Assembly: GCA_048772705.1 (NCBI GenBank)
Contig: JBLWGC010000104.1
Location: forward strand, 1,205,394-1,269,393
Source of the DNA: Leidyana gryllorum EB-2025a
Taxonomy: Eukaryota; Protista; Apicomplexa
Length of the DNA stretch: 64,000 nt
Reading direction: 5' to 3'
Position numbers and translations under genes: made by a program. Positions 1 through 64,000 of this stretch are shown here, in pieces (position 1 is the first letter of the stretch; each line of letters starts with the position of its first letter). Below the pieces are notes generated by a model. It did no database searches and had not been told where the DNA came from. It saw nothing but the letters and a program-made list of their open reading frames with translations.

Positions 1-729
1 ATCTTCAGCAAATGGGTGGGAGAGAGTGAGAGGACTATCCGGACAATCTTTCGGTGAGTTTCGACTGATAATTGAAGGAATGAATTGACATTTGTGCACA
101 GTAAAGCTAGGCAGCACGCTCCGACAGTGATCTTCTTTGATGAAATTGACGCGTTGGGTTGTGATCGACAGTCTGGAGAAAAGGGAGGTGGGGGCTCGGG
201 GGTGGAGTCGCGAGTGTTGAGTCAGATGCTGAATGAGATGGACGGCATCGGGGCTGCCAAACAGGTTGTGATCATTGGAGCAACCAATCGTCCGGATCTC
301 TTGGACGCGGCTCTTTTGCGTCCAGGGAGATTTGACCGTTTACTATATATTCCGTTGCCCGACATTAGCGCCCGTCAGCAGATCTTCGCAATCCATTTAC
401 GGGGGGTGGACCTGGTGGATGAAAGCGCGTCGGATCTGGAGGGAGGAAAGCGGGTGGATGGGTGTGGTGGCTTGTTAACATGGTTGGGTGAGCAGAGCGA
501 GGGATACAGTGGGGCCGAGATTGCATTTATCTGCAAAGAGGTCCGCATGGCTAAGCTACGTCAGCTGATTCGGAGGGAGTCGACATCGGTTGAGCCCTGT
601 GGTGAAGACTTCAAGTTGGGGCGACAGGAGTTCGAAGAAGTCTTTCGCAGTATGAAGCCCAGAACTCCACCTGAGCTGATCGAGTTTTATACAAAGTATG
701 CTGCTGCCAACACCGGTCGCGCTGACTAA
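1..729 (+). CDS. AAA+ ATPase, CDC48/AFG2(SPATA5)-like, 3' part (second AAA domain)
   Basis: Exon 1-53 (IFSKWVGESERTIRTIF), GT-AG intron 54-101, then Walker B IFFDEID, SRVLSQMLNEMDG and ATNRPDLLDAALLRPGRFDR (second region of homology). 5' end lies outside the window. Confidence 0.9.
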
Positions 730-789
730 TTCAGCGAGTCACCAGATTAGACTGCTATGAGATACGGTTTGGTGTCACAGTGCTTGATG

Positions 790-813
790 GTCTGTCTGTC
801 TGTCTGTCTGTCT
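790..813. repeat. (GTCT)n microsatellite between convergent 3' ends
   Basis: About 6 GTCT units read directly. Confidence 0.85.
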
Positions 814-838
814 AACTAGGGTACACACATTGTTCCTA

Positions 839-1849
839 CTAAGATCTACTTTTGGGACGTTTGGGTGCGAGCCAACTTTGCAGTTGATCGGTGAGAGATG
901 GGGCAGTGACTGCGTGGGGAACCGATGGCGGCGTGGGAGTGGGCGAGGAGGGTTTGGAGAGTGGTGAAAGGAATCCCACCGGGGGAGGGACCGCATTGAG
1001 TGAGGCAGCTGACGAGGGTGAGTAGAGTCTGACGGAGTCTCTGTGACGTAGATCGTCGAAGCGGACAGTCCGATGCTATTCAGAATGGATGTCATTTTGA
1101 GGCTCAGTGAATGAGGTACAGCAATACCTTTGGGGTGGAGCGACCGAATATGGCATCATTGACTTGCCATATTTCTAGTGGAGGGGCTGCCCAGCGTGTG
1201 AAGCGGGCGCGTCGCAAAGTCTTGGATTTGATTCGAATATTAATTACTGCGCGTTGCACTGTGGAGCGAGCAGATGATCGCAGGGGAGAAGACGCGGCGG
1301 ACACAACAGGGGGGACGACAGTGTTCATTGAAGCGGTGGCACTATTCCACCACCGGTGCTTCTTGAGGTTACCAGCAGTCGCCGCAGCTGCTGCCGCCTC
1401 GAGTTGGCGGTTTTTCTCTTCCTCGCGGTTGAGACTCTCGCGGAGTTCTATCAGTGGATTACGCGGCCGCCAGATTTCGACGGAGCTCACTCTCTCGTGC
1501 TTCATCAGATCGACTCAGCTTTAGTCGCAATCGTGTACATTCTGTTTGGAGGAGGTTGACCTCTTGCTCCATCTGATCGATATAGTCGCACGCTTGTTCA
1601 TACTTTTCATTGAGGGGGGGCTGAAGGTTGCGTTGTGGTCGAGCCGAAGCTGGATTGTTCGACGGCGGAGGAGAGACATCGTAGTCCTGTAGAATGCCTG
1701 ACAGGTTGTTCAGCATAACCCGAACTCGATCAATGTCATCCTCCTCTGCTGCCGTTTCGACCAAGCCTCTCACTGATGACAGGGTCAACAGTACCAACCA
1801 CACAAGTGCACAGAGTATATATACCTTCACTGATGAGGTCTTTCAGCAT
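839..1849 (-). CDS. Hypothetical multi-exon coiled-coil protein (start uncertain)
   Basis: ORFs 1459-1830 and 1104-1505 join through a 43-nt GTGAG..TAG intron (1490-1448) into a continuous coiled coil (EARE-K-LRESLNREEEK). Further short introns lead to a Pro-rich last exon ending at TAG 839. Confidence 0.6.
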
Positions 1850-1947
1850 GCGTTGTGGTTGATAAGGCACTACCACTAAAAGGCTGGAAGGGGGAGAGCT
1901 TGGCCGTTCTCTCCTTATGGTCCTCTCGCGCCTCCACACACTTCACT

Positions 1948-1990
1948 GGCACGATACACGGTGGATCTGGCACGACACACGGTGGATCTG
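1948..1990. repeat. 21-bp tandem duplication
   Basis: ggcacgatacacggtggatct / ggcacgacacacggtggatct. Confidence 0.7.
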
Positions 1991-2114
1991 CCATCCGTGG
2001 GACTCCGTGACTTGCGGCTAATCGAGCAACCAATGATTCCAAGGGGGAAAAATTCAACAACAAAGTGACTGGTTCAATCAGTCAACTGCCTAACCCCCCA
2101 AATCAGGCTCCACT

Positions 2115-3476
2115 TTAGTTAAAGAGAGCAAAGACCGCTCCCAAAAAGATGGGAACAGACAGCAGGACGTTCACCTCGGCACCGCTCGTGGGCTGTCTGA
2201 GTGTGACACACCCAGAGTCCTCGTTGCGGCTGCGTTGTCTCGATTTGGCGAAATCGAATGAGGTCTTGACTCGGTCCTTGAGCTCATCAGTCATGTTATC
2301 AACGGCTTTGATAAGGTTGTGAGCCATACGATATCCAGTGAGAGCGATGCGCTCCTTGCTGGCCTTCACAGCAAAGTTGACGTAATCAGCGGTGATCTCG
2401 AATCGAGCGTCGCCGGTGCAGGCGTTTCGGCAGTTAGCGCTGAAGCAGTCAACTGTTGGTGGGCAATCTTCGGGTCCGCATCCGGTTACGGAGGCGGTCC
2501 GGTCCTCAGGTGCACAGAAATGCTTGGCGAAGGTGATACCTTTGTACACGTGGAATTTGTTGTAACGCTCTTGTGGGATCGCGACAAGAGTGAACGACTC
2601 TTTCATGATGTCGAGAATGGTGGCGTCCCGGAGCTTGAAGCCGGCGTCGATAAGAGTATTGTTGGGGAACTCTTTCATGATCTCGTCAACCTTCTCGTCC
2701 GTCTTTCCCCAGATCGTGAAACGGTTACGGGTCTCGTAGCCTCCCATTGCATCCCAAAAGGCGTGCAGATTCCTGATTCCCGCTTCCTCACAAGCGGGAC
2801 AGGCGCCCTGGGCAAATCGGACCGAGACGTAGTTGGCGCCTTCGTCGTGCATTCCACGACCAAACTCTAGGTGGTCTTGCCAGTTCCACAAAGCGGCAGT
2901 GTGGCACGGCATATGAAGGTCACCCAACAAATGTGTCTCATGGTGGAGGTTGACGCCCAGTGACCAAGGAGTCTTATCAATAGGGTCCAATTCCCTGCCC
3001 CACAATGCTGTTTCAGCGTTGTCCAAGGCGAACAGAATGGTATTCAGGGTTTGGTTGCGTAAGTAGTGAGCATCCAGAGTATCCAAAGCTTGCTGCGCCC
3101 AGTTCTCCGACCATCCAAGCTCCTTCACAGCGTCCTCGTCAACGTAAAGAGCGTCGTAGTAGTGGAAGCGATCCCACATCCGCAAGTGATCCAAGAAGGG
3201 GTAACCCAAATCAGGCTTAGCGGGGTTGGTGGAGGTATCGGTTTTGCGGCGTCGGTTCTTGACGTAATCCAACCAAGTCGCAGAACTCTGCAAGTCAGCA
3301 TGGCAAGGCCAGATGTCAGCACCGGCATAAAAAACATCGTTGACAGTGTCCAAGACATCCTTCCGGCCCAGAGCGACCAAGTGGCGAGCCGCAATCTCGG
3401 CCGACAAAACATGGGGACCGTCCCACCATGCAGACGCAAGTCCTGCAACCCCAAAGAGGGAAATGATACTCTTCAT
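2115..3476 (-). CDS. S1/P1 nuclease family protein, secreted, probable GPI anchor
   Basis: Signal peptide followed by mature N-terminal WWDGPH; WLD, HYYD, HLLGDLHMPCH, DEGAN and NLHAFWD zinc-ligand motifs; hydrophobic C-terminal tail; intronless. Confidence 0.92.
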   Translation of the reverse strand: MKSIISLFGVAGLASAWWDGPHVLSAEIAARHLVALGRKDVLDTVNDVFYAGADIWPCHADLQSSATWLDYVKNRRRKTDTSTNPAKPDLGYPFLDHLRMWDRFHYYDALYVDEDAVKELGWSENWAQQALDTLDAHYLRNQTLNTILFALDNAETALWGRELDPIDKTPWSLGVNLHHETHLLGDLHMPCHTAALWNWQDHLEFGRGMHDEGANYVSVRFAQGACPACEEAGIRNLHAFWDAMGGYETRNRFTIWGKTDEKVDEIMKEFPNNTLIDAGFKLRDATILDIMKESFTLVAIPQERYNKFHVYKGITFAKHFCAPEDRTASVTGCGPEDCPPTVDCFSANCRNACTGDARFEITADYVNFAVKASKERIALTGYRMAHNLIKAVDNMTDELKDRVKTSFDFAKSRQRSRNEDSGCVTLRQPTSGAEVNVLLSVPIFLGAVFALFN

Positions 3477-3511
3477 CCGCCTTGAGTGTCAACCAAAAAT
3501 TATACACTCTC

Positions 3512-4767
3512 TCAAGTGTTCTTCATAGATCCAAAACCGTCTGTGTGCGCCAACAAGTCCCTCTGCTCTCGTTTCAAAAACTCATCGACACACTCCCTCA
3601 CACTGCGACCCCCTCTCAACAGTGTCAGATCCTTCTCGTTCGGGATGCCATCAGCCACATAGGGTTCTGGGTAATCGGGCATGTAGTGTGGTACCCGACA
3701 CAGACGTCGCATGATGTCTTCCACCTGTTCTCCCAGTGCTGCTTCCTCACCACTCAGGCCCGTCAACCGCTCAAAATGCTCCTGCACCAGAGCCCGTCGC
3801 AACGCAATGTTCGAGGGATCGTTCACTCCTAATAGATTCGCGTCGGGGCGAATTGAGGAGCGAGCCACGGCGTGGCGACAAACAACAGGAGGCGGGCAGC
3901 CTGGACTGAGCAACTCCCCCACAACAACTGAGGCTGGCTCAAACCCCTCAGCCACTCGTTTCCCTGTACACGCCCCCCACACCAACGGGATTTCTGGTGC
4001 CAACATTGCACCCGCTGGAGCCAAGGGGCCAAGAAAAATCCCCTCTCTCCCAGCGATCGCAGAACCAGTACCCGAAGTACCGGAGGAAGGACTGCTTTTG
4101 GACCTCACCCCACTCTTCTTGGGCACCTGACCCTCGATGGAGCGACATGTCTCATCGGCAGCCTCCTCTAACTCCTCCATAGCAGCTGCAAATTGCTCCT
4201 TCTGCTTATTCATCACCGATAACCCCAACGGTGGCCACGGCAAGGTGAAGTCCGTCGGATCATCCACTGCCTCACTATAAGCTCGAAACACTCCTGGGTA
4301 CTCGCACTGCAACCTGAGACTGCTCTCTGGGTCTGAATCATCGAGTTAGCACAGACCGAAGAGAACTGACATTAACCTACCCAGTTCTCCCTCGAGCGCC
4401 ATCCGCTGTTCGCGAAGGACGCAGAGAAACTTGTTGACGTTGAGCAACGCGTCCCCCAAGGCATCGGCCAAAAGATGCTCCTTTCCGATCTGCATCTCTG
4501 CCTCCTCTGGTGTCTGCACAGCCACTGGCTGCCTGCAATACGTCAGTAATCACACTTCGCTTTCAACACAACTCACTTGAGCAAACCATCAGAGTCCGTG
4601 TACACAGGCGGCCCAGCGTACTCGGGAGTGAAGAATGTCAACCTCGGTGCCTCCCAACGCGTTCCGCTGGGGGCTGTCAACTTGGCCGATGGTGGCTTGG
4701 CCGCAACTGTTGAACGCCGTGGACGGCCCCGCCCTCGACGTTCTGAAGGTGGGCGAGTGTCCACCAT
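3512..4767 (-). CDS. Hypothetical protein with N-terminal AT-hook-like motif, multi-exon
   Basis: Exon MVDTRPPSERRGRGRPRR.. (ATG 4767), GT-AG introns near 4577 and 4380, final exon = ORF 3512-4312. Confidence 0.55.
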
Positions 4768-4796
4768 TGAATTTTCATACTTTTTTACTCGGACAA

Positions 4797-7141
4797 ATGC
4801 CATCACGCAGGCCAAAGTACCTCTCATCGGTCTCCAGTGATGAGATCCATCCTCTCGCAGTCAATTCTGAAAGTGGATCAGAGGGGCGGGGCGCCCCTCA
4901 CAATAAAGGCAATATGATCGGTGGACGTCACCGACGAGTTGGTGAGATTCAATCTGGACCAATGGGAAATCTACACTCTCTGTTTCTACAGACCATAGCC
5001 GCAGAGACGGCGGTAGCGAGGACAGCGGTCAGGTCATTGAGCTGTTCGACTCTCGCAGCCCATGTCACAGGCGCGCACCCGTTCCTGCGTTCGACAATAA
5101 TCGAACCGAACTCGCTTTTGAGTCGGATGCATCCAGCCACGCCTCCACATCCTCCAGCAGCGGCGAGTCTTTATCACGTTTCCTGGATCCGAACCACGAG
5201 GTCAAACTGGGCTATTTCACTCCAACGCATAAAGGAAGGGTGACAGTAACGCACTTCGGCTCTCGTCGCCATCAGGAAGTAAAGAATCAAGCCCCAACCA
5301 AGTCTTTTGCGGCTGACGATCTCATCTCCGCTTCGGATTCTGAGGATCTCGAAGGATTGGGCAGAGTTCATCGTCATCGGAAGCCGGGCGAACCCACTCC
5401 TCAAGTACCCCCGCCAGGGCCCCCACATCATCAAATGACCCCAGAAAGAGACCTAGAGACCCTCGGACGAGTACGGAAAACCAGAAGGCCAGGAGAACCT
5501 GACGATGAAGACTCCGAGAATATTGAAGGGCTCCATCCCGTCAACCGCAATCGTCGCGGATCGGATGAGACTGAGAGCGAAGACCTCGCGGGACTGGGCA
5601 AAGTCAATCGTCGTAGGGGAGAAGAGGAGGAGTCTGCTGACATATATGGAGCTGATCGACCTGCCGATCAACACGAAGATCCAGTGACAAGTTCAGAATC
5701 TCGAGAGGAGGACGAACAGCCGCCTTCTGAGGAGGAAATGACTGACGAGGAAGATGCCAGCCCGGGTGCTGGACCGCACTTTGATGACCGTCAACCTCGC
5801 CTGCCACAAGATGAAACCATCCCCCCCGAATATGCTGAGATCGCTAGGTCTCTGAATGTACCCCTGGAACATCTCCATCCTATCTTCTCTGACGAAGGTC
5901 TGATCATCCCACGTTGTTTTTCGGCCTTGAGATATCGCAACGATGTTATTGAGCAGTTCAGATGCAAGTTGGAGGTTTCACGCCGCGAACCCATCGTGCG
6001 CATGAACGTAATGGACCGGCCGCAGCGTCAACGACGTATTCTACTACCTGACATCCAGGTAAGCAAACTCAAGGGCAGGCACACGTGCGCGTAGACTGAC
6101 TGCGCTCACGTGTGTTCCTCCCGAGCACATGTTGCGACCACTTTGTCAATTCCCTCTTTCTGTTGCAGATCCTTCCCTCAACTTTACCTGAAAGTATTGA
6201 CTGCTTCAAGGACTATGTGTGGCCGGAGAAAGACCGCCAGTTGACAGAGCTGCGTCGTGCTCCGATAGTGATGGCGTCGTTCTGCAATTTGCGCGAACCT
6301 TTGTTATTCGTTTGCGCCACGGATGAAGAACAGCGAGCGTGCTACAACACTTTGTTAGTGATCACACATCTGACCAAGAAGCGGGATCAGGAAAGGCGGG
6401 CAGATTTTTCGAGAGGCGGGGTCGGTATGCAGTACCCCACTCCAGATCTGCCGCTGCCCACCGCAATGCGGAGCAAGAAAGCCCATAAATATTATCCGAA
6501 CATTGGGGAGTTCAATGAAAGGAAGACGCTATTCCGCAAGCAACTCGGGATTGCCGCGAAACGTCTGGATACTTTCAAGGCAGTGAAAATGTACATCAAA
6601 TCGGAGCAGGTTGGGGACAATGACGTATGGGTAAGTGAGGCTTGTTGTCGGGGACCGTGGGAGGAGGGGGCTCACCGCTCCGTGGTTTGGCTGGGTGCAC
6701 ATCGTAAGGTATATCGATGTCGGCTGTTTGCTTCAGGTGTCGTATTGGCTATCGGACAAGAGCAAATGGGTATCTGAGAAGAAGAAGGTGTGGATCCACC
6801 ACTACAGTCCCCATTTGATGGTCACTGATAAGAAGGGGCACCGTGTTCCTGGAGCTCTGAATCTGCTGAGTTATAGTTGTGCTCGTGAGAAATACGAGAA
6901 CGAAAAGAATTACCCGAGCGCTGTGAGGTAAGGTCGCTCAGTCACAGAACGAAACACCTGATACGTTGCCGACAGACGGATCAAACTTGCTCCGCACCTA
7001 ACGGGAGTCGAATTGTTGGATGTTCCCGGGAAACAAATGTTCTTCTCCTTCGAGACGGTGGAGAAATTGAAGGATTTCCAGCAGGTCATCGCAACACTTG
7101 GGTACATTCAGGAGTGGGACATACCAACTTCTTCGAGTTAG
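4797..7141 (+). CDS. Hypothetical protein: acidic low-complexity N-half, probable PH-like fold(s) in C-half, multi-exon
   Basis: ORFs 4635-5243, 5240-6094, 6112-6777 and 6635-6931 are linked by GT-AG introns; last exon ends ...EWDIPTSSS TAG 7141. Confidence 0.6.
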
Positions 7142-7176
7142 TGTCACTCACTTTTTCCGTCTTGGCAGTCTGTGAT

Positions 7177-9381
7177 ATGCCCGAAAATTCAGTCCATGAG
7201 GATGCCACCCCGATATCACAGCCACCAGACGCTAGTGCTAGTCTAGATTCTGATGATTCTGCAAATGATGTAGAGGAACCCTCCACCGAAGTTCTACCCA
7301 CCACCCGCAGTACTAAAATATCGTGGAAGGGCTTGGCCAAGAAAGTCCTGGTCTCGAGCGCCCAACCAGTATCGAACAAGGTACTCATAACCTCCTCCCA
7401 ATGGTATTCAAATATCGGTACCAAGGCGGCAATATGGGGTGATAACAGCGCTGCCACCGCCACCACCACAACCGCCTCCAGTAATAATAACAAGATGAGC
7501 ATGTCGCCTGTGATGGTAGGCACAGATTCGGGAGGCCCGCTTGCCCCCGACACGGCCACTCAATGTGTCTCGAGTGCGTACAAAGATGAGTACGGAGCCG
7601 AAGTCGGGCATCACATGATTGAAATTTGGGTCGACAAGATACTACCCAACTGGCAGTGGACTGTTCGCAGTCAACCCAAAGACTCCAAACTTCTCAGATC
7701 TCTCATCTCCCTGGGAGTTCCGTGCGACATTCGTGGGGAGTACTGGAAAAGAGTAAGTCTTGTGAATCGCTGGGCCTTTATTGGACCGAATGGAAGACAA
7801 CGATCTTTTATATTGTGGAGTTGAGCTTCTTCTCTCTCACTCAGTCGTGCCCGTGAAACCGTTCTCACTCATGTCCTCTCTGCACAGATAATTGGGAACC
7901 AACTATGTCTGAGTCCTGAGTATTACCGAATTCTCTTAGTGAAGGTGTCGGCAATACGAACAAGTCTAACGGCTGTATCTGCACGGTATGCATCGGGAAT
8001 AGCTGCAAGTTTTGCAGTGGCGTCGACCCCCAAGACCAGTGAGTGTCACAAGTCGGAGCCACCGGGCGGGTTGCCTCCGCTGCACAGATCGTCGACCGCA
8101 CGCGAATTCAGTGAAACGTCCACGCCCAAGTATTCTGAATTGAATAGAAGGTTCACCATTGACGGCACCCTGAGTTATAACAGAGGTTCTCTGTTAGCGG
8201 TGAGCCCTACATCAAGGAGAGCGGGTTGTGAGAGTCAGCAGGGCGGCGACACGAATGGTCCAACGGAGATGCAACTTGGCCCAGGGGATATGACTGCTCG
8301 GGGAAGTGTGATGAGAGGATCGGGGCAACCGGACCTGTCGACACCGGCGAGGTACGAAGTGGAGTTGGTGCGCAAATCCTTCGAGGCAATTGCGGTTGAT
8401 CTCCACCGCACAGTTCCTCGACATGCAATTGGGCAATCGGTGAGTCTCCTTGGGCGCGGCCGTTCCCTTAGTACATGTCGCTCCAGTCTGGCGTGCAGGC
8501 AGACACGGGACGTTCGGTGACATTGTCGCTGTCACTCATCGAGTCGTTGAGGGCGGTTTTGGAGGCGTTTGTGGTGTACAGACCGGACATTGGCTACGTG
8601 CAAGGAATGGCATACTTGGCCGTGACTTTCCTATTCGTGATGGACGAGTACTCAGCATTTGTTTGCTTCTCGAATCTGCTGGTGAGGTCGGTTGAGAGAA
8701 GTCGTATACCATTGCTGACACAGTTCCGACAAACTTTGAGTGCCTTCTACCGATTTGATCTCAAGACGATTAATCTCTATTGTCGAACCTTTGATCTCTT
8801 GCTGGAGCGAATCTGCCCAAAACTTGCTGACCAAATCAGCAAGTCGACTTTTACATCTGATGTATTTTTGATTGAATGGTGGTTTACTCTATTCACCAGG
8901 TGAGCGGTGTATGAAGCACTATGATGCGTGTTCTCCTCTCAGATCGCTGCCAAATGAGGTGGCGTACCGTGTATGGGATCATTACTTAATAGAGGGCGAG
9001 CTGGTACTCTTTCAAGCGGCACTGGGGATCATCAAGTGTTTGCGGTCTGAATTGGAAGGTCAGCCAGTGGAACAGTGTATGTTGCTGTTAAGTTCCAGCG
9101 GCGAAGGCACATTGACAGGGTTGACCTGCGAGACGTTCTTTGCCGCTGTGCGAAGTCTCAAACTGTCTCAACGTCGGTTGGAGAGGACAATGGCGGCAGC
9201 ACAGCAAAGTATGGATACAATGACGACCTTCCGGCCGGCTTTGGAAGAAGTTACCCGGCATCGACGCAGAGCGTCGCAAATGTCCTTTCTGTTGTCTGGA
9301 TGGGGTGGTGGCAATAGCCGAAAAACGCGCAAGCCCCCTCCTCCCCCCCCCGAAAGTCAGCTGTCTGAAAGCACTATGTAG
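7177..9381 (+). CDS. TBC-domain Rab GTPase-activating protein (TBC1D12/14-like)
   Basis: GVPCDIRGEYW, IAVDLHRTVP (Arg finger), GYVQGMAY (Gln finger), EWWFTLF and RVWDHYLIEG across spliced ORFs. Confidence 0.9.
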
Positions 9382-9401
9382 TCACAAAAAACCCGTTCTG
9401 T

Positions 9402-12400
9402 ATGGAGAGCCCAACCCGCGTCTCCCTGAGTCCATCACTGAAGCGATCAAGGATTAGTGGGGCTTACTGGACGAAGCGGTGGCGGGTAAAAGCGTACGAC
9501 AAAGCTTTCATTGTTGAACCCAATCTGACCCACTGGGAGGATCCCTTTTGTCAACGCGATGGGCTGCGAGAAGGAACCAATGTGCAAGATTTGGTGAAAG
9601 CGGGTCCGCCGCAACTTATCCTTCTGCGTCAGAAACCCGATATAGTGGAGATTCCCCACTCATCTCACTTGACTCTACCGAGAGGCTATTATGGCCGGTG
9701 TCAATGTACTTTGCAGGTAGGCAGACCTCATTTTGGATTGTTGTCGCACTTGAGCATCATTCCAGTTCGACGCACTTTTGGGTATTCTCAACATCAAGGC
9801 CTACCGCTTTCTTGTGTTGGCAGTTGACAGCGAGATTGTAGCGTCTCTGCCACCAGACTGCAGTCCTCTCGGCGTGTTGGAGGCTGACGAGAACCAGGAT
9901 ATTGTCCTCGAACGTTTGGCTTCAGTGTTTCCTCCTCAACGCCACATCCATGTCTGCGAGAACGTTGTGGTTCTTCCGTTCCACATACCCTCAAATATCT
10001 ATTTGGGAGTAAAACTCAATGTGGACATTACTCACACCAATGACCACTTGCGTTCTGCTTCTAATGAACATCGCGGATCCCGACGTGCATCTGCAACGGA
10101 CACCGAGCGCGTTCCGCGTACTTCAGTCACAGAGTACTACGAGGCGCGTGGGAAGTAAGTTCTGCACAACGATATCGACAACGACAACAAAATCCCCCGC
10201 TCCCCTCCTCCGTCTCGTCCCCTCTCTCACTTCCAACTCATCTCACTTTCCTCCGTAGACGGTCGCTGACGCCAACCCCTATCGAGCACAACGTGGATTT
10301 CCGAGTTGGTGACCAGGAGACAAAATCGATGGAGGATTTGCTGGGGGATGTGACCGCTCAGGTGCTGGAGATTGAGAAACTGCTGGCAAAGCGGACCTTC
10401 TTCTATTCCTATGATGTAGATTTGATGCGTGGTTTACAACGCCAGTATTTGGATTACAAGCAGAGAGACGTGCTGGCGGTACCCCAGCCGGTTCCAGTCT
10501 GGCACAAGATTTACTCATACCGCGACACTGCAAAAAGGCCCAGTCTCTTTGACCTGGGACCGTCCAAGTTTATCTGGAACACTGCTATGGCGCGTCCACT
10601 GTGGGAGCAAGGTACAGACAGTGCGTGGGTGACTCCGATAATTCAAGGTGAGACAGCAGCCAAGACACTTGGAGACGCCGTCATGCCGTTACCGCTTACA
10701 GGCAGCGTTGCGTCAACGTTTGTTAATATGGGAGACCAACTCTTGCGGATGCTTATCATTGGAAGACGTTCGTCAGCCAGAGGAGGCACGCGGTATTTCG
10801 CGCGCGGGGTCAACGAAGCCGGAGATGTAAGTGAGTGTGTTTCATGCGCGCCCAGGGCCGTCCACGATTGTCATTCCAGGTTGCCAACTTCTGCGAGAGC
10901 GAACTCCTGGCCTGTCTGTATGCTGCCGCTGACGAGTCTGATACCGCCAATAGCGCTGCGGACCAGGGGGGAAAAGCGGATCCCGGCTCCCCTAACCGTC
11001 AATTGCGATTCCCAGCGTCCAGCTTGGGACAACCCAGCGGCGGCTGGTTCAGCTTCCTCCAGATCCGAGGGTCCGTACCACTCTTCTGGGAGCAGAACAA
11101 CTTTGGGATCAACCCAGCGCCGAAAGTCACCGGATCCAACACCAGCAACATGAAAGCCTTCGTCAAGCACCAGAAGCGCCTGGAACAACGATATGGCAAA
11201 ATTCACTACCTCGATCTATTGTCGGCCCATAAACAAGGCGAAGTCAAAATATCCGAAGCCTTCAAGAGTGCACTGGAATCACACAAAGTCTGCAAACGAG
11301 CTGATTTGGTGGGGGTTGTTGGAGCTGATCAATGGACATATCGAGGTTGGGACTTTCACACGATGGTGAGTCGGACACGTTCAACCACCACGACCACTTC
11401 CTCTCTACAGACTCAACAGTTCGGGTTTGAAGACTCATTGGGACTGTTTAACGCAAAACATCATATCGCTGACTATTTGGCTACGGTTGGTCATTTCCAC
11501 ACTATCGGTCCCCGGCTGCAGAACGGCGTGTTCCGTACCAATTGCTTGGACTGTCTTGATCGAACCAACGTTATGCAGTGGTTCCTCTGTCAACGTCAGC
11601 TGATAGAATTCCTGAAGAAGACGCCTGCTGGTACTCAGGCGATAGCTGCTCAAGGCATCAAATACAGTACGTCTCCTTACAGCCCCAGGAGAGATTGTTG
11701 AATCGTTGCATTCAGATCATGAGCTCTATGGCTGGTTAATTCGGCAAACTGACGACGCCAAGGCGATCAACGCGTTTCTGACGGGAAGTCGTCCCACCGT
11801 CGTCTTGCTGCCACAACTCGTGCAGCCAAAACCAAGGTATTGGGGTAAGTGTCGACTCCAAAGAGACCTGTTTGCGTTATCTTCGCTGCTATCCACAGAC
11901 TATTCAGCTCATCTGAGAGTTCCCGCCCCTTTTCCGGATCCCGCAGGCGCTGTCAAGAAAGCATTCTACCGGCCGCCTCAGGGACCGGATCTGCCAGAAT
12001 ACCGAGTTTATTTTGTCGGAGGATGGACTGATGACTTATTAAGTATAACCTATTATCGGCCCGCGGAGCCCAACAAGACGGGTGGCGACGGTACAACTGG
12101 TAACGGAGTCAGCAGCCTCTCGCAGCCGCCCAAGTCCACCTTTACTCCATCGCTTCCTGCTCCGCCCGAGACGGACGTTGCTGCAGTGTCGGAAGGCACT
12201 GGCGCTCTGGAACATGGTCGCGGCTCAGATGATGATGGACCAGTGGTGGTAGGAGTTCCGTTGGGTGTGGTGGCTTCCAGTCCCGAAGGTCGAGTTCCGA
12301 TGACATACGTCATGAAAGACGCTTTCAGTTCTCTGTGGGCGGACTTGGGAGATCTGATCTCGGCGGCTTACACAGGCACTGGCTCGGTGCTGACCCCTCT

Positions 12401-13811
12401 GATGAAGAGTGGCAAATCAACCTTGTTGACCAACCTGACGCATTGGAAGCGTACTGTGGGTCGACTCTACAAACACAACTTCGAGGACAAGACGCGCCAA
12501 GAAAGTATTGATCTCATACTGGGCCTCCACAGATGGTCAGCCTTGAGCTTGGAGGGCGGAATGCACAGTTCCGAGAGTCATCCGAGCGGTGGGGTACCCA
12601 CTACTGGTACCTCATTCCCTCATTCCCTGGACGCCGCAGAATTCCGTGCCCCTCCCTCGAACTTCAACTTGAATGTGTGGGTTGGAACCTGGAACGTTGC
12701 CGGAGGGAGCGCCTTGGTGTCCGAGGACCTTTCACTGTGGCTGAAACCTCCAGAGTATCCGCGGGGAGCTGGAAATCAACCCCCTCCCTCTGACATTTAC
12801 GCTGTCTGTTTCCAGGAACTGGTGAGAAACTTCCCACCCTCTTTACATAGCCTCCATCACGCCATCAATCTCTCTCTATGCACTCACCACTCTGCTCATA
12901 GGTTGAATTGACGTCGAGTTGGACACTGCTGAATCAGAATAATAAGGGGCGAGAACAAGAAGCCATAACTGCGGTGCGGAGGGTGTTGGGCGACGCTTAT
13001 TCAATGTTGAGCTTTAAGACGATGGTTGGAGTGCATATTTCAGTGTGGATCCGCACGGAGCTGATGGAACATGTGTGGGATTGGGAAGTGTTGGATGCCA
13101 AGATGGGTTTGATGGGAGGTCAAATAGGGAACAAAGGTGCGGTGGCGTTGCGGTTCCGAATGTTCAATCGGCATTGGTGTTTCGTGACGGCTCATCTGGC
13201 CCCAGACAAGGGGAATGATAAGTCGTTGGAACGCTTACAGCAATTGGAGAAAATCATGAATTTGGTGTTTCCGGAACAGCAACTGGCCGTCGAAGATCAC
13301 GATTACGTCTTTATTGGTGGCGACTTTAATTTCCCCGCCATGGCACAAGTATCTGAAATAGAGAAATGGTTACAAGACAGGAACTTCGAGGAATTCCTTA
13401 AACATGATCAACTCAATTGGCTGCGAGAAAAGGAAACGGCAATCTTCAGGAGGCTGACTGAGGCTCCGGTGGCATTCTGGCCCTCTTACAAGTATAAAAA
13501 GGGAACTTCACAATATGACCGCCGACGGTCACCCAGGTGAGCACTTAAAGTTGAGAAGCGAGGGAATGATTTACGTGATCTTCAGTTGGTGCGACCGAGT
13601 GCTTTACGGAGGGAAGGCTCTGATACGGTGTCCCGAGGCATTCCGCATCAACAAGTACGACCGAACACGCTTATATTTCACCAGTGACCATAAACCTGTT
13701 TATCTCTCCATGTCGGTGAGCGAGTCTGGATCTGCGGATGACGACGAAGGCGAGGGTTTCGAACCGGCCAGTGCACCGCCGCCGGCTCGCACCACCTTAC
13801 TCGATTGGTGA
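9402..13811 (+). CDS. Synaptojanin-like phosphoinositide phosphatase (SAC1 domain + inositol 5-phosphatase)
   Basis: SAC1: GGTRYFARGVN, QIRGSVPLFWEQ, RTNCLDCLDRTN (CX5R). 5-phosphatase: WNVAG, GNKGAV, GGDFNF, PSYKY, SWCDRVL, SDHKPV. Multi-exon. Confidence 0.93.
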
Positions 13812-13880
13812 TCAGTCGCTCACTAGCTGCAAGGCACTAGGAAGACGCCGACTTCCACCAAGGCATCTCGCAAGCCTCAT

Positions 13881-14481
13881 TCATGCTGCGAAGAACCACT
13901 TGATTGACTGCCAAAGACAACAATGATGAGAGAGGGGATGATAAAGAGGAAGGGAGAGCACACGTGGGAGAGAGCGAGAAAGGAAAACGAACAAGAGCGC
14001 ATGGAGAAAGCTATCTTGGCACAAGGCTCGCTCTGTACTCGGCAAGATTGCTCTCATGCATCGCTCTGTGTTCCACATCGGGGCAAAAGTGTCTACTTAC
14101 TGGGGTCCAAGTATCGATGTAGAGCAGTACGTAGTGCCATCTCCAGTTCGTCCATAGAGTTGACCTCCATATAAGCATTTGCATATTGATCAGCTATGTT
14201 CTCTACTGTCGTTTCTGCTTCTTCGAGGAAGGAAGGCACTTTGTTGACTCTTCCCACTTCGATGTGGGAGACCGCAGGCCAATCAGGAGATTGAGCCGTG
14301 AATCCAAACGCATTGAGTACTAGTTATCGCGAATTGACCAATTTGTCACCAAAATAAACGTCTCACAGGGTGTCAGAGTCTCGTGTATGACAGTGTCAAT
14401 CAGAGACTGATATTGCCGATAAGATACCTTTTCATAGGCTCTAGCGCCCGGCACGAGCAGCAACGCGTACCACCACAGCAT
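13881..14481 (-). CDS. Small hypothetical protein with signal peptide, 3 exons (3' end uncertain)
   Basis: MLWWYALLLVPGARA signal; introns GTGAGA..TAG (~14366-14320) and GTAAGT..CAG (~14100-14066) give a continuous frame. Confidence 0.45.
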
Positions 14482-14553
14482 CCCTTTGTCTGTGCCCTGT
14501 GAGGCTACAGACTTGGGGAAAAATTTCTTCTTCTTCTTCCGTCGCGCCGCACC

Positions 14554-16106
14554 ATGGAGGAGATGCGAGGTGAGTGCGAACTTGATCCAACCTGAAGTAT
14601 ATGTGCTATTCGCAGCGATGCTGGACTCTTTAATGGGAGCCGACCGCAATGCGTTGCCGGAAAGAAGGCAAAACCGCCAGCAACGGTTCAACGACCCAGA
14701 TGTAAGTTGAGTGTCGGAGATATCGAATCATACCCTATCAGGTATGCAAATATTTCCTGGTGGACTTCTGTCCCCACGACTTGTTTCCCAATACAAGGAG
14801 CGATCTCGGCCCTTGTTCCAAGATACACAGTGAGGCACTCCGTGACCAGTATCAGAATTCCGAGGAAAAGGAAAGATTCGCTCCAACGTATGAAGCTGAT
14901 TTCATAAGTGAGTATTGACCCACGGGATGCAGGATCAGAGGAAGGCCCTACCAAAGCGCTGGTCGGCAACTCACCACCCGGTCTCGGAGTCTGCCTGCTG
15001 CTAGCCGCTCGCTCATCTCGCCTCTTCTGACCTTCATTCCCACCCCAAAAACTACCTCTCACATCTTCTTCGTGCAGAGTTCTTGGAAGAATTGATCACT
15101 AATGCTGAAACTAAGATCGAACGAGCGAATCGCAGAATTGACGCTCCACTGCCGGATTCAGCCCTGCTCTCGGATGAGCAACAGAAACAAGTGGACCGCC
15201 TCAATGAGGAGATCTCTCGGTTACTGGCCGAGGCGGAGAAAGCCGGAGAGAGGGTGAGCATTGGAAACGAGGAAGCTTCACACCATCTCATCTTTGTCCT
15301 TGCAGGGCGACGTCGAAGAGGCTGCGGTGCTGACACGTCAGGTGAATCAATTGCGTAGGGAGGCTGATCGGGCAAGTTCATCTCTTTACGGCTCGTATAT
15401 CCAACGCGAACGGTCCTTGCGAGTGTGTCCCATCTGCGGGGCAATGCAGTCTGTGGGGGATTCCATGTCGCGATTCGAATCGCACGTGACGGGAAAGCAG
15501 CACCAAGGGTACGAAAAGATCCGTAGCTGTCTGGAAGAACTAAAGAGGCGCAAAGCAGAACGTGAAAAGAACAATCAGCCGTCATCGTCGAGCACTACCG
15601 AACAAGCTCCACTTTCATCGTCACAGCACTCTGGTGGCGGCAATTCTCATCATAACAATACTCGTACTCGGCCGTCGGACAGTAGGTCGTCCCAGGAACG
15701 GCGCCCTGTCAAAAGGTATCGTGATGACCGAAGACACCATGATCGACGTGGTTGGCAACAAAGCCCCGGCCGCGGATCACGGTCCCCTTCACCGAGGCGG
15801 TACCGAGGCGCCGATGACGGCAGGTGGGGCGCCGGCAGTGATGAAGGCGGCGCCCGACGCGGTGGGCCACCCTCGCGGCGCCGGTACCATCCTGACGACG
15901 AGTCATCATACCATTCTTCTTCTCGGGGAAGCAATAATCGTCGGTGGCGGGAAGACCGCCGCCGTGGTGAGCGCGTGAGCAGTCCAGGCGGCGGCCATCA
16001 CAGGCACCATCATCACGAGGACGATGGGGAGCCCGAAGAGGGTGAGTATACAACTGAGGAACAACAGCAGCAGGCGACCACAAAAGAGTGTCAAAACTCC
16101 AAGTAG
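14554..16106 (+). CDS. LUC7: LUC7 U1 snRNP-associated splicing factor
   Basis: Spliced MEEMRAMLDSLMGADRN..VCKYFLVDFCPHDLFPNTRSDLGPCSKIH (ZnF1) and LRVCPICGA..HVTGKQHQGY (ZnF2); RS/RD-rich tail. Confidence 0.93.
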
Positions 16107-16193
16107 AAGCGCTCAACAGAGATTATATTGGTATCCGAACGAATACACACGTGTGTATAGACACACGCGTGTCTCACGCACTTCGTTCGATCG

Positions 16194-16919
16194 ATGGTAC
16201 GGCTGCTTGGTTTCATTATGCTGTGTTGGTGCGTTTCTTCGGTAACTGCACAGGAGTCTACGAGTACGTCTACGACAACCGGAAGGCCGGAGGCCCAACT
16301 TGACGCCCGGAGCATGATGGACGTGCTGAAGATCTCGAACTCCGTGGCAGATCGCGAAGGGCAGTTGGTGAGACCGAGTTACATGTGAATGCCTTTTGTA
16401 CGCATCAATCCATTCCGTTTCGAACAGAACCAACTACTTCCTTATCTACAAGGCATGTTTGATGACATCAAAAAGTATCGCGATCCGTCCGTCCAACCGA
16501 GTGTTCTCGTGAGTTCATCCAATTATTTGTCGTGTTCCCCCATACCTCCCACACCCATTCTCATGAGATAGAACTCTGATATCACTGCGCATATTGTTGA
16601 CCCCGTCGCCATTGCGCAGAAGCGCAAACGCCTCGAGATCATGCTCAAAGAATCCGCCGCCGATCAAGGTTGGTTGACTGATAGCTCGATCCCGTGCGTA
16701 CTTCGGTACGCACTCCCGTTACCATCTTTTTGCAGCCGCTATAGCCCCAGACCACTCAGCGCTGCCTGGGATCAGCTCCAAGCCCATCATCATTCTTGAG
16801 CCGAGAAAGCTCTCCGGATTCGAGTGGATGGCTTACGTACGTCGTCCTCCTGTTTCGTCTTTGACATGGTCACTGTTGCGCAGAAAGAAATCTTGTCGTG
16901 TACCCGAGACCACGTCTAA
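16194..16919 (+). CDS. Small secreted hypothetical protein, multi-exon
   Basis: Signal peptide MVRLLGFIMLCWCVSSVTA; four short GT-AG introns give a continuous frame ending KEILSCTRDHV TAA. Confidence 0.5.
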
Positions 16920-18412
16920 ATGCCTCGAGGCCGAACGTCGTCCTCGGACACGTCCCGCACTACCACTTGAGCATAATTTGATATTCTACAGGAAGAACAT
17001 ATAGGCATCGGTTCCGAACGGATCTGCACCCACCTGGGATCCGCGTTCAATCCCTGCGCAAAGTCGTAGGAGATGGCCACTGCCATTCTAGTGCCATCAT
17101 GAGAGAACGCCAAAGAGGTGATCGATGTTGGAAACGGCCGATTGAGCCTCCAGAGACGCTTTTTGCGGAGACCGTCCCATACAGACACGGACCCGTCCCC
17201 ACCTCCAGTCGCGAATGTATTGAACCTATGTCGAAATTGTTGGAACAGAATAATGCAAACAACGCACAGTCGAGTCTCAATCAGGAGACTCGTCAGTATA
17301 TCTTAATTGCACGAATTCACTCACCGATTGTGGAACGCAATGGCATTGACCGGGAAAATCCTATCCGTTTGACCTCTACGGAGCATGGGATCTTCCTGGA
17401 ACACGGGATCATCATCGGGTATTTTCTCTCGATGACACTTGAAGGCGTAACATTTGCGGTTTGCGAGCTCGGGAGGATGATCAATCTGCGACAGAAGCAT
17501 TCGAATCTGCAAGTGGGAGCGGACGACTCACATGAGTTGCTCTGGTGGCATTTGTCTTCGGTTTGAAGAATTCATAATGGACTTTCCCCTCAACGGAGCC
17601 GACAGCGAAGCCTGTGCCATCTGCGAAGGCCTCTATACAACGGATTTGGTACTTGACCACATTGCTGAGCGAGCGAAGGGAGGGTAGGTTGTGATCTGGG
17701 ATAGACTTACTCTCGAATTTCTTCCGCTTTTTCAAGTCGCCTATAGTCATAAATGTGTATTCGCTTTTCGCTATCGCCGACAATGATCTTCCCATAGGCT
17801 GCTTCAGTATGTGTGCAAGCCATCGAGAACACTTTGGCTTCAATATTGAGTCTATGGCATATATTCTTGGTTCTGGCATCCCACGCTCCAACAGTTTTAT
17901 CCCAACTGCCCGAAAAGACAAGTCCTGCGAAGGTGTCATCATTATTTGCATCCAGTGAAGCAGAATAGAGGGTTCGGGTATCGGAGGAGTAAGGTTACTC
18001 ACCTGTTTCGGGAGCGAAGCGCACACATTTGACGGCTTCGCTGTGTTTTCCAATGAGATAGTCCTTCTCTGCCTCGAAATTGTACTGCCGAAGATCTCTG
18101 TATAAGCAGGTTTATCAGCATAGCGGTATAAATTGAAGTGCTCACCTAGCTAGGCCTCCAGAGGCGGCGACTGTAGCGTCTCTGAGGAAGCAGCAATCGA
18201 GGACGGCGTGGTCGTGTGGATGAACGCCCCTGACCGTGTTGAGGTCCACATCATAGAGTCTGACAGCCTGAAGTTCGTAATTGTGATATTTGTCCCGAGT
18301 TGGTACTTACGTTGTCCCAGCTCGAGACCAAAAGTAGGTTGGAGGTATCTGTGGGCGCAAAGACGACGCGGCTAATGGCATCGGAAGGACTCTGCTGCAA
18401 CTCGGTGGTCAT
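16916..18412 (-). CDS. BUB3: BUB3 (Bub3/Rae1 family) WD40 protein
   Basis: MTTELQQSPSDAISRVVF..LLVSSWD, KYQIRCI..GFAVGSVEGKV, YAFKCHR, IFPVNAIAFH, WDGLRKKRL..TSITSLAFSHDG; multi-exon. Confidence 0.85.
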
Positions 18413-18579
18413 CCGGGGCGAAAATTAATGGGGCTGAGTTGATTTTGGCGAGGGTAGAGATGTACTGTTGGGTGGTGATGTGACTGAGTAGGCGTTGATT
18501 GTCTCATATGTGGGGTTGGGGGTTTGGTTTGGCACAGATTTGATGGCCTAGAAGTTTTGTTGGTTGGGCGCTTAGCAGG

Positions 18580-20203
18580 ATGCATTACTACACTGGACAG
18601 CAGGGACGGAACGGTTATCACCACCACTATAGAGCGCCATCGTCGAGCGTTCCGTACGTCTCATTCGCAGATCGGCGACGGTTGCATGAGCTGCAATTGC
18701 AGCAGCAATGCGTGGTAGCAGCCCCGATGCCTTTCCACCAGCCTATGGCAGTGGAGGTGGCGCCGGTGGCGCCAATGGCGCTGGCCGCACCAGTGTCAAT
18801 GCCAACGTCAGCAGCGCCTGTGTACCAACCAGTTGCAGAGCGGCCGTCGCGGGCGGCTCTGACCTACAGTCAGTGCGAGATTCTGGGTGTGGAAGCACCT
18901 GAGGCTCCGAAATCGTCCGAAATAAGAAGAAATCTTCCGATGACGCTCGAGGAGATGAAGGCCCAGAATGATGCCAATCTTAAGCTGACGGCGAACTCGC
19001 ACGTTCAGGGCATCTACAAACAGCTCGAGACGTCTCCTATGCCGAACGCGGGCGCTGCTGCAGCCCAAGAACGGGTGCGAATCACCGACATTGAAAAGGC
19101 AAAGGCCATACTCGCACAACTGAATCCCGATGTCAAAGACCCGGAGGCTCTTCTAAAAGTCTTGATCGACCACGTCTCCGGCAAGCCGGTCGATATAAAA
19201 CCCGAGATGTTCGACCTCCAGAACGCCCAACAGTTGCTTCTACCCACGAGTGCCCCCCCGGGTACAGACCCAAGCACTCTCGCCCCTTCCAGTGAGTTTG
19301 CTGAAGTTTTTGCTCAGCACACGAATACATCATTGCCGTACAGATGAGGGTGGCTTCAAAGCCAGTCATTCTTTCGTGATGCGACAGAGCAGTGGCGAAG
19401 AACAAGAGTTTGTGGTCGCGAAGGTCATCGAAAGTCCGGAAGTGCTCGCTGTCAGCGATTTACTCGGCCCGTTGGAATGTCAAGATCTCGTTACACTCGC
19501 GGGTTCTGTCTACGTTCCCGCTCGCATTTCTGTGATGCGGTTGCGATGCGATGATGACACTCTGACTTTTGCCATTCCTGATGTAAGTGGCTGAGACGGA
19601 CGTTTCTCTCACATTCCGCACGTCGGCTTTGACTTGTCTCTTTTCTGCAGGATCTGTCTGACATGGAGTTTCCAGTGCCCTCGGTGGTATCAACCGCCAA
19701 GACGAACACTGTGGCTTGTCTGCATCTAGACTCCTACCGCGAGACCAACATTTGGCCTTTCTTGCGATCAGTGACGGCTCGGGCGGCGGCTGTGTGTCGT
19801 TGCTCGCCAGACAAGATTCCCAACATCCTAATTGAGAAGTATGAGCCCGGCCAATTCGCCAAGCAGTTACATAATTCAAACAAGCGAATGGGAACGGTTA
19901 TCATTGGACTGAGTCCGAAAGGTATGTGAGATTCAGATACTGTGTGCTCTTTCACTGTACCGCACAGCCAATGCGGGGAGTGGCGGCGCGTTGGCCTTCC
20001 CGGCAGCTCAGCTGGAAATAACTGCCAAACAAGGAATGGCCATCTGGATCCCAGCATGCTATCCAGACACCATTCCACAGTCGCCTACTGATGCAGGGGA
20101 AATGTCCCACTTGATGGTGCCAGACATTCGCACCGAGTATGGCGTGACGGAGATCAAGGAGAACGAGCCATTGTACTACGCCGTGATGCACGTCCTTCTT
20201 TGA
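18580..20203 (+). CDS. Prolyl-4-hydroxylase-like 2OG-Fe(II) fold protein, probably catalytically degenerate
   Basis: Spliced C-half: SPEVLAVSDLLGPLECQDL, IEKYEPGQFAKQLHNS, GTVIIGL, GGALAFP..AKQGMAIW, EMSHLMVP follow P4H motif order. Confidence 0.65.
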
Positions 20204-20387
20204 TGAGCTCCTCACCTCAATAGCCACCCAACGAACTAGACATAGTGCACACTAGACCCTATCACACCATTGCAAATCTGTCCCCGGAACTACTGTGGAG
20301 AGGGCAAGAGGCCAATGAAGAATAGTTCTGCTGAGTGATGACGAACGGGTGGGCGCGTTCCTTCCGAGTAGAAAAAGACTATTGCAC

Positions 20388-22374
20388 TCAATAGGGCTGG
20401 AGCTCAGTGTGTTTCTGAACATAGTTCCACAATTCTCGCCTCAATATTTTGCCCGTGTTGCCCTTGGGGAGTTCTGGGCAGGCGTAGATTTTGATGGGTA
20501 TCTTGAATCTCGCCAGCGATTGTTGCGCTTTTGTTCTGAGATTGGCAAATAGTTCAGCAGATGGGGCGACGTTATCTTTGAGAACGACGGCCAAATATAC
20601 CACCTCCCCCAGCATTGGATCTGGAACTCCAAAGGCACCCGCCTCATTGACTTCTTCGAATTTCAAAAAGGCCGCATCGATCTCAAGAGGACTTATTTTC
20701 TCGCCACCTCTGTTGATCAATTCTTTACTCCGGCCAACAAGGCTGACGAAACCGGTTTCGGTATCCATAACACCAACATCCCCAGTACGAAGGAAAGGGC
20801 GGTCATTGATAGGCGATTCGGCCAATTTGAAGCGATACGGCAATGGCACCTCGATGTTTCTGTATTGCGCCATTATCGCTTTGAATTCGTTACTGTCGGT
20901 ATTGAGCTGCGGAGTATTACTAATGAACGAGTACTCCTCCTCCTCTTTAACTGCTCCTTCCGCGTCCAGACTGGGCGAATTCCAAAAGTGTTTCTGCTGA
21001 TCTTCCCCAGTGAGTCCCAGATAGCCAGTGATAACGTTGTAACCGCGGACGCAAATCTCTCCAGATTGGCCTCGTTTGACGATTTTCCCAGACTCGGGAT
21101 CGATTATGGCAATATCAATCCCTTGCGGCAAACCGACACTTCCAAATTGGCGCGTCTGTTTCCCATCAGCGCCACGAAGTGGGTTGGAACACATTTGATG
21201 AGTAGCCTCTGACATGGCATAGGCCTCGAGCACCTCCGTCTCCAATATCTGCTCCAGCTGCTGAGCGACGGGAGCCGGCAAAGCGCTCGAGCATCCACGA
21301 ATGAAACGAAGCTTAACGGGGAGCGAGTTGTCCTCGGGCTTCCGGAAAGGCTTCAATGTCTCGTCCGCAGTATTCAGCAGAATCTGCCACATGGTCGGAA
21401 CAGCCGTGACCCAAGTGCATTGCGCCTTCGCAGCGTCTGCCCAGAAGGTGGTCTTGTGGAACCCACCACCCCGAGCGAGCACGATTCTGCATCCTCGACT
21501 CAGGGGACTCAAACAACCAGCAAACAATCCGTGTACGTGGAATAACGGCATTATCAACAAACCACAATCCTTGCTCTCGGGACTCCACTTGTAGGTCTGA
21601 CCAATATTGTGCAGAGTCGCCACATTGTTCGTGTGGGTAATCGGGACTGTCTTGGGTGCCGCTGTCGTACCACTGGTATGCAGCAGGAGGGCCAAGTCCG
21701 AACCCTTCACTCCCTTGGCCGCCTCAACTACCTCACCTGAATTCGCAGGGGAGACGGCGTCTCCGTCTCCGAGGCGTTGACGACTGAGGCGGGGCTTTGG
21801 ACGACCATCGGACTCGAATGTCCAATGCACATAGTAGACGGGGAGTGCGAGTTCCTTCGCTGCCTTCTCTGCCTCTGTCAGCTGGGCAGATTTCTCACCG
21901 CCCTGCAGCAGCACCATCTCACATCCCATATCCTTCATTGCAAACTTGAACTCTTCCTCTTTGAACTTGGGGTTCAATAAGCAATTAACAGCCGAGACTG
22001 AGGCGACTCCCAGATACACTGTGACATACTCGACACAATTCGGTAAGACGACGCATACTCGCATGCCGGCAGCATTGGGACGTCCTATGTCTCGCGCGGC
22101 TCCCAAGATGCATCCCTGAGTGACGTTAGATATGACTCATTCAACACGTTCAGAAACTCTATCTGAGTCGAATGCAGATTAAACTCACCGCTGTGAGATG
22201 AACGGCTTCGGCCAACTGACGAGACGTGAAGCTCAAACGCTCATCGTCCAAGTCCAGGAGTAATTCTTCATCACCCGACCCTGGAATGCAGCGGTCTGCA
22301 TCCGAGAGGCCGTGGTGCAAATCAAACGCACTGACCAAAGTTAACAGCTCCAAAGCGGGCGACGATGAGGACAT
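20388..22374 (-). CDS. AMP-binding acyl-CoA synthetase, oxalate-CoA ligase (Pcs60/AAE3)-like
   Basis: LHTSGTTAAPKTVP, MPLFHVHGL, EAYAMSEATHQMCSNPL, LRTGD, KELINRGGEKISPLEID, LPKGNTGKILR; one intron near the 5' end (~22188-22116). Confidence 0.85.
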
Positions 22375-22576
22375 CTCGGGGGCGACCAAAAAGTGCACGA
22401 AGGTTTGGTGACGAATCGAGTTGGGGTGGTCAATTCTGGGTAACTATGTTGTCCCAAATATGTCAGGTTTGTCTGCTGGAGTTTAAGGGACGTTGAAAAC
22501 TAGAGATGTACATCAGTGTGGGGGAGGGCGGCGGTCTGGCTCTCTACACTATGTAGCTCGGCCTGAGTCGCTGAGC

Positions 22577-23101
22577 TCAGATTTGTGATTGCTGCAACGC
22601 ACAACGCTGTAACTCAGCATCAAGCTTCTGACAGAAGAGGTCATCTTTGTCCTCGTCATCCCAAGCTGCAGTTTTCGAATCAAAAAAGGCAATGATCAGG
22701 GATGAACTTACTCGTATGCGCGACCCGCACCTCCCACTTGGCCTTATTTATTTCCTCTGGCAGCGCCTTTGATCCCGGTCCTGAATTAGACCGATGACAC
22801 AAAATTGATTGACAATTGCACAACAACACATAAGTGTCAAATTCATAGATGGGTACGATCACCACGGAACGGTGATCTTATGGAGTTATTACATATTGGA
22901 ATGTGCTCATTGTTGACGAGTGCTGCTCTGGACACACTCTGGACACACTTGTAAATATTGAGATGGGGAGTGTTAAAATGTGTCAGGGGAGGCATAACAC
23001 ATTTCAAGCCGAACTCTGAGCGTAGATAGAGGCTTACCAACCGGTTCAAACTCTTCAAGATCGTCTTCATCGACGAGTTGCTCTCTACGATCAGCTGCCA
23101 T
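22577..23101 (-). CDS. SEM1: SEM1/DSS1 proteasome lid subunit (3 exons, absent from ORF track)
   Basis: Exons 23101-23038, 22780-22712 and 22665-22577 give MAADRREQLVDEDDLEEFEPVG..KWEVRVAHTTWDDEDKDDLFCQKLDAELQ.., matching the DSS1 motifs EDDEFEEF and WDDD..DDF..QL.AEL. Confidence 0.85.
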
Positions 23102-23195
23102 GGATGTAAATTTTTTCTGTTCAGCAACTCTTCGGAAAGCTGACTAAATACTTTGGCATGCGGGTTTTGGCAGTCACTTATTACACACCCTCAGG

Positions 23196-23960
23196 ATGAA
23201 CTACTTGTGCGGCTTAATTTGCTTATTGTTATCAGTCGTGGCGGGCAAGCAGTGTGTGGGGACACCTGCTCAGATTCTTGGTACTATTTTTCAAGAGGGA
23301 GATGGGTCTGCAGTCGTATTACACAGTGGGAATTCGATCAAGCTGATCAATGCAATGATCACAGATGATTTTATAAAGAGTCGGATTCCAAGCGATCCGT
23401 GCAACTACAACGCTGAGAGCGACACGGGATCGAACCCACCAGCGTCTAGATTGCGAGCATTGAAGCAGCGACGCAAGCTTGTACTAAACCTCCCATGTGA
23501 TTATCCGGATCCGCCCCCCGACCTTCTTGCCAATTTTCACTTGACGCATGTTGGAATTCATCGTGCGCGATATTGTGCGTTACAGAGTGCGAACTTTGAT
23601 CAGCAGGCAGTTTCATCAGCTGAGTCACAGTCGCGTGCTACGCAGCGCCGGCTGTTGGATGCAGCTGGCAATGAGGTAGTGGCAGCTGCAGCAGGATGCG
23701 CGCTCCTCCTTGCTGGTGGAGGTCTAGCTGCTTGGCAGGTCAAACACCTGTCGAACCTGGATCTTAAACAAGGCGAGTTGCCTGATGATGCAGCCACCCG
23801 TGCCGAGTCTCACGCGGTTAGTGAAGATCTCCGCACAGTCGACCTCTACCATTTTGACTCACGGGCCTCTAGAGCGGACGACGAAGATGACACTCGAGAC
23901 ACGGAGCCACAGCAGGCTACCACTCCGCACAAGAAGGCGACGACTCGGCACATTGTCTGA
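23196..23960 (+). CDS. Hypothetical type I membrane/secreted protein
   Basis: 254-aa intronless ORF with signal peptide, Cys-containing ectodomain, hydrophobic segment VVAAAAGCALLLAGGGLAAW and acidic tail. Confidence 0.7.
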   Translation: MNYLCGLICLLLSVVAGKQCVGTPAQILGTIFQEGDGSAVVLHSGNSIKLINAMITDDFIKSRIPSDPCNYNAESDTGSNPPASRLRALKQRRKLVLNLPCDYPDPPPDLLANFHLTHVGIHRARYCALQSANFDQQAVSSAESQSRATQRRLLDAAGNEVVAAAAGCALLLAGGGLAAWQVKHLSNLDLKQGELPDDAATRAESHAVSEDLRTVDLYHFDSRASRADDEDDTRDTEPQQATTPHKKATTRHIV

Positions 23961-24092
23961 GAATATGGGCTTGACCGAGGAACTAACTAACTGACTAACT
24001 AACTGATGTCTTCTAGGGAGCCCAAGCGAATTGAACCCCAATTACAGCTAGCAATATATGTATACATCTGTGTGCAGATTTGTGAATGATTT

Positions 24093-26691
24093 ATGGCTAC
24101 GTCAACACCATTATTGACAACATCCGACTCAATAGCCGCCCTGCAGTCGGCTCTCAAGCGCTCATTCCAATTACCCCCTCGAAGTAGCGTCGCCTCTCAT
24201 TTCGGATCACAACTACCTGAAGACAACAATGCTGAAGGCGAAGATGAGAGCAGTAGTCTCCTTCGCAACCTCCAGCCAATGCCCAGTGAAACCTTCGACC
24301 TCGCCTCTCTGGTCCGCGGGGGAGGGAGAGATGCTAGCAGGCCACCCAGTGTGATCAAAGGCTTCAAAACCCCCACCACCACACCGCAGTCGGTCGCTAG
24401 TGACCTCCAATCCATGCGGACATTCCAAGATCCAGATTGGCCGCCGGTCCCAGCACGGACAGCGGCTGTCGAACAAGCCTCTACATGCCTGAGGATCTTC
24501 TCCGCCGCCGCAACCCATCAACAGTCCTTTTCTGCCAACGCCATATCGGGAGCTCTAGCCGGTGCCCTGCCGCCACACGAACAAGCTGTCCTGACGCTCA
24601 AGCTGGTCAAAGTGTTGTGCGCAAAGGTGAGTACAGAACGTGAATTCCATATCATACCCGAGCATAGCATCGACAAGTGAAAACGCTAAAGGCTGCGTTG
24701 CGCCAACAGAAGGCGCGTGCTTCTCGTCAGGTGTCGACAGTGCCAGAAGAGGGCACCGAAGACAACAACTCTCAGTCGTCCCCCACCTCGCCGCCGCCCT
24801 CGAGACCCAATTCTACACCCATACGTAAAACACCCCCTATGCGGGCACGACCACCTCGACCTCACGTAGTATCTTGTGCGATGCATACCCCAGGCTACGC
24901 TCCGCACGCCGTGAACTGTAAGAAATCAATGTAGAATGACAATCAATTGACTCCTCGACAGATGAATCTATGGCCTCTTATCCCGCACCGCGCTTGTATC
25001 ACAGCACCGCGTTGTCAGCGGCAACCGGACCAGTTGTTCTCGGCCCGGTGTGCCGAGTAAGTTCCGTAGCGGAGCCAAGAGCCATGTCGCCGGGGGTGGG
25101 GTTGTATAATTCGGTACCTCAAGAGGCCCCAGATGATTGTGAACGGCATCACAGTCACCAATCGGTGCCCTCCGCGAACGAAGAACTCCATATTGTGAAC
25201 GATCTGAGGGACTTGCGTCATTTTATCGACAGTCTTCGCCAAGACCTCAAAATCAACATGGGCGCTGGAGCTATCGGAACCGAGGCAGTACATGTGCGCC
25301 CCGCAACGGATACCGAACAGCCAATGGCAAAGGATGCGGGCACAACCACAACATCCGAGGTCGTGGACCAGCAGACGCAAACGAGCCCGGTAGCTGGGGG
25401 GAATCCAAACCGATCCTTCATGCCTATACCCCCCTTGCCTGCTGGTCGCTACTCAAGTTACGCATCGGGTCTCGCACCCGACCTGGGCACGGGACTGCCT
25501 CCCTCTCCTCGTCCAAACTCCCCTTGTCTGCATAAACGAAGCCCCAGAGGACTGATACTGACCGGGGGGTCCAGTCGCTCGGTACCGTTCGTGGATCCCG
25601 AAGCCTCAGACCATCTCCCTCGTCCTCGCCTCTCAGTGTTCCGCACAGAGCCTGGTGAAGCTGCACAACTTCAGAAGCCTCCTTGGGCTGTCGGAGGTTT
25701 GAGCAGCGTCAATGTTAGCAGAGGCGGAAGTCAAGATACGCGGTATATGAGCGACTATGACTCCGCCGCCGATGAAAGGAGGCGTCGTCAGGGTCTGGAA
25801 CGATACTATGCCGAACTTCAGCGGAGTACCCACAGGTCCGAAGCAGAAAGCCGCTATGACACTGTCGACTATACTATCAATTATGCCTCTACAGCTGCCC
25901 CATCAGCAGGCTACTACACTGGCAACGCGGTGCCACCGGATGATGAGTACTATGTACCAGTGGAGGAGGGGGGGACGGACTCACCTCCGTCAGGGCGCGA
26001 CTATGGCGAGAACGAATATCGAAGAGAGGGAGGACGCGACCTACCCCCCTTCGTTGATGACGATATTGTGGCTTCATCCGAGGACGCAGCCACGCCCGCC
26101 TTTGCAGAACAGGTCGAAATCCAAATTCGGCTTCAGACCAGTGGGTCAACACCTGATCAGCACCTACATGGGGAAGATACTGGATCGCCAAACGCGACAG
26201 CCTACCAACAGTCACCAACAGACAGTCCGAACGCCCATGACAGGCAGTCTGAATCACCCTCTCACGATTTGACTCTATTGCACTCACCCATAGGACATGG
26301 AGGTGGTACTTTTGAGTCGCCCGCCGAACGATACCGACAGATGCATCACCTTACAGCTGGTCCCCGCCTGAATAGTCGCAATTCCAGTCCTTCAGCGAGC
26401 CCGCCCTCGAGAGACTATAGACGACTTCTCCGACCGGTTATTGGCGGCTCCCCAACGTCTGATGGCCAATTGTCCCCTCCAGGCATTACATCCCCGCTTG
26501 GCTCGCCCACACTAACCTCTCCGAATTCTTTGACAACTGGTTCCCCGATCTCTCCGGGAGGGCGCTCTATGGACTCCCCCTCTCAGCCGGTCCGGCGACG
26601 TTCGTACAAAGGCATTAGGCAGAGGAGCTCGGGAGATTTGCGGTATATTCAATCACCAATGAGCGCCGAAGGCAGCCCATTGAGCGCTTGA
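24093..26691 (+). CDS. Hypothetical Ser/Pro-rich low-complexity protein, multi-exon
   Basis: ORFs 24093-24680, 24677-24934 and 24970-26691 are joined by GTGAGT..AG and GTAAGA..CAG introns. Confidence 0.65.
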
Positions 26692-26718
26692 CCGTGTGTT
26701 TTCGGATTCCACACACGA

Positions 26719-27796
26719 ATGCGACGACTTGCTTTACTATGCCAGACTGCCTTCAGTGCAGCATCAATGCTCAACATCCGCTCTGAACCACTGGCAATAG
26801 GCAATAGTGTTGCTCGCGGCATAGGAGGAGGGTTCGAACGCATGGTGAGTTATAACGGTGTGCTGCCGCCTATCTTGCCACCATATATCACATTCTCGCA
26901 CCCAGGCAAATCAGAAGTCAAGTATGAGGAGATTGGACGCGATGGAAAATCAAGTACAACAACCCCGAGAACCCGCAGGGGGAGATATAACTACGAATTG
27001 GAATGAAGCTAGAGCAGCTGTGAGACACACACCTTCATTTTGGACCGACAAACATTTGCATCTGTCAGATCACGAACAGTGAAACTGAGCGTGAGCTCGC
27101 GAACTCAAAGGTTGCTATCGCTGGTGAGTTTCTGAATGTCGACGTCAATATGCGCTGTTGTTGTTTGCACTCATAGAAGGATTAGTCAAGGCCGCTGAGG
27201 AGTCCCAAGTGGAAGGCCCCGCTTCTCCTGAAGACTATACAGAAGCGGATCGCGAGAGAATCTATGGTCACAATCTATTGACAGCTCAAGAAGCCTTTCA
27301 CGCTGCAGTTAAGAAGTTAAGGGACACTCAATGGGATCTCAATTTGGCTAATCAAGACATATCCAAAGTTGAAGCTCAAGCTCAATCAGCCGATGAATGT
27401 GACCTACGAAATGTCCCAACAGAGAATAACCTAGGCGTGATGCACCGGCGCGCTGATAGAGTAGCGAGAACGCTGGATGAATTGACTGACCGCCTGAACG
27501 AAGCCGAGGATCATTTGGCGTCGTTGCCCCAGCCCGCTGGACAGGAGAATTTGACTGCCGAAGAGATTGACGCAGCTGTAGCAGCTGCTAACGACGAAGC
27601 CCTAGAAGAAGGTGCGCTGGAGAGAGAAAGGGGAGAAGAAGACCAAGCGATCGACCAGGACGAAGATTTGGCTGCTCCTCAAGAGGGACCAGAGGCTCAT
27701 CACAGGGAAGAAACTACCACACACCACTTAGCGCATGGAGAAGGCGATTTCGGGCACCTGGATCATGTATTGTCTACTCCGGGAGGTTTCTTCTGA
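26719..27796 (+). CDS. Hypothetical acidic coiled-coil protein, possibly secreted, multi-exon
   Basis: Short exons separated by GTGAG introns lead into ORF 27158-27796 (heptad pattern, Glu/Ala-rich). Confidence 0.55.
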
Positions 27797-27890
27797 CACA
27801 GCACAGCAACTTTAGTACGGGCTGAACGCCTAGCTGGTGATCCAGTGCCTCGTGCATCAGCTAAGCTCAGGTGTCACCAGCACTCACTAC

Positions 27891-29784
27891 TCATTCATCA
27901 TTGGGCACAATGATATCGTCTATTTTGAGTATCATCTTGACGACCTGAGTGGCCAATGCGAACTGGTGGAGCTTGGAGTTCAGCGACTCATACACCTGGG
28001 CGCTCAACATATCGTTAGTCTTCCCAGCCAAGCAGTCTACACCGATATTAGGATTTCCCTCAGCAACCTGGCGGCCCCTCAAGTCTCCCACTGTGTGAAT
28101 GGCGTCCATTCCACTGTTCTCGGCCAACGCTTCTGGAATGCTCAACAACGCTTCGGCGAAGGCTTCCAGAGCATGCTGCTCAATCGTGGGGGTCTTGCGA
28201 GCGGCTTCCATAACACTCAAGGCGGCAGCGGTCTCGACGGCACCTCCACCTGGCACCACTCGAGGATCGCAAATCAAGTTGCGAACGACACATAAAGCAT
28301 CGTGAATACATCTCTTCGCCTCACTGATCACCATGGCGTTGCCACCTCGAATCAAAATAGTGACAGCCCGACCCTTAGGGCATCCTGAAATGGAAGAAAA
28401 GATTAAGACGTTCCGATGTGGACACAAGTGGAATGTAAGAAGTTGCCGAAGTTACACACACATGCGTGGAATCATCAAAGTTACCTTCGATCAAGATGGT
28501 CTTCTCGTCTTCGGTTCCAATCGAAATTTCCTTGACAACCTTTGCAGTTCCGAGCTTCTCAGCAGTGAGATCTTCGAACCGAGGAACGATATGTCCACCA
28601 GTGGCGAGCGAAACCAGCTCGATCTCTTGACCGCCGACCCAACGCACGGCAGGGAGATTTTCCCTCAAGAGCAGATGGTTGGCTTCGTCATCGAAACCCC
28701 ATTGACACAACACAACATTTGCTCCTGATTTCTTGACACACTCAACCATATCCTTGAAGTATTTTTGTTCTTGTGCCAGCAGGTCCTTGTAAGCATCCGA
28801 GCTCTTGATGGAGAGTTTATGTTTGGTTTTCGGCTTGGGCTGTTAGGGAACGGCAAGTCTCAATGGGGTTGAAGGGCCATTGGTACTTACGGGTTCAAAT
28901 GGACAGGTGAGGATAGCAATTCGGGCATCCTCTACACACTTGTTCATCTGCGAGTGGCTGAAGTCTTTGTTTAAGGCAATGCCTTCGATGAGCATGGTGT
29001 CTTCCAGTTTGCCTCCGGCTTTGCCTTCGACTTTGATGAGGTCGAAGTTGACGTCCCGTCTCTCGAGATCGGCCACGGCGAGAACGGCGCGGACGCAAAT
29101 ATCGGCGAGTTCCGAGGCTCTACTGGAGACAACCTTACTGCAGAGGGCAGTCATGGCTGCATGGCGACTGTGAAGGAGACAGCTGATGAAAGTGCGGAGT
29201 GAATGGACTTACAGGACATCTTCTTGCACACCCATGGAAACAGCAACGGATTCGATTCTCTTGGCAGCAACGCGACAGGCGGTTTCGTAGCCGTCAGCGA
29301 TGTGGAGGGGATGAAGTTTCTTGTCCTGAAGTTTGAGGGCCTGATCGAGGAGAGCGCCTGCCAGAACCACAACACCGGTGGTGCCATCACCAATCTCCTC
29401 GTCCTGGGACTTGGAGAGGTCTACAAGAAGGCGGGCGCACTCATGTTCGACCTGAAGGAACGGATAGGTTTGCGGAGGGGGGTGTGAGCAGAGGGGGGTG
29501 TGGGCAGACAGAGAGGTTTACACGATGGGAGGGTGTGCTTTCGAACTTACGGGCATCTTCTTCAAGATGGTAGCGCCGTCATTGGTGACGGTTACATCGC
29601 CATCAGGACTGACGATGATTTTGTCCATACCACGAGGACCGAAGGAGGTGCGAATGGTTTGTGCGACTTGTGACGCTGCGAGGATGTTGGCTTTCTGAGC
29701 CTCATATCCCTTCAACCGTTTCTTCTCCTCCTGGTCTTGAATAAGAATAATGGGGGCTCCCCCAAACTCACTCAGACCAACCAT
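27891..29784 (-). CDS. CCT5: T-complex protein 1 subunit epsilon
   Basis: [63 protein letters not shown]; multi-exon. Confidence 0.95.
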
Positions 29785-29820
29785 TGTGTTCTAAACTTTT
29801 GTTTTGTGTGGGTGAAAAGT

Positions 29821-30324
29821 TCATTGGGCGATGAACATGAGAGCAGCAGCAGTGACAAATAAAGCTGTTGGGATTGCAGGTATGAGGGAGGTGGCGGCAT
29901 CTTTGCTTTTTGAAGTTGAATCTTCACTCTCTGTCTTGACAACTATGTCTACTTGCTGGGCTGCAGCCTGCTGTGTGCTGTTGGATGGTGGGGGTCCGCT
30001 GGGTTGTGAAGAGGAATTTGTGGTGTTGTTATCATCGCCTCTCCTCTCTTTATGGTCTTTACCGCCTTTGTTCTCTGCATCCTTTGCTTTCTTATCCTGT
30101 TCGACCGCTTTCCGTTTCTCTTTGGCTGCCTTTTCTTCTTCTTTAGCCTCTTTCACTTCGACCTGGGCAAAGTTGGCATAGGGGGCGTCGGATTCCTCAT
30201 ACGGGAGATAGGGGTCGGGGCCCAACTCAAAAGGCTGTGCGCCCGGTAGTCTCCCGTAGGGGGCGGCTGCGGTGAGATGGGTTGCTGTGAGCGCGAGCGC
30301 GATTTGAAGTGTAGCGAGACGCAT
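29821..30324 (-). CDS. Small secreted, probably GPI-anchored protein
   Basis: Signal peptide, K/E-rich and S/T/N-rich body, hydrophobic C-terminus. Confidence 0.7.
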   Translation of the reverse strand: MRLATLQIALALTATHLTAAAPYGRLPGAQPFELGPDPYLPYEESDAPYANFAQVEVKEAKEEEKAAKEKRKAVEQDKKAKDAENKGGKDHKERRGDDNNTTNSSSQPSGPPPSNSTQQAAAQQVDIVVKTESEDSTSKSKDAATSLIPAIPTALFVTAAALMFIAQ

Positions 30325-30405
30325 GGCTATGAGAGGAGCTGTTTATGTGGACATTCGACATGCAGTACATGTCTTGTGTTGGTACGGCAAAATAGCACTA
30401 ATCGA

Positions 30406-30831
30406 TCAAACGAGTACGAGGAAAAAGGTGACTGATAAGAGTAGGGGTATAGTGAGCGAGCAGATGAGGTTGCTTATCGCTCCCGAGGTAGCCGTGGTAG
30501 TAGGGGTAGCTCCCGTCAATTGTGTAATAATTGCTGAGGCAGTCCCTCCGGCACCGGCACTGCCGTATGGGGATGTTTGGCCAAGAACGGTGCCAACAAC
30601 AGACGCTCCGCCCAGCAGAGCAGAAGCCATGCCTCCCTTTTGCAGAAAGTTGCTTGGGAGGTCGTCGTACATGGCCCCGCCTGCGTCTGCCATTGCCCTT
30701 CCAGATCCGTCACAGTCCCGGAAACGCCTTCCACGAGCAGAAGTATCACAGGCCAAAACCAATGAGTTGATACAGAACATCACGAGACACAGCATTATTG
30801 AAGGCCTCCACATGATCACCATCAAGTGCAT
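30406..30831 (-). CDS. Small secreted, probably GPI-anchored Gly/Ala/Thr-rich protein
   Basis: 3' part of ORF 30406-31017: hydrophobic leader ..IMLCLVMFCINSLVLA and C-terminal SGA + LICSLTIPLLLSVTFFLVLV. Confidence 0.6.
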   Translation of the reverse strand: MHLMVIMWRPSIMLCLVMFCINSLVLACDTSARGRRFRDCDGSGRAMADAGGAMYDDLPSNFLQKGGMASALLGGASVVGTVLGQTSPYGSAGAGGTASAIITQLTGATPTTTATSGAISNLICSLTIPLLLSVTFFLVLV

Positions 30832-30847
30832 GTGCACAAATGCACAA

Positions 30848-33800
30848 TCACGAAAAGTAGATCGGCGTGCCACGATGTTCGTCGAGTATCTCTCTCTGCT
30901 CGGCGGTAAAAATACCTTTGATCTCACGTTCCCATTCCTTCTGATGCCACTTGAAGAAATCTTGTAAGCAATGCTCCACTGTGGCACGCGCGGCGTCAGG
31001 ATTCCTACGTGTCCCAAACTGGGCGAAGTGACAGATAATCTGAGGCAGCCAGAACGGTTTGCTCGATAGAGCTGTGCCGATGATGGACGCTAAACCAAAC
31101 AGAGCTCCCATGCGCTTAGAATCCGAGGGTTTGATAGGATCGTGGGGACTCCCGAGAACTTCGACCAGCCGTTGAGCAGATTGAGATTGCTCTTGGGGAG
31201 AGAGAGTGGACATGAACGACTGGTACGCAATTCGAGCGTTATTGGTCACCGATGTGTTGACATTGCACAATGCCAATTCGAGGAATTCTTGAACAAAGCG
31301 ATTGAGATCGGGATTCAACATATGTGCAATTCGCTGTTCAACTCCGTAGATATGGATCATGCGCACCACAGTCATCTGTACAAACCAATCCGCTCGTCCA
31401 TAGGCCTCCTTCAGTTTCTCCAACAGTCTGCGGCAATAACGTTGATGAAACATTCGGTCCCACTTACGCCCATTCGATCATCTCGTTCCGAAGAGCCAGA
31501 TGGGGGGTCGCTGCCAGTGATAGACACGTCGCTTCGGCCGCATTCTTCAATTCCTCTTCCGGATGGGCGCGACAAGCCAACATCAAATCCAACATCTGAT
31601 GATAAACAAAGGATTCGGCTTAGCCAAGAGGAGACAAACTCGATTTAACTCACTCCAATGTCATGTTGGCTGGCGGAGATGTTGAGACTATTTCGGTTGG
31701 CCAACCCGCTGACGATCAAATGAGTCTTGACGAAAGCAATATCAGCGGGTCTCTCGTCGGAAGTGAAGCCTTTATCTGTCAAAGAGAGTTTGAAATAGCC
31801 AAGTCAGAAAATGGAGACGTCTCCGTCTCCTTGTTACTTACCAGCGCATATCTTGGCATCCTTGAGGGTGACTTCAATTAACTCTGGCACGCGTTCTGAC
31901 TGCCAAGAAGTGTATCGACGTCCAGCCGTCTCGGCCAGATCGCTGATCGCTTTGGCCTTTTCGGGTCCGGCCAACTCGGTCCAAGTTCGCTGATGGTACA
32001 TCAGACTGCTGATGGTGCCCAGCATCGCTTGAGCGACATCTTCCCGGAGTTTCTTGTGAGTGACGTGGAAGGACTCGTTAGACATCAAGAAATTGATCTG
32101 CATTTCGGTGACGTCGGGGCGCAGTCCATTCAAAGACCCAATCAAGAAGGCCAATGCTCGGAGACGGCGAACATCCTCGAGTGAGGTGGTGGTGTTAGAG
32201 GGATCAACTTCGCGCTCGCCAATTTTGTTGGGCACCAATGGAGGGGGCGGGATGAAACGCTCGTCCTCGACGACGCCGTGGACGATAAAGTTGAGGATTG
32301 CATTGACGTAATTATTCCAATGTGGTCCAAAGGATTTGACATTGGCCTCGAAGGGTCTCGTGACTGGCTTGGCGGGAGTCAATATGTCACCGAGACAGTA
32401 GCGTCCAACATCATACCACATCATGGCGTCCTCGGGCGTGGAGCGTTGGAGTTGACGAACGACAACTGGATGGCAAATGCGGAACATCTCGCGTCTGTGT
32501 TCGGGCTCCCATTTCCTGCACGCTCTCAGAACGCCCGCAATGCTCTCGGCTAAAGCGGCTGGGACTTCGTCGTCAGCGATGGGGTGATCTGCCCATTTGT
32601 TCCAGACTTGAGTAACTTTGTTGCGCATAATTTGCTGTAGACAGACCTCAGGGCCGCAATAACGGTAAAGATACTGAGCGAGCGACTGAGGGAATATACA
32701 GCAATGGACACTGAAAGATTTGAAGAGTTTGCCAATCCGAGTGGAAGGCCATGTCCGATCCAATCGTATCATATCGACCACCAAGTCGTACAACAAGTCG
32801 ACCTTCGTTGAGCGTTTTCTCAATTGCATATGGACTTGAGGCAGACACTGGAGCATTTGAGCGGCACCGTTCGCGAAACTCTCAGCCATCTTTGGAGTCG
32901 ATGGAATCTGTTTGCTGAGAACCATCTTGAGAAGTATCGATGTCCCACAAAGTCCGAGAGATGTGAAGAGCGACGAATGGGTTGTGCTATCGGATGAGTC
33001 TATCAGAATGGTGACCAAACGATCGACGAGCGAGAGGTCGTGTTGCAATATATCCACGTCGATCAACGACAGAGCCCACGTCATTGCCACCAGACGAGAT
33101 CGCCAGTGCATCCCGGTCTCTTTCTCCAAACGGGTCAGTAGCTCTCCCAACAAACGGCTGCCGTCACTTGGGTCACTGAATTTGTGGCGTTGTTCCAGAA
33201 GGAAGCGACTGAATTGTATCAGACGCAATTTGAGAGTTTCCAGTTCGAGTGGCACAGCCAATCGATCCACAATCGCCAAAGCTAATTGTGGGAGAAGTTT
33301 GGTGTCACATACGACCCGATGGAGGAATTGTCCATCGATCACCAAGTGAATGAGTCCCGTCTGTTGGACGTGCAGTATGATCTTCTGTTTGTCCTTATCA
33401 TTGCGGCTCGCCAGCATAGCGGCATCAATGGAACTTTCGACCTCATCCCGTCCACCACCGCCTTCTTTGCGATCCGCAGAGGTCGTGACCACCATGTGAC
33501 CCGATGAAGCTCTCAAGAAGTTCACCGCAGCCGGTATGTCACTTCTCTTATTCTTGTCTGTGAAGTTGTCGCCTTCGCCGTCTCCCGCACCTCCTGCCCC
33601 CTCCGATGTGTCATTTCCATTACCTCCCATTCCGGTGTTGGCGGTGATCTCGGTGCGTCCATCGTCCGCAGGAGGAGGCAACATTCCAAACTCGCCGGAT
33701 TTCAAATCGTCATCCTCTTGAGGACATGAGAGCGGGGTATCCCGAACCTCCAGTTGCGCTGGTGCCGGGCCAATGGCACGGGCTTGATATGCCACCTGGT

Positions 33801-36800
33801 TGAATTGCTTCACCATATACTCCAGGAGACACCGGGCAGCGTCTCGGTGAGCGAGTGACATGTGTACCAGCGATTCTTGAGCTCGTTTTCTGATCTCAGC
33901 GTACAGATATGTAGCTTGCGCCAACGTGTATTGAAACAATTTGCGACGTTCTCCGTCAAACGGAAGGTCTTGTCGCCGGAGATGGTTTCGCAAGAACCAC
34001 GAATGATGGAGACGTTCGATGAAAGCTATTTGAGTCAAGTCCTCCAGCAAAGCGATATTACACGTCTTTGCTCGAGGATTGACCCAAATATTGAACGTTG
34101 TCCACCATTCCAGATTCCGGCAGAAATCGGCCGCCGACTCGTCCCCCCATTCACGCATAACCGTCACTTGAGTTAAATTCAGTAGTTTCCGCATCAACTT
34201 GGTCAACTCGATGTCTCCCACCTCTACGGAGAAAATGGTCATTGGTGTCGTCAATTGTCGACGAAACTCAGCCACAGACAGCTATAGTGGGGACAAAGCA
34301 ATCAATGCCGACTCACCTTTGGTTGGAACAATAGAGTAGCCCAGTGTGTCAGAATCTATCTGAATTCCGACCCATTCCAGAGCGCTCTTCTCAACGAAGC
34401 GACTTCCGATCTTGAGAAGGATGCCTCCCAAAGGCCCAGTTTGTGCCGCCACTCGGGGCACGAAAGGCACATCCACTGGTCTCTCGTCAGGATAGGCAAA
34501 AGAGAATGCTTCCATTGTCTTCTTCAAGATTCGACAAGTACGGTACAAAGCCGTCGCCAAGTGTTTGGCTGTAAGAAGGCACAATTACAAATTGAGCTCG
34601 TTGCTCGTAGCTCGTATAACACTTACGATCATCGTCCTCATCCTCTTTGGCTTCGTCTTTGCCGCTCTGTTTGGGTTTGATTGGCACCTCGATGTCAACT
34701 GCATCGGGACGGCGGAATGCCGTTCTGATTTCGTCGGTTATAGAGTTGATTGGCAGGGCTTCTTGAAAGAACCTGACGTGTTGTCCGAGCTTAGATTCTT
34801 CGCTGTGAAGACCTTTTAGATAAGGCATGATAACTGTCAAAAGCACTCTGACTGCGGCATCGTGGTCCTCATCGCACGGGGCTGTCCAGCCAGCAGTGGG
34901 GCACTCGTACCGCGCAACGGCTTCCTGAGAACCGTCCCATGAAATTCTCAACCATCGGGGCAACGCCCAACTGGCCAACCCCTCATAATCATTGGACACA
35001 TTTTCGCTCTGACGGAAAGGGGAAGGCGCAGTCTCCAGAAGCACACTGATGATATTGGTGGCAATAGCCAAACCCGTCTTGAATACTTTCTTGTTGGGGG
35101 AATGCATATACACCCACGCCACCTTGGCGAGACGGGTGCTGTGCTTACGCACAATGGGCTTGTCGCATCTGCAGAAGAAAGCTTAGAAGAAATAGCGTCT
35201 CCACTGCACTTACATCATGAGAAGTGCCGTGAGGAGATTGGTGAGCCATAGGTGCATTCGGGTACTCGTATTAGAATTCATGGCATTGTCGGAAATCATT
35301 CGACGTTCAAATTTGCTCAAGAGATATTCAAGCGGATCGAAAGTCTTGATAGTCGCAAACCCAGCTATAACAGCATCAGCAAGTCTCTGCACTGGGGGTC
35401 GTGCCTCCAAAAGAGCCCAGTCAAGGAACCTATCGAAAGCTCTCCGCTGACACTCCTCGCCGAGGTCGACAACCACACAGACTACCAGTGATTGGATCGT
35501 GGGACCAATAGGGTCGCTGGGTATCTCCTGAAGAGAAAACACGTTTGCACGGAGAGAGAGAACGAGAGAGAGAGAGAGTGTGTGTGTGTGTGCAGATCAA
35601 CAAAGAGATGGCCGCGTGATCGGCTTTCCATCGCACGAGAGACGAGATTTGATCTCTCACTCACCCCAGATTGTAGTCTGGACAGGGTGTCCAGGAAAAT
35701 ATCCAACAGTCTCAAAAACCACTCTGAGATACGGGTACTGATCGCATGACGTTGTTCCAAGAGGGTCTTGAACTGCTCAGGTGATTGATAGCCCCAATTC
35801 TCCTCCATCAACATATCCATGGCGACTGAGTCTCGCAGGGGAGCCTCCTCAGGGAGCTCGATCATGGGATCATCCAGTCGTTCATCCGGGTATGCCAGTA
35901 GAGAGTTATGGGGATACTTGGCCTGGAACTCTGTGAAGGAGTCGCCATTTTGACGCGTCTTATATCCGAATATGGGTAGCAGTATCCGCTGCAATTCGCC
36001 GAGTTTGGCATCGTAGAGGTCGCAATCTCCGTGGGTGGACATCGGCAAGAAACTGACCAATGCCAAATACATACTTATCACATGAAGAGACTTGGCCGGC
36101 TCTGCTGGGTCCATCGATTGATCCACTAAATCCAAAAGACGAGCCAATGCCATTGGTTGGTATGCCACCAGGAAACGACTCATCCTTCCGAGCAGCTTCA
36201 GAGCCACTATCATGGGGTAAGGTTCCGTCGTACTCTCCAGATAGGGATTGATCCTGTGGAAAAGGGAAGAGATGTGAGAGACAGGCGAGAGAGACGGAAA
36301 TGTGCGGAGCAAATTCTCACACAGCAGCACCACCAGAACTCACTTGAGAAGGAGTCTTGGAATGACATAGTGGGGCGCGAGAGCGCATAGATCGATGAGA
36401 ATGTCTTCGTATGACATTCGAGCATTCTCGTCTTTCCGCATAACGCCTCTCAGGGCCATTGGGAGAACAACTTGAATCAACAACCTGTCTTCCACAGGTC
36501 CGAGGCGGTAAGACTGTTCTGCCTGAGTGCACCCAACTGTTTCTCTGCGGAATGATGCCCGCTCGCGGCCAACACGTCGGAGATAGGCTCCCACAAGGGC
36601 ACCAGCGAAACTAGCGATAGCTCCTTCTTCTCTGACGGGCGGTGCTGAGCTCAGGGTGTATAGAGCCAGAATGCGCAGCAGACCGAGCAGACGATTCATG
36701 CTGGAGGGGTCTTGGCAATAGGGTTTGAGTGTATAGATAACGATGTTTGCGGCTGAACGTTTGAGACTGAGACCACTCAACACAAGCGCTGAGTAGTCAC

Positions 36801-38087
36801 CCGATACTTTGAGATCAGTAGGACAGAATGCGTTCTTGACGCCCACAGAGGGTACTTTCAGCGTAGCCCTCGAAATGTGGGTGAGGACTCGGGGCGTCAC
36901 AATTTCGGCTTCTTCCAGCAAAGGCGTCCCACACGCCCATCCATATTTGATTGCACGAGCGGCGATGGCTGTCCAGGCCGTCTCCCAAGCGTTGCTGGCA
37001 CACACCGGATAGTTCTGCCACCACTTCCATAAGCGACCGCTCTTCATCAACTTGTAACAAGCCTCATTATCAGTGAACATATACATCAGACGAGGCGCCA
37101 GATGCATCCGAGCGGATGAAACGTCAATCACAAAAGGTGTCAGTTCGGTTATGACGTGTTCGTCCAACTTCTCCAATGTCCAAAAGTAGCGGGCCTGCGA
37201 CACCGCCTGACTCAAAGCACGATGCCACTCCTTGATATTCGAGCATGCTGCCAGGAACATCAACGATCTTTAAAGGCTCGGTGACCAAGTACGACATACC
37301 TGTTGACACTGGTCGCCGATAACTACTCCGCAGTTTAACCATAAACGCTTCATAGAACCATTTAGGGTCCAAGAAATCGTCACAACAGTCCCGCAACAGC
37401 TGACGACGTTCCTCGAATCCGGTCATCCAAGGTCGGGCCTCCAACTTCCATCGTAACAACTCAAGCCATCCCGCCAGTTGTCCGACTATTTTACTCGAGA
37501 TATTCAGCGGCAAACATCGCCCGTCCTCTTGCGGCGTTGTCAACTGCACATTGTGTGTCGGACAGCAGAAGAAGAAGGCGCGCGTATGCACAAAGGAGAC
37601 ACATACACACACAACACAATACGACAGGCCACCCAACACTCGACCCCATCATCAATTGAGTGTAAAGCACCACGGCGTGGGAGAGACACACGTTTGAAGA
37701 GCGTTCCACCGTGCAACAGCGGACGGTCGCTGGTACAGCACGCAGCAAAGTTACGTCACGCCATAAAGCACCGAAGAGGGCTACGCCACTTACGGCTTTC
37801 CAGAGGTGGCGGAGGACAGTCTGGTAGAAGGAGAGGTCTATCTCCTTGGTGTCGGTGGCCCAACACGCATTTGTCTTCTCGTGAATGTGGCGGTAGCGGC
37901 TTGATAGACTTTCCCAGCGCGAGATACCTGCTGTGGTTCTGACTGTGTCGCCTTCAAGCAGTCGCAGCAGCTCTGTTTTCACATCGGTAGCTTCCTTCTC
38001 ATGGGCTGCTGCAACGGCTCCAGGCAGAATTCGCTCAAAGTGACTGTCTTCCAGTAGTGAACGAAACCTCTTCAAATCACCTCTCAT
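30848..38087 (-). CDS. PSME4: Proteasome activator PA200/Blm10 (HEAT/ARM solenoid)
   Basis: Very long multi-exon helical protein with the PA200-type C-terminal region (FWLPQII..LQDFFKWHQKEW..FTAEQREIL..PIYFS); MDPAEPAKS and YAEIRKRAQ resemble conserved PA200 segments. Confidence 0.82.
35551..35592. repeat. Compound (GA)n(GT)n microsatellite in a PA200 intron
   Basis: gagagagag..gagagagagagagagtgtgtgtgtgtgtg read directly. Confidence 0.8.
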
Positions 38088-38142
38088 CCCCACACGCCAA
38101 AATTCCCGAAGATGCACAGCTCTCCCCACTCAGGCATGCACT

Positions 38143-38974
38143 ATGTTTGGTTGTCGGGTATGTGCTAACACTCCTTTCGGAGCCCTTTTTGGTATCCAAG
38201 CTGACGATGACTTCTCGTCACCGGGCTCAATAACCCCCATTAGCTCATCAGGTCGGTCAAAGCCGGTCAATCTACTGGATTCTTACCCCATTTGCCCACA
38301 GTGTCGAACTCTGCCCGGGAGACAAACAGAGAACGGCTCAACACATCCCGTTACTCGCCTCGCACGCAGAAAGAAGCTCAGGTACGGGCGAGACAATGGA
38401 GAGAGAAGGCTAACATGGCCAATGCCGAGGGTTTCTGGCCGGACAATCCCGTTGGGGAGATGGACAAACTGTTGGGTAAGACGAAAAATACAGATCTGCG
38501 CGCGCTCGCTGAACTCTAATGCGCGTCGTCACAAAGCGATAGTATCCGACGACGTCCATCGTGGCACGTGCGAGCTGTGTGTTTCCTGCCGTCTCCTCCA
38601 TCAATCTTTCGCAGAACACGTGGCAATGAACATCGACAAGCGGGACGACTTTTTGAGGTGAGGATTCTAATCGAGTCGCTCCTTATCAGACCCCCCTCGC
38701 AGTGATGATACCTGTGTCATATGGCATGGGAGAGCGGACCCATGGCCCTCAATGCCTCTGAGGGAGATGAGTGCCGACGTTCAAGACTTCTTCGTTACTC
38801 GAATCCTGGCCTTCTTCTTCCTGGGTGAGTGAGGTTCCTTTCTCCAAGACGAACACTCTCGTCGTAGCCCCTGAGACTCTACAAGAGATCGCGCGAGACA
38901 TTGCGCAAGACGACCCGCTTCCTATGAGCTGCAAGAATAAGAAGTGCATCAACGTCCGTCACATCGGAATCTGA
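38143..38974 (+). CDS. HNH/His-Me finger homing-endonuclease-like protein, paralog A (5 exons)
   Basis: Spliced: MFGCRVCANTPFGALFGI..GFWP..TCVIWHG..VTRILAFFF..LPMSCKNKKCINVRHI. Confidence 0.7.
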
Positions 38975-39134
38975 GAGCGCGGAACACTCCCGTCAGGCTG
39001 CTACTCTACCGATGTCCAAAGTTGAAGAGGACACCGCACAAAGCGGGCACGCTGAACTCGCCTCATCGTCGCGTCGGCTTCATCTTGAAGCTGTTGGCAG
39101 TGGGGTCCGATTTGCTCTCTACGGGCCATCAATG

Positions 39135-39926
39135 TCAAGAGCCCGCATCACTTTCATCCAGATGTCTGGTCTTCGGGTCGTAGATATGTTCCATCCGAAT
39201 ACAAAGAGGATTGTGACAGTTCATTGTCACCGGCAGATCTGGAGCACTTCTGTAAGCTTCCAACATCGAGTCTGACCCAAACAAGAAGAGTAAAATACGT
39301 CGCACCGAAGTGCCCCCCTCGTTGTGTTCAGCTGACGCGCCGCCACCCTCGTCTCCAAACTTGTTACCACCTCCTTGAGGGGCAATCCACGACAATGGCT
39401 CATGAGTTTCCATGTCAAAGGGGCCGCGCCACTCGATGCAGGGCCCTTGACCATACCCAAAATGGCTCTGAACGCTGTGAAGGGAATGGGGCGTTCAATC
39501 TGCCGAATAAAATGACAACTCACGATGTCTCTAACGGGTTTGTTCGCGCGTCCGTATCCCTCAAAATGCAGTCTGAAGAGGTATCCAAGTCTTCCAAGTC
39601 CAATCGTGCCCATCACTCACACATGGTGCGATATGCCTCCTCTTGGCCTTTGGGTGCCCAGTAACCTAACACTCGAGGCTTTACATACTGAAGAGCTCGT
39701 GTGGCTAAATCCTCTATCTCTTCCTCTGTGCGGGTCTGCGGTTCAAGTGGATCATAGCCTGGGTCGAATTCGGAGGCTTGATGCACTGTGATGTAGTGGA
39801 GAGCACAAAAAATGTCATGAGCTCACTGGAGTGGAGCGGGTCGTCCACATCGGCGTCTGATTCATCTACGATTCCGAAGAGGGCGCCGAAAGGGGTGTTG
39901 GCGCAGACGCGGCAATCCAAGGGCAT
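39135..39926 (-). CDS. HNH/His-Me finger homing-endonuclease-like protein, paralog B (4 exons)
   Basis: Spliced: MPLDCRVCANTPFGALFGI..GYWA..PCIEWRG..VRRILLFLF..VTMNCHNPLCIRMEHI. Confidence 0.7.
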
Positions 39927-39955
39927 TAGGTGCAACTGTGTGTGTCCGATCAAAT

Positions 39956-41518
39956 CTACTTGGGATAGGGCAAAAAGGTCAAACCGTCCATGTAAGGCTG
40001 TAACACTCGAGGAACTCGGACTCCGTCGGGTGTCTGGTAGTGCTCCAAAAGGCAGCACATCGTTCTCTCGGTGGCACACAAGGTGCCATTCAGCATATGA
40101 ACGAAGGCTTTCTCGCGTTCCATCATCTTGGGTGTGCCATGACGGACCTGCAGTCCACGACTCTGGTAATCAGTACAGTTTGAGCAAGATACGAGCTCTC
40201 TGTATGCCGCGTAGGACGGGAACCAAGCTTCCAAATCGTGTTTCTTGGCAGCAGCATCATTCATAGCTCCCGCAACGATGCATACGACGCGATAAGGCAA
40301 CTCCAAACTTTGGTAGAACTCTTCGGAGCACTTTGTCATCTCCTCGTGGTGTTTCCATGACTCTTTCTGTGGACGGAGACACAGGATTAGTTGCGTGTCG
40401 TACGAGATACGGGAATGACATCAGAGACGTGAGCACGGGAACCGCGCAGAGATGCATTTTCCGACTGGCACACATCTTAGCTTACCGCTTCGCACAGAAC
40501 GAACTGTTCGACTTTCTCGAACTGATGGACGCGGAAGATACCTCGCATATCCTTGCCGTGGCTTCCAGCCTCCTTTCTGAAGCAAGTTGAGATACCGGCG
40601 TACTTGAGAGGCAATTCCTTGTCCAAGTAGTCACCCATGTGGAGGGCTGAGATGGGTTGCTCGGAGGTGGCAATCATGAAGAGGTCTTCACGATTCTCTT
40701 CCTCGCCAGGAGACGGTGGGGCATCACTCGGGATCTTGTACAAGGTTTCACCAAAATCTGCCAACTCTGCAGTCTGAGCCATGATCTCACGCTTCATGAA
40801 GAAGGGAGTTTGGACGTTAGTGTACCCTTTCTTGCGGAGGAAGCTCATTCCATATTGCACGAGGGCCTGGTTGAGCATGCATCCATATCCTAACAAATAA
40901 AATGCTCGATGTCCAGCGATCTTGTTGGCCTTCTCGAATTCAACGCCATTGAGTTTAGGAAGGATCTCATAGTGAGCCAGGCGGCCTGGGGTCCCATCAG
41001 TAATGAAGGATTCATCAATCTTTCCCCAGGTGCGGATCACTTCATTCTCTTCTTCGTCTTTGGTTGCTCGGACTTCCGGGGGCACCAAGTTACCAACCTT
41101 ACGCAACAAGATGTTGCGCTCTTTGTCAGCTGCCGCGACTTCTTTCTCCAACTCGGGAAGAGTCTTCTTGATGGATGTGGATTTCTCAATCAGATCCTGC
41201 GCGAGTCAGTCAAACCCAAGTCAAAGAGAGAGAAGAGAAGCCTCACTTACCTGACACTCCTCTTTAGCTTTCTTCTTTGTGGCAATCTCCTTGTTGATGG
41301 CATTCTGTTCCTTGCGGGTCTGCTCGAGCTTGAAAAGAAGGTCTCTCCATTTCTCGTCCACAGCCATAATCTTGTCCACAATGGACCCGGAACGGCATCT
41401 TCTCCTCTCCGAGGCGCGAACAACTTCGGGGTCGCCACCGGAGTGGGGTCGGAAGTGGGTGATGTCAATCTGCGGGCATCAATAGAGGAGTGTAAGGCTT
41501 CGTTCGACTCACCGGCAT
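39956..41518 (-). CDS. SARS: Seryl-tRNA synthetase (cytosolic type)
   Basis: IATSEQPI, STCFRKEAGSHGKDMRGIFRVHQFEKVEQF, ELVSCSNCTDYQSR, HMLNGTLCATERT; first coding exon is only ATGCCG. Confidence 0.96.
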
Positions 41519-42117
41519 TGACAGAGTTACAGGTTAGGGGTGAAAAGCGGCAAAAAACCTTTTCTAAAATGGTATAGTGATGGCACATTGGGGGTGTGCT
41601 TGGTTGAAACACTGTGCAAAGTGGTGTACATTGGTGAGGGGTGCGTGTGGACAATTAGTACTCCCCGCCGTCTGTGCAAAGGCAGCATGTATGCACAGCA
41701 GTTGACAGCCTCCGAGACTGCTGGGTTTCGCGGATTTAAGATGTGTTAGACAGAAGTGTGACGTCAATTGTTGAACCCAAGATGGAGGCTGCCCGTCAAC
41801 TGGGTGGTTACAAAACAAAGGTACCGGTTGGCCAGCTGAGTCTGCCATACATTGGATTTGGCTCAGAGGAGTTTGCAGAAGAGGAGAGTGACAACAACGG
41901 TCGTAGCTGGGGGGACGAGTTCGAGAGACGAGCAACTTCGCTTACGTTTGGGGTGCGACAGCTGTAGACAGGAAGTTTAAACACCACTGTTGGCATTGGG
42001 GGGGTTCTGCGGCGGTTCGGCTTAAGTGGACACACACCTCTGTCTTGACCAAAGGGGTGAGTGTCAACAGTAGTAAAGTGGTGAAAAGTAAATTCATATA
42101 CATAACTTTGTGGGGGA

Positions 42118-45100
42118 ATGGAGCAACTGGACTCCGTCGAGTTTCTTCCCAGCGATGTTCCAGTACCCATGACGAGGTCGTCTGACAACCTGGAGATCTC
42201 CGCATCTCCCCGGGAGATGGTTCCGTCTCCGAACCAGCAGCAGCAATTATTGCACCAACAAAGTGTCCGTGAGAGCAGCATGAACCTGGTTGGACCCCCA
42301 GTATCTCCATTACCGTCGTCAAGCGCCCCTACTCCCGAACCTTCACCACGACGTCAGCGGCCTCGGGGTTCTCAGTATTGGAACTTGCCAGTGTTACCGG
42401 GCAGTATCCCGTCTCCCAGGGGAGAGCCGGGCCAGAATGCGGCCGATATGGAGATGATCACGCAAGGAGTCGCCCCACAGGAAGCTGCTTCTATTATTGG
42501 AATGCAGGAAGCCAGTGCACTTCTTGCCGCTGGAGTGGAACCCTTCAGCAAACGTCCCGAGAACCCCGGAGACCCTTTTGGGGAACACAAAGAGGGAGTA
42601 TTCAGCAACTGTGCAGACTATGTGAGATATGTTGACAGAGATTGATCTATTATATCTTCTGTATCTGCAGCTCTGGCGCTTTGCGCGGTCTGGACGAACT
42701 GAAAGAGCCTTTCGATTCCTCGTCCTATGCCCGTTATTATTTTGGTACGCTTCCAGCGGTTCACCACGGGGCGGAATAGAACAAGCTGTGCGACACGTTA
42801 CTATACTGGTATTTGTTATCGGTTTCTTTACACTATCACCATATAACGCTAGCAATGCATTCATTTGGTAATTCTATTTAAAGACGACTCGAGTGTTAGA
42901 CACTGAACGCAGGTTCGCGGTGGTTCCGGCTGCTGTCCTCGGCTTCGCCGTAGCTACTTTAACATTTTGTATCGAAAGCCGAGGCCATGACTACTATGCG
43001 TATATGGGTCCAGCTTACTGGCATGTCGTGGTGATGTTTATCGGCTTTCTCTGGGCTGGCACAATGCGAGTGAGCCCGTTGAGAAAGCTTCTGGGCCCTG
43101 CCCATTTCACATTGGCTTATGCTATTATGTTCTGTACTCTCCGAGGTGCCACGGTGAGTCCGTAATCATCGATCAGCAATGGTTCGCAGTTGCTGAAGGG
43201 CGGGACAACTCTCAAAACCCCCCAGACACCAGGACTGCAACTTACCGAAGTATTGGATGAGAGCAAGAAAGACTTGCCCACCTTCATATGGATGGTATGG
43301 AGAGCGATGGCCCCGAGTCTACAATCCGCCATTGATGAGCAACGGAACACCACAGTGTGGATATCAGATCGTGTATTGGAAGATGCGAATTGGATGAGAC
43401 CACTTGTTGGCAAACCCGTTATGTACACTTTGTCTCAAGACGAATCATTCATTACCATTCACATGCCTGGCGGGTTCTATATTATACGTCTCCTCTGGTT
43501 CGGCGGCGAAGGCGCGGGATGGGCCATCGCGGCTGTTGAGATAGGCTGCATAGTAGCTCTCGCTTATTTCCTGATGACGCTGCTCCCACCTCCCAGAAAA
43601 TATATGGATCGAGTGCGCGCCGGTTCCGTACTTATCGCTGAACGCCTCAAACACGAGGCCGAGGACCTCGGAAAGCAACTGAATTTGATGAATCAATTAG
43701 GAGGAGTGCCGATCAAGAGGACTAGTACCACTGGCGGAGACGTACTCGGAGGATCCGCAGAAGACGGCGACGACTCTGATGATGACATGGCATTACGCTA
43801 CGTCAAAGAAAAACGAGCCTCTGCACGAGCCGCTAAAGGAGCCCCGGTCACCAATCCTCTCGATGAACGAGACGAGCAGATCTCGGCCAGACTTCGATCT
43901 CGTCACACACTCACTGCGGCCGCCGCTGCAATGCTGCAGCACGATATCGTTATGGCAATGCATGAGTACCTGTGGTTCTCACCTGTGGGCGTCAATTCCG
44001 GTCTGGCGCATCCCTTCGTGGTCAAGGCCATGCAGTGAGTGAAAATCCTACAACCTTCTTCGCAGACAATGTGTCGTTCTCTTCAGAAACGCCGCCACAT
44101 CGATGTTTATTGCTCGACAATACTTACTGCTCCTTGAATACACCTATCCGTCAGATAGAAAGGAGATCGATTATCTGGCCGAACTGTACATTGACGATGT
44201 CGCGATCTCTGATCTTCTGGCCATGTGGGTACAAGACTGCTCACGTCTCATGGAAGCTGTTGCTCTCGCTGTGGGGAACCGTCCGTACATACGAAAGGAC
44301 ACTGCAGGCGCGAGGCGCGTCCAGTTCAGTCGGGAGCGACTGCTCGCCGCCGCAGCCGCCGTGCGCGAATGTGACAAAATCATAAGAGCTGTCGAGGACC
44401 GTCTTGCCAGTGAAGTTAAAGCTCCAACGATCCCCGAAGTCAGCGGTTGTCGGAGAGTCGCGACCGCCATATGGATCAGCTTTTACCGCAAAGCCTTTGT
44501 CAGAGATCAACTTCGGTTGGCTGACGAGTGTGAATCATATCTCGATTCCCTCGAGAAACGGAGTTGGAGAGGTCTTCGCCGGTCCATCTGGGGCTTCCTG
44601 ATGCCTCTGAGAGTGTTTCTCAGCGGGATTGGGTATGTTCTGATCCACACCGTTCGACTGCTCAAGAATAAAAAGAGGTCGCGGAAACCCAAGCAGCCAT
44701 CACCTTTCATGCTCGCCCGAGAACTCGCCCACGGTAGACCGTACATACTGAAACCCCCTAACCGAGGCCGTATCAGACGTCACAAAGTGGTTCAGATGGC
44801 CGTTACTGGAACCACAACACATCTGAGACAGACTTCAGTTGACTCCAATGAAGCTGAGGGTCCTCCGTCGCCAAGTGGGTTGAAGGAGCTTGAGAAAATG
44901 CCCGCCGTCGATTATGGCCCGGGCACTGTCGTGACCCAAGTGAACTACGAAGGCGACGAACACCATCTGTTGCAATATCACGATCTTTGGCACGTTGTTC
45001 GGTTCGCGGGAGGCGCTACAATTCTTGTCATTGTGGGTCTATGGTTTGATGATCAGCAGGAGGTGCGCTATCATCAGACCTCACCCGGAGACAAGACAAC

Positions 45101-46590
45101 TACTGACTGGACCAATACAGTGGCTGCATGGGGCGCTGTCGCTTTCCTGGCGACCCTCTCTTTGACACTGCAAGGGACCCTAATTCGCGCTTTCGCCAAT
45201 AGTATTGGTGTCTTGGTCGGCACAGCTTGCGCTTATGTATGTCTCTTGGTGCCGTCAGAGTACTACATGTTCCATGTTCTCTTTGTCGCCCTCTCTGGTG
45301 CTATATGGGTGTGGTTTGCTGCCGATCCCTATATTTCGTGGGCAATTCTCAATCCTTCACTGCGAACGACGGCCGTTGTGGCGATGATCCAAGAGGTAAC
45401 AATTGTTACCGAGGGGTTCTACGGATTTCGAGATCGAAACACACTGTGCCTTTATTGGGGTGTCTCGAGTATGGTGGCTGTGTGTTTGGCTGTTCTCATC
45501 AGTCTCTTGGTGGTGCCCAGTCGTGCGAATCGGTGCATTCGACAAAACATCGCTGATGCCTTGTTCAGCGCTTCAGAGTCATTTGCCGCCTGCGTGGAGA
45601 TCTCGTTTAGTGACGGAAGTGACAATCTGGAGAGCCGACACCACGCATTGTTATTCCGCCAGGACTGGGAGAAGTATCACGAATTCCAAAGATTCAATGG
45701 TAAATATCATCTGAGATCCTATGAGATCATCCAAGATGACGCTTTCATGGAAGTCCAGTCTCTCTGTTCACTATTCTCGCCAGAGCCAAACATGCAGATA
45801 GTCGCCAGAGGAGCTAACCGTCTCACAGAATACGCGGCTTTGTGCAAAGCTCAATTGAATGAGGTCCGTCGCTGGGCCACCAGAGATGCTCGTCCCCCTG
45901 ATCTTCACGAGATTGACCTTGAACGAAAATATAAGGATATCCTAATAGAAGTTACCGAGAGATTCATCAATACTCATGCATTGATTCAGGTGAACCACTT
46001 TCCCTTTGTGCCTTCGACTGACACCACACCGCACGTTCTTGAGCCCCTCACCCGATCTCCTGTCTTTTTCTTCTTCACAGTCTCTCACATTGCAGACGGC
46101 GGTGGACCAGGCCGGTCGGTGGCGTTGGTGGTGGCAGAAGAGCAGTATAACTGCTCTCACTCGCCAGCAATTCCTCGCCACTCTGGAGAGGCATTGCCGA
46201 TCAAGTGCGAAGCGTTTGATTCAACTGGGGGAACTGCTGGGACGTGCAGCCGTCGAGGGCGAGGAACGACTCAAAAATCACACAAATGTGCAGAGTCGCG
46301 CCTTCGCAGCTGCTGCCGCGGCAGCTGAAGGTGACGGAGTCTTGAGTTCGTCTCAGTCCGGCACTCCTGGGACCCCCTCGCCATTGTTCATGTCGGAGCC
46401 CGCGCCAGTAATTGCCCCCTTTCGAGATCGCAGAGCTGTTATGTGGGCCTATGCTTTACTGCATCTCGCTGACCTGAACTATATCGGAGCCTATGTGGCC
46501 CTGTTGTTTCCGGACGGTGAGATGACTCCCACGCAAATCAGCCCGGAGACAGTCGGAGGCGGCTCGGGACCTTCAAGCTCGCCTGTCTGA
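42118..46590 (+). CDS. Multi-pass membrane protein, FUSC/ALMT (aromatic acid exporter) superfamily-like
   Basis: Two hydrophobic clusters separated by a long soluble region; AWGAVAFLATLSLTLQGTLIRAFANSIGVLVGT and ISLLVVPSRA resemble FUSC_2-type motifs; multi-exon. Confidence 0.65.
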
Positions 46591-46708
46591 CACACACACA
46601 CGTAGTTAGTTAGTAACATTGGTTGGTGTCTGCATCCAGCCCAGAGCCGAACCTCCCCCTCCCACCTTCTATGTGAAGAAGAAATTGGTGTTCATTCATT
46701 GAACGGAA

Positions 46709-48670
46709 CTATCGAGTTTCAGTGTCGCGGGCTCCACAATCGCACTCCTCCTCTAGTTGTGTTGAGACACTCCTGTCGAGTGGGAGATCTGACTCCAAGT
46801 CGATGTCGCAAACGCTTTTGGAGCGGCAGATGCTCTCCTCCATTTTGTCACTGAACTCGTCATCAGCGGAAGCTAACGGAGGGCACCAAAACCTCAGAAG
46901 GTCCACAGTCGGAATGAGAGCTAAAGCCGGCTGGCAGAGACGGGTAAGTTCCGCATGATGACTTTCAAAATCATCGGTGTCTCCTAAGCTTCTCAACGTA
47001 TCTATTCCACCACGCATTGCATCAGTGGTCGCTCTACCACAGTGCTGGTTGATTAATTCTGCAGCACTGCTATCTTCCATCATCCTCTCGATCCATTCGC
47101 AGTACCCCATCGCAAGATCTCTCGCTTTTACACTGTGTGCGGGCCGCCAACGGATTTGCTTCTCTCTGAGCGCGTCAAGTGTTGCCATTGAACTCGGCTC
47201 ATCGCCCAAAGTGATGGGGGCTTTGTAGGGGTTAGAATCAATTTGGAAAGAGAGAATCCCAGAATCGGTGAGGTTCAGAAGATGGATATGCGCCTGATAT
47301 CGACGCTGCGTCGTCCACAAAGCCCGATTTCTACGACAAGACCAATAATCGCCTTCCGTAAGCACTGGGCGGGTGCTATGATAGTCACAATAAATGGTGT
47401 GCGGCGCACACTCTATTGCGCAGGGGAGGGGAGTATTTCGTTTGACAACGACAGTGTTAGTTCCACTGTTATCACTCAGGAGTATTGGGAATCGAGTGTA
47501 AGGCGCGTCTTGCATAGAACGGATGAACGCAGCTTGCAGTGCAGCACCCCGAACGACATAGTGATCGACCCGTTTTACCAACAATGGCCGCTTCCCCTCC
47601 GTGAGGTACTTCACCAATGAGGCTTCCACTTCGTCGTAATTGACAGCCCCGCCCATAAGTAAAAGCTCATCAACTGTCGTCCTACTCTGCCCGCTTTGGC
47701 TGAAAAGGGTCGTGAGAGAAGCCACGCAGCGTTGCAGGATGTCAGCGTTGAGGTGACGCCAGAAATGGCGCGTGATGTCGATATTGTAACTTCTGTCCTT
47801 CAGATCGATACTTTCGGTGATGCGGTCCTCAGTCAGAAGCTTCAGTTTGATTTGTTCGGAACGCCACCGGAGTGCTGCCATCGATGTTGGGTCCGCGGAG
47901 AGGTCAATGCCGTGCAATCGCTCAAAATCTTTCACACAATAGTTAACCAGAGCTGCTTCCATCAAGTGCCCTCCCAGGGCGCTGTCATTCACAGTTGCAT
48001 TCACCATAAAGTGGTCTCCCTCATCAAAGCGTAGAAGCGATGTCTCCAAAGTGCTCCCCAGATCAAAAGCGAGAATATGGTACCCCTCCTCTTCGGAGCG
48101 CTCGACTCTCTCGTTGGCTGCTGCAAACGCCATACCGACAGCTATTCGTTCACAGATGACTTGTCGAACGCGAAGCCCAGCGATATGGCCGGATACTTCG
48201 ATACTTTTGATTTGTTCAGCCGTAAAGTTGGAAGGAGCCGTGACCACTGCTTCGGACACCCGGTGGCTGAGGTGACGCTCAGCAGCCCCCTTCAGCTTCC
48301 CAAAGATGATAGCCACTATCTCCTCGGGCCTGTAGAACTCAACATTACTCCCAGTTCCGACTTGCAGCAGTGATGTATTATCCGCACCGCGGCACAGATC
48401 AACGGATTTCATCGTCTTGTGATCCGGGTGGCCAATGAGCTCGTCATATTTGTAGCCGAGTAGGTGTCTGACATTGTAGACTGTGTTCGGTCCACTGGAA
48501 GCCATCATAGCCTCCGCCGCCCTTCCAACTATCGGACCCGTCTCTGTGAAGCAAACCACATTAGGTAATCTCAACTCTCCATCGACTGGGATTACTGTCA
48601 CCACACCCTCATTACATACCGCCACCGATGAGTATTTGGTGCCGAGATCTATTCCAACGATAGGATTCAT
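46709..48670 (-). CDS. Divergent Hsp70-like protein, array copy 1 (retains lid-like helices)
   Basis: GIDLGTKYS, PEEIVA, AVVTAPSNF, IAGLRVRQVICE, AFDLG, LGG, KRNTPLP; intronless. Confidence 0.88.
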   Translation of the reverse strand: MNPIVGIDLGTKYSSVAVCNEGVVTVIPVDGELRLPNVVCFTETGPIVGRAAEAMMASSGPNTVYNVRHLLGYKYDELIGHPDHKTMKSVDLCRGADNTSLLQVGTGSNVEFYRPEEIVAIIFGKLKGAAERHLSHRVSEAVVTAPSNFTAEQIKSIEVSGHIAGLRVRQVICERIAVGMAFAAANERVERSEEEGYHILAFDLGSTLETSLLRFDEGDHFMVNATVNDSALGGHLMEAALVNYCVKDFERLHGIDLSADPTSMAALRWRSEQIKLKLLTEDRITESIDLKDRSYNIDITRHFWRHLNADILQRCVASLTTLFSQSGQSRTTVDELLLMGGAVNYDEVEASLVKYLTEGKRPLLVKRVDHYVVRGAALQAAFIRSMQDAPYTRFPILLSDNSGTNTVVVKRNTPLPCAIECAPHTIYCDYHSTRPVLTEGDYWSCRRNRALWTTQRRYQAHIHLLNLTDSGILSFQIDSNPYKAPITLGDEPSSMATLDALREKQIRWRPAHSVKARDLAMGYCEWIERMMEDSSAAELINQHCGRATTDAMRGGIDTLRSLGDTDDFESHHAELTRLCQPALALIPTVDLLRFWCPPLASADDEFSDKMEESICRSKSVCDIDLESDLPLDRSVSTQLEEECDCGARDTETR

Positions 48671-48820
48671 CGACGGGAACACAAGTGCGACAGAAAGCGG
48701 CAGTGTTTTTTACCCACCAAATGGCAGCGAAGTCGAAGAATGTCGACTTTTATGTGGCACCGCGGATTCTCATTGCTTCTTGTGATGGGTTCACACACTT
48801 TTCGGGAGATTAATGATCGC

Positions 48821-50473
48821 TCACTGTTCGTAAAAGCTTCTTTCATCGCTCAAATGCTGCAGTATACATTCGCGATGCAAAGCACCACACCCATTGCATC
48901 TCGTATCTCGCCTCGCACTGACGTTCCCCAGCAGATTCCTGTATCTGTCTTTGGGAACATCCGCACATTCTATCTGCAGCTGCCTGAGTTGACTGGCCCA
49001 TGGGCTGCAAACAGTGGCACCGGGTACAGTGCAACCAGTTGGGACCTCCAAAAGCCCATTTTCGTCGATTTGAATGCCCAACTCGATATTAATGCCCTCC
49101 GCAGGGAAGTTCTCAAAGTTGATAACGAGCAGTGGCTTGTTGCTTCCGCTTCTGCCTCTGTCAACCAATGCTTCCACAAACTTGACTTCCCAATCCAATT
49201 CGCACATCTCGTACGCCGAAATAGTCACCGTGGTCGAGAAGGGTAAAGGACTATTGCGGGGAATCACTATCTCCAGCCCTCCGAAAGATAACTCCCATCC
49301 GAAGGGCTGTAATGTGTGGGGTACTCCTTCCAAGTCCCCCAGAATTCGACCCAGAATTGCCGCACCGTACACCACAGATCTGGCAGCATCGAGGGAGTCA
49401 CACACTCCGACCCCGTCAACTCCGAAGTTCTCCATGAGGGTTTCACGTACGTCCAGGATTCGACCCCCACCACCGAGAACAAACACTCCGTCAAGGTCTT
49501 CGGCGTCCAGACCGCCCGATTCGAGGACTTCTGTGATCACTTTGGCGCATTGGCTGAGGCATTTCTGGTTCAACTCGTGAAAAGAGTCGAGTGAGATATC
49601 CACTCCGAGCCGAATGTGGCCGGCCTCGTAGCGAATTGAGGCTGTTTGCGATGTGGACAATTCTGCTTTGGCCTTTTCACACAAAGGGTGAAGCAATAAA
49701 CGCGCTCGGTCAAGCCCAAACGACTCAGTTGTGTCATCATTTTCCAGCTGTGTTAGACAGTGAGTGACCAGAGACTCTGTCAGAACGTCGCCGAAATCCA
49801 CTGCGTGACTGCTGCTGGTTGGATGACGCAGGAAGTCTGTGGGAGACTTGCGGAGAAGCCAACCCTTTAGCTGGATGCCGAAATCCAGAAACAATGCAAA
49901 TTGGCTGGGTTCATTTGGCTTCAAGTACTTGAGATAAGAGTATCCACACGCGTCGGGCTCCGGGATGACTCTGCGCACAGCGAGTCCCGCTATACTGCCA
50001 CCCGCGATAATGGCTCGGACTCCGGCCGGGAGGAAGTCCAGTGGAGTTGTGACCACTGCCTCGGAAACGGGGCATCCCAAATGATCTTCAGCGGCTCTTT
50101 TGATTGTCCCCAGCAACAGCGCGACGAGTTCCCCAGGACGAAAGCACTGTAATTTGCCTTTCCACTTCAGAGTAAAGAGGGGTGTATTGTCGGAACCTTG
50201 GACGAGTTTGATTGGTTGTCGAGTTGCGTCCCGCCATTTGATCGCGTCGTTATAATTGCGCCCAATGAGACCTCTGACATCACGAATAGTGGCTTCGGGA
50301 GGGGCATCTCGCGCAGCGGTTCCCACGAGAACGCCTTTATCGGAGAAGGCGATAGTGTTGAGCAACTTCTCCTCTCCCTCGATAGGGATGATCTCCGGCT
50401 TGTCTCCCGCGAGGAATGCTGCTGTCGAGTATCGGGTTCCAAAGTCGATGCCAATGATGGGATGGGGGGACAT
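48821..50473 (-). CDS. Divergent Hsp70-like protein, array copy 2
   Basis: GIDFGTRYS, AVVTTP, IAGLAVRRVIPEP, CEKAKAELS, VLGGGG, IPRNSPLP. Confidence 0.88.
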   Translation of the reverse strand: MSPHPIIGIDFGTRYSTAAFLAGDKPEIIPIEGEEKLLNTIAFSDKGVLVGTAARDAPPEATIRDVRGLIGRNYNDAIKWRDATRQPIKLVQGSDNTPLFTLKWKGKLQCFRPGELVALLLGTIKRAAEDHLGCPVSEAVVTTPLDFLPAGVRAIIAGGSIAGLAVRRVIPEPDACGYSYLKYLKPNEPSQFALFLDFGIQLKGWLLRKSPTDFLRHPTSSSHAVDFGDVLTESLVTHCLTQLENDDTTESFGLDRARLLLHPLCEKAKAELSTSQTASIRYEAGHIRLGVDISLDSFHELNQKCLSQCAKVITEVLESGGLDAEDLDGVFVLGGGGRILDVRETLMENFGVDGVGVCDSLDAARSVVYGAAILGRILGDLEGVPHTLQPFGWELSFGGLEIVIPRNSPLPFSTTVTISAYEMCELDWEVKFVEALVDRGRSGSNKPLLVINFENFPAEGINIELGIQIDENGLLEVPTGCTVPGATVCSPWASQLRQLQIECADVPKDRYRNLLGNVSARRDTRCNGCGALHRECILQHLSDERSFYEQ

Positions 50474-50541
50474 TCGGGCTGCAGGCTAACGGTCGTCTTG
50501 GGTTGTGACTATCTGACTTGCTAAAGACTTTGATCTGTTGT

Positions 50542-52224
50542 TTAGATGGGGCTCGTGTCCTGAGGGCGTCGATCATAATGCGCCGCCTCATCGGCCACTT
50601 GCTCCACTATACATCGCCGACTCTGTTTCACACATCCTCCACACCGCTTCACGCATCCAGATGTTATCACTTCACTCTCAGTGTCACTCTTCAGTTTTGA
50701 ATGAGATTGATGCAGAAGTTTCAGCTTCTCTGGTGAGAGCCGATTGTTGCGTGTGTAGAAAGACACCGTTTTGGGCGTATTGGTCGCCGCACACCGCCAG
50801 GAGACAGTCGCAAGCCCGTTGATGTCGATGGCGAAGGTACAATCAATTTCTGTCTCCGCCGTTGGTGAAGGCGACAGACCGTCAATTTTCGCTACACCGA
50901 TCTCATCATTCCTCTTCAAGTCCACATAGGTCCCCTCATAGATCGTCTCCAGCAGTTCCGTCTCCTCGGGTCGCGCTGTCGCCAGTCTCATCTCAACTGA
51001 AGTCGGTAGAGCCGTGTTACGGGCGATCAGCGCGTAAAACTGCCCATTATAGGCATCGCCAAAGGGTACCACAGTATGGAGCACTCCGCCCAGCCCCCGC
51101 AAGGCCTCGCCTTGGAGGGCGGCGCCATGAACCACTGTTCTCCCCACTTCAATCAAATCGTGGATCTTTCGACCGAAATCTTTGACGATGCGGTTTCGAA
51201 GGCCTTCCATCTGACTGCCACCACCGAATAGAAAAACGTTCGACAAATTATCGGCAGTCAAAGAAGCCTCCGCCAACGCACTCCGTAATGTTTCCAAACA
51301 GCTGTCAAAGCAGTCGGAGCTCAGCTCATTGAGTAGTTCGCGAGATATATTGAATGTACATCTAAGATTGAGAATGTTACAGTCAATCTTGGTGCACTCC
51401 GAATGGGATAATTCTTCTTTGACCTGCTCACAGCGCAATTCAAGCCAACGATACAGTTTTTCATTGTCAGTCAAATCGACTTTGTGGTCACATTTGAGGT
51501 CGGTGAGGCAGTGTTTCACCAACGCAGTCGTCGTAGTCTTACCAACATTGATAGTGTTTGCACTTGTGGTGTGCACAAGAAAGTCTTTACCGGATATGTG
51601 AAACAGCCACACTTTCAATGACTCTCCGACATCGCAGAAGAGCGCGTTTTGGAAATCGTATTCCTTCAAACCATACTTGTGAGCATACGCGAGTCCGCAC
51701 GCCTCCCGCTCGGATATGATTTCACGTATATTGAGGCCGGCGATTCTGTCAGCAGCTTTTATCGCTTCTAGTCCAGCAGAGTGGAACGCCAAAGGAGTTG
51801 TAATTACCGCCTCCAAAACTTGACAACTCAGATACTTCTCGGCAGCCTCTCTGATGTTAGCAAACAAGAACGCGAGCACCTCTTCTGGGTGGAAAGTACG
51901 CAGTTCTCCAAAGCATCTCATCTCAACCAACACATCGTCACCAAAGCCTTTGAGGAGTGATATCGGCTGTCGACTTTCGTCACGCCACCTCACGGCATCA
52001 TCATAGCGGAGCCCAATTAATCCTCTGATGTCATGGATAGTGCTTTCAGGCGGCGCCAGTATCGCTTCAGCTCCAACCACAATCCCTTTGTCCGTAAAGG
52101 CGACGACATTCTGCAGCTTTTCCGCCCCGTGAATCGGAATCAGCTCCACGGAGTCTCCTCTAATTACCGCTGCCGACAACGAATGACTGCCAAAGTCAAT
52201 GCCAATGATGTACGTTTGAGACAT
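50542..52224 (-). CDS. Divergent Hsp70-like protein, array copy 3
   Basis: GIDFG, PEEVLA, AVITTP, CEQVKEELS, IARNTALPT, IYEG, FAIDING. Confidence 0.88.
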   Translation of the reverse strand: MSQTYIIGIDFGSHSLSAAVIRGDSVELIPIHGAEKLQNVVAFTDKGIVVGAEAILAPPESTIHDIRGLIGLRYDDAVRWRDESRQPISLLKGFGDDVLVEMRCFGELRTFHPEEVLAFLFANIREAAEKYLSCQVLEAVITTPLAFHSAGLEAIKAADRIAGLNIREIISEREACGLAYAHKYGLKEYDFQNALFCDVGESLKVWLFHISGKDFLVHTTSANTINVGKTTTTALVKHCLTDLKCDHKVDLTDNEKLYRWLELRCEQVKEELSHSECTKIDCNILNLRCTFNISRELLNELSSDCFDSCLETLRSALAEASLTADNLSNVFLFGGGSQMEGLRNRIVKDFGRKIHDLIEVGRTVVHGAALQGEALRGLGGVLHTVVPFGDAYNGQFYALIARNTALPTSVEMRLATARPEETELLETIYEGTYVDLKRNDEIGVAKIDGLSPSPTAETEIDCTFAIDINGLATVSWRCAATNTPKTVSFYTRNNRLSPEKLKLLHQSHSKLKSDTESEVITSGCVKRCGGCVKQSRRCIVEQVADEAAHYDRRPQDTSPI

Positions 52225-52356
52225 TCGGCTATTATTCTCTACTCCACCCTCCTCTCTGCCGTGTAAAATATTCGAATTCCAATCTCTCCAGCTACTCCAG
52301 AGACCCACCCAAGTCTTCTCAGCTCAACCAAAACTTTGCAATGTTCATCGGTCTTG

Positions 52357-54273
52357 TCAGATCCCATCCCCCACCACAGTCGCGCCCTCTCCGGCTTTTA
52401 GGCACTCAGTGCAGCTCGGGTCAGCGGTCGACACATCAGTGACGAACAGCGGGTAATGTTGTGTCTCCTCCCGCAATTGTTGGACAATGGATTCTCGCCC
52501 CGAGACATCACACTGTTTGTCACCGCTCTCTTCTTCAGACTGTTTTTCACCGCTCTCTTCTTCACACTGTGTGTCACCGCTCTCTTCTTCACACTGTTTG
52601 TCACCGCTTTCTTCTTCACACTGTTTGTCACCGCTTTCTTCTTCACACTGTTTGTCACCGCTCCCTTCTTCAACTCCTTTTCTCTCGTTACTCCCTCCTT
52701 CACCCTCAGTTTGCTTCGTTCCTAGTGTCTCTTCCAAAAGGCTCAGATGTTTTTGTTTGAGGCCATCCAGTTGTATGGGTAAAAGACGACTCGTCCGCAC
52801 ACTGAACGATGAGGAGGCCGATTTATCGGCGGGCTCACACACAGCAGACACAGTCGCCTCGCCCGTCAGTGCCACTTTGATGGTGATGGAGACCTTAACA
52901 TCGCGCGCGGGTGCTGGCGGCAAACCAGTAATGCTCGAAGTGTTCAACTGTCTGTTCGACGTTGCCACGATGTTGTCGCCTTCATAGCAAGACAGATCCA
53001 TGGTCCTTTGATTGTCGGATCCTGTTGTGAGGCAGCGTGTCACAAAAGTGGGCAGTCGGGTATATCGCGGGATATAGATATTCATTGTGTCGCCAGCGGA
53101 ACGCCATCCAATTGGGAACAGAATGTAAGGCTCCCCTTGCAGACAGTGGAGGTAGGCAGCGCGAATAGCGGCACCAAAAACAACGGCTTCTCGTTCTTCC
53201 AGCAGAGTGATCGACTTCCCATTGGCACTCTTTTCAATACGGTCTCGTAAGCCTTCGGTCCGGCATCCACCACCGAGCAGAAAGATTTTCTTCACGTCAC
53301 TCTTCGGGATTGTGGTATCCTCCAGTGTACTTCTTACAGCGGCGACACAGCTGTTGAATTGGTCGGATTGCAGATCGTTGAACGAGTGGGGCGACACTGT
53401 GAAAGGGTATTTGGAATCGATAATCTCAACATCGAATCTGATACAATCCGATGTCGTCTGTTCTCTTAAGGCTTTCTCACAACGCGAATGCACTCTACGA
53501 TAGATCTCATCGCTCTCAGTCAGATCGATTTTGTGGTCATTCTTCAGTTCCTCAATACAGTGTTTGGCCAAAGAGTCGGTCGCATCGGCACTTTTTATTT
53601 CCTCTCCGGTTGGGTGGACGAGAAAGTCTCCATTGCGCTTCCTCACGCGCCACAGTTTCGCGGAGACTCCAATATCGAGGAAGAGTGCGTCCTCAGCGAC
53701 GAGTGCGGGTGACAGGTGTCTGCAATACGCAGTTCCACACGCGTCGCGCTCATTGATTACGCCACGGACACTGAGCCCCGCGATTTGGCCGGCGAACTCA
53801 ACCGCGCGGATTCCATCAAAGTGGAAATCCAACGGAACAGTGATCACCGCCTCAGATATTTCGCACTCCAAATGCGATTCTGCCGCCTTTCGGATGGCGC
53901 CGAAAATGAGTGCGAGTATTTCTTCCGGACGGAAGCTGTGGGATTCCCCTCTATATCTCATTTCGATTTGAGCGTCGTCCTCTAATCCTCGGACGAGCTT
54001 CAGCGTCTGCCGCGTCTTCGCCCGCCATTCGACTGCCGCATCGTATTTGAGTCCAATCAGTCCTCTGATATCACATACAGTGTTTTGGGGCGGCGCTTCG
54101 GTGGCGGCCCTCCCGACGGCAACACCACTCTCCGTGAAGGCGACGGCATTCCGAAGCCTCTTTTCGCCCAGAATTGGGATTACTTCGGGCTTTCCCTCGC
54201 GCCAGATAGCCGCTGAGGAATATCGGGTGCCAAAGTCGATGCCGATTATGCGTTGTTCAACAGCGTGAACCAT
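52357..54273 (-). CDS. Divergent Hsp70-like protein, array copy 4
   Basis: GIDFGTRYS, AVITVP, IAGLSVRGVINE, LLGGG, TTGSDNQ, YEGD, ITGLPPAPA. Confidence 0.88.
   Translation of the reverse strand: MVHAVEQRIIGIDFGTRYSSAAIWREGKPEVIPILGEKRLRNAVAFTESGVAVGRAATEAPPQNTVCDIRGLIGLKYDAAVEWRAKTRQTLKLVRGLEDDAQIEMRYRGESHSFRPEEILALIFGAIRKAAESHLECEISEAVITVPLDFHFDGIRAVEFAGQIAGLSVRGVINERDACGTAYCRHLSPALVAEDALFLDIGVSAKLWRVRKRNGDFLVHPTGEEIKSADATDSLAKHCIEELKNDHKIDLTESDEIYRRVHSRCEKALREQTTSDCIRFDVEIIDSKYPFTVSPHSFNDLQSDQFNSCVAAVRSTLEDTTIPKSDVKKIFLLGGGCRTEGLRDRIEKSANGKSITLLEEREAVVFGAAIRAAYLHCLQGEPYILFPIGWRSAGDTMNIYIPRYTRLPTFVTRCLTTGSDNQRTMDLSCYEGDNIVATSNRQLNTSSITGLPPAPARDVKVSITIKVALTGEATVSAVCEPADKSASSSFSVRTSRLLPIQLDGLKQKHLSLLEETLGTKQTEGEGGSNERKGVEEGSGDKQCEEESGDKQCEEESGDKQCEEESGDTQCEEESGEKQSEEESGDKQCDVSGRESIVQQLREETQHYPLFVTDVSTADPSCTECLKAGEGATVVGDGI
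52508..52671 (-). repeat. 27-bp coding minisatellite, ~6 units (EEESGDKQC)
   Basis: tcacactgtttgtcaccgctctcttct repeated with substitutions. Confidence 0.9.
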
Positions 54274-54735
54274 TCTCACCGGACTTCCAGTACTCGCCGC
54301 CAATTGCCTCCGGTCGACAGTTGGACAGATAAATTTCAGGGGTGTCCAATTCTAAGATTCAGCACACAGCGACTCTCTCAACACTCTCTCCGTCTTACAG
54401 TAATAGTTTGGACCGACACCGGAAGATCCTCCAGTGGGACCGATGTGGAACAGCGTACTCATTTCAGTCTGTCCCGACCGCAGACAATGTGTCATTGTGA
54501 CTTATCCGTCCGATGCATCGGTCTCGACTCAGTGAGTTTTTCGCAGTACGATGGTGTGAGAGATAGTTGTGGTGGATGGGTGGGCAATCTGTGTGTCGTG
54601 GAGACGACAGCAACACGGCTTCTCTCCAAGATATTGGTGCCCATCACCATCGAGCCTCATTCATCAACCGCTGCTCAGCTTCACCCTCGCGGCTCGATGC
54701 AGTCGACGAGGAGTCTAGCTGGAAGGGCATCAATT

Positions 54736-56477
54736 TTAGATCAATCGGCGTAACTTGCGTCGGGTTGTCGACACGTCATTTGTGGATCGTCGATAAGATT
54801 GTGTCTCGTCCTCCAGCTGTTGGCGTACGCGATCTCGCCAGGAAACGTTACCATCTTCGCCACCGCTGTCCCCTTCGAATCCGGATCCTCGGCTCTTCTC
54901 AGTCCCCGCTTTGTCCTCAGCTCTGCCCTCCACTTCCGTCTCTTCCAAAAGGCTCAAATGTTTCTGTTTGAGGCCATTCAGTTGTATGGGTAAAACTCGA
55001 CTCGTCCGCACACTGAACGATGAGGAGGCCGAACTATCGCCCGGCTCAAACACAGCAGACACAGTCGCTTCTCCCATCAGCCCCACTTTGAGAGTGGTGG
55101 GGACCGTAACATCGCCCGCGGGTGCTGGCGGGAATCCGACAATCTCCAACAGGGTGAGCTGTGATTGGACTTCACCAAAATGTTGTCGCCTTCAGGAGAA
55201 CTGAATACCCATTCCCGTTTGGTTCTCGTCTGCTGTACATAGAGTTTGCGTGAACACAGTGGGCAGTGCTGTGTATCGCCGGACGTATATATCCAGTATT
55301 CCATCCACGTCTCGGCGTCCGATCGGAAACAGTGTGTGAGGCTTCCCTTGCAGACTGTGGAGGTCGGCAGCGCGAATAGCGGCACCAACAACAACGGCTT
55401 CTCGTTCTTCCAGCAGAGTGATGGACTTCCCATTGGCACTCTTTTCAATACGGTCTCGTAAGCCTTCGGTCCGGCATCCACCACCGAGCAGAAAGATTTT
55501 CTTCACGTCACTCCTCGGTATTGCGGTATCCTCCAGTGTAGTTCTCACAGCCGCGACACAGCTGTTGAATTGGTCGGGTTGTAGTTCCTTCGCCACTGCC
55601 AAAGAGTACTTGGAATCGATAATCTCAACATCGAATCTGATGCAATCCGATGTCGTCTGTTCTCTGAGGGCTTTCTCACAACGCGAATGCACTCTACGAT
55701 AGATCTCATCGCTCTCTATCAGATCGATGTTGTGGTCATTCTTCAGTTCCTCAATACAGTGTTTGGCCAAAGAATCGGTCGCATCGGCACTTTTTATTTC
55801 CTCTCCGGTTGGGTGGACGAGAAAGTCTCCATTGCGCTTTCTCACGCGCCACAGTTTCGCGGAGACTCCAATATCGAGAAAAAGTGCGTCCTCAGCGACG
55901 AGTGCGGGTGACAGGTGTCTGCAATACGCAGTTCCACACGCGTCGCGCTCATTGATTACCCCACGAACACTGAGCCCCGCGATTTGGCCGGCGAGCTCAA
56001 TCGCGCGGATTCCACCAAAGTGGAAATCCAACGGAACAGTGATCACCGCCTCAAATGATTTCGCACTCCAAATGCGATTCTGCCGCCTTTCGGATGGCGC
56101 CGAAAATGAGTGCGAGTATTTCTTCCGGACGGAAGCTGTGGGATTCCCCTCTATATCTCATTTCGATTTGAGCGTCGTTTCTCAATCCTCTGACAAGATT
56201 CAGCGTCTGGCGAGTTTGATTTCGCCATTCGACTGCCGCATCGTATTTGAGTCCAATCAGTCCCCTAATATCACACACAGTGTTTTGAGGCGGTGCTTCG
56301 GTGGCGGCAGCTCCAATGACGACTCCCGACGGCAACACCACTCTCCGTGAAGGCGACGGCATTCCGAAGCCTCTTTTCGCCCAGAATTGGGATTACTTCG
56401 GGCTTTCCCTCGCGCCAGATAGCCGCTGAGGAATATCGGGTGCCAAAGTCGATACCAATTATGCGGTTTTCGGACAT
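54736..56477 (-). pseudogene. Frameshifted Hsp70-like copy 5 (close paralog of copy 4)
   Basis: Hsp70 sequence is split over ORFs 56271-56570, 56051-56362, 55192-56046 and 54736-55149. Indels relative to copy 4 at ~56325 (+13), ~56052 (+1), ~55195 (+1) and ~55165 (-1). Confidence 0.8.
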
Positions 56478-56827
56478 CGCAGTCCACTTCTCTATGCTCA
56501 GGCAGATTGTTCCGCTTCCGAGGTGAGATCTGAGCGAGTGACCACGCAGAAGAATCAAATCACAGCTCACATCAATTGTAACGAGTTGACTTTGTCAGTA
56601 TTCGTTTGAAGTCGAGTACAGCGGTATATCGGCATTCAGTGATGTTTGCTTCGATGGGGCGAACGGAAGATCGGGCGCATTCCGACAGATTCAGCCAAAA
56701 TTTGCACAAAATCAAGTTGCTCCATTATTGATCTACAGACTGTCCAAATTGACGCCCAGCGGATCTCAATGGGCCACAGCAGACAGGAATGTGGGGGGAT
56801 GGCTCAAAAGTCATCTTGTGGGAACAC

Positions 56828-58474
56828 TCAAACAGCCTTTGAGTGGCCCACAGGCAGTGACAGATGGTGGCGAGTCTCATCCAGCAATTGCTGTCTAATG
56901 TGGTGGGAGCTCAACTTTTCGCGGTCCCCGACTTCCCTCATGGCTCTGCTCTCTGGTTGAAGTAACAGTCGGTGTCTCTCTGCGAGGACTCCCAATCGAG
57001 CAGGTGCCGACAGAGAGCTGTGAATGCAGAAGCTGAGAGTGCTCACAAATTCCCTCCAGTTATTCACGAGGGAGAAAGACCCACTTCCGTCGACGCCGAT
57101 GTGCACCGAAACGTCGTTTTTCTCTCTGTTGCGACCACCAGAGGCCGATGGATGTTGTACAGCGAGAGAAGCATTTTGAATAGCGTCCACCCAGGGGCCT
57201 TCTGACAAAAAGTAACACTCCTTGTCAGCACACCGTGTCCAAGTGGAAGTGTGAGAGATCGGTAGTGGTGTGTAGCGGGGGATCACAATGGAGGCTTCGT
57301 GCAACGAGCAGTCCAGTATTGGGAGCAAAGTATGAGGTTTTTGGTCGACATTGTGGAGAATGTTTCCCAATATGGCGGCCCCGAAAGCCACCGATCTTCT
57401 CGCATCTTCAGAATTACATACTTCCACTTGAAGCTCGAAGTTATCCACAATTGTTTCGTAAGGCTCTTCCATATGCGAGCCACCCCCGAGCAGAAACACT
57501 TTGTCAACGCCGGATGCTTCTCGTGTGACAATATTCACCGCCTCCAGATACTGTTGGCAGCGTTGGAAGTTGAGCGCAATCAAGTGATCGCAGCCGACCT
57601 CGAGCTGACAGGTGGACGCGATGATCTCCACATCAAATTGAGCGCGATTCGACGTTGTCAGTTCCTGAATGGCCTTCTCGCATTGCGAATGGAGTCTGCG
57701 ATAAACCCCATCGTTCACAGTCAGATCGATCCCGACTTCATTCTTGAGCCTCTCAAGGCAGTAGCTGATCAACGAATCTGTGAGGTCGCAGTCCACAAGA
57801 CGGGCTACTTGAGTGTCAGTGTTAAAGATGAGAAAGTCGTTGCGTTCCTTTCGCATATGCCACAGTTTCAGCGAGGTTCCCATATCAACGAAGAGTACGT
57901 CTTCAAGGGTGTCAGATGGCTGCAGGTGTTTACAGAGAGCGAATCCACACGCGTCGCGCTCTGCGATGACTTCACACACACTGAGACCCGCGATTCGGCC
58001 GGCGAACTCAATTGCGCGGATTCCATCAGAGTGGAAATCTAACGGAACGGTGATGACCGCCTCAGATACTTCGCACTGCAGATGGAATTCTGCGGCTTTT
58101 CGAATGACGCCAAAAATGAAGGCGAGTATCTCCTCCGGACGGAAGATTTGCAATTCTTCGCCACATGACATTTTGATATAAACATTGTGTGCCATTCCTC
58201 GGACGAGATCCAGCGGCTGCCGCGTCTTCGCCCGCCATTCGACCGCCGCATCGTATTTGAGTCCAATCAGTCCCCTGATATCACACACAGTGTTCTGGGG
58301 AGGTGCGTTGGTGGCAGCGCTTCCCACAGCGATACCGCTCTCAGTGAACGCCACGGCATTCCGAAGCCTCTCTTGGCCCAGGATTGGGATCGCCTCAAGT
58401 TTCCCTCCTCGGCAGATAGCCGCCGAGGAATATCGGGTCCCGAAATCGATACCGATTATGCGATTCTGAGTCAT
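56828..58474 (-). CDS. Divergent Hsp70-like protein, array copy 6
   Basis: GIDFGTRYS, PEEILA, AVITVP, CEKA, LLGGGS, IPRYTPLP. Confidence 0.88.
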   Translation of the reverse strand: MTQNRIIGIDFGTRYSSAAICRGGKLEAIPILGQERLRNAVAFTESGIAVGSAATNAPPQNTVCDIRGLIGLKYDAAVEWRAKTRQPLDLVRGMAHNVYIKMSCGEELQIFRPEEILAFIFGVIRKAAEFHLQCEVSEAVITVPLDFHSDGIRAIEFAGRIAGLSVCEVIAERDACGFALCKHLQPSDTLEDVLFVDMGTSLKLWHMRKERNDFLIFNTDTQVARLVDCDLTDSLISYCLERLKNEVGIDLTVNDGVYRRLHSQCEKAIQELTTSNRAQFDVEIIASTCQLEVGCDHLIALNFQRCQQYLEAVNIVTREASGVDKVFLLGGGSHMEEPYETIVDNFELQVEVCNSEDARRSVAFGAAILGNILHNVDQKPHTLLPILDCSLHEASIVIPRYTPLPISHTSTWTRCADKECYFLSEGPWVDAIQNASLAVQHPSASGGRNREKNDVSVHIGVDGSGSFSLVNNWREFVSTLSFCIHSSLSAPARLGVLAERHRLLLQPESRAMREVGDREKLSSHHIRQQLLDETRHHLSLPVGHSKAV

Positions 58475-58841
58475 TGCAGTCCACTTATCTATGCTCAGGC
58501 AGATCCTTCCGCTGCCGAGCTCGGATCTGAGTTAATAATCTCAAAAGTCAGCTGCACATAATTTTCGGCTCACATGGATTATCACAAATTGGCCTCTCAG
58601 CGTTCGATTCGGGGTAAAGTGAAGTTGAGTAGAGCGATGTATTGACCTTCAGTGATATCCATGCCCAACTCGCCGAACGACAGATCGATCGCGTTCCGAT
58701 GGAATCCGCCAAAATTTTGACACATTCAAGTCGGCCGCAACGGAACTACACTCCCGTCCGATAAGAAAAAGTTGACCGATAATCGATCGTTCACAACAGA
58801 AAAAGACGAGGACGCGCGACAATGGGATGCATAGGAAAATG

Positions 58842-59664
58842 TTATCCCCAACGAGAGCTCGAATTCTCCCATCGATGAGATCGGACGCCGCCCACCGCGC
58901 ATGAAAGTGTCGACCCCGCGCCAGACGGAGCGTCGTGCATCAAAACAGCTTTCGGCAATGAGGATGCGGGCTGAGCAGTTTCGAGGGAGAATGGTCCATT
59001 CTCATTGACGCAATATTGCAATAGTAGAGGATTCCTCAAGGTGCTGTTGATGGAGGGCACTGTGAGCCATCAAAAGCCAACGATCTCTCCGCGTCCTCAG
59101 CAGCAAAGAAGTCCGTCTCGAAGTGCTGAAGGCACCTCGGATCGTCTTTTGAAGTTCTCCCCCTGTGACAATGACCGACTGGCAGAATCACGTGGGAGGC
59201 CAGCGAATTCAAATGCTCCGATTCCATCAAAGTGGAAAGCAAAACAGCGGCACCACCGTATGAGACACATTGCACTTCGAATGGATTACAGGCGCCTCCC
59301 CGAATGGCTCCCATTGAGAAGGCGAGCAGCTCTCCGGAAGTACCGATTACACTTAGAGTCAACTTGAGTGTTCACATCCGAATGTCGGACGCGATTTAGC
59401 CGCTGCGGCGTCTCCTCCCGCCATACGATTGCCGCATCATATTCGCGTCCCCGGGTTCACACACAGTGGTTCGAGGAAGGTTCCGATTGCGGAGGTTCCA
59501 CAGTGACAACCGTCTGTGCAGAGGCAACGGCATTCAGAATTTTCTGCGGGATGAGAGTTGGAACGCCGCCCCCCCGTTTCGCTCTTTCGCACACAGGCGC
59601 CGAGGGTTATCGAGTGCCGAGCGGTTACGGACGTCGGAGACACGTTGTGTGAAGAATCGCTCAA
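58842..59664 (-). pseudogene. Heavily decayed 5' fragment of an Hsp70-like copy (copy 7); limits approximate
   Basis: Remnants LGTR*, KILNAVA, EYDAAIVWREET and FHFDGIGAFEFAG match copies 4-6 but are interrupted by stops and frameshifts. Confidence 0.7.
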
Positions 59665-59869
59665 GAGTGGGTGAGGAGACGTCGGGGAGGAAGTGATGGG
59701 GTAATCCGCTGGCTTTGGTATTGAAGGCAGAAATGTTCCGTCTACTGTAACATTTTGCCATCAATCTGGAGGGACTGTTAAGCAAGTTGGATCACCAATT
59801 TGGCTCATTGTATACGTCCACGGTGCACGTGTTGACCACACAACGAGATCATTGTAGCAGTGAGTGGTA

Positions 59870-61576
59870 TCAACCGCAGCCACAGTGGTCGTAATGTCGA
59901 GTTTCGTCCAGTACCTGTTTTGCGATACAACGGCGACTCGGGCGCTCACACCCTTCGCATTCTCCCACCTCTTCACAAACCTTGCGTCCGCCTTGTAGTA
60001 TCTCAGCACTTGCAACTTTCAGCCTCCCAGCCATTTTTGGAGACATCAAACTGCTACGGGTGTAGAAGGGCACGGACATTGTTGTATTTGTAGAAAGACA
60101 GCGCGCTGAGAGACTTCCAATTCCATCTGTCTCCACCCTAAATGTGAACTCGGCTTCCTTCATCTCAGGACATTTCGACAGGAAGTCTGCCAGCGGAAAT
60201 ACGGCTAACACTTGGTTCCGATCTCTTTGAACAAAATAGCCCTCCATCACCCCAACGCCCTCCATTGCCAGGGAATCCAGATCGGACCATCTCCACGTAC
60301 GAACAGCCGGCAGTTCTGACAGTTCATAGAGGACAGGCATAAAACAAGTTCTGGAATGGTACAGTCCGAGAGGAACCACAATGGGAGGACTGTTATCGAG
60401 GCGACTTGGTTGCCTGGCTCGGACAAGGGCACCATATACGATATCGATGTATGGATCTATCGAGTCATAAATCTCGACAGTGTGACCGTTGAAAAACTCG
60501 TGGATGCGATCTCGCAGCAGCCAAGATCCGCCACCAATTATAGCAACCCTCTGCACCTGATGTTTCGCAATATTAGCGTCCCTCAGTACGACCTCGATGA
60601 CTTTCATACATATGTCGAAGCTCTTCTGATTCAGATCATTGAACTTATCGCGTGACGCCTCAACGTAAGACTCGAGGTTGGACAGATCTGACTCGAGGTT
60701 GGACAGATCTGACTTCAGTGTCACTCGCTTCAGTGTGACACGCTCCGATTCTCTGGACTCCTCAATTGCAGATTCACACTGTAATTTGAGAGCCCAATAC
60801 AAAGAATCCCTCGCGGTAAACTCGTCCGCGCTCCCGTCTCCGAGGCACAACCTCACCAATGTATCGGTCAAGAGACTACCAAAATCAACAACGTTGTTTT
60901 TGGTTGCGTAAGCGAGGCAGGGAAGTCTTCCTTGTTTTTTAAGGAGCCAAAGCTTCAGAGAGACTCCGCAATCACACACCAACATCGTATCCCCTCGAAG
61001 TGTCTCTCCATCTTGGGCATGGACGTTTCTCATCGACGCTAATCGGCAGGCCTCCCGCTCCGAGATCACTTCCAGGACAGTCAGACCCGCAATTTGGCCA
61101 GCGAGCTCGATAGCTCGGACTCCGCCTGAATGAAAATTCAACGGAGCCGTCACCACCGCCGCAGATACCTCACACATCTGATACTCCTCTGCCGCCTTTT
61201 TGATAGTTCCGAATATCAAAGCGAGTACCTCCTCGGGACGAAATCGACGGATCTCTCCACGCCACTTCACTTCGATAAGAAACGTGTCCGCCGCGGCGCG
61301 GACCAGAGAGATTGGCTGCCGAGTACGCGCGCGCAATTTGACTGCCTCGTCATACGTGAGGCCAATGAAACTTCGGATATCATGAACGGCAATGTCGGAA
61401 GGGGCATTCCGAGCAGCGGCTCCGACTACGACACCTTCGTCCGTAAAGGCGACGACATTCAGCAGCTTCTCTGCCCCCAAAATTGGGATAGTATTGTCTG
61501 ATTCGGGACTTCTGCCTATCGCTGCTCTCGAATAGCGGCTCCCAAAGTCAATGCCAATGACGCGATTTTCAGACAT
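59870..61576 (-). CDS. Divergent Hsp70-like protein, array copy 8
   Basis: GIDFGSRYS, PEEVLA, AVVTAP, IAGLTVLEVISE, IIGGGS. Confidence 0.88.
   Translation of the reverse strand: MSENRVIGIDFGSRYSRAAIGRSPESDNTIPILGAEKLLNVVAFTDEGVVVGAAARNAPSDIAVHDIRSFIGLTYDEAVKLRARTRQPISLVRAAADTFLIEVKWRGEIRRFRPEEVLALIFGTIKKAAEEYQMCEVSAAVVTAPLNFHSGGVRAIELAGQIAGLTVLEVISEREACRLASMRNVHAQDGETLRGDTMLVCDCGVSLKLWLLKKQGRLPCLAYATKNNVVDFGSLLTDTLVRLCLGDGSADEFTARDSLYWALKLQCESAIEESRESERVTLKRVTLKSDLSNLESDLSNLESYVEASRDKFNDLNQKSFDICMKVIEVVLRDANIAKHQVQRVAIIGGGSWLLRDRIHEFFNGHTVEIYDSIDPYIDIVYGALVRARQPSRLDNSPPIVVPLGLYHSRTCFMPVLYELSELPAVRTWRWSDLDSLAMEGVGVMEGYFVQRDRNQVLAVFPLADFLSKCPEMKEAEFTFRVETDGIGSLSARCLSTNTTMSVPFYTRSSLMSPKMAGRLKVASAEILQGGRKVCEEVGECEGCERPSRRCIAKQVLDETRHYDHCGCG
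60669..60714 (-). repeat. Perfect 21-bp in-frame tandem duplication (SDLSNLE x2) in copy 8
   Basis: gactcgaggttggacagatct x2. Confidence 0.85.
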
Positions 61577-61796
61577 TCGAATTGTATCTCAGATTTGTAC
61601 CAATACATCTGTCTAACTCTTAGAAAAGCCTCGCCGCTCACGTGTTTATGCGCACTTACACACGGCATCTGTGTGTTAGCCCTCCTATCACTATCAGACT
61701 GGTGGCAGATCTCATCAGTCGTTCGAGAGACGTCTCTAAGACTGCGACTGTGTGACCGAACTATGAGTAAGGTGACAGGAGGGTTGTTGGAGAACT

Positions 61797-63500
61797 TTAA
61801 GCAGCAACAGACAGATCAGTGATTGCGTGTGCATAGTACTCAGCCTCATCTGTGACTTGCTGAATGGTACAACGGAGGCTCGGCGACTCGCACCCTCCGC
61901 ATTTCTCGTCTGCCGTCTCTTCCTCGATCGCATCGGGGACGAGGCTCGCGGATGTCTGCTCGAGGCCGCGGATTATGTCCGGTGAGAGGACACTGCTCCG
62001 CGTATAGAAAGAGATCGATTTTGACACATCAGCCGAAAGGCACTTCGCCCGAATTGAACACCGGCCGTAGATATCGATATTTATGGTGAACTCCACTCCA
62101 GTCTCACCAGCAGGAGCTGCGGGTAAATCCTTGAGCTCCAGCTTGCAAATCTGAGTGTTGGCAATCAATTGAGCACAATCCCCTTCGTAATATAGTGAAA
62201 GCATCGAAGTTTGATTGGAGTCCCCTGTTCTCCGAACCACTCTACGGAAAGCCGGCAGACGAGTGTTCCGAGGAAAGAGAACCCAAAAATATTGACCTGC
62301 CAGGCTCCGCGCATCGGTCCCGAATGGCAGGACAGTGTGAGGGTCTCCGTGCAGTGAGTGAAGTATCTTCGCTTGGGAAGCGGCACCATAGACGACTGAT
62401 TCTTGCGCTTCTCCTGAGTCCCAAATATCCACATTGGCCCCTTCGAAGGCGGCTTTCAGCAACAGTTTGATTAGTCTCATACGAGAGCCGCCACCGAGCA
62501 GTATCACTCTTTTCACCCCGGCCTTTGAGACCGAGGCCCTTTCCAAGACATTGAGAACCGCTTGGACGCACTTCGTGGCAAACTTCCGGCAGAGATCATC
62601 GTACTCTTCAGCCGTAATACCGACCTGACATCTAATTTCACGGACCTCAAAGTGAACCTGCGTGCGGTCTGACGTGGTCAACGCCTCTTTCGCACTCTCG
62701 CAGTGCAATCGAAGGGAGCGGTACAGCTCAGCGGCCGAGGTGACTTGAGACTTCACTCGATCATTGAGATGCCTCAGACACTTATTCATGAGAGATTGGG
62801 TTATGGTCTCGCCGTCATCCATTGAGCCAGTGTGTGTTGCGTAGGTGAGGAAGTCCTCACCAGAACGGCGGAGAAACCACACTTTCAGTGAAACTCCAAC
62901 GTCGCAAAAGAGAACATTGGCGAGTCCCCTTTTCGGTAGATCGTTCAATAAGCGTTGAGAGTACGTGAGTCCACAGGCGTCACGCTCGGACAAAGTTTTG
63001 CGGATTGTCAGGCCCGCAATTTGGCCAGCGGCCTCTATGGCTCGAATACCATCTGTACGAAAGTTCAGGGGAACCGTCACCACCGCTTCAGATACTTTGC
63101 ACTTCAGATAGTCTCCGGCCGCTTTTTTGATGCACCGAAAGATCACAGCCAGTATTTCTTCTGGCCGGTAGTGTGTGACTTTGCCACAAGACTTCATTTC
63201 GATGTGAAAGTTGTCTTCGAAACCTCGGATGAGCTCAAATTCCTGCCGAGTCGCCTCGTGCCACTGCATCGCCTCATCATATTTGAGACCAATAAAACCT
63301 CGGATATCACACACGGTGTTTTCAGGAGGTGCTTTGAGGGCATCGACTCCAACAACGACACCTTCGTCGGTGAAAGCCACGATATTCAGAAGTTTATCGG
63401 CGCCCAATATCGGGATCACTTCGGGTTTCTCCCTTCTGAGAATCGCTGCGGAAGAATAACGGAGGCCGAAATCGATACCAATGATTCGATTCTCTGTCAT
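61797..63500 (-). CDS. Divergent Hsp70-like protein, array copy 9
   Basis: GIDFG, PEEILA, AVVTVP, CESAKEAL, LLGGGSRM, PRNTRLP, TGDSNQTS, YEGD, LPAAPAG. Confidence 0.88.
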   Translation of the reverse strand: MTENRIIGIDFGLRYSSAAILRREKPEVIPILGADKLLNIVAFTDEGVVVGVDALKAPPENTVCDIRGFIGLKYDEAMQWHEATRQEFELIRGFEDNFHIEMKSCGKVTHYRPEEILAVIFRCIKKAAGDYLKCKVSEAVVTVPLNFRTDGIRAIEAAGQIAGLTIRKTLSERDACGLTYSQRLLNDLPKRGLANVLFCDVGVSLKVWFLRRSGEDFLTYATHTGSMDDGETITQSLMNKCLRHLNDRVKSQVTSAAELYRSLRLHCESAKEALTTSDRTQVHFEVREIRCQVGITAEEYDDLCRKFATKCVQAVLNVLERASVSKAGVKRVILLGGGSRMRLIKLLLKAAFEGANVDIWDSGEAQESVVYGAASQAKILHSLHGDPHTVLPFGTDARSLAGQYFWVLFPRNTRLPAFRRVVRRTGDSNQTSMLSLYYEGDCAQLIANTQICKLELKDLPAAPAGETGVEFTINIDIYGRCSIRAKCLSADVSKSISFYTRSSVLSPDIIRGLEQTSASLVPDAIEEETADEKCGGCESPSLRCTIQQVTDEAEYYAHAITDLSVAA

Positions 63501-64000
63501 TTATTGTTTATTCTCCAGTGTGATGGCGGAAGGACCCTTTGCCGTCACTGATGGTGTGGGTCTGTTGAGAGTGCGATTGGGAGCACTTTGTGCTCTGTCT
63601 GGATTCAGTCTGTAGTACGAACCTGTCGACACCAGCGGAATGTTGGTTGCGGTTGTCAGCTAGTTGGAGCAAGAAGAAGGGGGCGCGAAACGAAAAGCCA
63701 ATGTTCAGAGTTTGAGATATTTTTGTCCAACGGTAAGGGCACCGGCTGCGAGTCATCGGTTCGGTCGTCGGAAGGAAGAAGCGAATGGAAGCATCACGGA
63801 AGAGACATAGACTGAATTGGGGAGCAGACCACACAGTGAGTGTTGTTCGGACAAACGGGGCTCATCCCCATTCGGGACATCTCAAGCGATATCCACGAGA
63901 TATTGTTGGTCCAACACCGCATTTAGTCATTCCATAGCAGCTGGGTTGGCAATCAGAGAGTGCCATCTCCCGGTACTCGAGTACTGGCAGCGGGTCTCGG

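Follow-up and report, generated by a model that had tools for sequence, protein, structure and literature searches.

Divergent Hsp70 copies in a tandem array of the gregarine Leidyana gryllorum as putative Ssz1-like, non-cycling scaffolds

Few proteins are as conserved as Hsp70, whose known atypical members, Ssz1, Hsp110 and Grp170, are ancient and nearly single-copy. The 64,000-nucleotide stretch of DNA analysed here (the window) carries, on its minus strand at positions 46709-63500, a series of Hsp70-fold genes: seven are open and intronless, another is nearly complete but frameshifted, and one survives only as a relic. This locus raises the question of whether its genes encode working chaperones, remnants of chaperones or Hsp70 derivatives with another role.

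Layout and descent of the array

The Pfam family PF00012 is recognized in all seven open reading frames (E 1e-36 to 1e-75; 125-256 bits against a cut-off of 20.6). The open copies share 24-49% identity among themselves and 24-28% with canonical Hsp70. Copy 9 (61797-63500, 567 aa) consists of an NBD, SBD-beta, helix A and a tail helix with a CxxC-x6-C motif, as seen by Pfam and an AF2 model built with an alignment. The same cysteine tail is found in copy 8 (59870-61576, 568 aa), which additionally carries a 21-nt duplication in subdomain IIB (60669-60714), in copy 3 (50542-52224, 560 aa from the ATG) and in copy 2 (48821-50473, 550 aa). Copy 6 (56828-58474, 548 aa) retains the tail helix without its cysteines, and the tail of copy 4 (52357-54273, 638 aa from the ATG) is a 27-nt acidic/Cys minisatellite of 6.1 units (52508-52672). 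Copy 1 (46709-48670, 653 aa from the ATG) ends in a longer, unrelated C-terminus; its linker and phosphate-loop deletions are present.

The original prediction counted nine copies on one strand, seven open and two broken. The seven open copies stand, and copy 7 (59199-59621; tblastn E 4e-8 to 1e-4) has decayed to about 140 N-terminal codons, interrupted by several breaks of frame. Copy 5 (54736-56477) is a near full-length pseudogene whose nearest relative is copy 4. It carries minus-strand indels at about 56322 (+13), 56057 (+1), 55590 (-12), 55196 (+1) and 55164 (-1); the -12 indel is in frame, and the TGA stop is a product of frameshift. A splice-like element is conserved upstream of copies 5 and 6, where the letters suggest putative 5'-leader introns of 41 nt (56530-56570) and 47 nt (58527-58573, GTGAG...CTCAG), respectively, each 52 nt upstream of the ATG. 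That these two copies have a coding exon further upstream, or a signal peptide, was rejected because an in-frame stop precedes the donor in copy 6.

The copies very probably descend from the lineage's own intronless cytosolic Hsp70, as judged from sequence comparison. A two-residue deletion in the IIB hairpin is common to the array copies and occurs in 2 of 123 canonical sequences, both of them the organism's own cytosolic Hsp70s. When 351 sequences were ranked with the array profile, the organism's own Hsp70a came first (396 bits), and its own Hsp110, which does not have the private deletion, scored 101 bits; descent from Hsp110/Grp170 was rejected on these grounds. In a tree whose set contained no Ssz1 sequence, the array clade falls within the cytosolic Hsp70s of gregarines (98/99), with the organism's own genes as its neighbours (91/97). 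The branch is long, as had been predicted, but the array is not strictly monophyletic, since copy 1 forms a sister subclade with unlinked genes from contigs C169 and C160 (84/86). Elsewhere the genome carries a full canonical Hsp70 set, its own Hsp110 and Grp170-like genes, and many other independently degenerate Hsp70s and another broken copy on contig C230.

Could the copies belong to an existing atypical subfamily (Ssz1/HSPA14, Hsp110, HSPA12/13), or derive from a captured viral Hsp70h? Ssz1 ranks high structurally, and in the ESM Atlas feature search a viral Hsp70h cluster came out on top (0.96), level with bacterial clusters. The private indel and the tree, however, tie the copies to the organism's own cytosolic Hsp70, and neither Ssz1 nor Hsp110 is among the top 60 PDB sequence matches of the array profile, which Hsc70 leads. 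Ssz1 ancestry, which some motifs had suggested, was rejected on the indel, the tree and the profile ranking. A closterovirus Hsp70h origin was likewise rejected on the indel, the tree and the neighbouring genes, which on scanning were cellular-looking or without a Pfam match and gave no viral context. From HSPA12 and HSPA13 the copies would be set apart indirectly, through the indel argument alone. We regard membership in any of these groups as extremely unlikely. Searches of a word index, with copy 9 or the profile as query, returned only canonical Hsp70s at 26-32% identity and no outside orthologue, and the collection searched contains no exact match to the array sequences. An exhaustive HMMER search of 1.84 billion representatives gave no orthologue, its best single-domain match (about 345 bits) lying below the genome's own canonical gene, and a metagenome scan gave none among matches of 22-30% identity, except for one 52-residue stretch at 40%.

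An altered pocket and a deleted linker

The claim that ATPase motifs are lost in all copies proved overstated. D10, G12, E175, D199, G201, E268, G338 and G339, missing from the earlier account, are identical in all seven open copies, and positions 13 and 204 are each Thr or Ser in six of the seven, the latter when counted back from the next strand. Across the open copies, 5 of 54 acidic positions are invariant, and three of these are phosphate-pocket acids (p about 4e-4), so the ATPase site is not erased. These acids are also the most conserved positions throughout the Hsp70 family, and their role here may be no more than pairing with new basic residues at positions 14, 71 and 206. K71 is replaced by Arg in 7/7 open copies, as predicted; the change is conservative, and we found no test of it. 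In every copy the phosphate-2 loop lacks one residue, and G202/G203 are gone as had been stated, whereas T204 is not clearly lost. The reported change of NEPTAAA to ER[DE]AC applies to five of the seven, with copy 2 retaining the EP of NEP and copy 1 reading ERIAV. D206 is replaced by Lys or Glu, and the adenosine contacts K271, R272, R342 and D366 are eroded, likewise G230/E231.

The DLLLLD linker, thought to be substituted by a PHT[LV][LF]P-like motif, is instead deleted, PHTxxP being the start of SBD-beta. The deletion removes eight residues (31 to 23) and has the same size in all eight copies, copy 5 included. Relay residues are replaced at the positions of Y149, R155, K159, R171 and P176, and copies 2-9 have their helical lid replaced. 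With the hydrophobic linker and allosteric relay residues gone, the predicted loss of NBD-SBD coupling is supported. The accompanying premise, that K71, the 199-204 loop and the linker are needed for hydrolysis and NBD-SBD coupling, meets an exception at T204, which according to the title of PDB 1ATR is not essential for hydrolysis by Hsc70. By these sequence features, the losses appear to concern allostery, coupling to J-proteins and a large part of the adenosine pocket; that the array proteins are uncoupled from the chaperone cycle is highly probable.

EEVD, KDEL and a signal peptide are absent, as had been noted, as is a hydrophobic leader. With the signal peptide absent, the suggested effector role is unsupported. 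The cysteine count of the array copies is about twice that of canonical Hsp70, and the C-terminal module gave no match elsewhere in the genome and no convincing Atlas match.

An engineered Hsc70 D206K is said to bind nucleotide with less than 5% activity, which speaks against the idea that the copies are divergent but active ATPases and chaperones, kept for stress dosage as has been proposed for nematode expansions. For that idea speak the retained D10, E175 and D199 (pocket roles of these residues, D206 and K71 in PMC9438496), the conservative K71R, the dispensable T204 and a precedent of expanded divergent Hsp70s (PMC6872716). Against it stand the deleted linker, the lost lid, the replaced relay residues, the missing G202/G203 and the Lys at D206, and we consider it highly unlikely.

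Selection and gene conversion across the copies

Long open frames in such diverged copies had been taken to imply selection, and the substitution patterns bear this out. In the NBD, omega is 0.27 and omega=1 is rejected (2dL 330); values range from 0.15 to 0.32 across every subdomain, and the two canonical genes give about 0.15 between them versus 0.27 in the array. In simulated neutral drift at 0.3 substitutions per site, none of 200 ORFs stayed open. The array thus very probably consists of real genes under purifying selection. Dying duplicates without function would fit the two broken copies of nine and the broken Hsp70 on C230. Set against this, omega refutes the idea for the long-term history, the frames are open despite near-saturated dS, and the upstream splice-like element is conserved, which leaves it extremely improbable.

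Birth-and-death evolution, also foreseen, is supported, together with gene conversion. Between copies 4 and 5, 50/65 groove codons differ, yet only 51/365 NBD codons do; the groove is spared from conversion and shows a non-synonymous excess (Fisher p 0.026). These counts come from a corrected copy 5; the read-through version used in the tree, the seven-copy selection test and the subdomain pair counts had about 10 misframed SBD-beta codons, of which the six-open-copy results are independent. M1a/M2a on the six open clade copies detected no positive selection (p 0.36 for the NBD, 1.0 for SBD-beta), at low power and with saturated sites. Some copies (3 and 9) have polar residues in the groove pocket and may therefore no longer bind peptide.

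Two further readings build on these patterns. The proteins may be decoys or sensors in biological conflict, with viruses, hyperparasites or host factors targeting Hsp70, and with the groove as a variable recognition surface. Birth-and-death, the converted flanks of an escaping groove and the genome's many degenerate Hsp70s agree with this, while the M1a/M2a result, the missing signal peptide and the lack of a known antagonist do not; we hold it to be very unlikely. It is also rather unlikely that a repeatedly evolved pseudo-chaperone repertoire serves as variable receptors or adaptors, which would combine a nucleotide-locked NBD (natural D206K/K71R), a conversion-shuffled lidless groove and a new metal-binding CxxC-x6-C tail, and would recognise different ligands, pathogen or host factors for instance.

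A Ssz1-like arrangement of independent origin

The AF2 model of copy 9, built with an alignment that is mostly canonical and on which it leans, reached pLDDT 88.7 and pTM 0.85 (38.6 pLDDT from the single sequence). It depicts an actin-like NBD followed by a SBD-beta sandwich, helix A, a disordered stretch and one tail helix. Foldseek matched it to Hsp70 NBDs at Z 43-44; the Ssz1 chains 6SR6 and 5MB9 ranked second and third (44.0 and 43.8), the top scores being tied within 1. Ssz1 chains also gave the lowest full-length rmsd in Foldseek (8.1-8.7 A), with identity lower than in other matches; one integrative DnaK model lay at 9.2 A and the remainder at 11.7-24 A. The rmsd to Ssz1 is still large (7.7 A). 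In domain arrangement, Ssz1 would thus be closest to the model.

Ssz1 binds ATP without hydrolysing it, has a complete SBD-beta, no lid, an abnormal linker and no canonical cycle, and acts in scaffolding and hand-over (PMC7083937); in fungi SSZ is nearly always single-copy (PMC3879978). The array proteins likewise combine an NBD and complete SBD-beta with an abnormal linker and no helical lid. They differ from Ssz1/HSPA14 in their independent origin from cytosolic Hsp70 and in their 8-10 paralogues, in a linker that is deleted rather than detached, and in the new Cys-bearing tail. Ssz1/HSPA14 belongs to the ribosome-associated complex and binds stably to Zuo1/MPP11, while the array is without a known partner of the Zuo1 type. 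With the cytosolic Hsp70 of the same organism, the direct ancestor, they share the private IIB deletion, the intronless structure and D10/E175/D199/E268, and differ at 24-28% identity in having no linker, lid, EEVD, GGGT loop or relay residues. Lineage-specific, long-branch Hsp70 expansions beside canonical genes are also described for Halicephalobus mephisto and Diploscapter; these have diverged much less (best within-family match 86% nt), respond to heat and, in the passages of PMC6872716 consulted, are not described as missing linker, lid or catalytic motifs.

Hsp110 and Grp170 are atypical, weak-ATPase Hsp70 relatives, longer and with an extended SBD, that have an altered phosphate-2 loop. 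The array shares the altered loop, but shows 13-20% identity to them and has no extended SBD.

On balance, the best reading is that the array proteins work like Ssz1, yet are not Ssz1 members. We postulate that the gregarine's cytosolic Hsp70 was duplicated and that its copies multiplied side by side, exchanging sequence by gene conversion and now and then dying out. NBD and SBD-beta would be fixed against each other and could not be driven by J-proteins. The retained phosphate/Mg end (D10, E175, D199, S/T13, S/T204 and basic 14/71/206) would hold Mg-nucleotide or phosphate without productive cycling; that the pocket still holds a ligand is predicted at about even confidence. The lidless SBD-beta groove, strongly different between paralogues, would bind particular partners at low affinity, and its partner specificity is predicted a little less firmly. 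The working mode, scaffolding and hand-over as in yeast Ssz1, would have been reached independently and then multiplied. Because hinge and lid are lost while selection and the metal/phosphate residues are kept, the proteins are probably fixed, partner-specific binding proteins, a putative role. Convergently Ssz1-like, non-cycling scaffolds with paralogue-specific grooves are, as a whole, about an even prospect. The genome's J-domain genes, which are not expanded (19 matches), count against it.

A ligand-free version, in which salt bridges of the basic residues at 14, 71 and 206 with D10, E175 and D199 plug the pocket and lobe I is the functional surface, is doubtful. Lobe I holds about 20 of 33 derived invariant positions and has the lowest dN (1.1 versus 2.4 in lobe II), and the adenosine pocket is eroded. 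Yet dS is also lowest there (5.0 versus 8.6), so gene conversion accounts for part of the low dN, and the copies retain hydroxyl side chains at positions 13 and 204 as well as G12 and G201, the glycines of the phosphate loop.

On our preferred reading of Ssz1-like scaffolds, the lidless, uncoupled Hsp70 design would have arisen again, recently and from a traceable parent, and then multiplied. At D206 the clade has a naturally occurring Lys, and its paralogue grooves differ while their flanks are homogenised. The array offers a natural series for asking what use the parts of Hsp70 have without the allosteric cycle. Should the grooves bind distinct partners, the Hsp70 fold would have found a new use in an apicomplexan lineage.

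Array architecture and the Hsp70 complement of the host

The array (window 46709-63500, minus strand) consists of seven open Hsp70-family frames of 548-657 amino acids (copies 1-4, 6, 8 and 9), a pseudogene and a relic, with intergenic gaps down to 68-138 nt. All seven open frames far exceed the Pfam HSP70 cut-off, and the copies are members of the Hsp70 superfamily. The open copies share 24-49% identity among themselves and 24-28% with canonical Hsp70, and every open copy within window 48821-63500 carries 15-20 cysteines, compared to 7-8 in canonical genes. Copy 5 (54736-56477, minus strand) is near full length, with breaks of +13, +1, +1 and -1 nt and an in-frame 12-nt deletion, and entered comparisons with X/N at its breaks only. 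Copy 7 (59199-59621, minus strand) is a decayed relic of only ~140 codons. Upstream of both copy 5 and copy 6, at 52 nt from the ATG, lies a shared splice-like leader element, a weak hint that the two may be transcribed. Convergent with the array end lies a multi-pass membrane ORF (44103-46328, plus strand), whose FUSC_2 match is weak (E 6e-4) and falls short of the cut-off. The window also holds exons with weak HEAT matches to PSME4, the PA200/Blm10 proteasome activator (35482-37263, minus strand), an S1/P1 nuclease (2115-3476) and an AMP-binding enzyme (20388-22106).

The host genome (15.5 Mb, 237 contigs) encodes at least about 15 further degenerate Hsp70 genes, located on contigs C2, C230, C169, C160, C92, C42, C182 and C104. 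At C230:1579055-1586640 (stretches L001, L002, L004 and L020), the two canonical cytosolic Hsp70s alternate with one half-degenerate copy, which is 53% identical, keeps K71 and GGGT, and has a truncated lid, and with one freshly broken copy. This cluster captures the earliest stages of the birth-and-death process that also shaped the array. Directly downstream of it is an ORF (L002:1-957, minus strand) that by eye looks von Willebrand A/integrin-beta-like and secreted. On C92:189-3906 (L059), Hsp70-fold genes stand in tandem, at least three in number and all very degenerate, adjoined by an ORF that looks F-box-like by eye.

Origin from the cytosolic Hsp70 of the host

In trees, the canonical cytosolic Hsp70 of the host clusters with Gregarina and Protomagalhaensia, and its best match among ordinary single-domain matches is Gregarina niphandrodes (76%); the host is accordingly inferred to be a gregarine. 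Of 123 canonical sequences measured, only two lack a pair of residues in the subdomain IIB hairpin, both being the host's cytosolic Hsp70s; this 2-residue deletion is missing from Gregarina, Protomagalhaensia and the host's own BiP and Hsp110. The array copies carry the same deletion, with additional indels nearby in copies 5 and 8. Against the array profile, the host's Hsp70a ranks first of 351 sequences. In the IQ-TREE phylogeny, the array clade is nested within the cytosolic Hsp70s of gregarines (98/99), with the host's own genes next to it (91/97, not starred). Copies 2-9, the main clade, are united at 100/100. The long-branch clade of the original prediction was recovered at 100/100 for ten sequences, all of which have lost one residue from the phosphate-2 loop and have a shorter linker, but it extends beyond the array: copy 1 groups, at a weaker 84/86 where long branches meet, with genes on C169 and C160 that are not linked to the array. 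These genes (C169:78988-80523, L014; C160:57674-58996, L024) share the phosphate-loop and linker deletions, and have Gln or Leu in place of K71 and Asp or Arg in place of E175.

Sequence and profile searches, including HMMER over 1.84 billion representatives and a metagenome scan, found no orthologue outside the host genome, and a literature search of incomplete coverage yielded no description of a family of this kind from gregarines. Ssz1 binds ATP without hydrolysis, has an abnormal linker and no lid, and binds peptide weakly via SBD-beta (PMC7083937); the array copies are alike in anatomy but do not share descent from it. Atypical Hsp70s of fungi are nearly single-copy (PMC3879978). Nematodes have expanded divergent Hsp70s which, unlike the array copies, are not described as uncoupled in the portion of the source consulted (PMC6872716). 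Membership of an existing atypical subfamily, which the Ssz1-like anatomy would suggest and the placement beside the host's genes opposes, is the least probable reading of all.

Selection and gene conversion

In a codon model of the six open main-clade members, the predicted dN/dS below 1 in the NBD was borne out (omega 0.27, 2dL 330 against omega=1); omega in SBD-beta is about 0.15-0.2 with saturated dS, and neutrality is rejected in every subdomain. Pairwise dS among array copies is 1-3, and none of 200 frames stayed open in a neutral drift simulation at 0.3 substitutions per site. That the array consists of dying duplicates, as copies 5 and 7 taken by themselves would suggest, is thus very improbable. 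Site models of low power detected no positive selection in the open main-clade copies, and a role as decoys or sensors in biological conflict is considered unlikely. The rise of dN and dS alike from lobe I through lobe II to SBD-beta points to gene conversion biased towards the 5' end. Between copies 4 and 5, 51 of 365 NBD codons differ (27 synonymous, 24 non-synonymous), against 50 of the 65 codons of the groove (15 synonymous, 35 non-synonymous; Fisher p 0.026 versus NBD); either their groove was spared homogenisation or it was swapped in.

A remodelled phosphate site in probably uncoupled Hsp70s

All copies lack G202/G203, the EEVD and the eight residues spanning the hydrophobic linker. At relay and J-contact sites they have also lost Y149, R155 and R171 and, for the most part, K159 and P176; in copies 2-9 nothing of the lid remains past helix A. 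The original prediction of lost ATPase motifs is better put as a loss of coupling, beside a phosphate site that is remodelled yet conserved. D10, G12, E175, D199, G201, E268, G338 and G339 are kept in all seven open copies, and Ser/Thr occupies positions 13 and 204 in six of them. Three of the five invariant positions among 54 acidic NBD positions are phosphate-pocket acids (p about 4e-4, confounded by their burial). D10, E175, D199, D206 and K71 coordinate metal and water at the diphosphate (PMC9438496), and T204 is not essential for hydrolysis, going by the title of PDB 1ATR. The main clade has basic residues at positions 14, 71 and 206. In engineered Hsc70 D206K, the lysine amine reportedly takes a potassium site, with nucleotide bound and activity under 5%. 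PDB 1BA0, which we take to be this mutant, scores 275.7 against the array profile, and the wild-type Hsc70 NBD 273.1. The copies are likely dead for hydrolysis. The adenosine-side contacts K271, R272, R342 and D366 are eroded, likewise G230/E231, so a scaffold with an empty pocket deserves some weight beside the conserved phosphate acids, although it is the less favoured form.

The AF2 model of copy 9, built from a 116-row alignment (pLDDT 88.7, pTM 0.85), runs from NBD and SBD-beta through helix A and a disordered stretch to one tail helix. Ssz1 chains rank second and third by Z and have the lowest full-length rmsd to this model, with Z tied and rmsd still about 8 Å. In the tail of copies 2, 3, 8 and 9, CxxC-x6-C precedes a helix that closes with an aromatic/His pair, a module with no other occurrence in a genome-wide search of the host. 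That it may bind metal is a guess.

The array copies fail the tests for a canonical foldase. As the host possesses a standard set of two canonical cytosolic Hsp70s, BiP, mitochondrial Hsp70, Hsp110 and a Grp170-like gene, the folding function need not come from the array; active divergent chaperones, a reading the retained pocket acids might allow, are quite improbable. We give roughly even chances to the array encoding cytosolic, non-cycling Hsp70 scaffolds or holdases with fixed domains, a ligand-stabilised NBD and paralogue-specific grooves. NBD and SBD-beta would be locked to each other, the NBD probably stabilised by Mg-nucleotide or a phosphate ligand, and the open groove of each paralogue may favour different partners.
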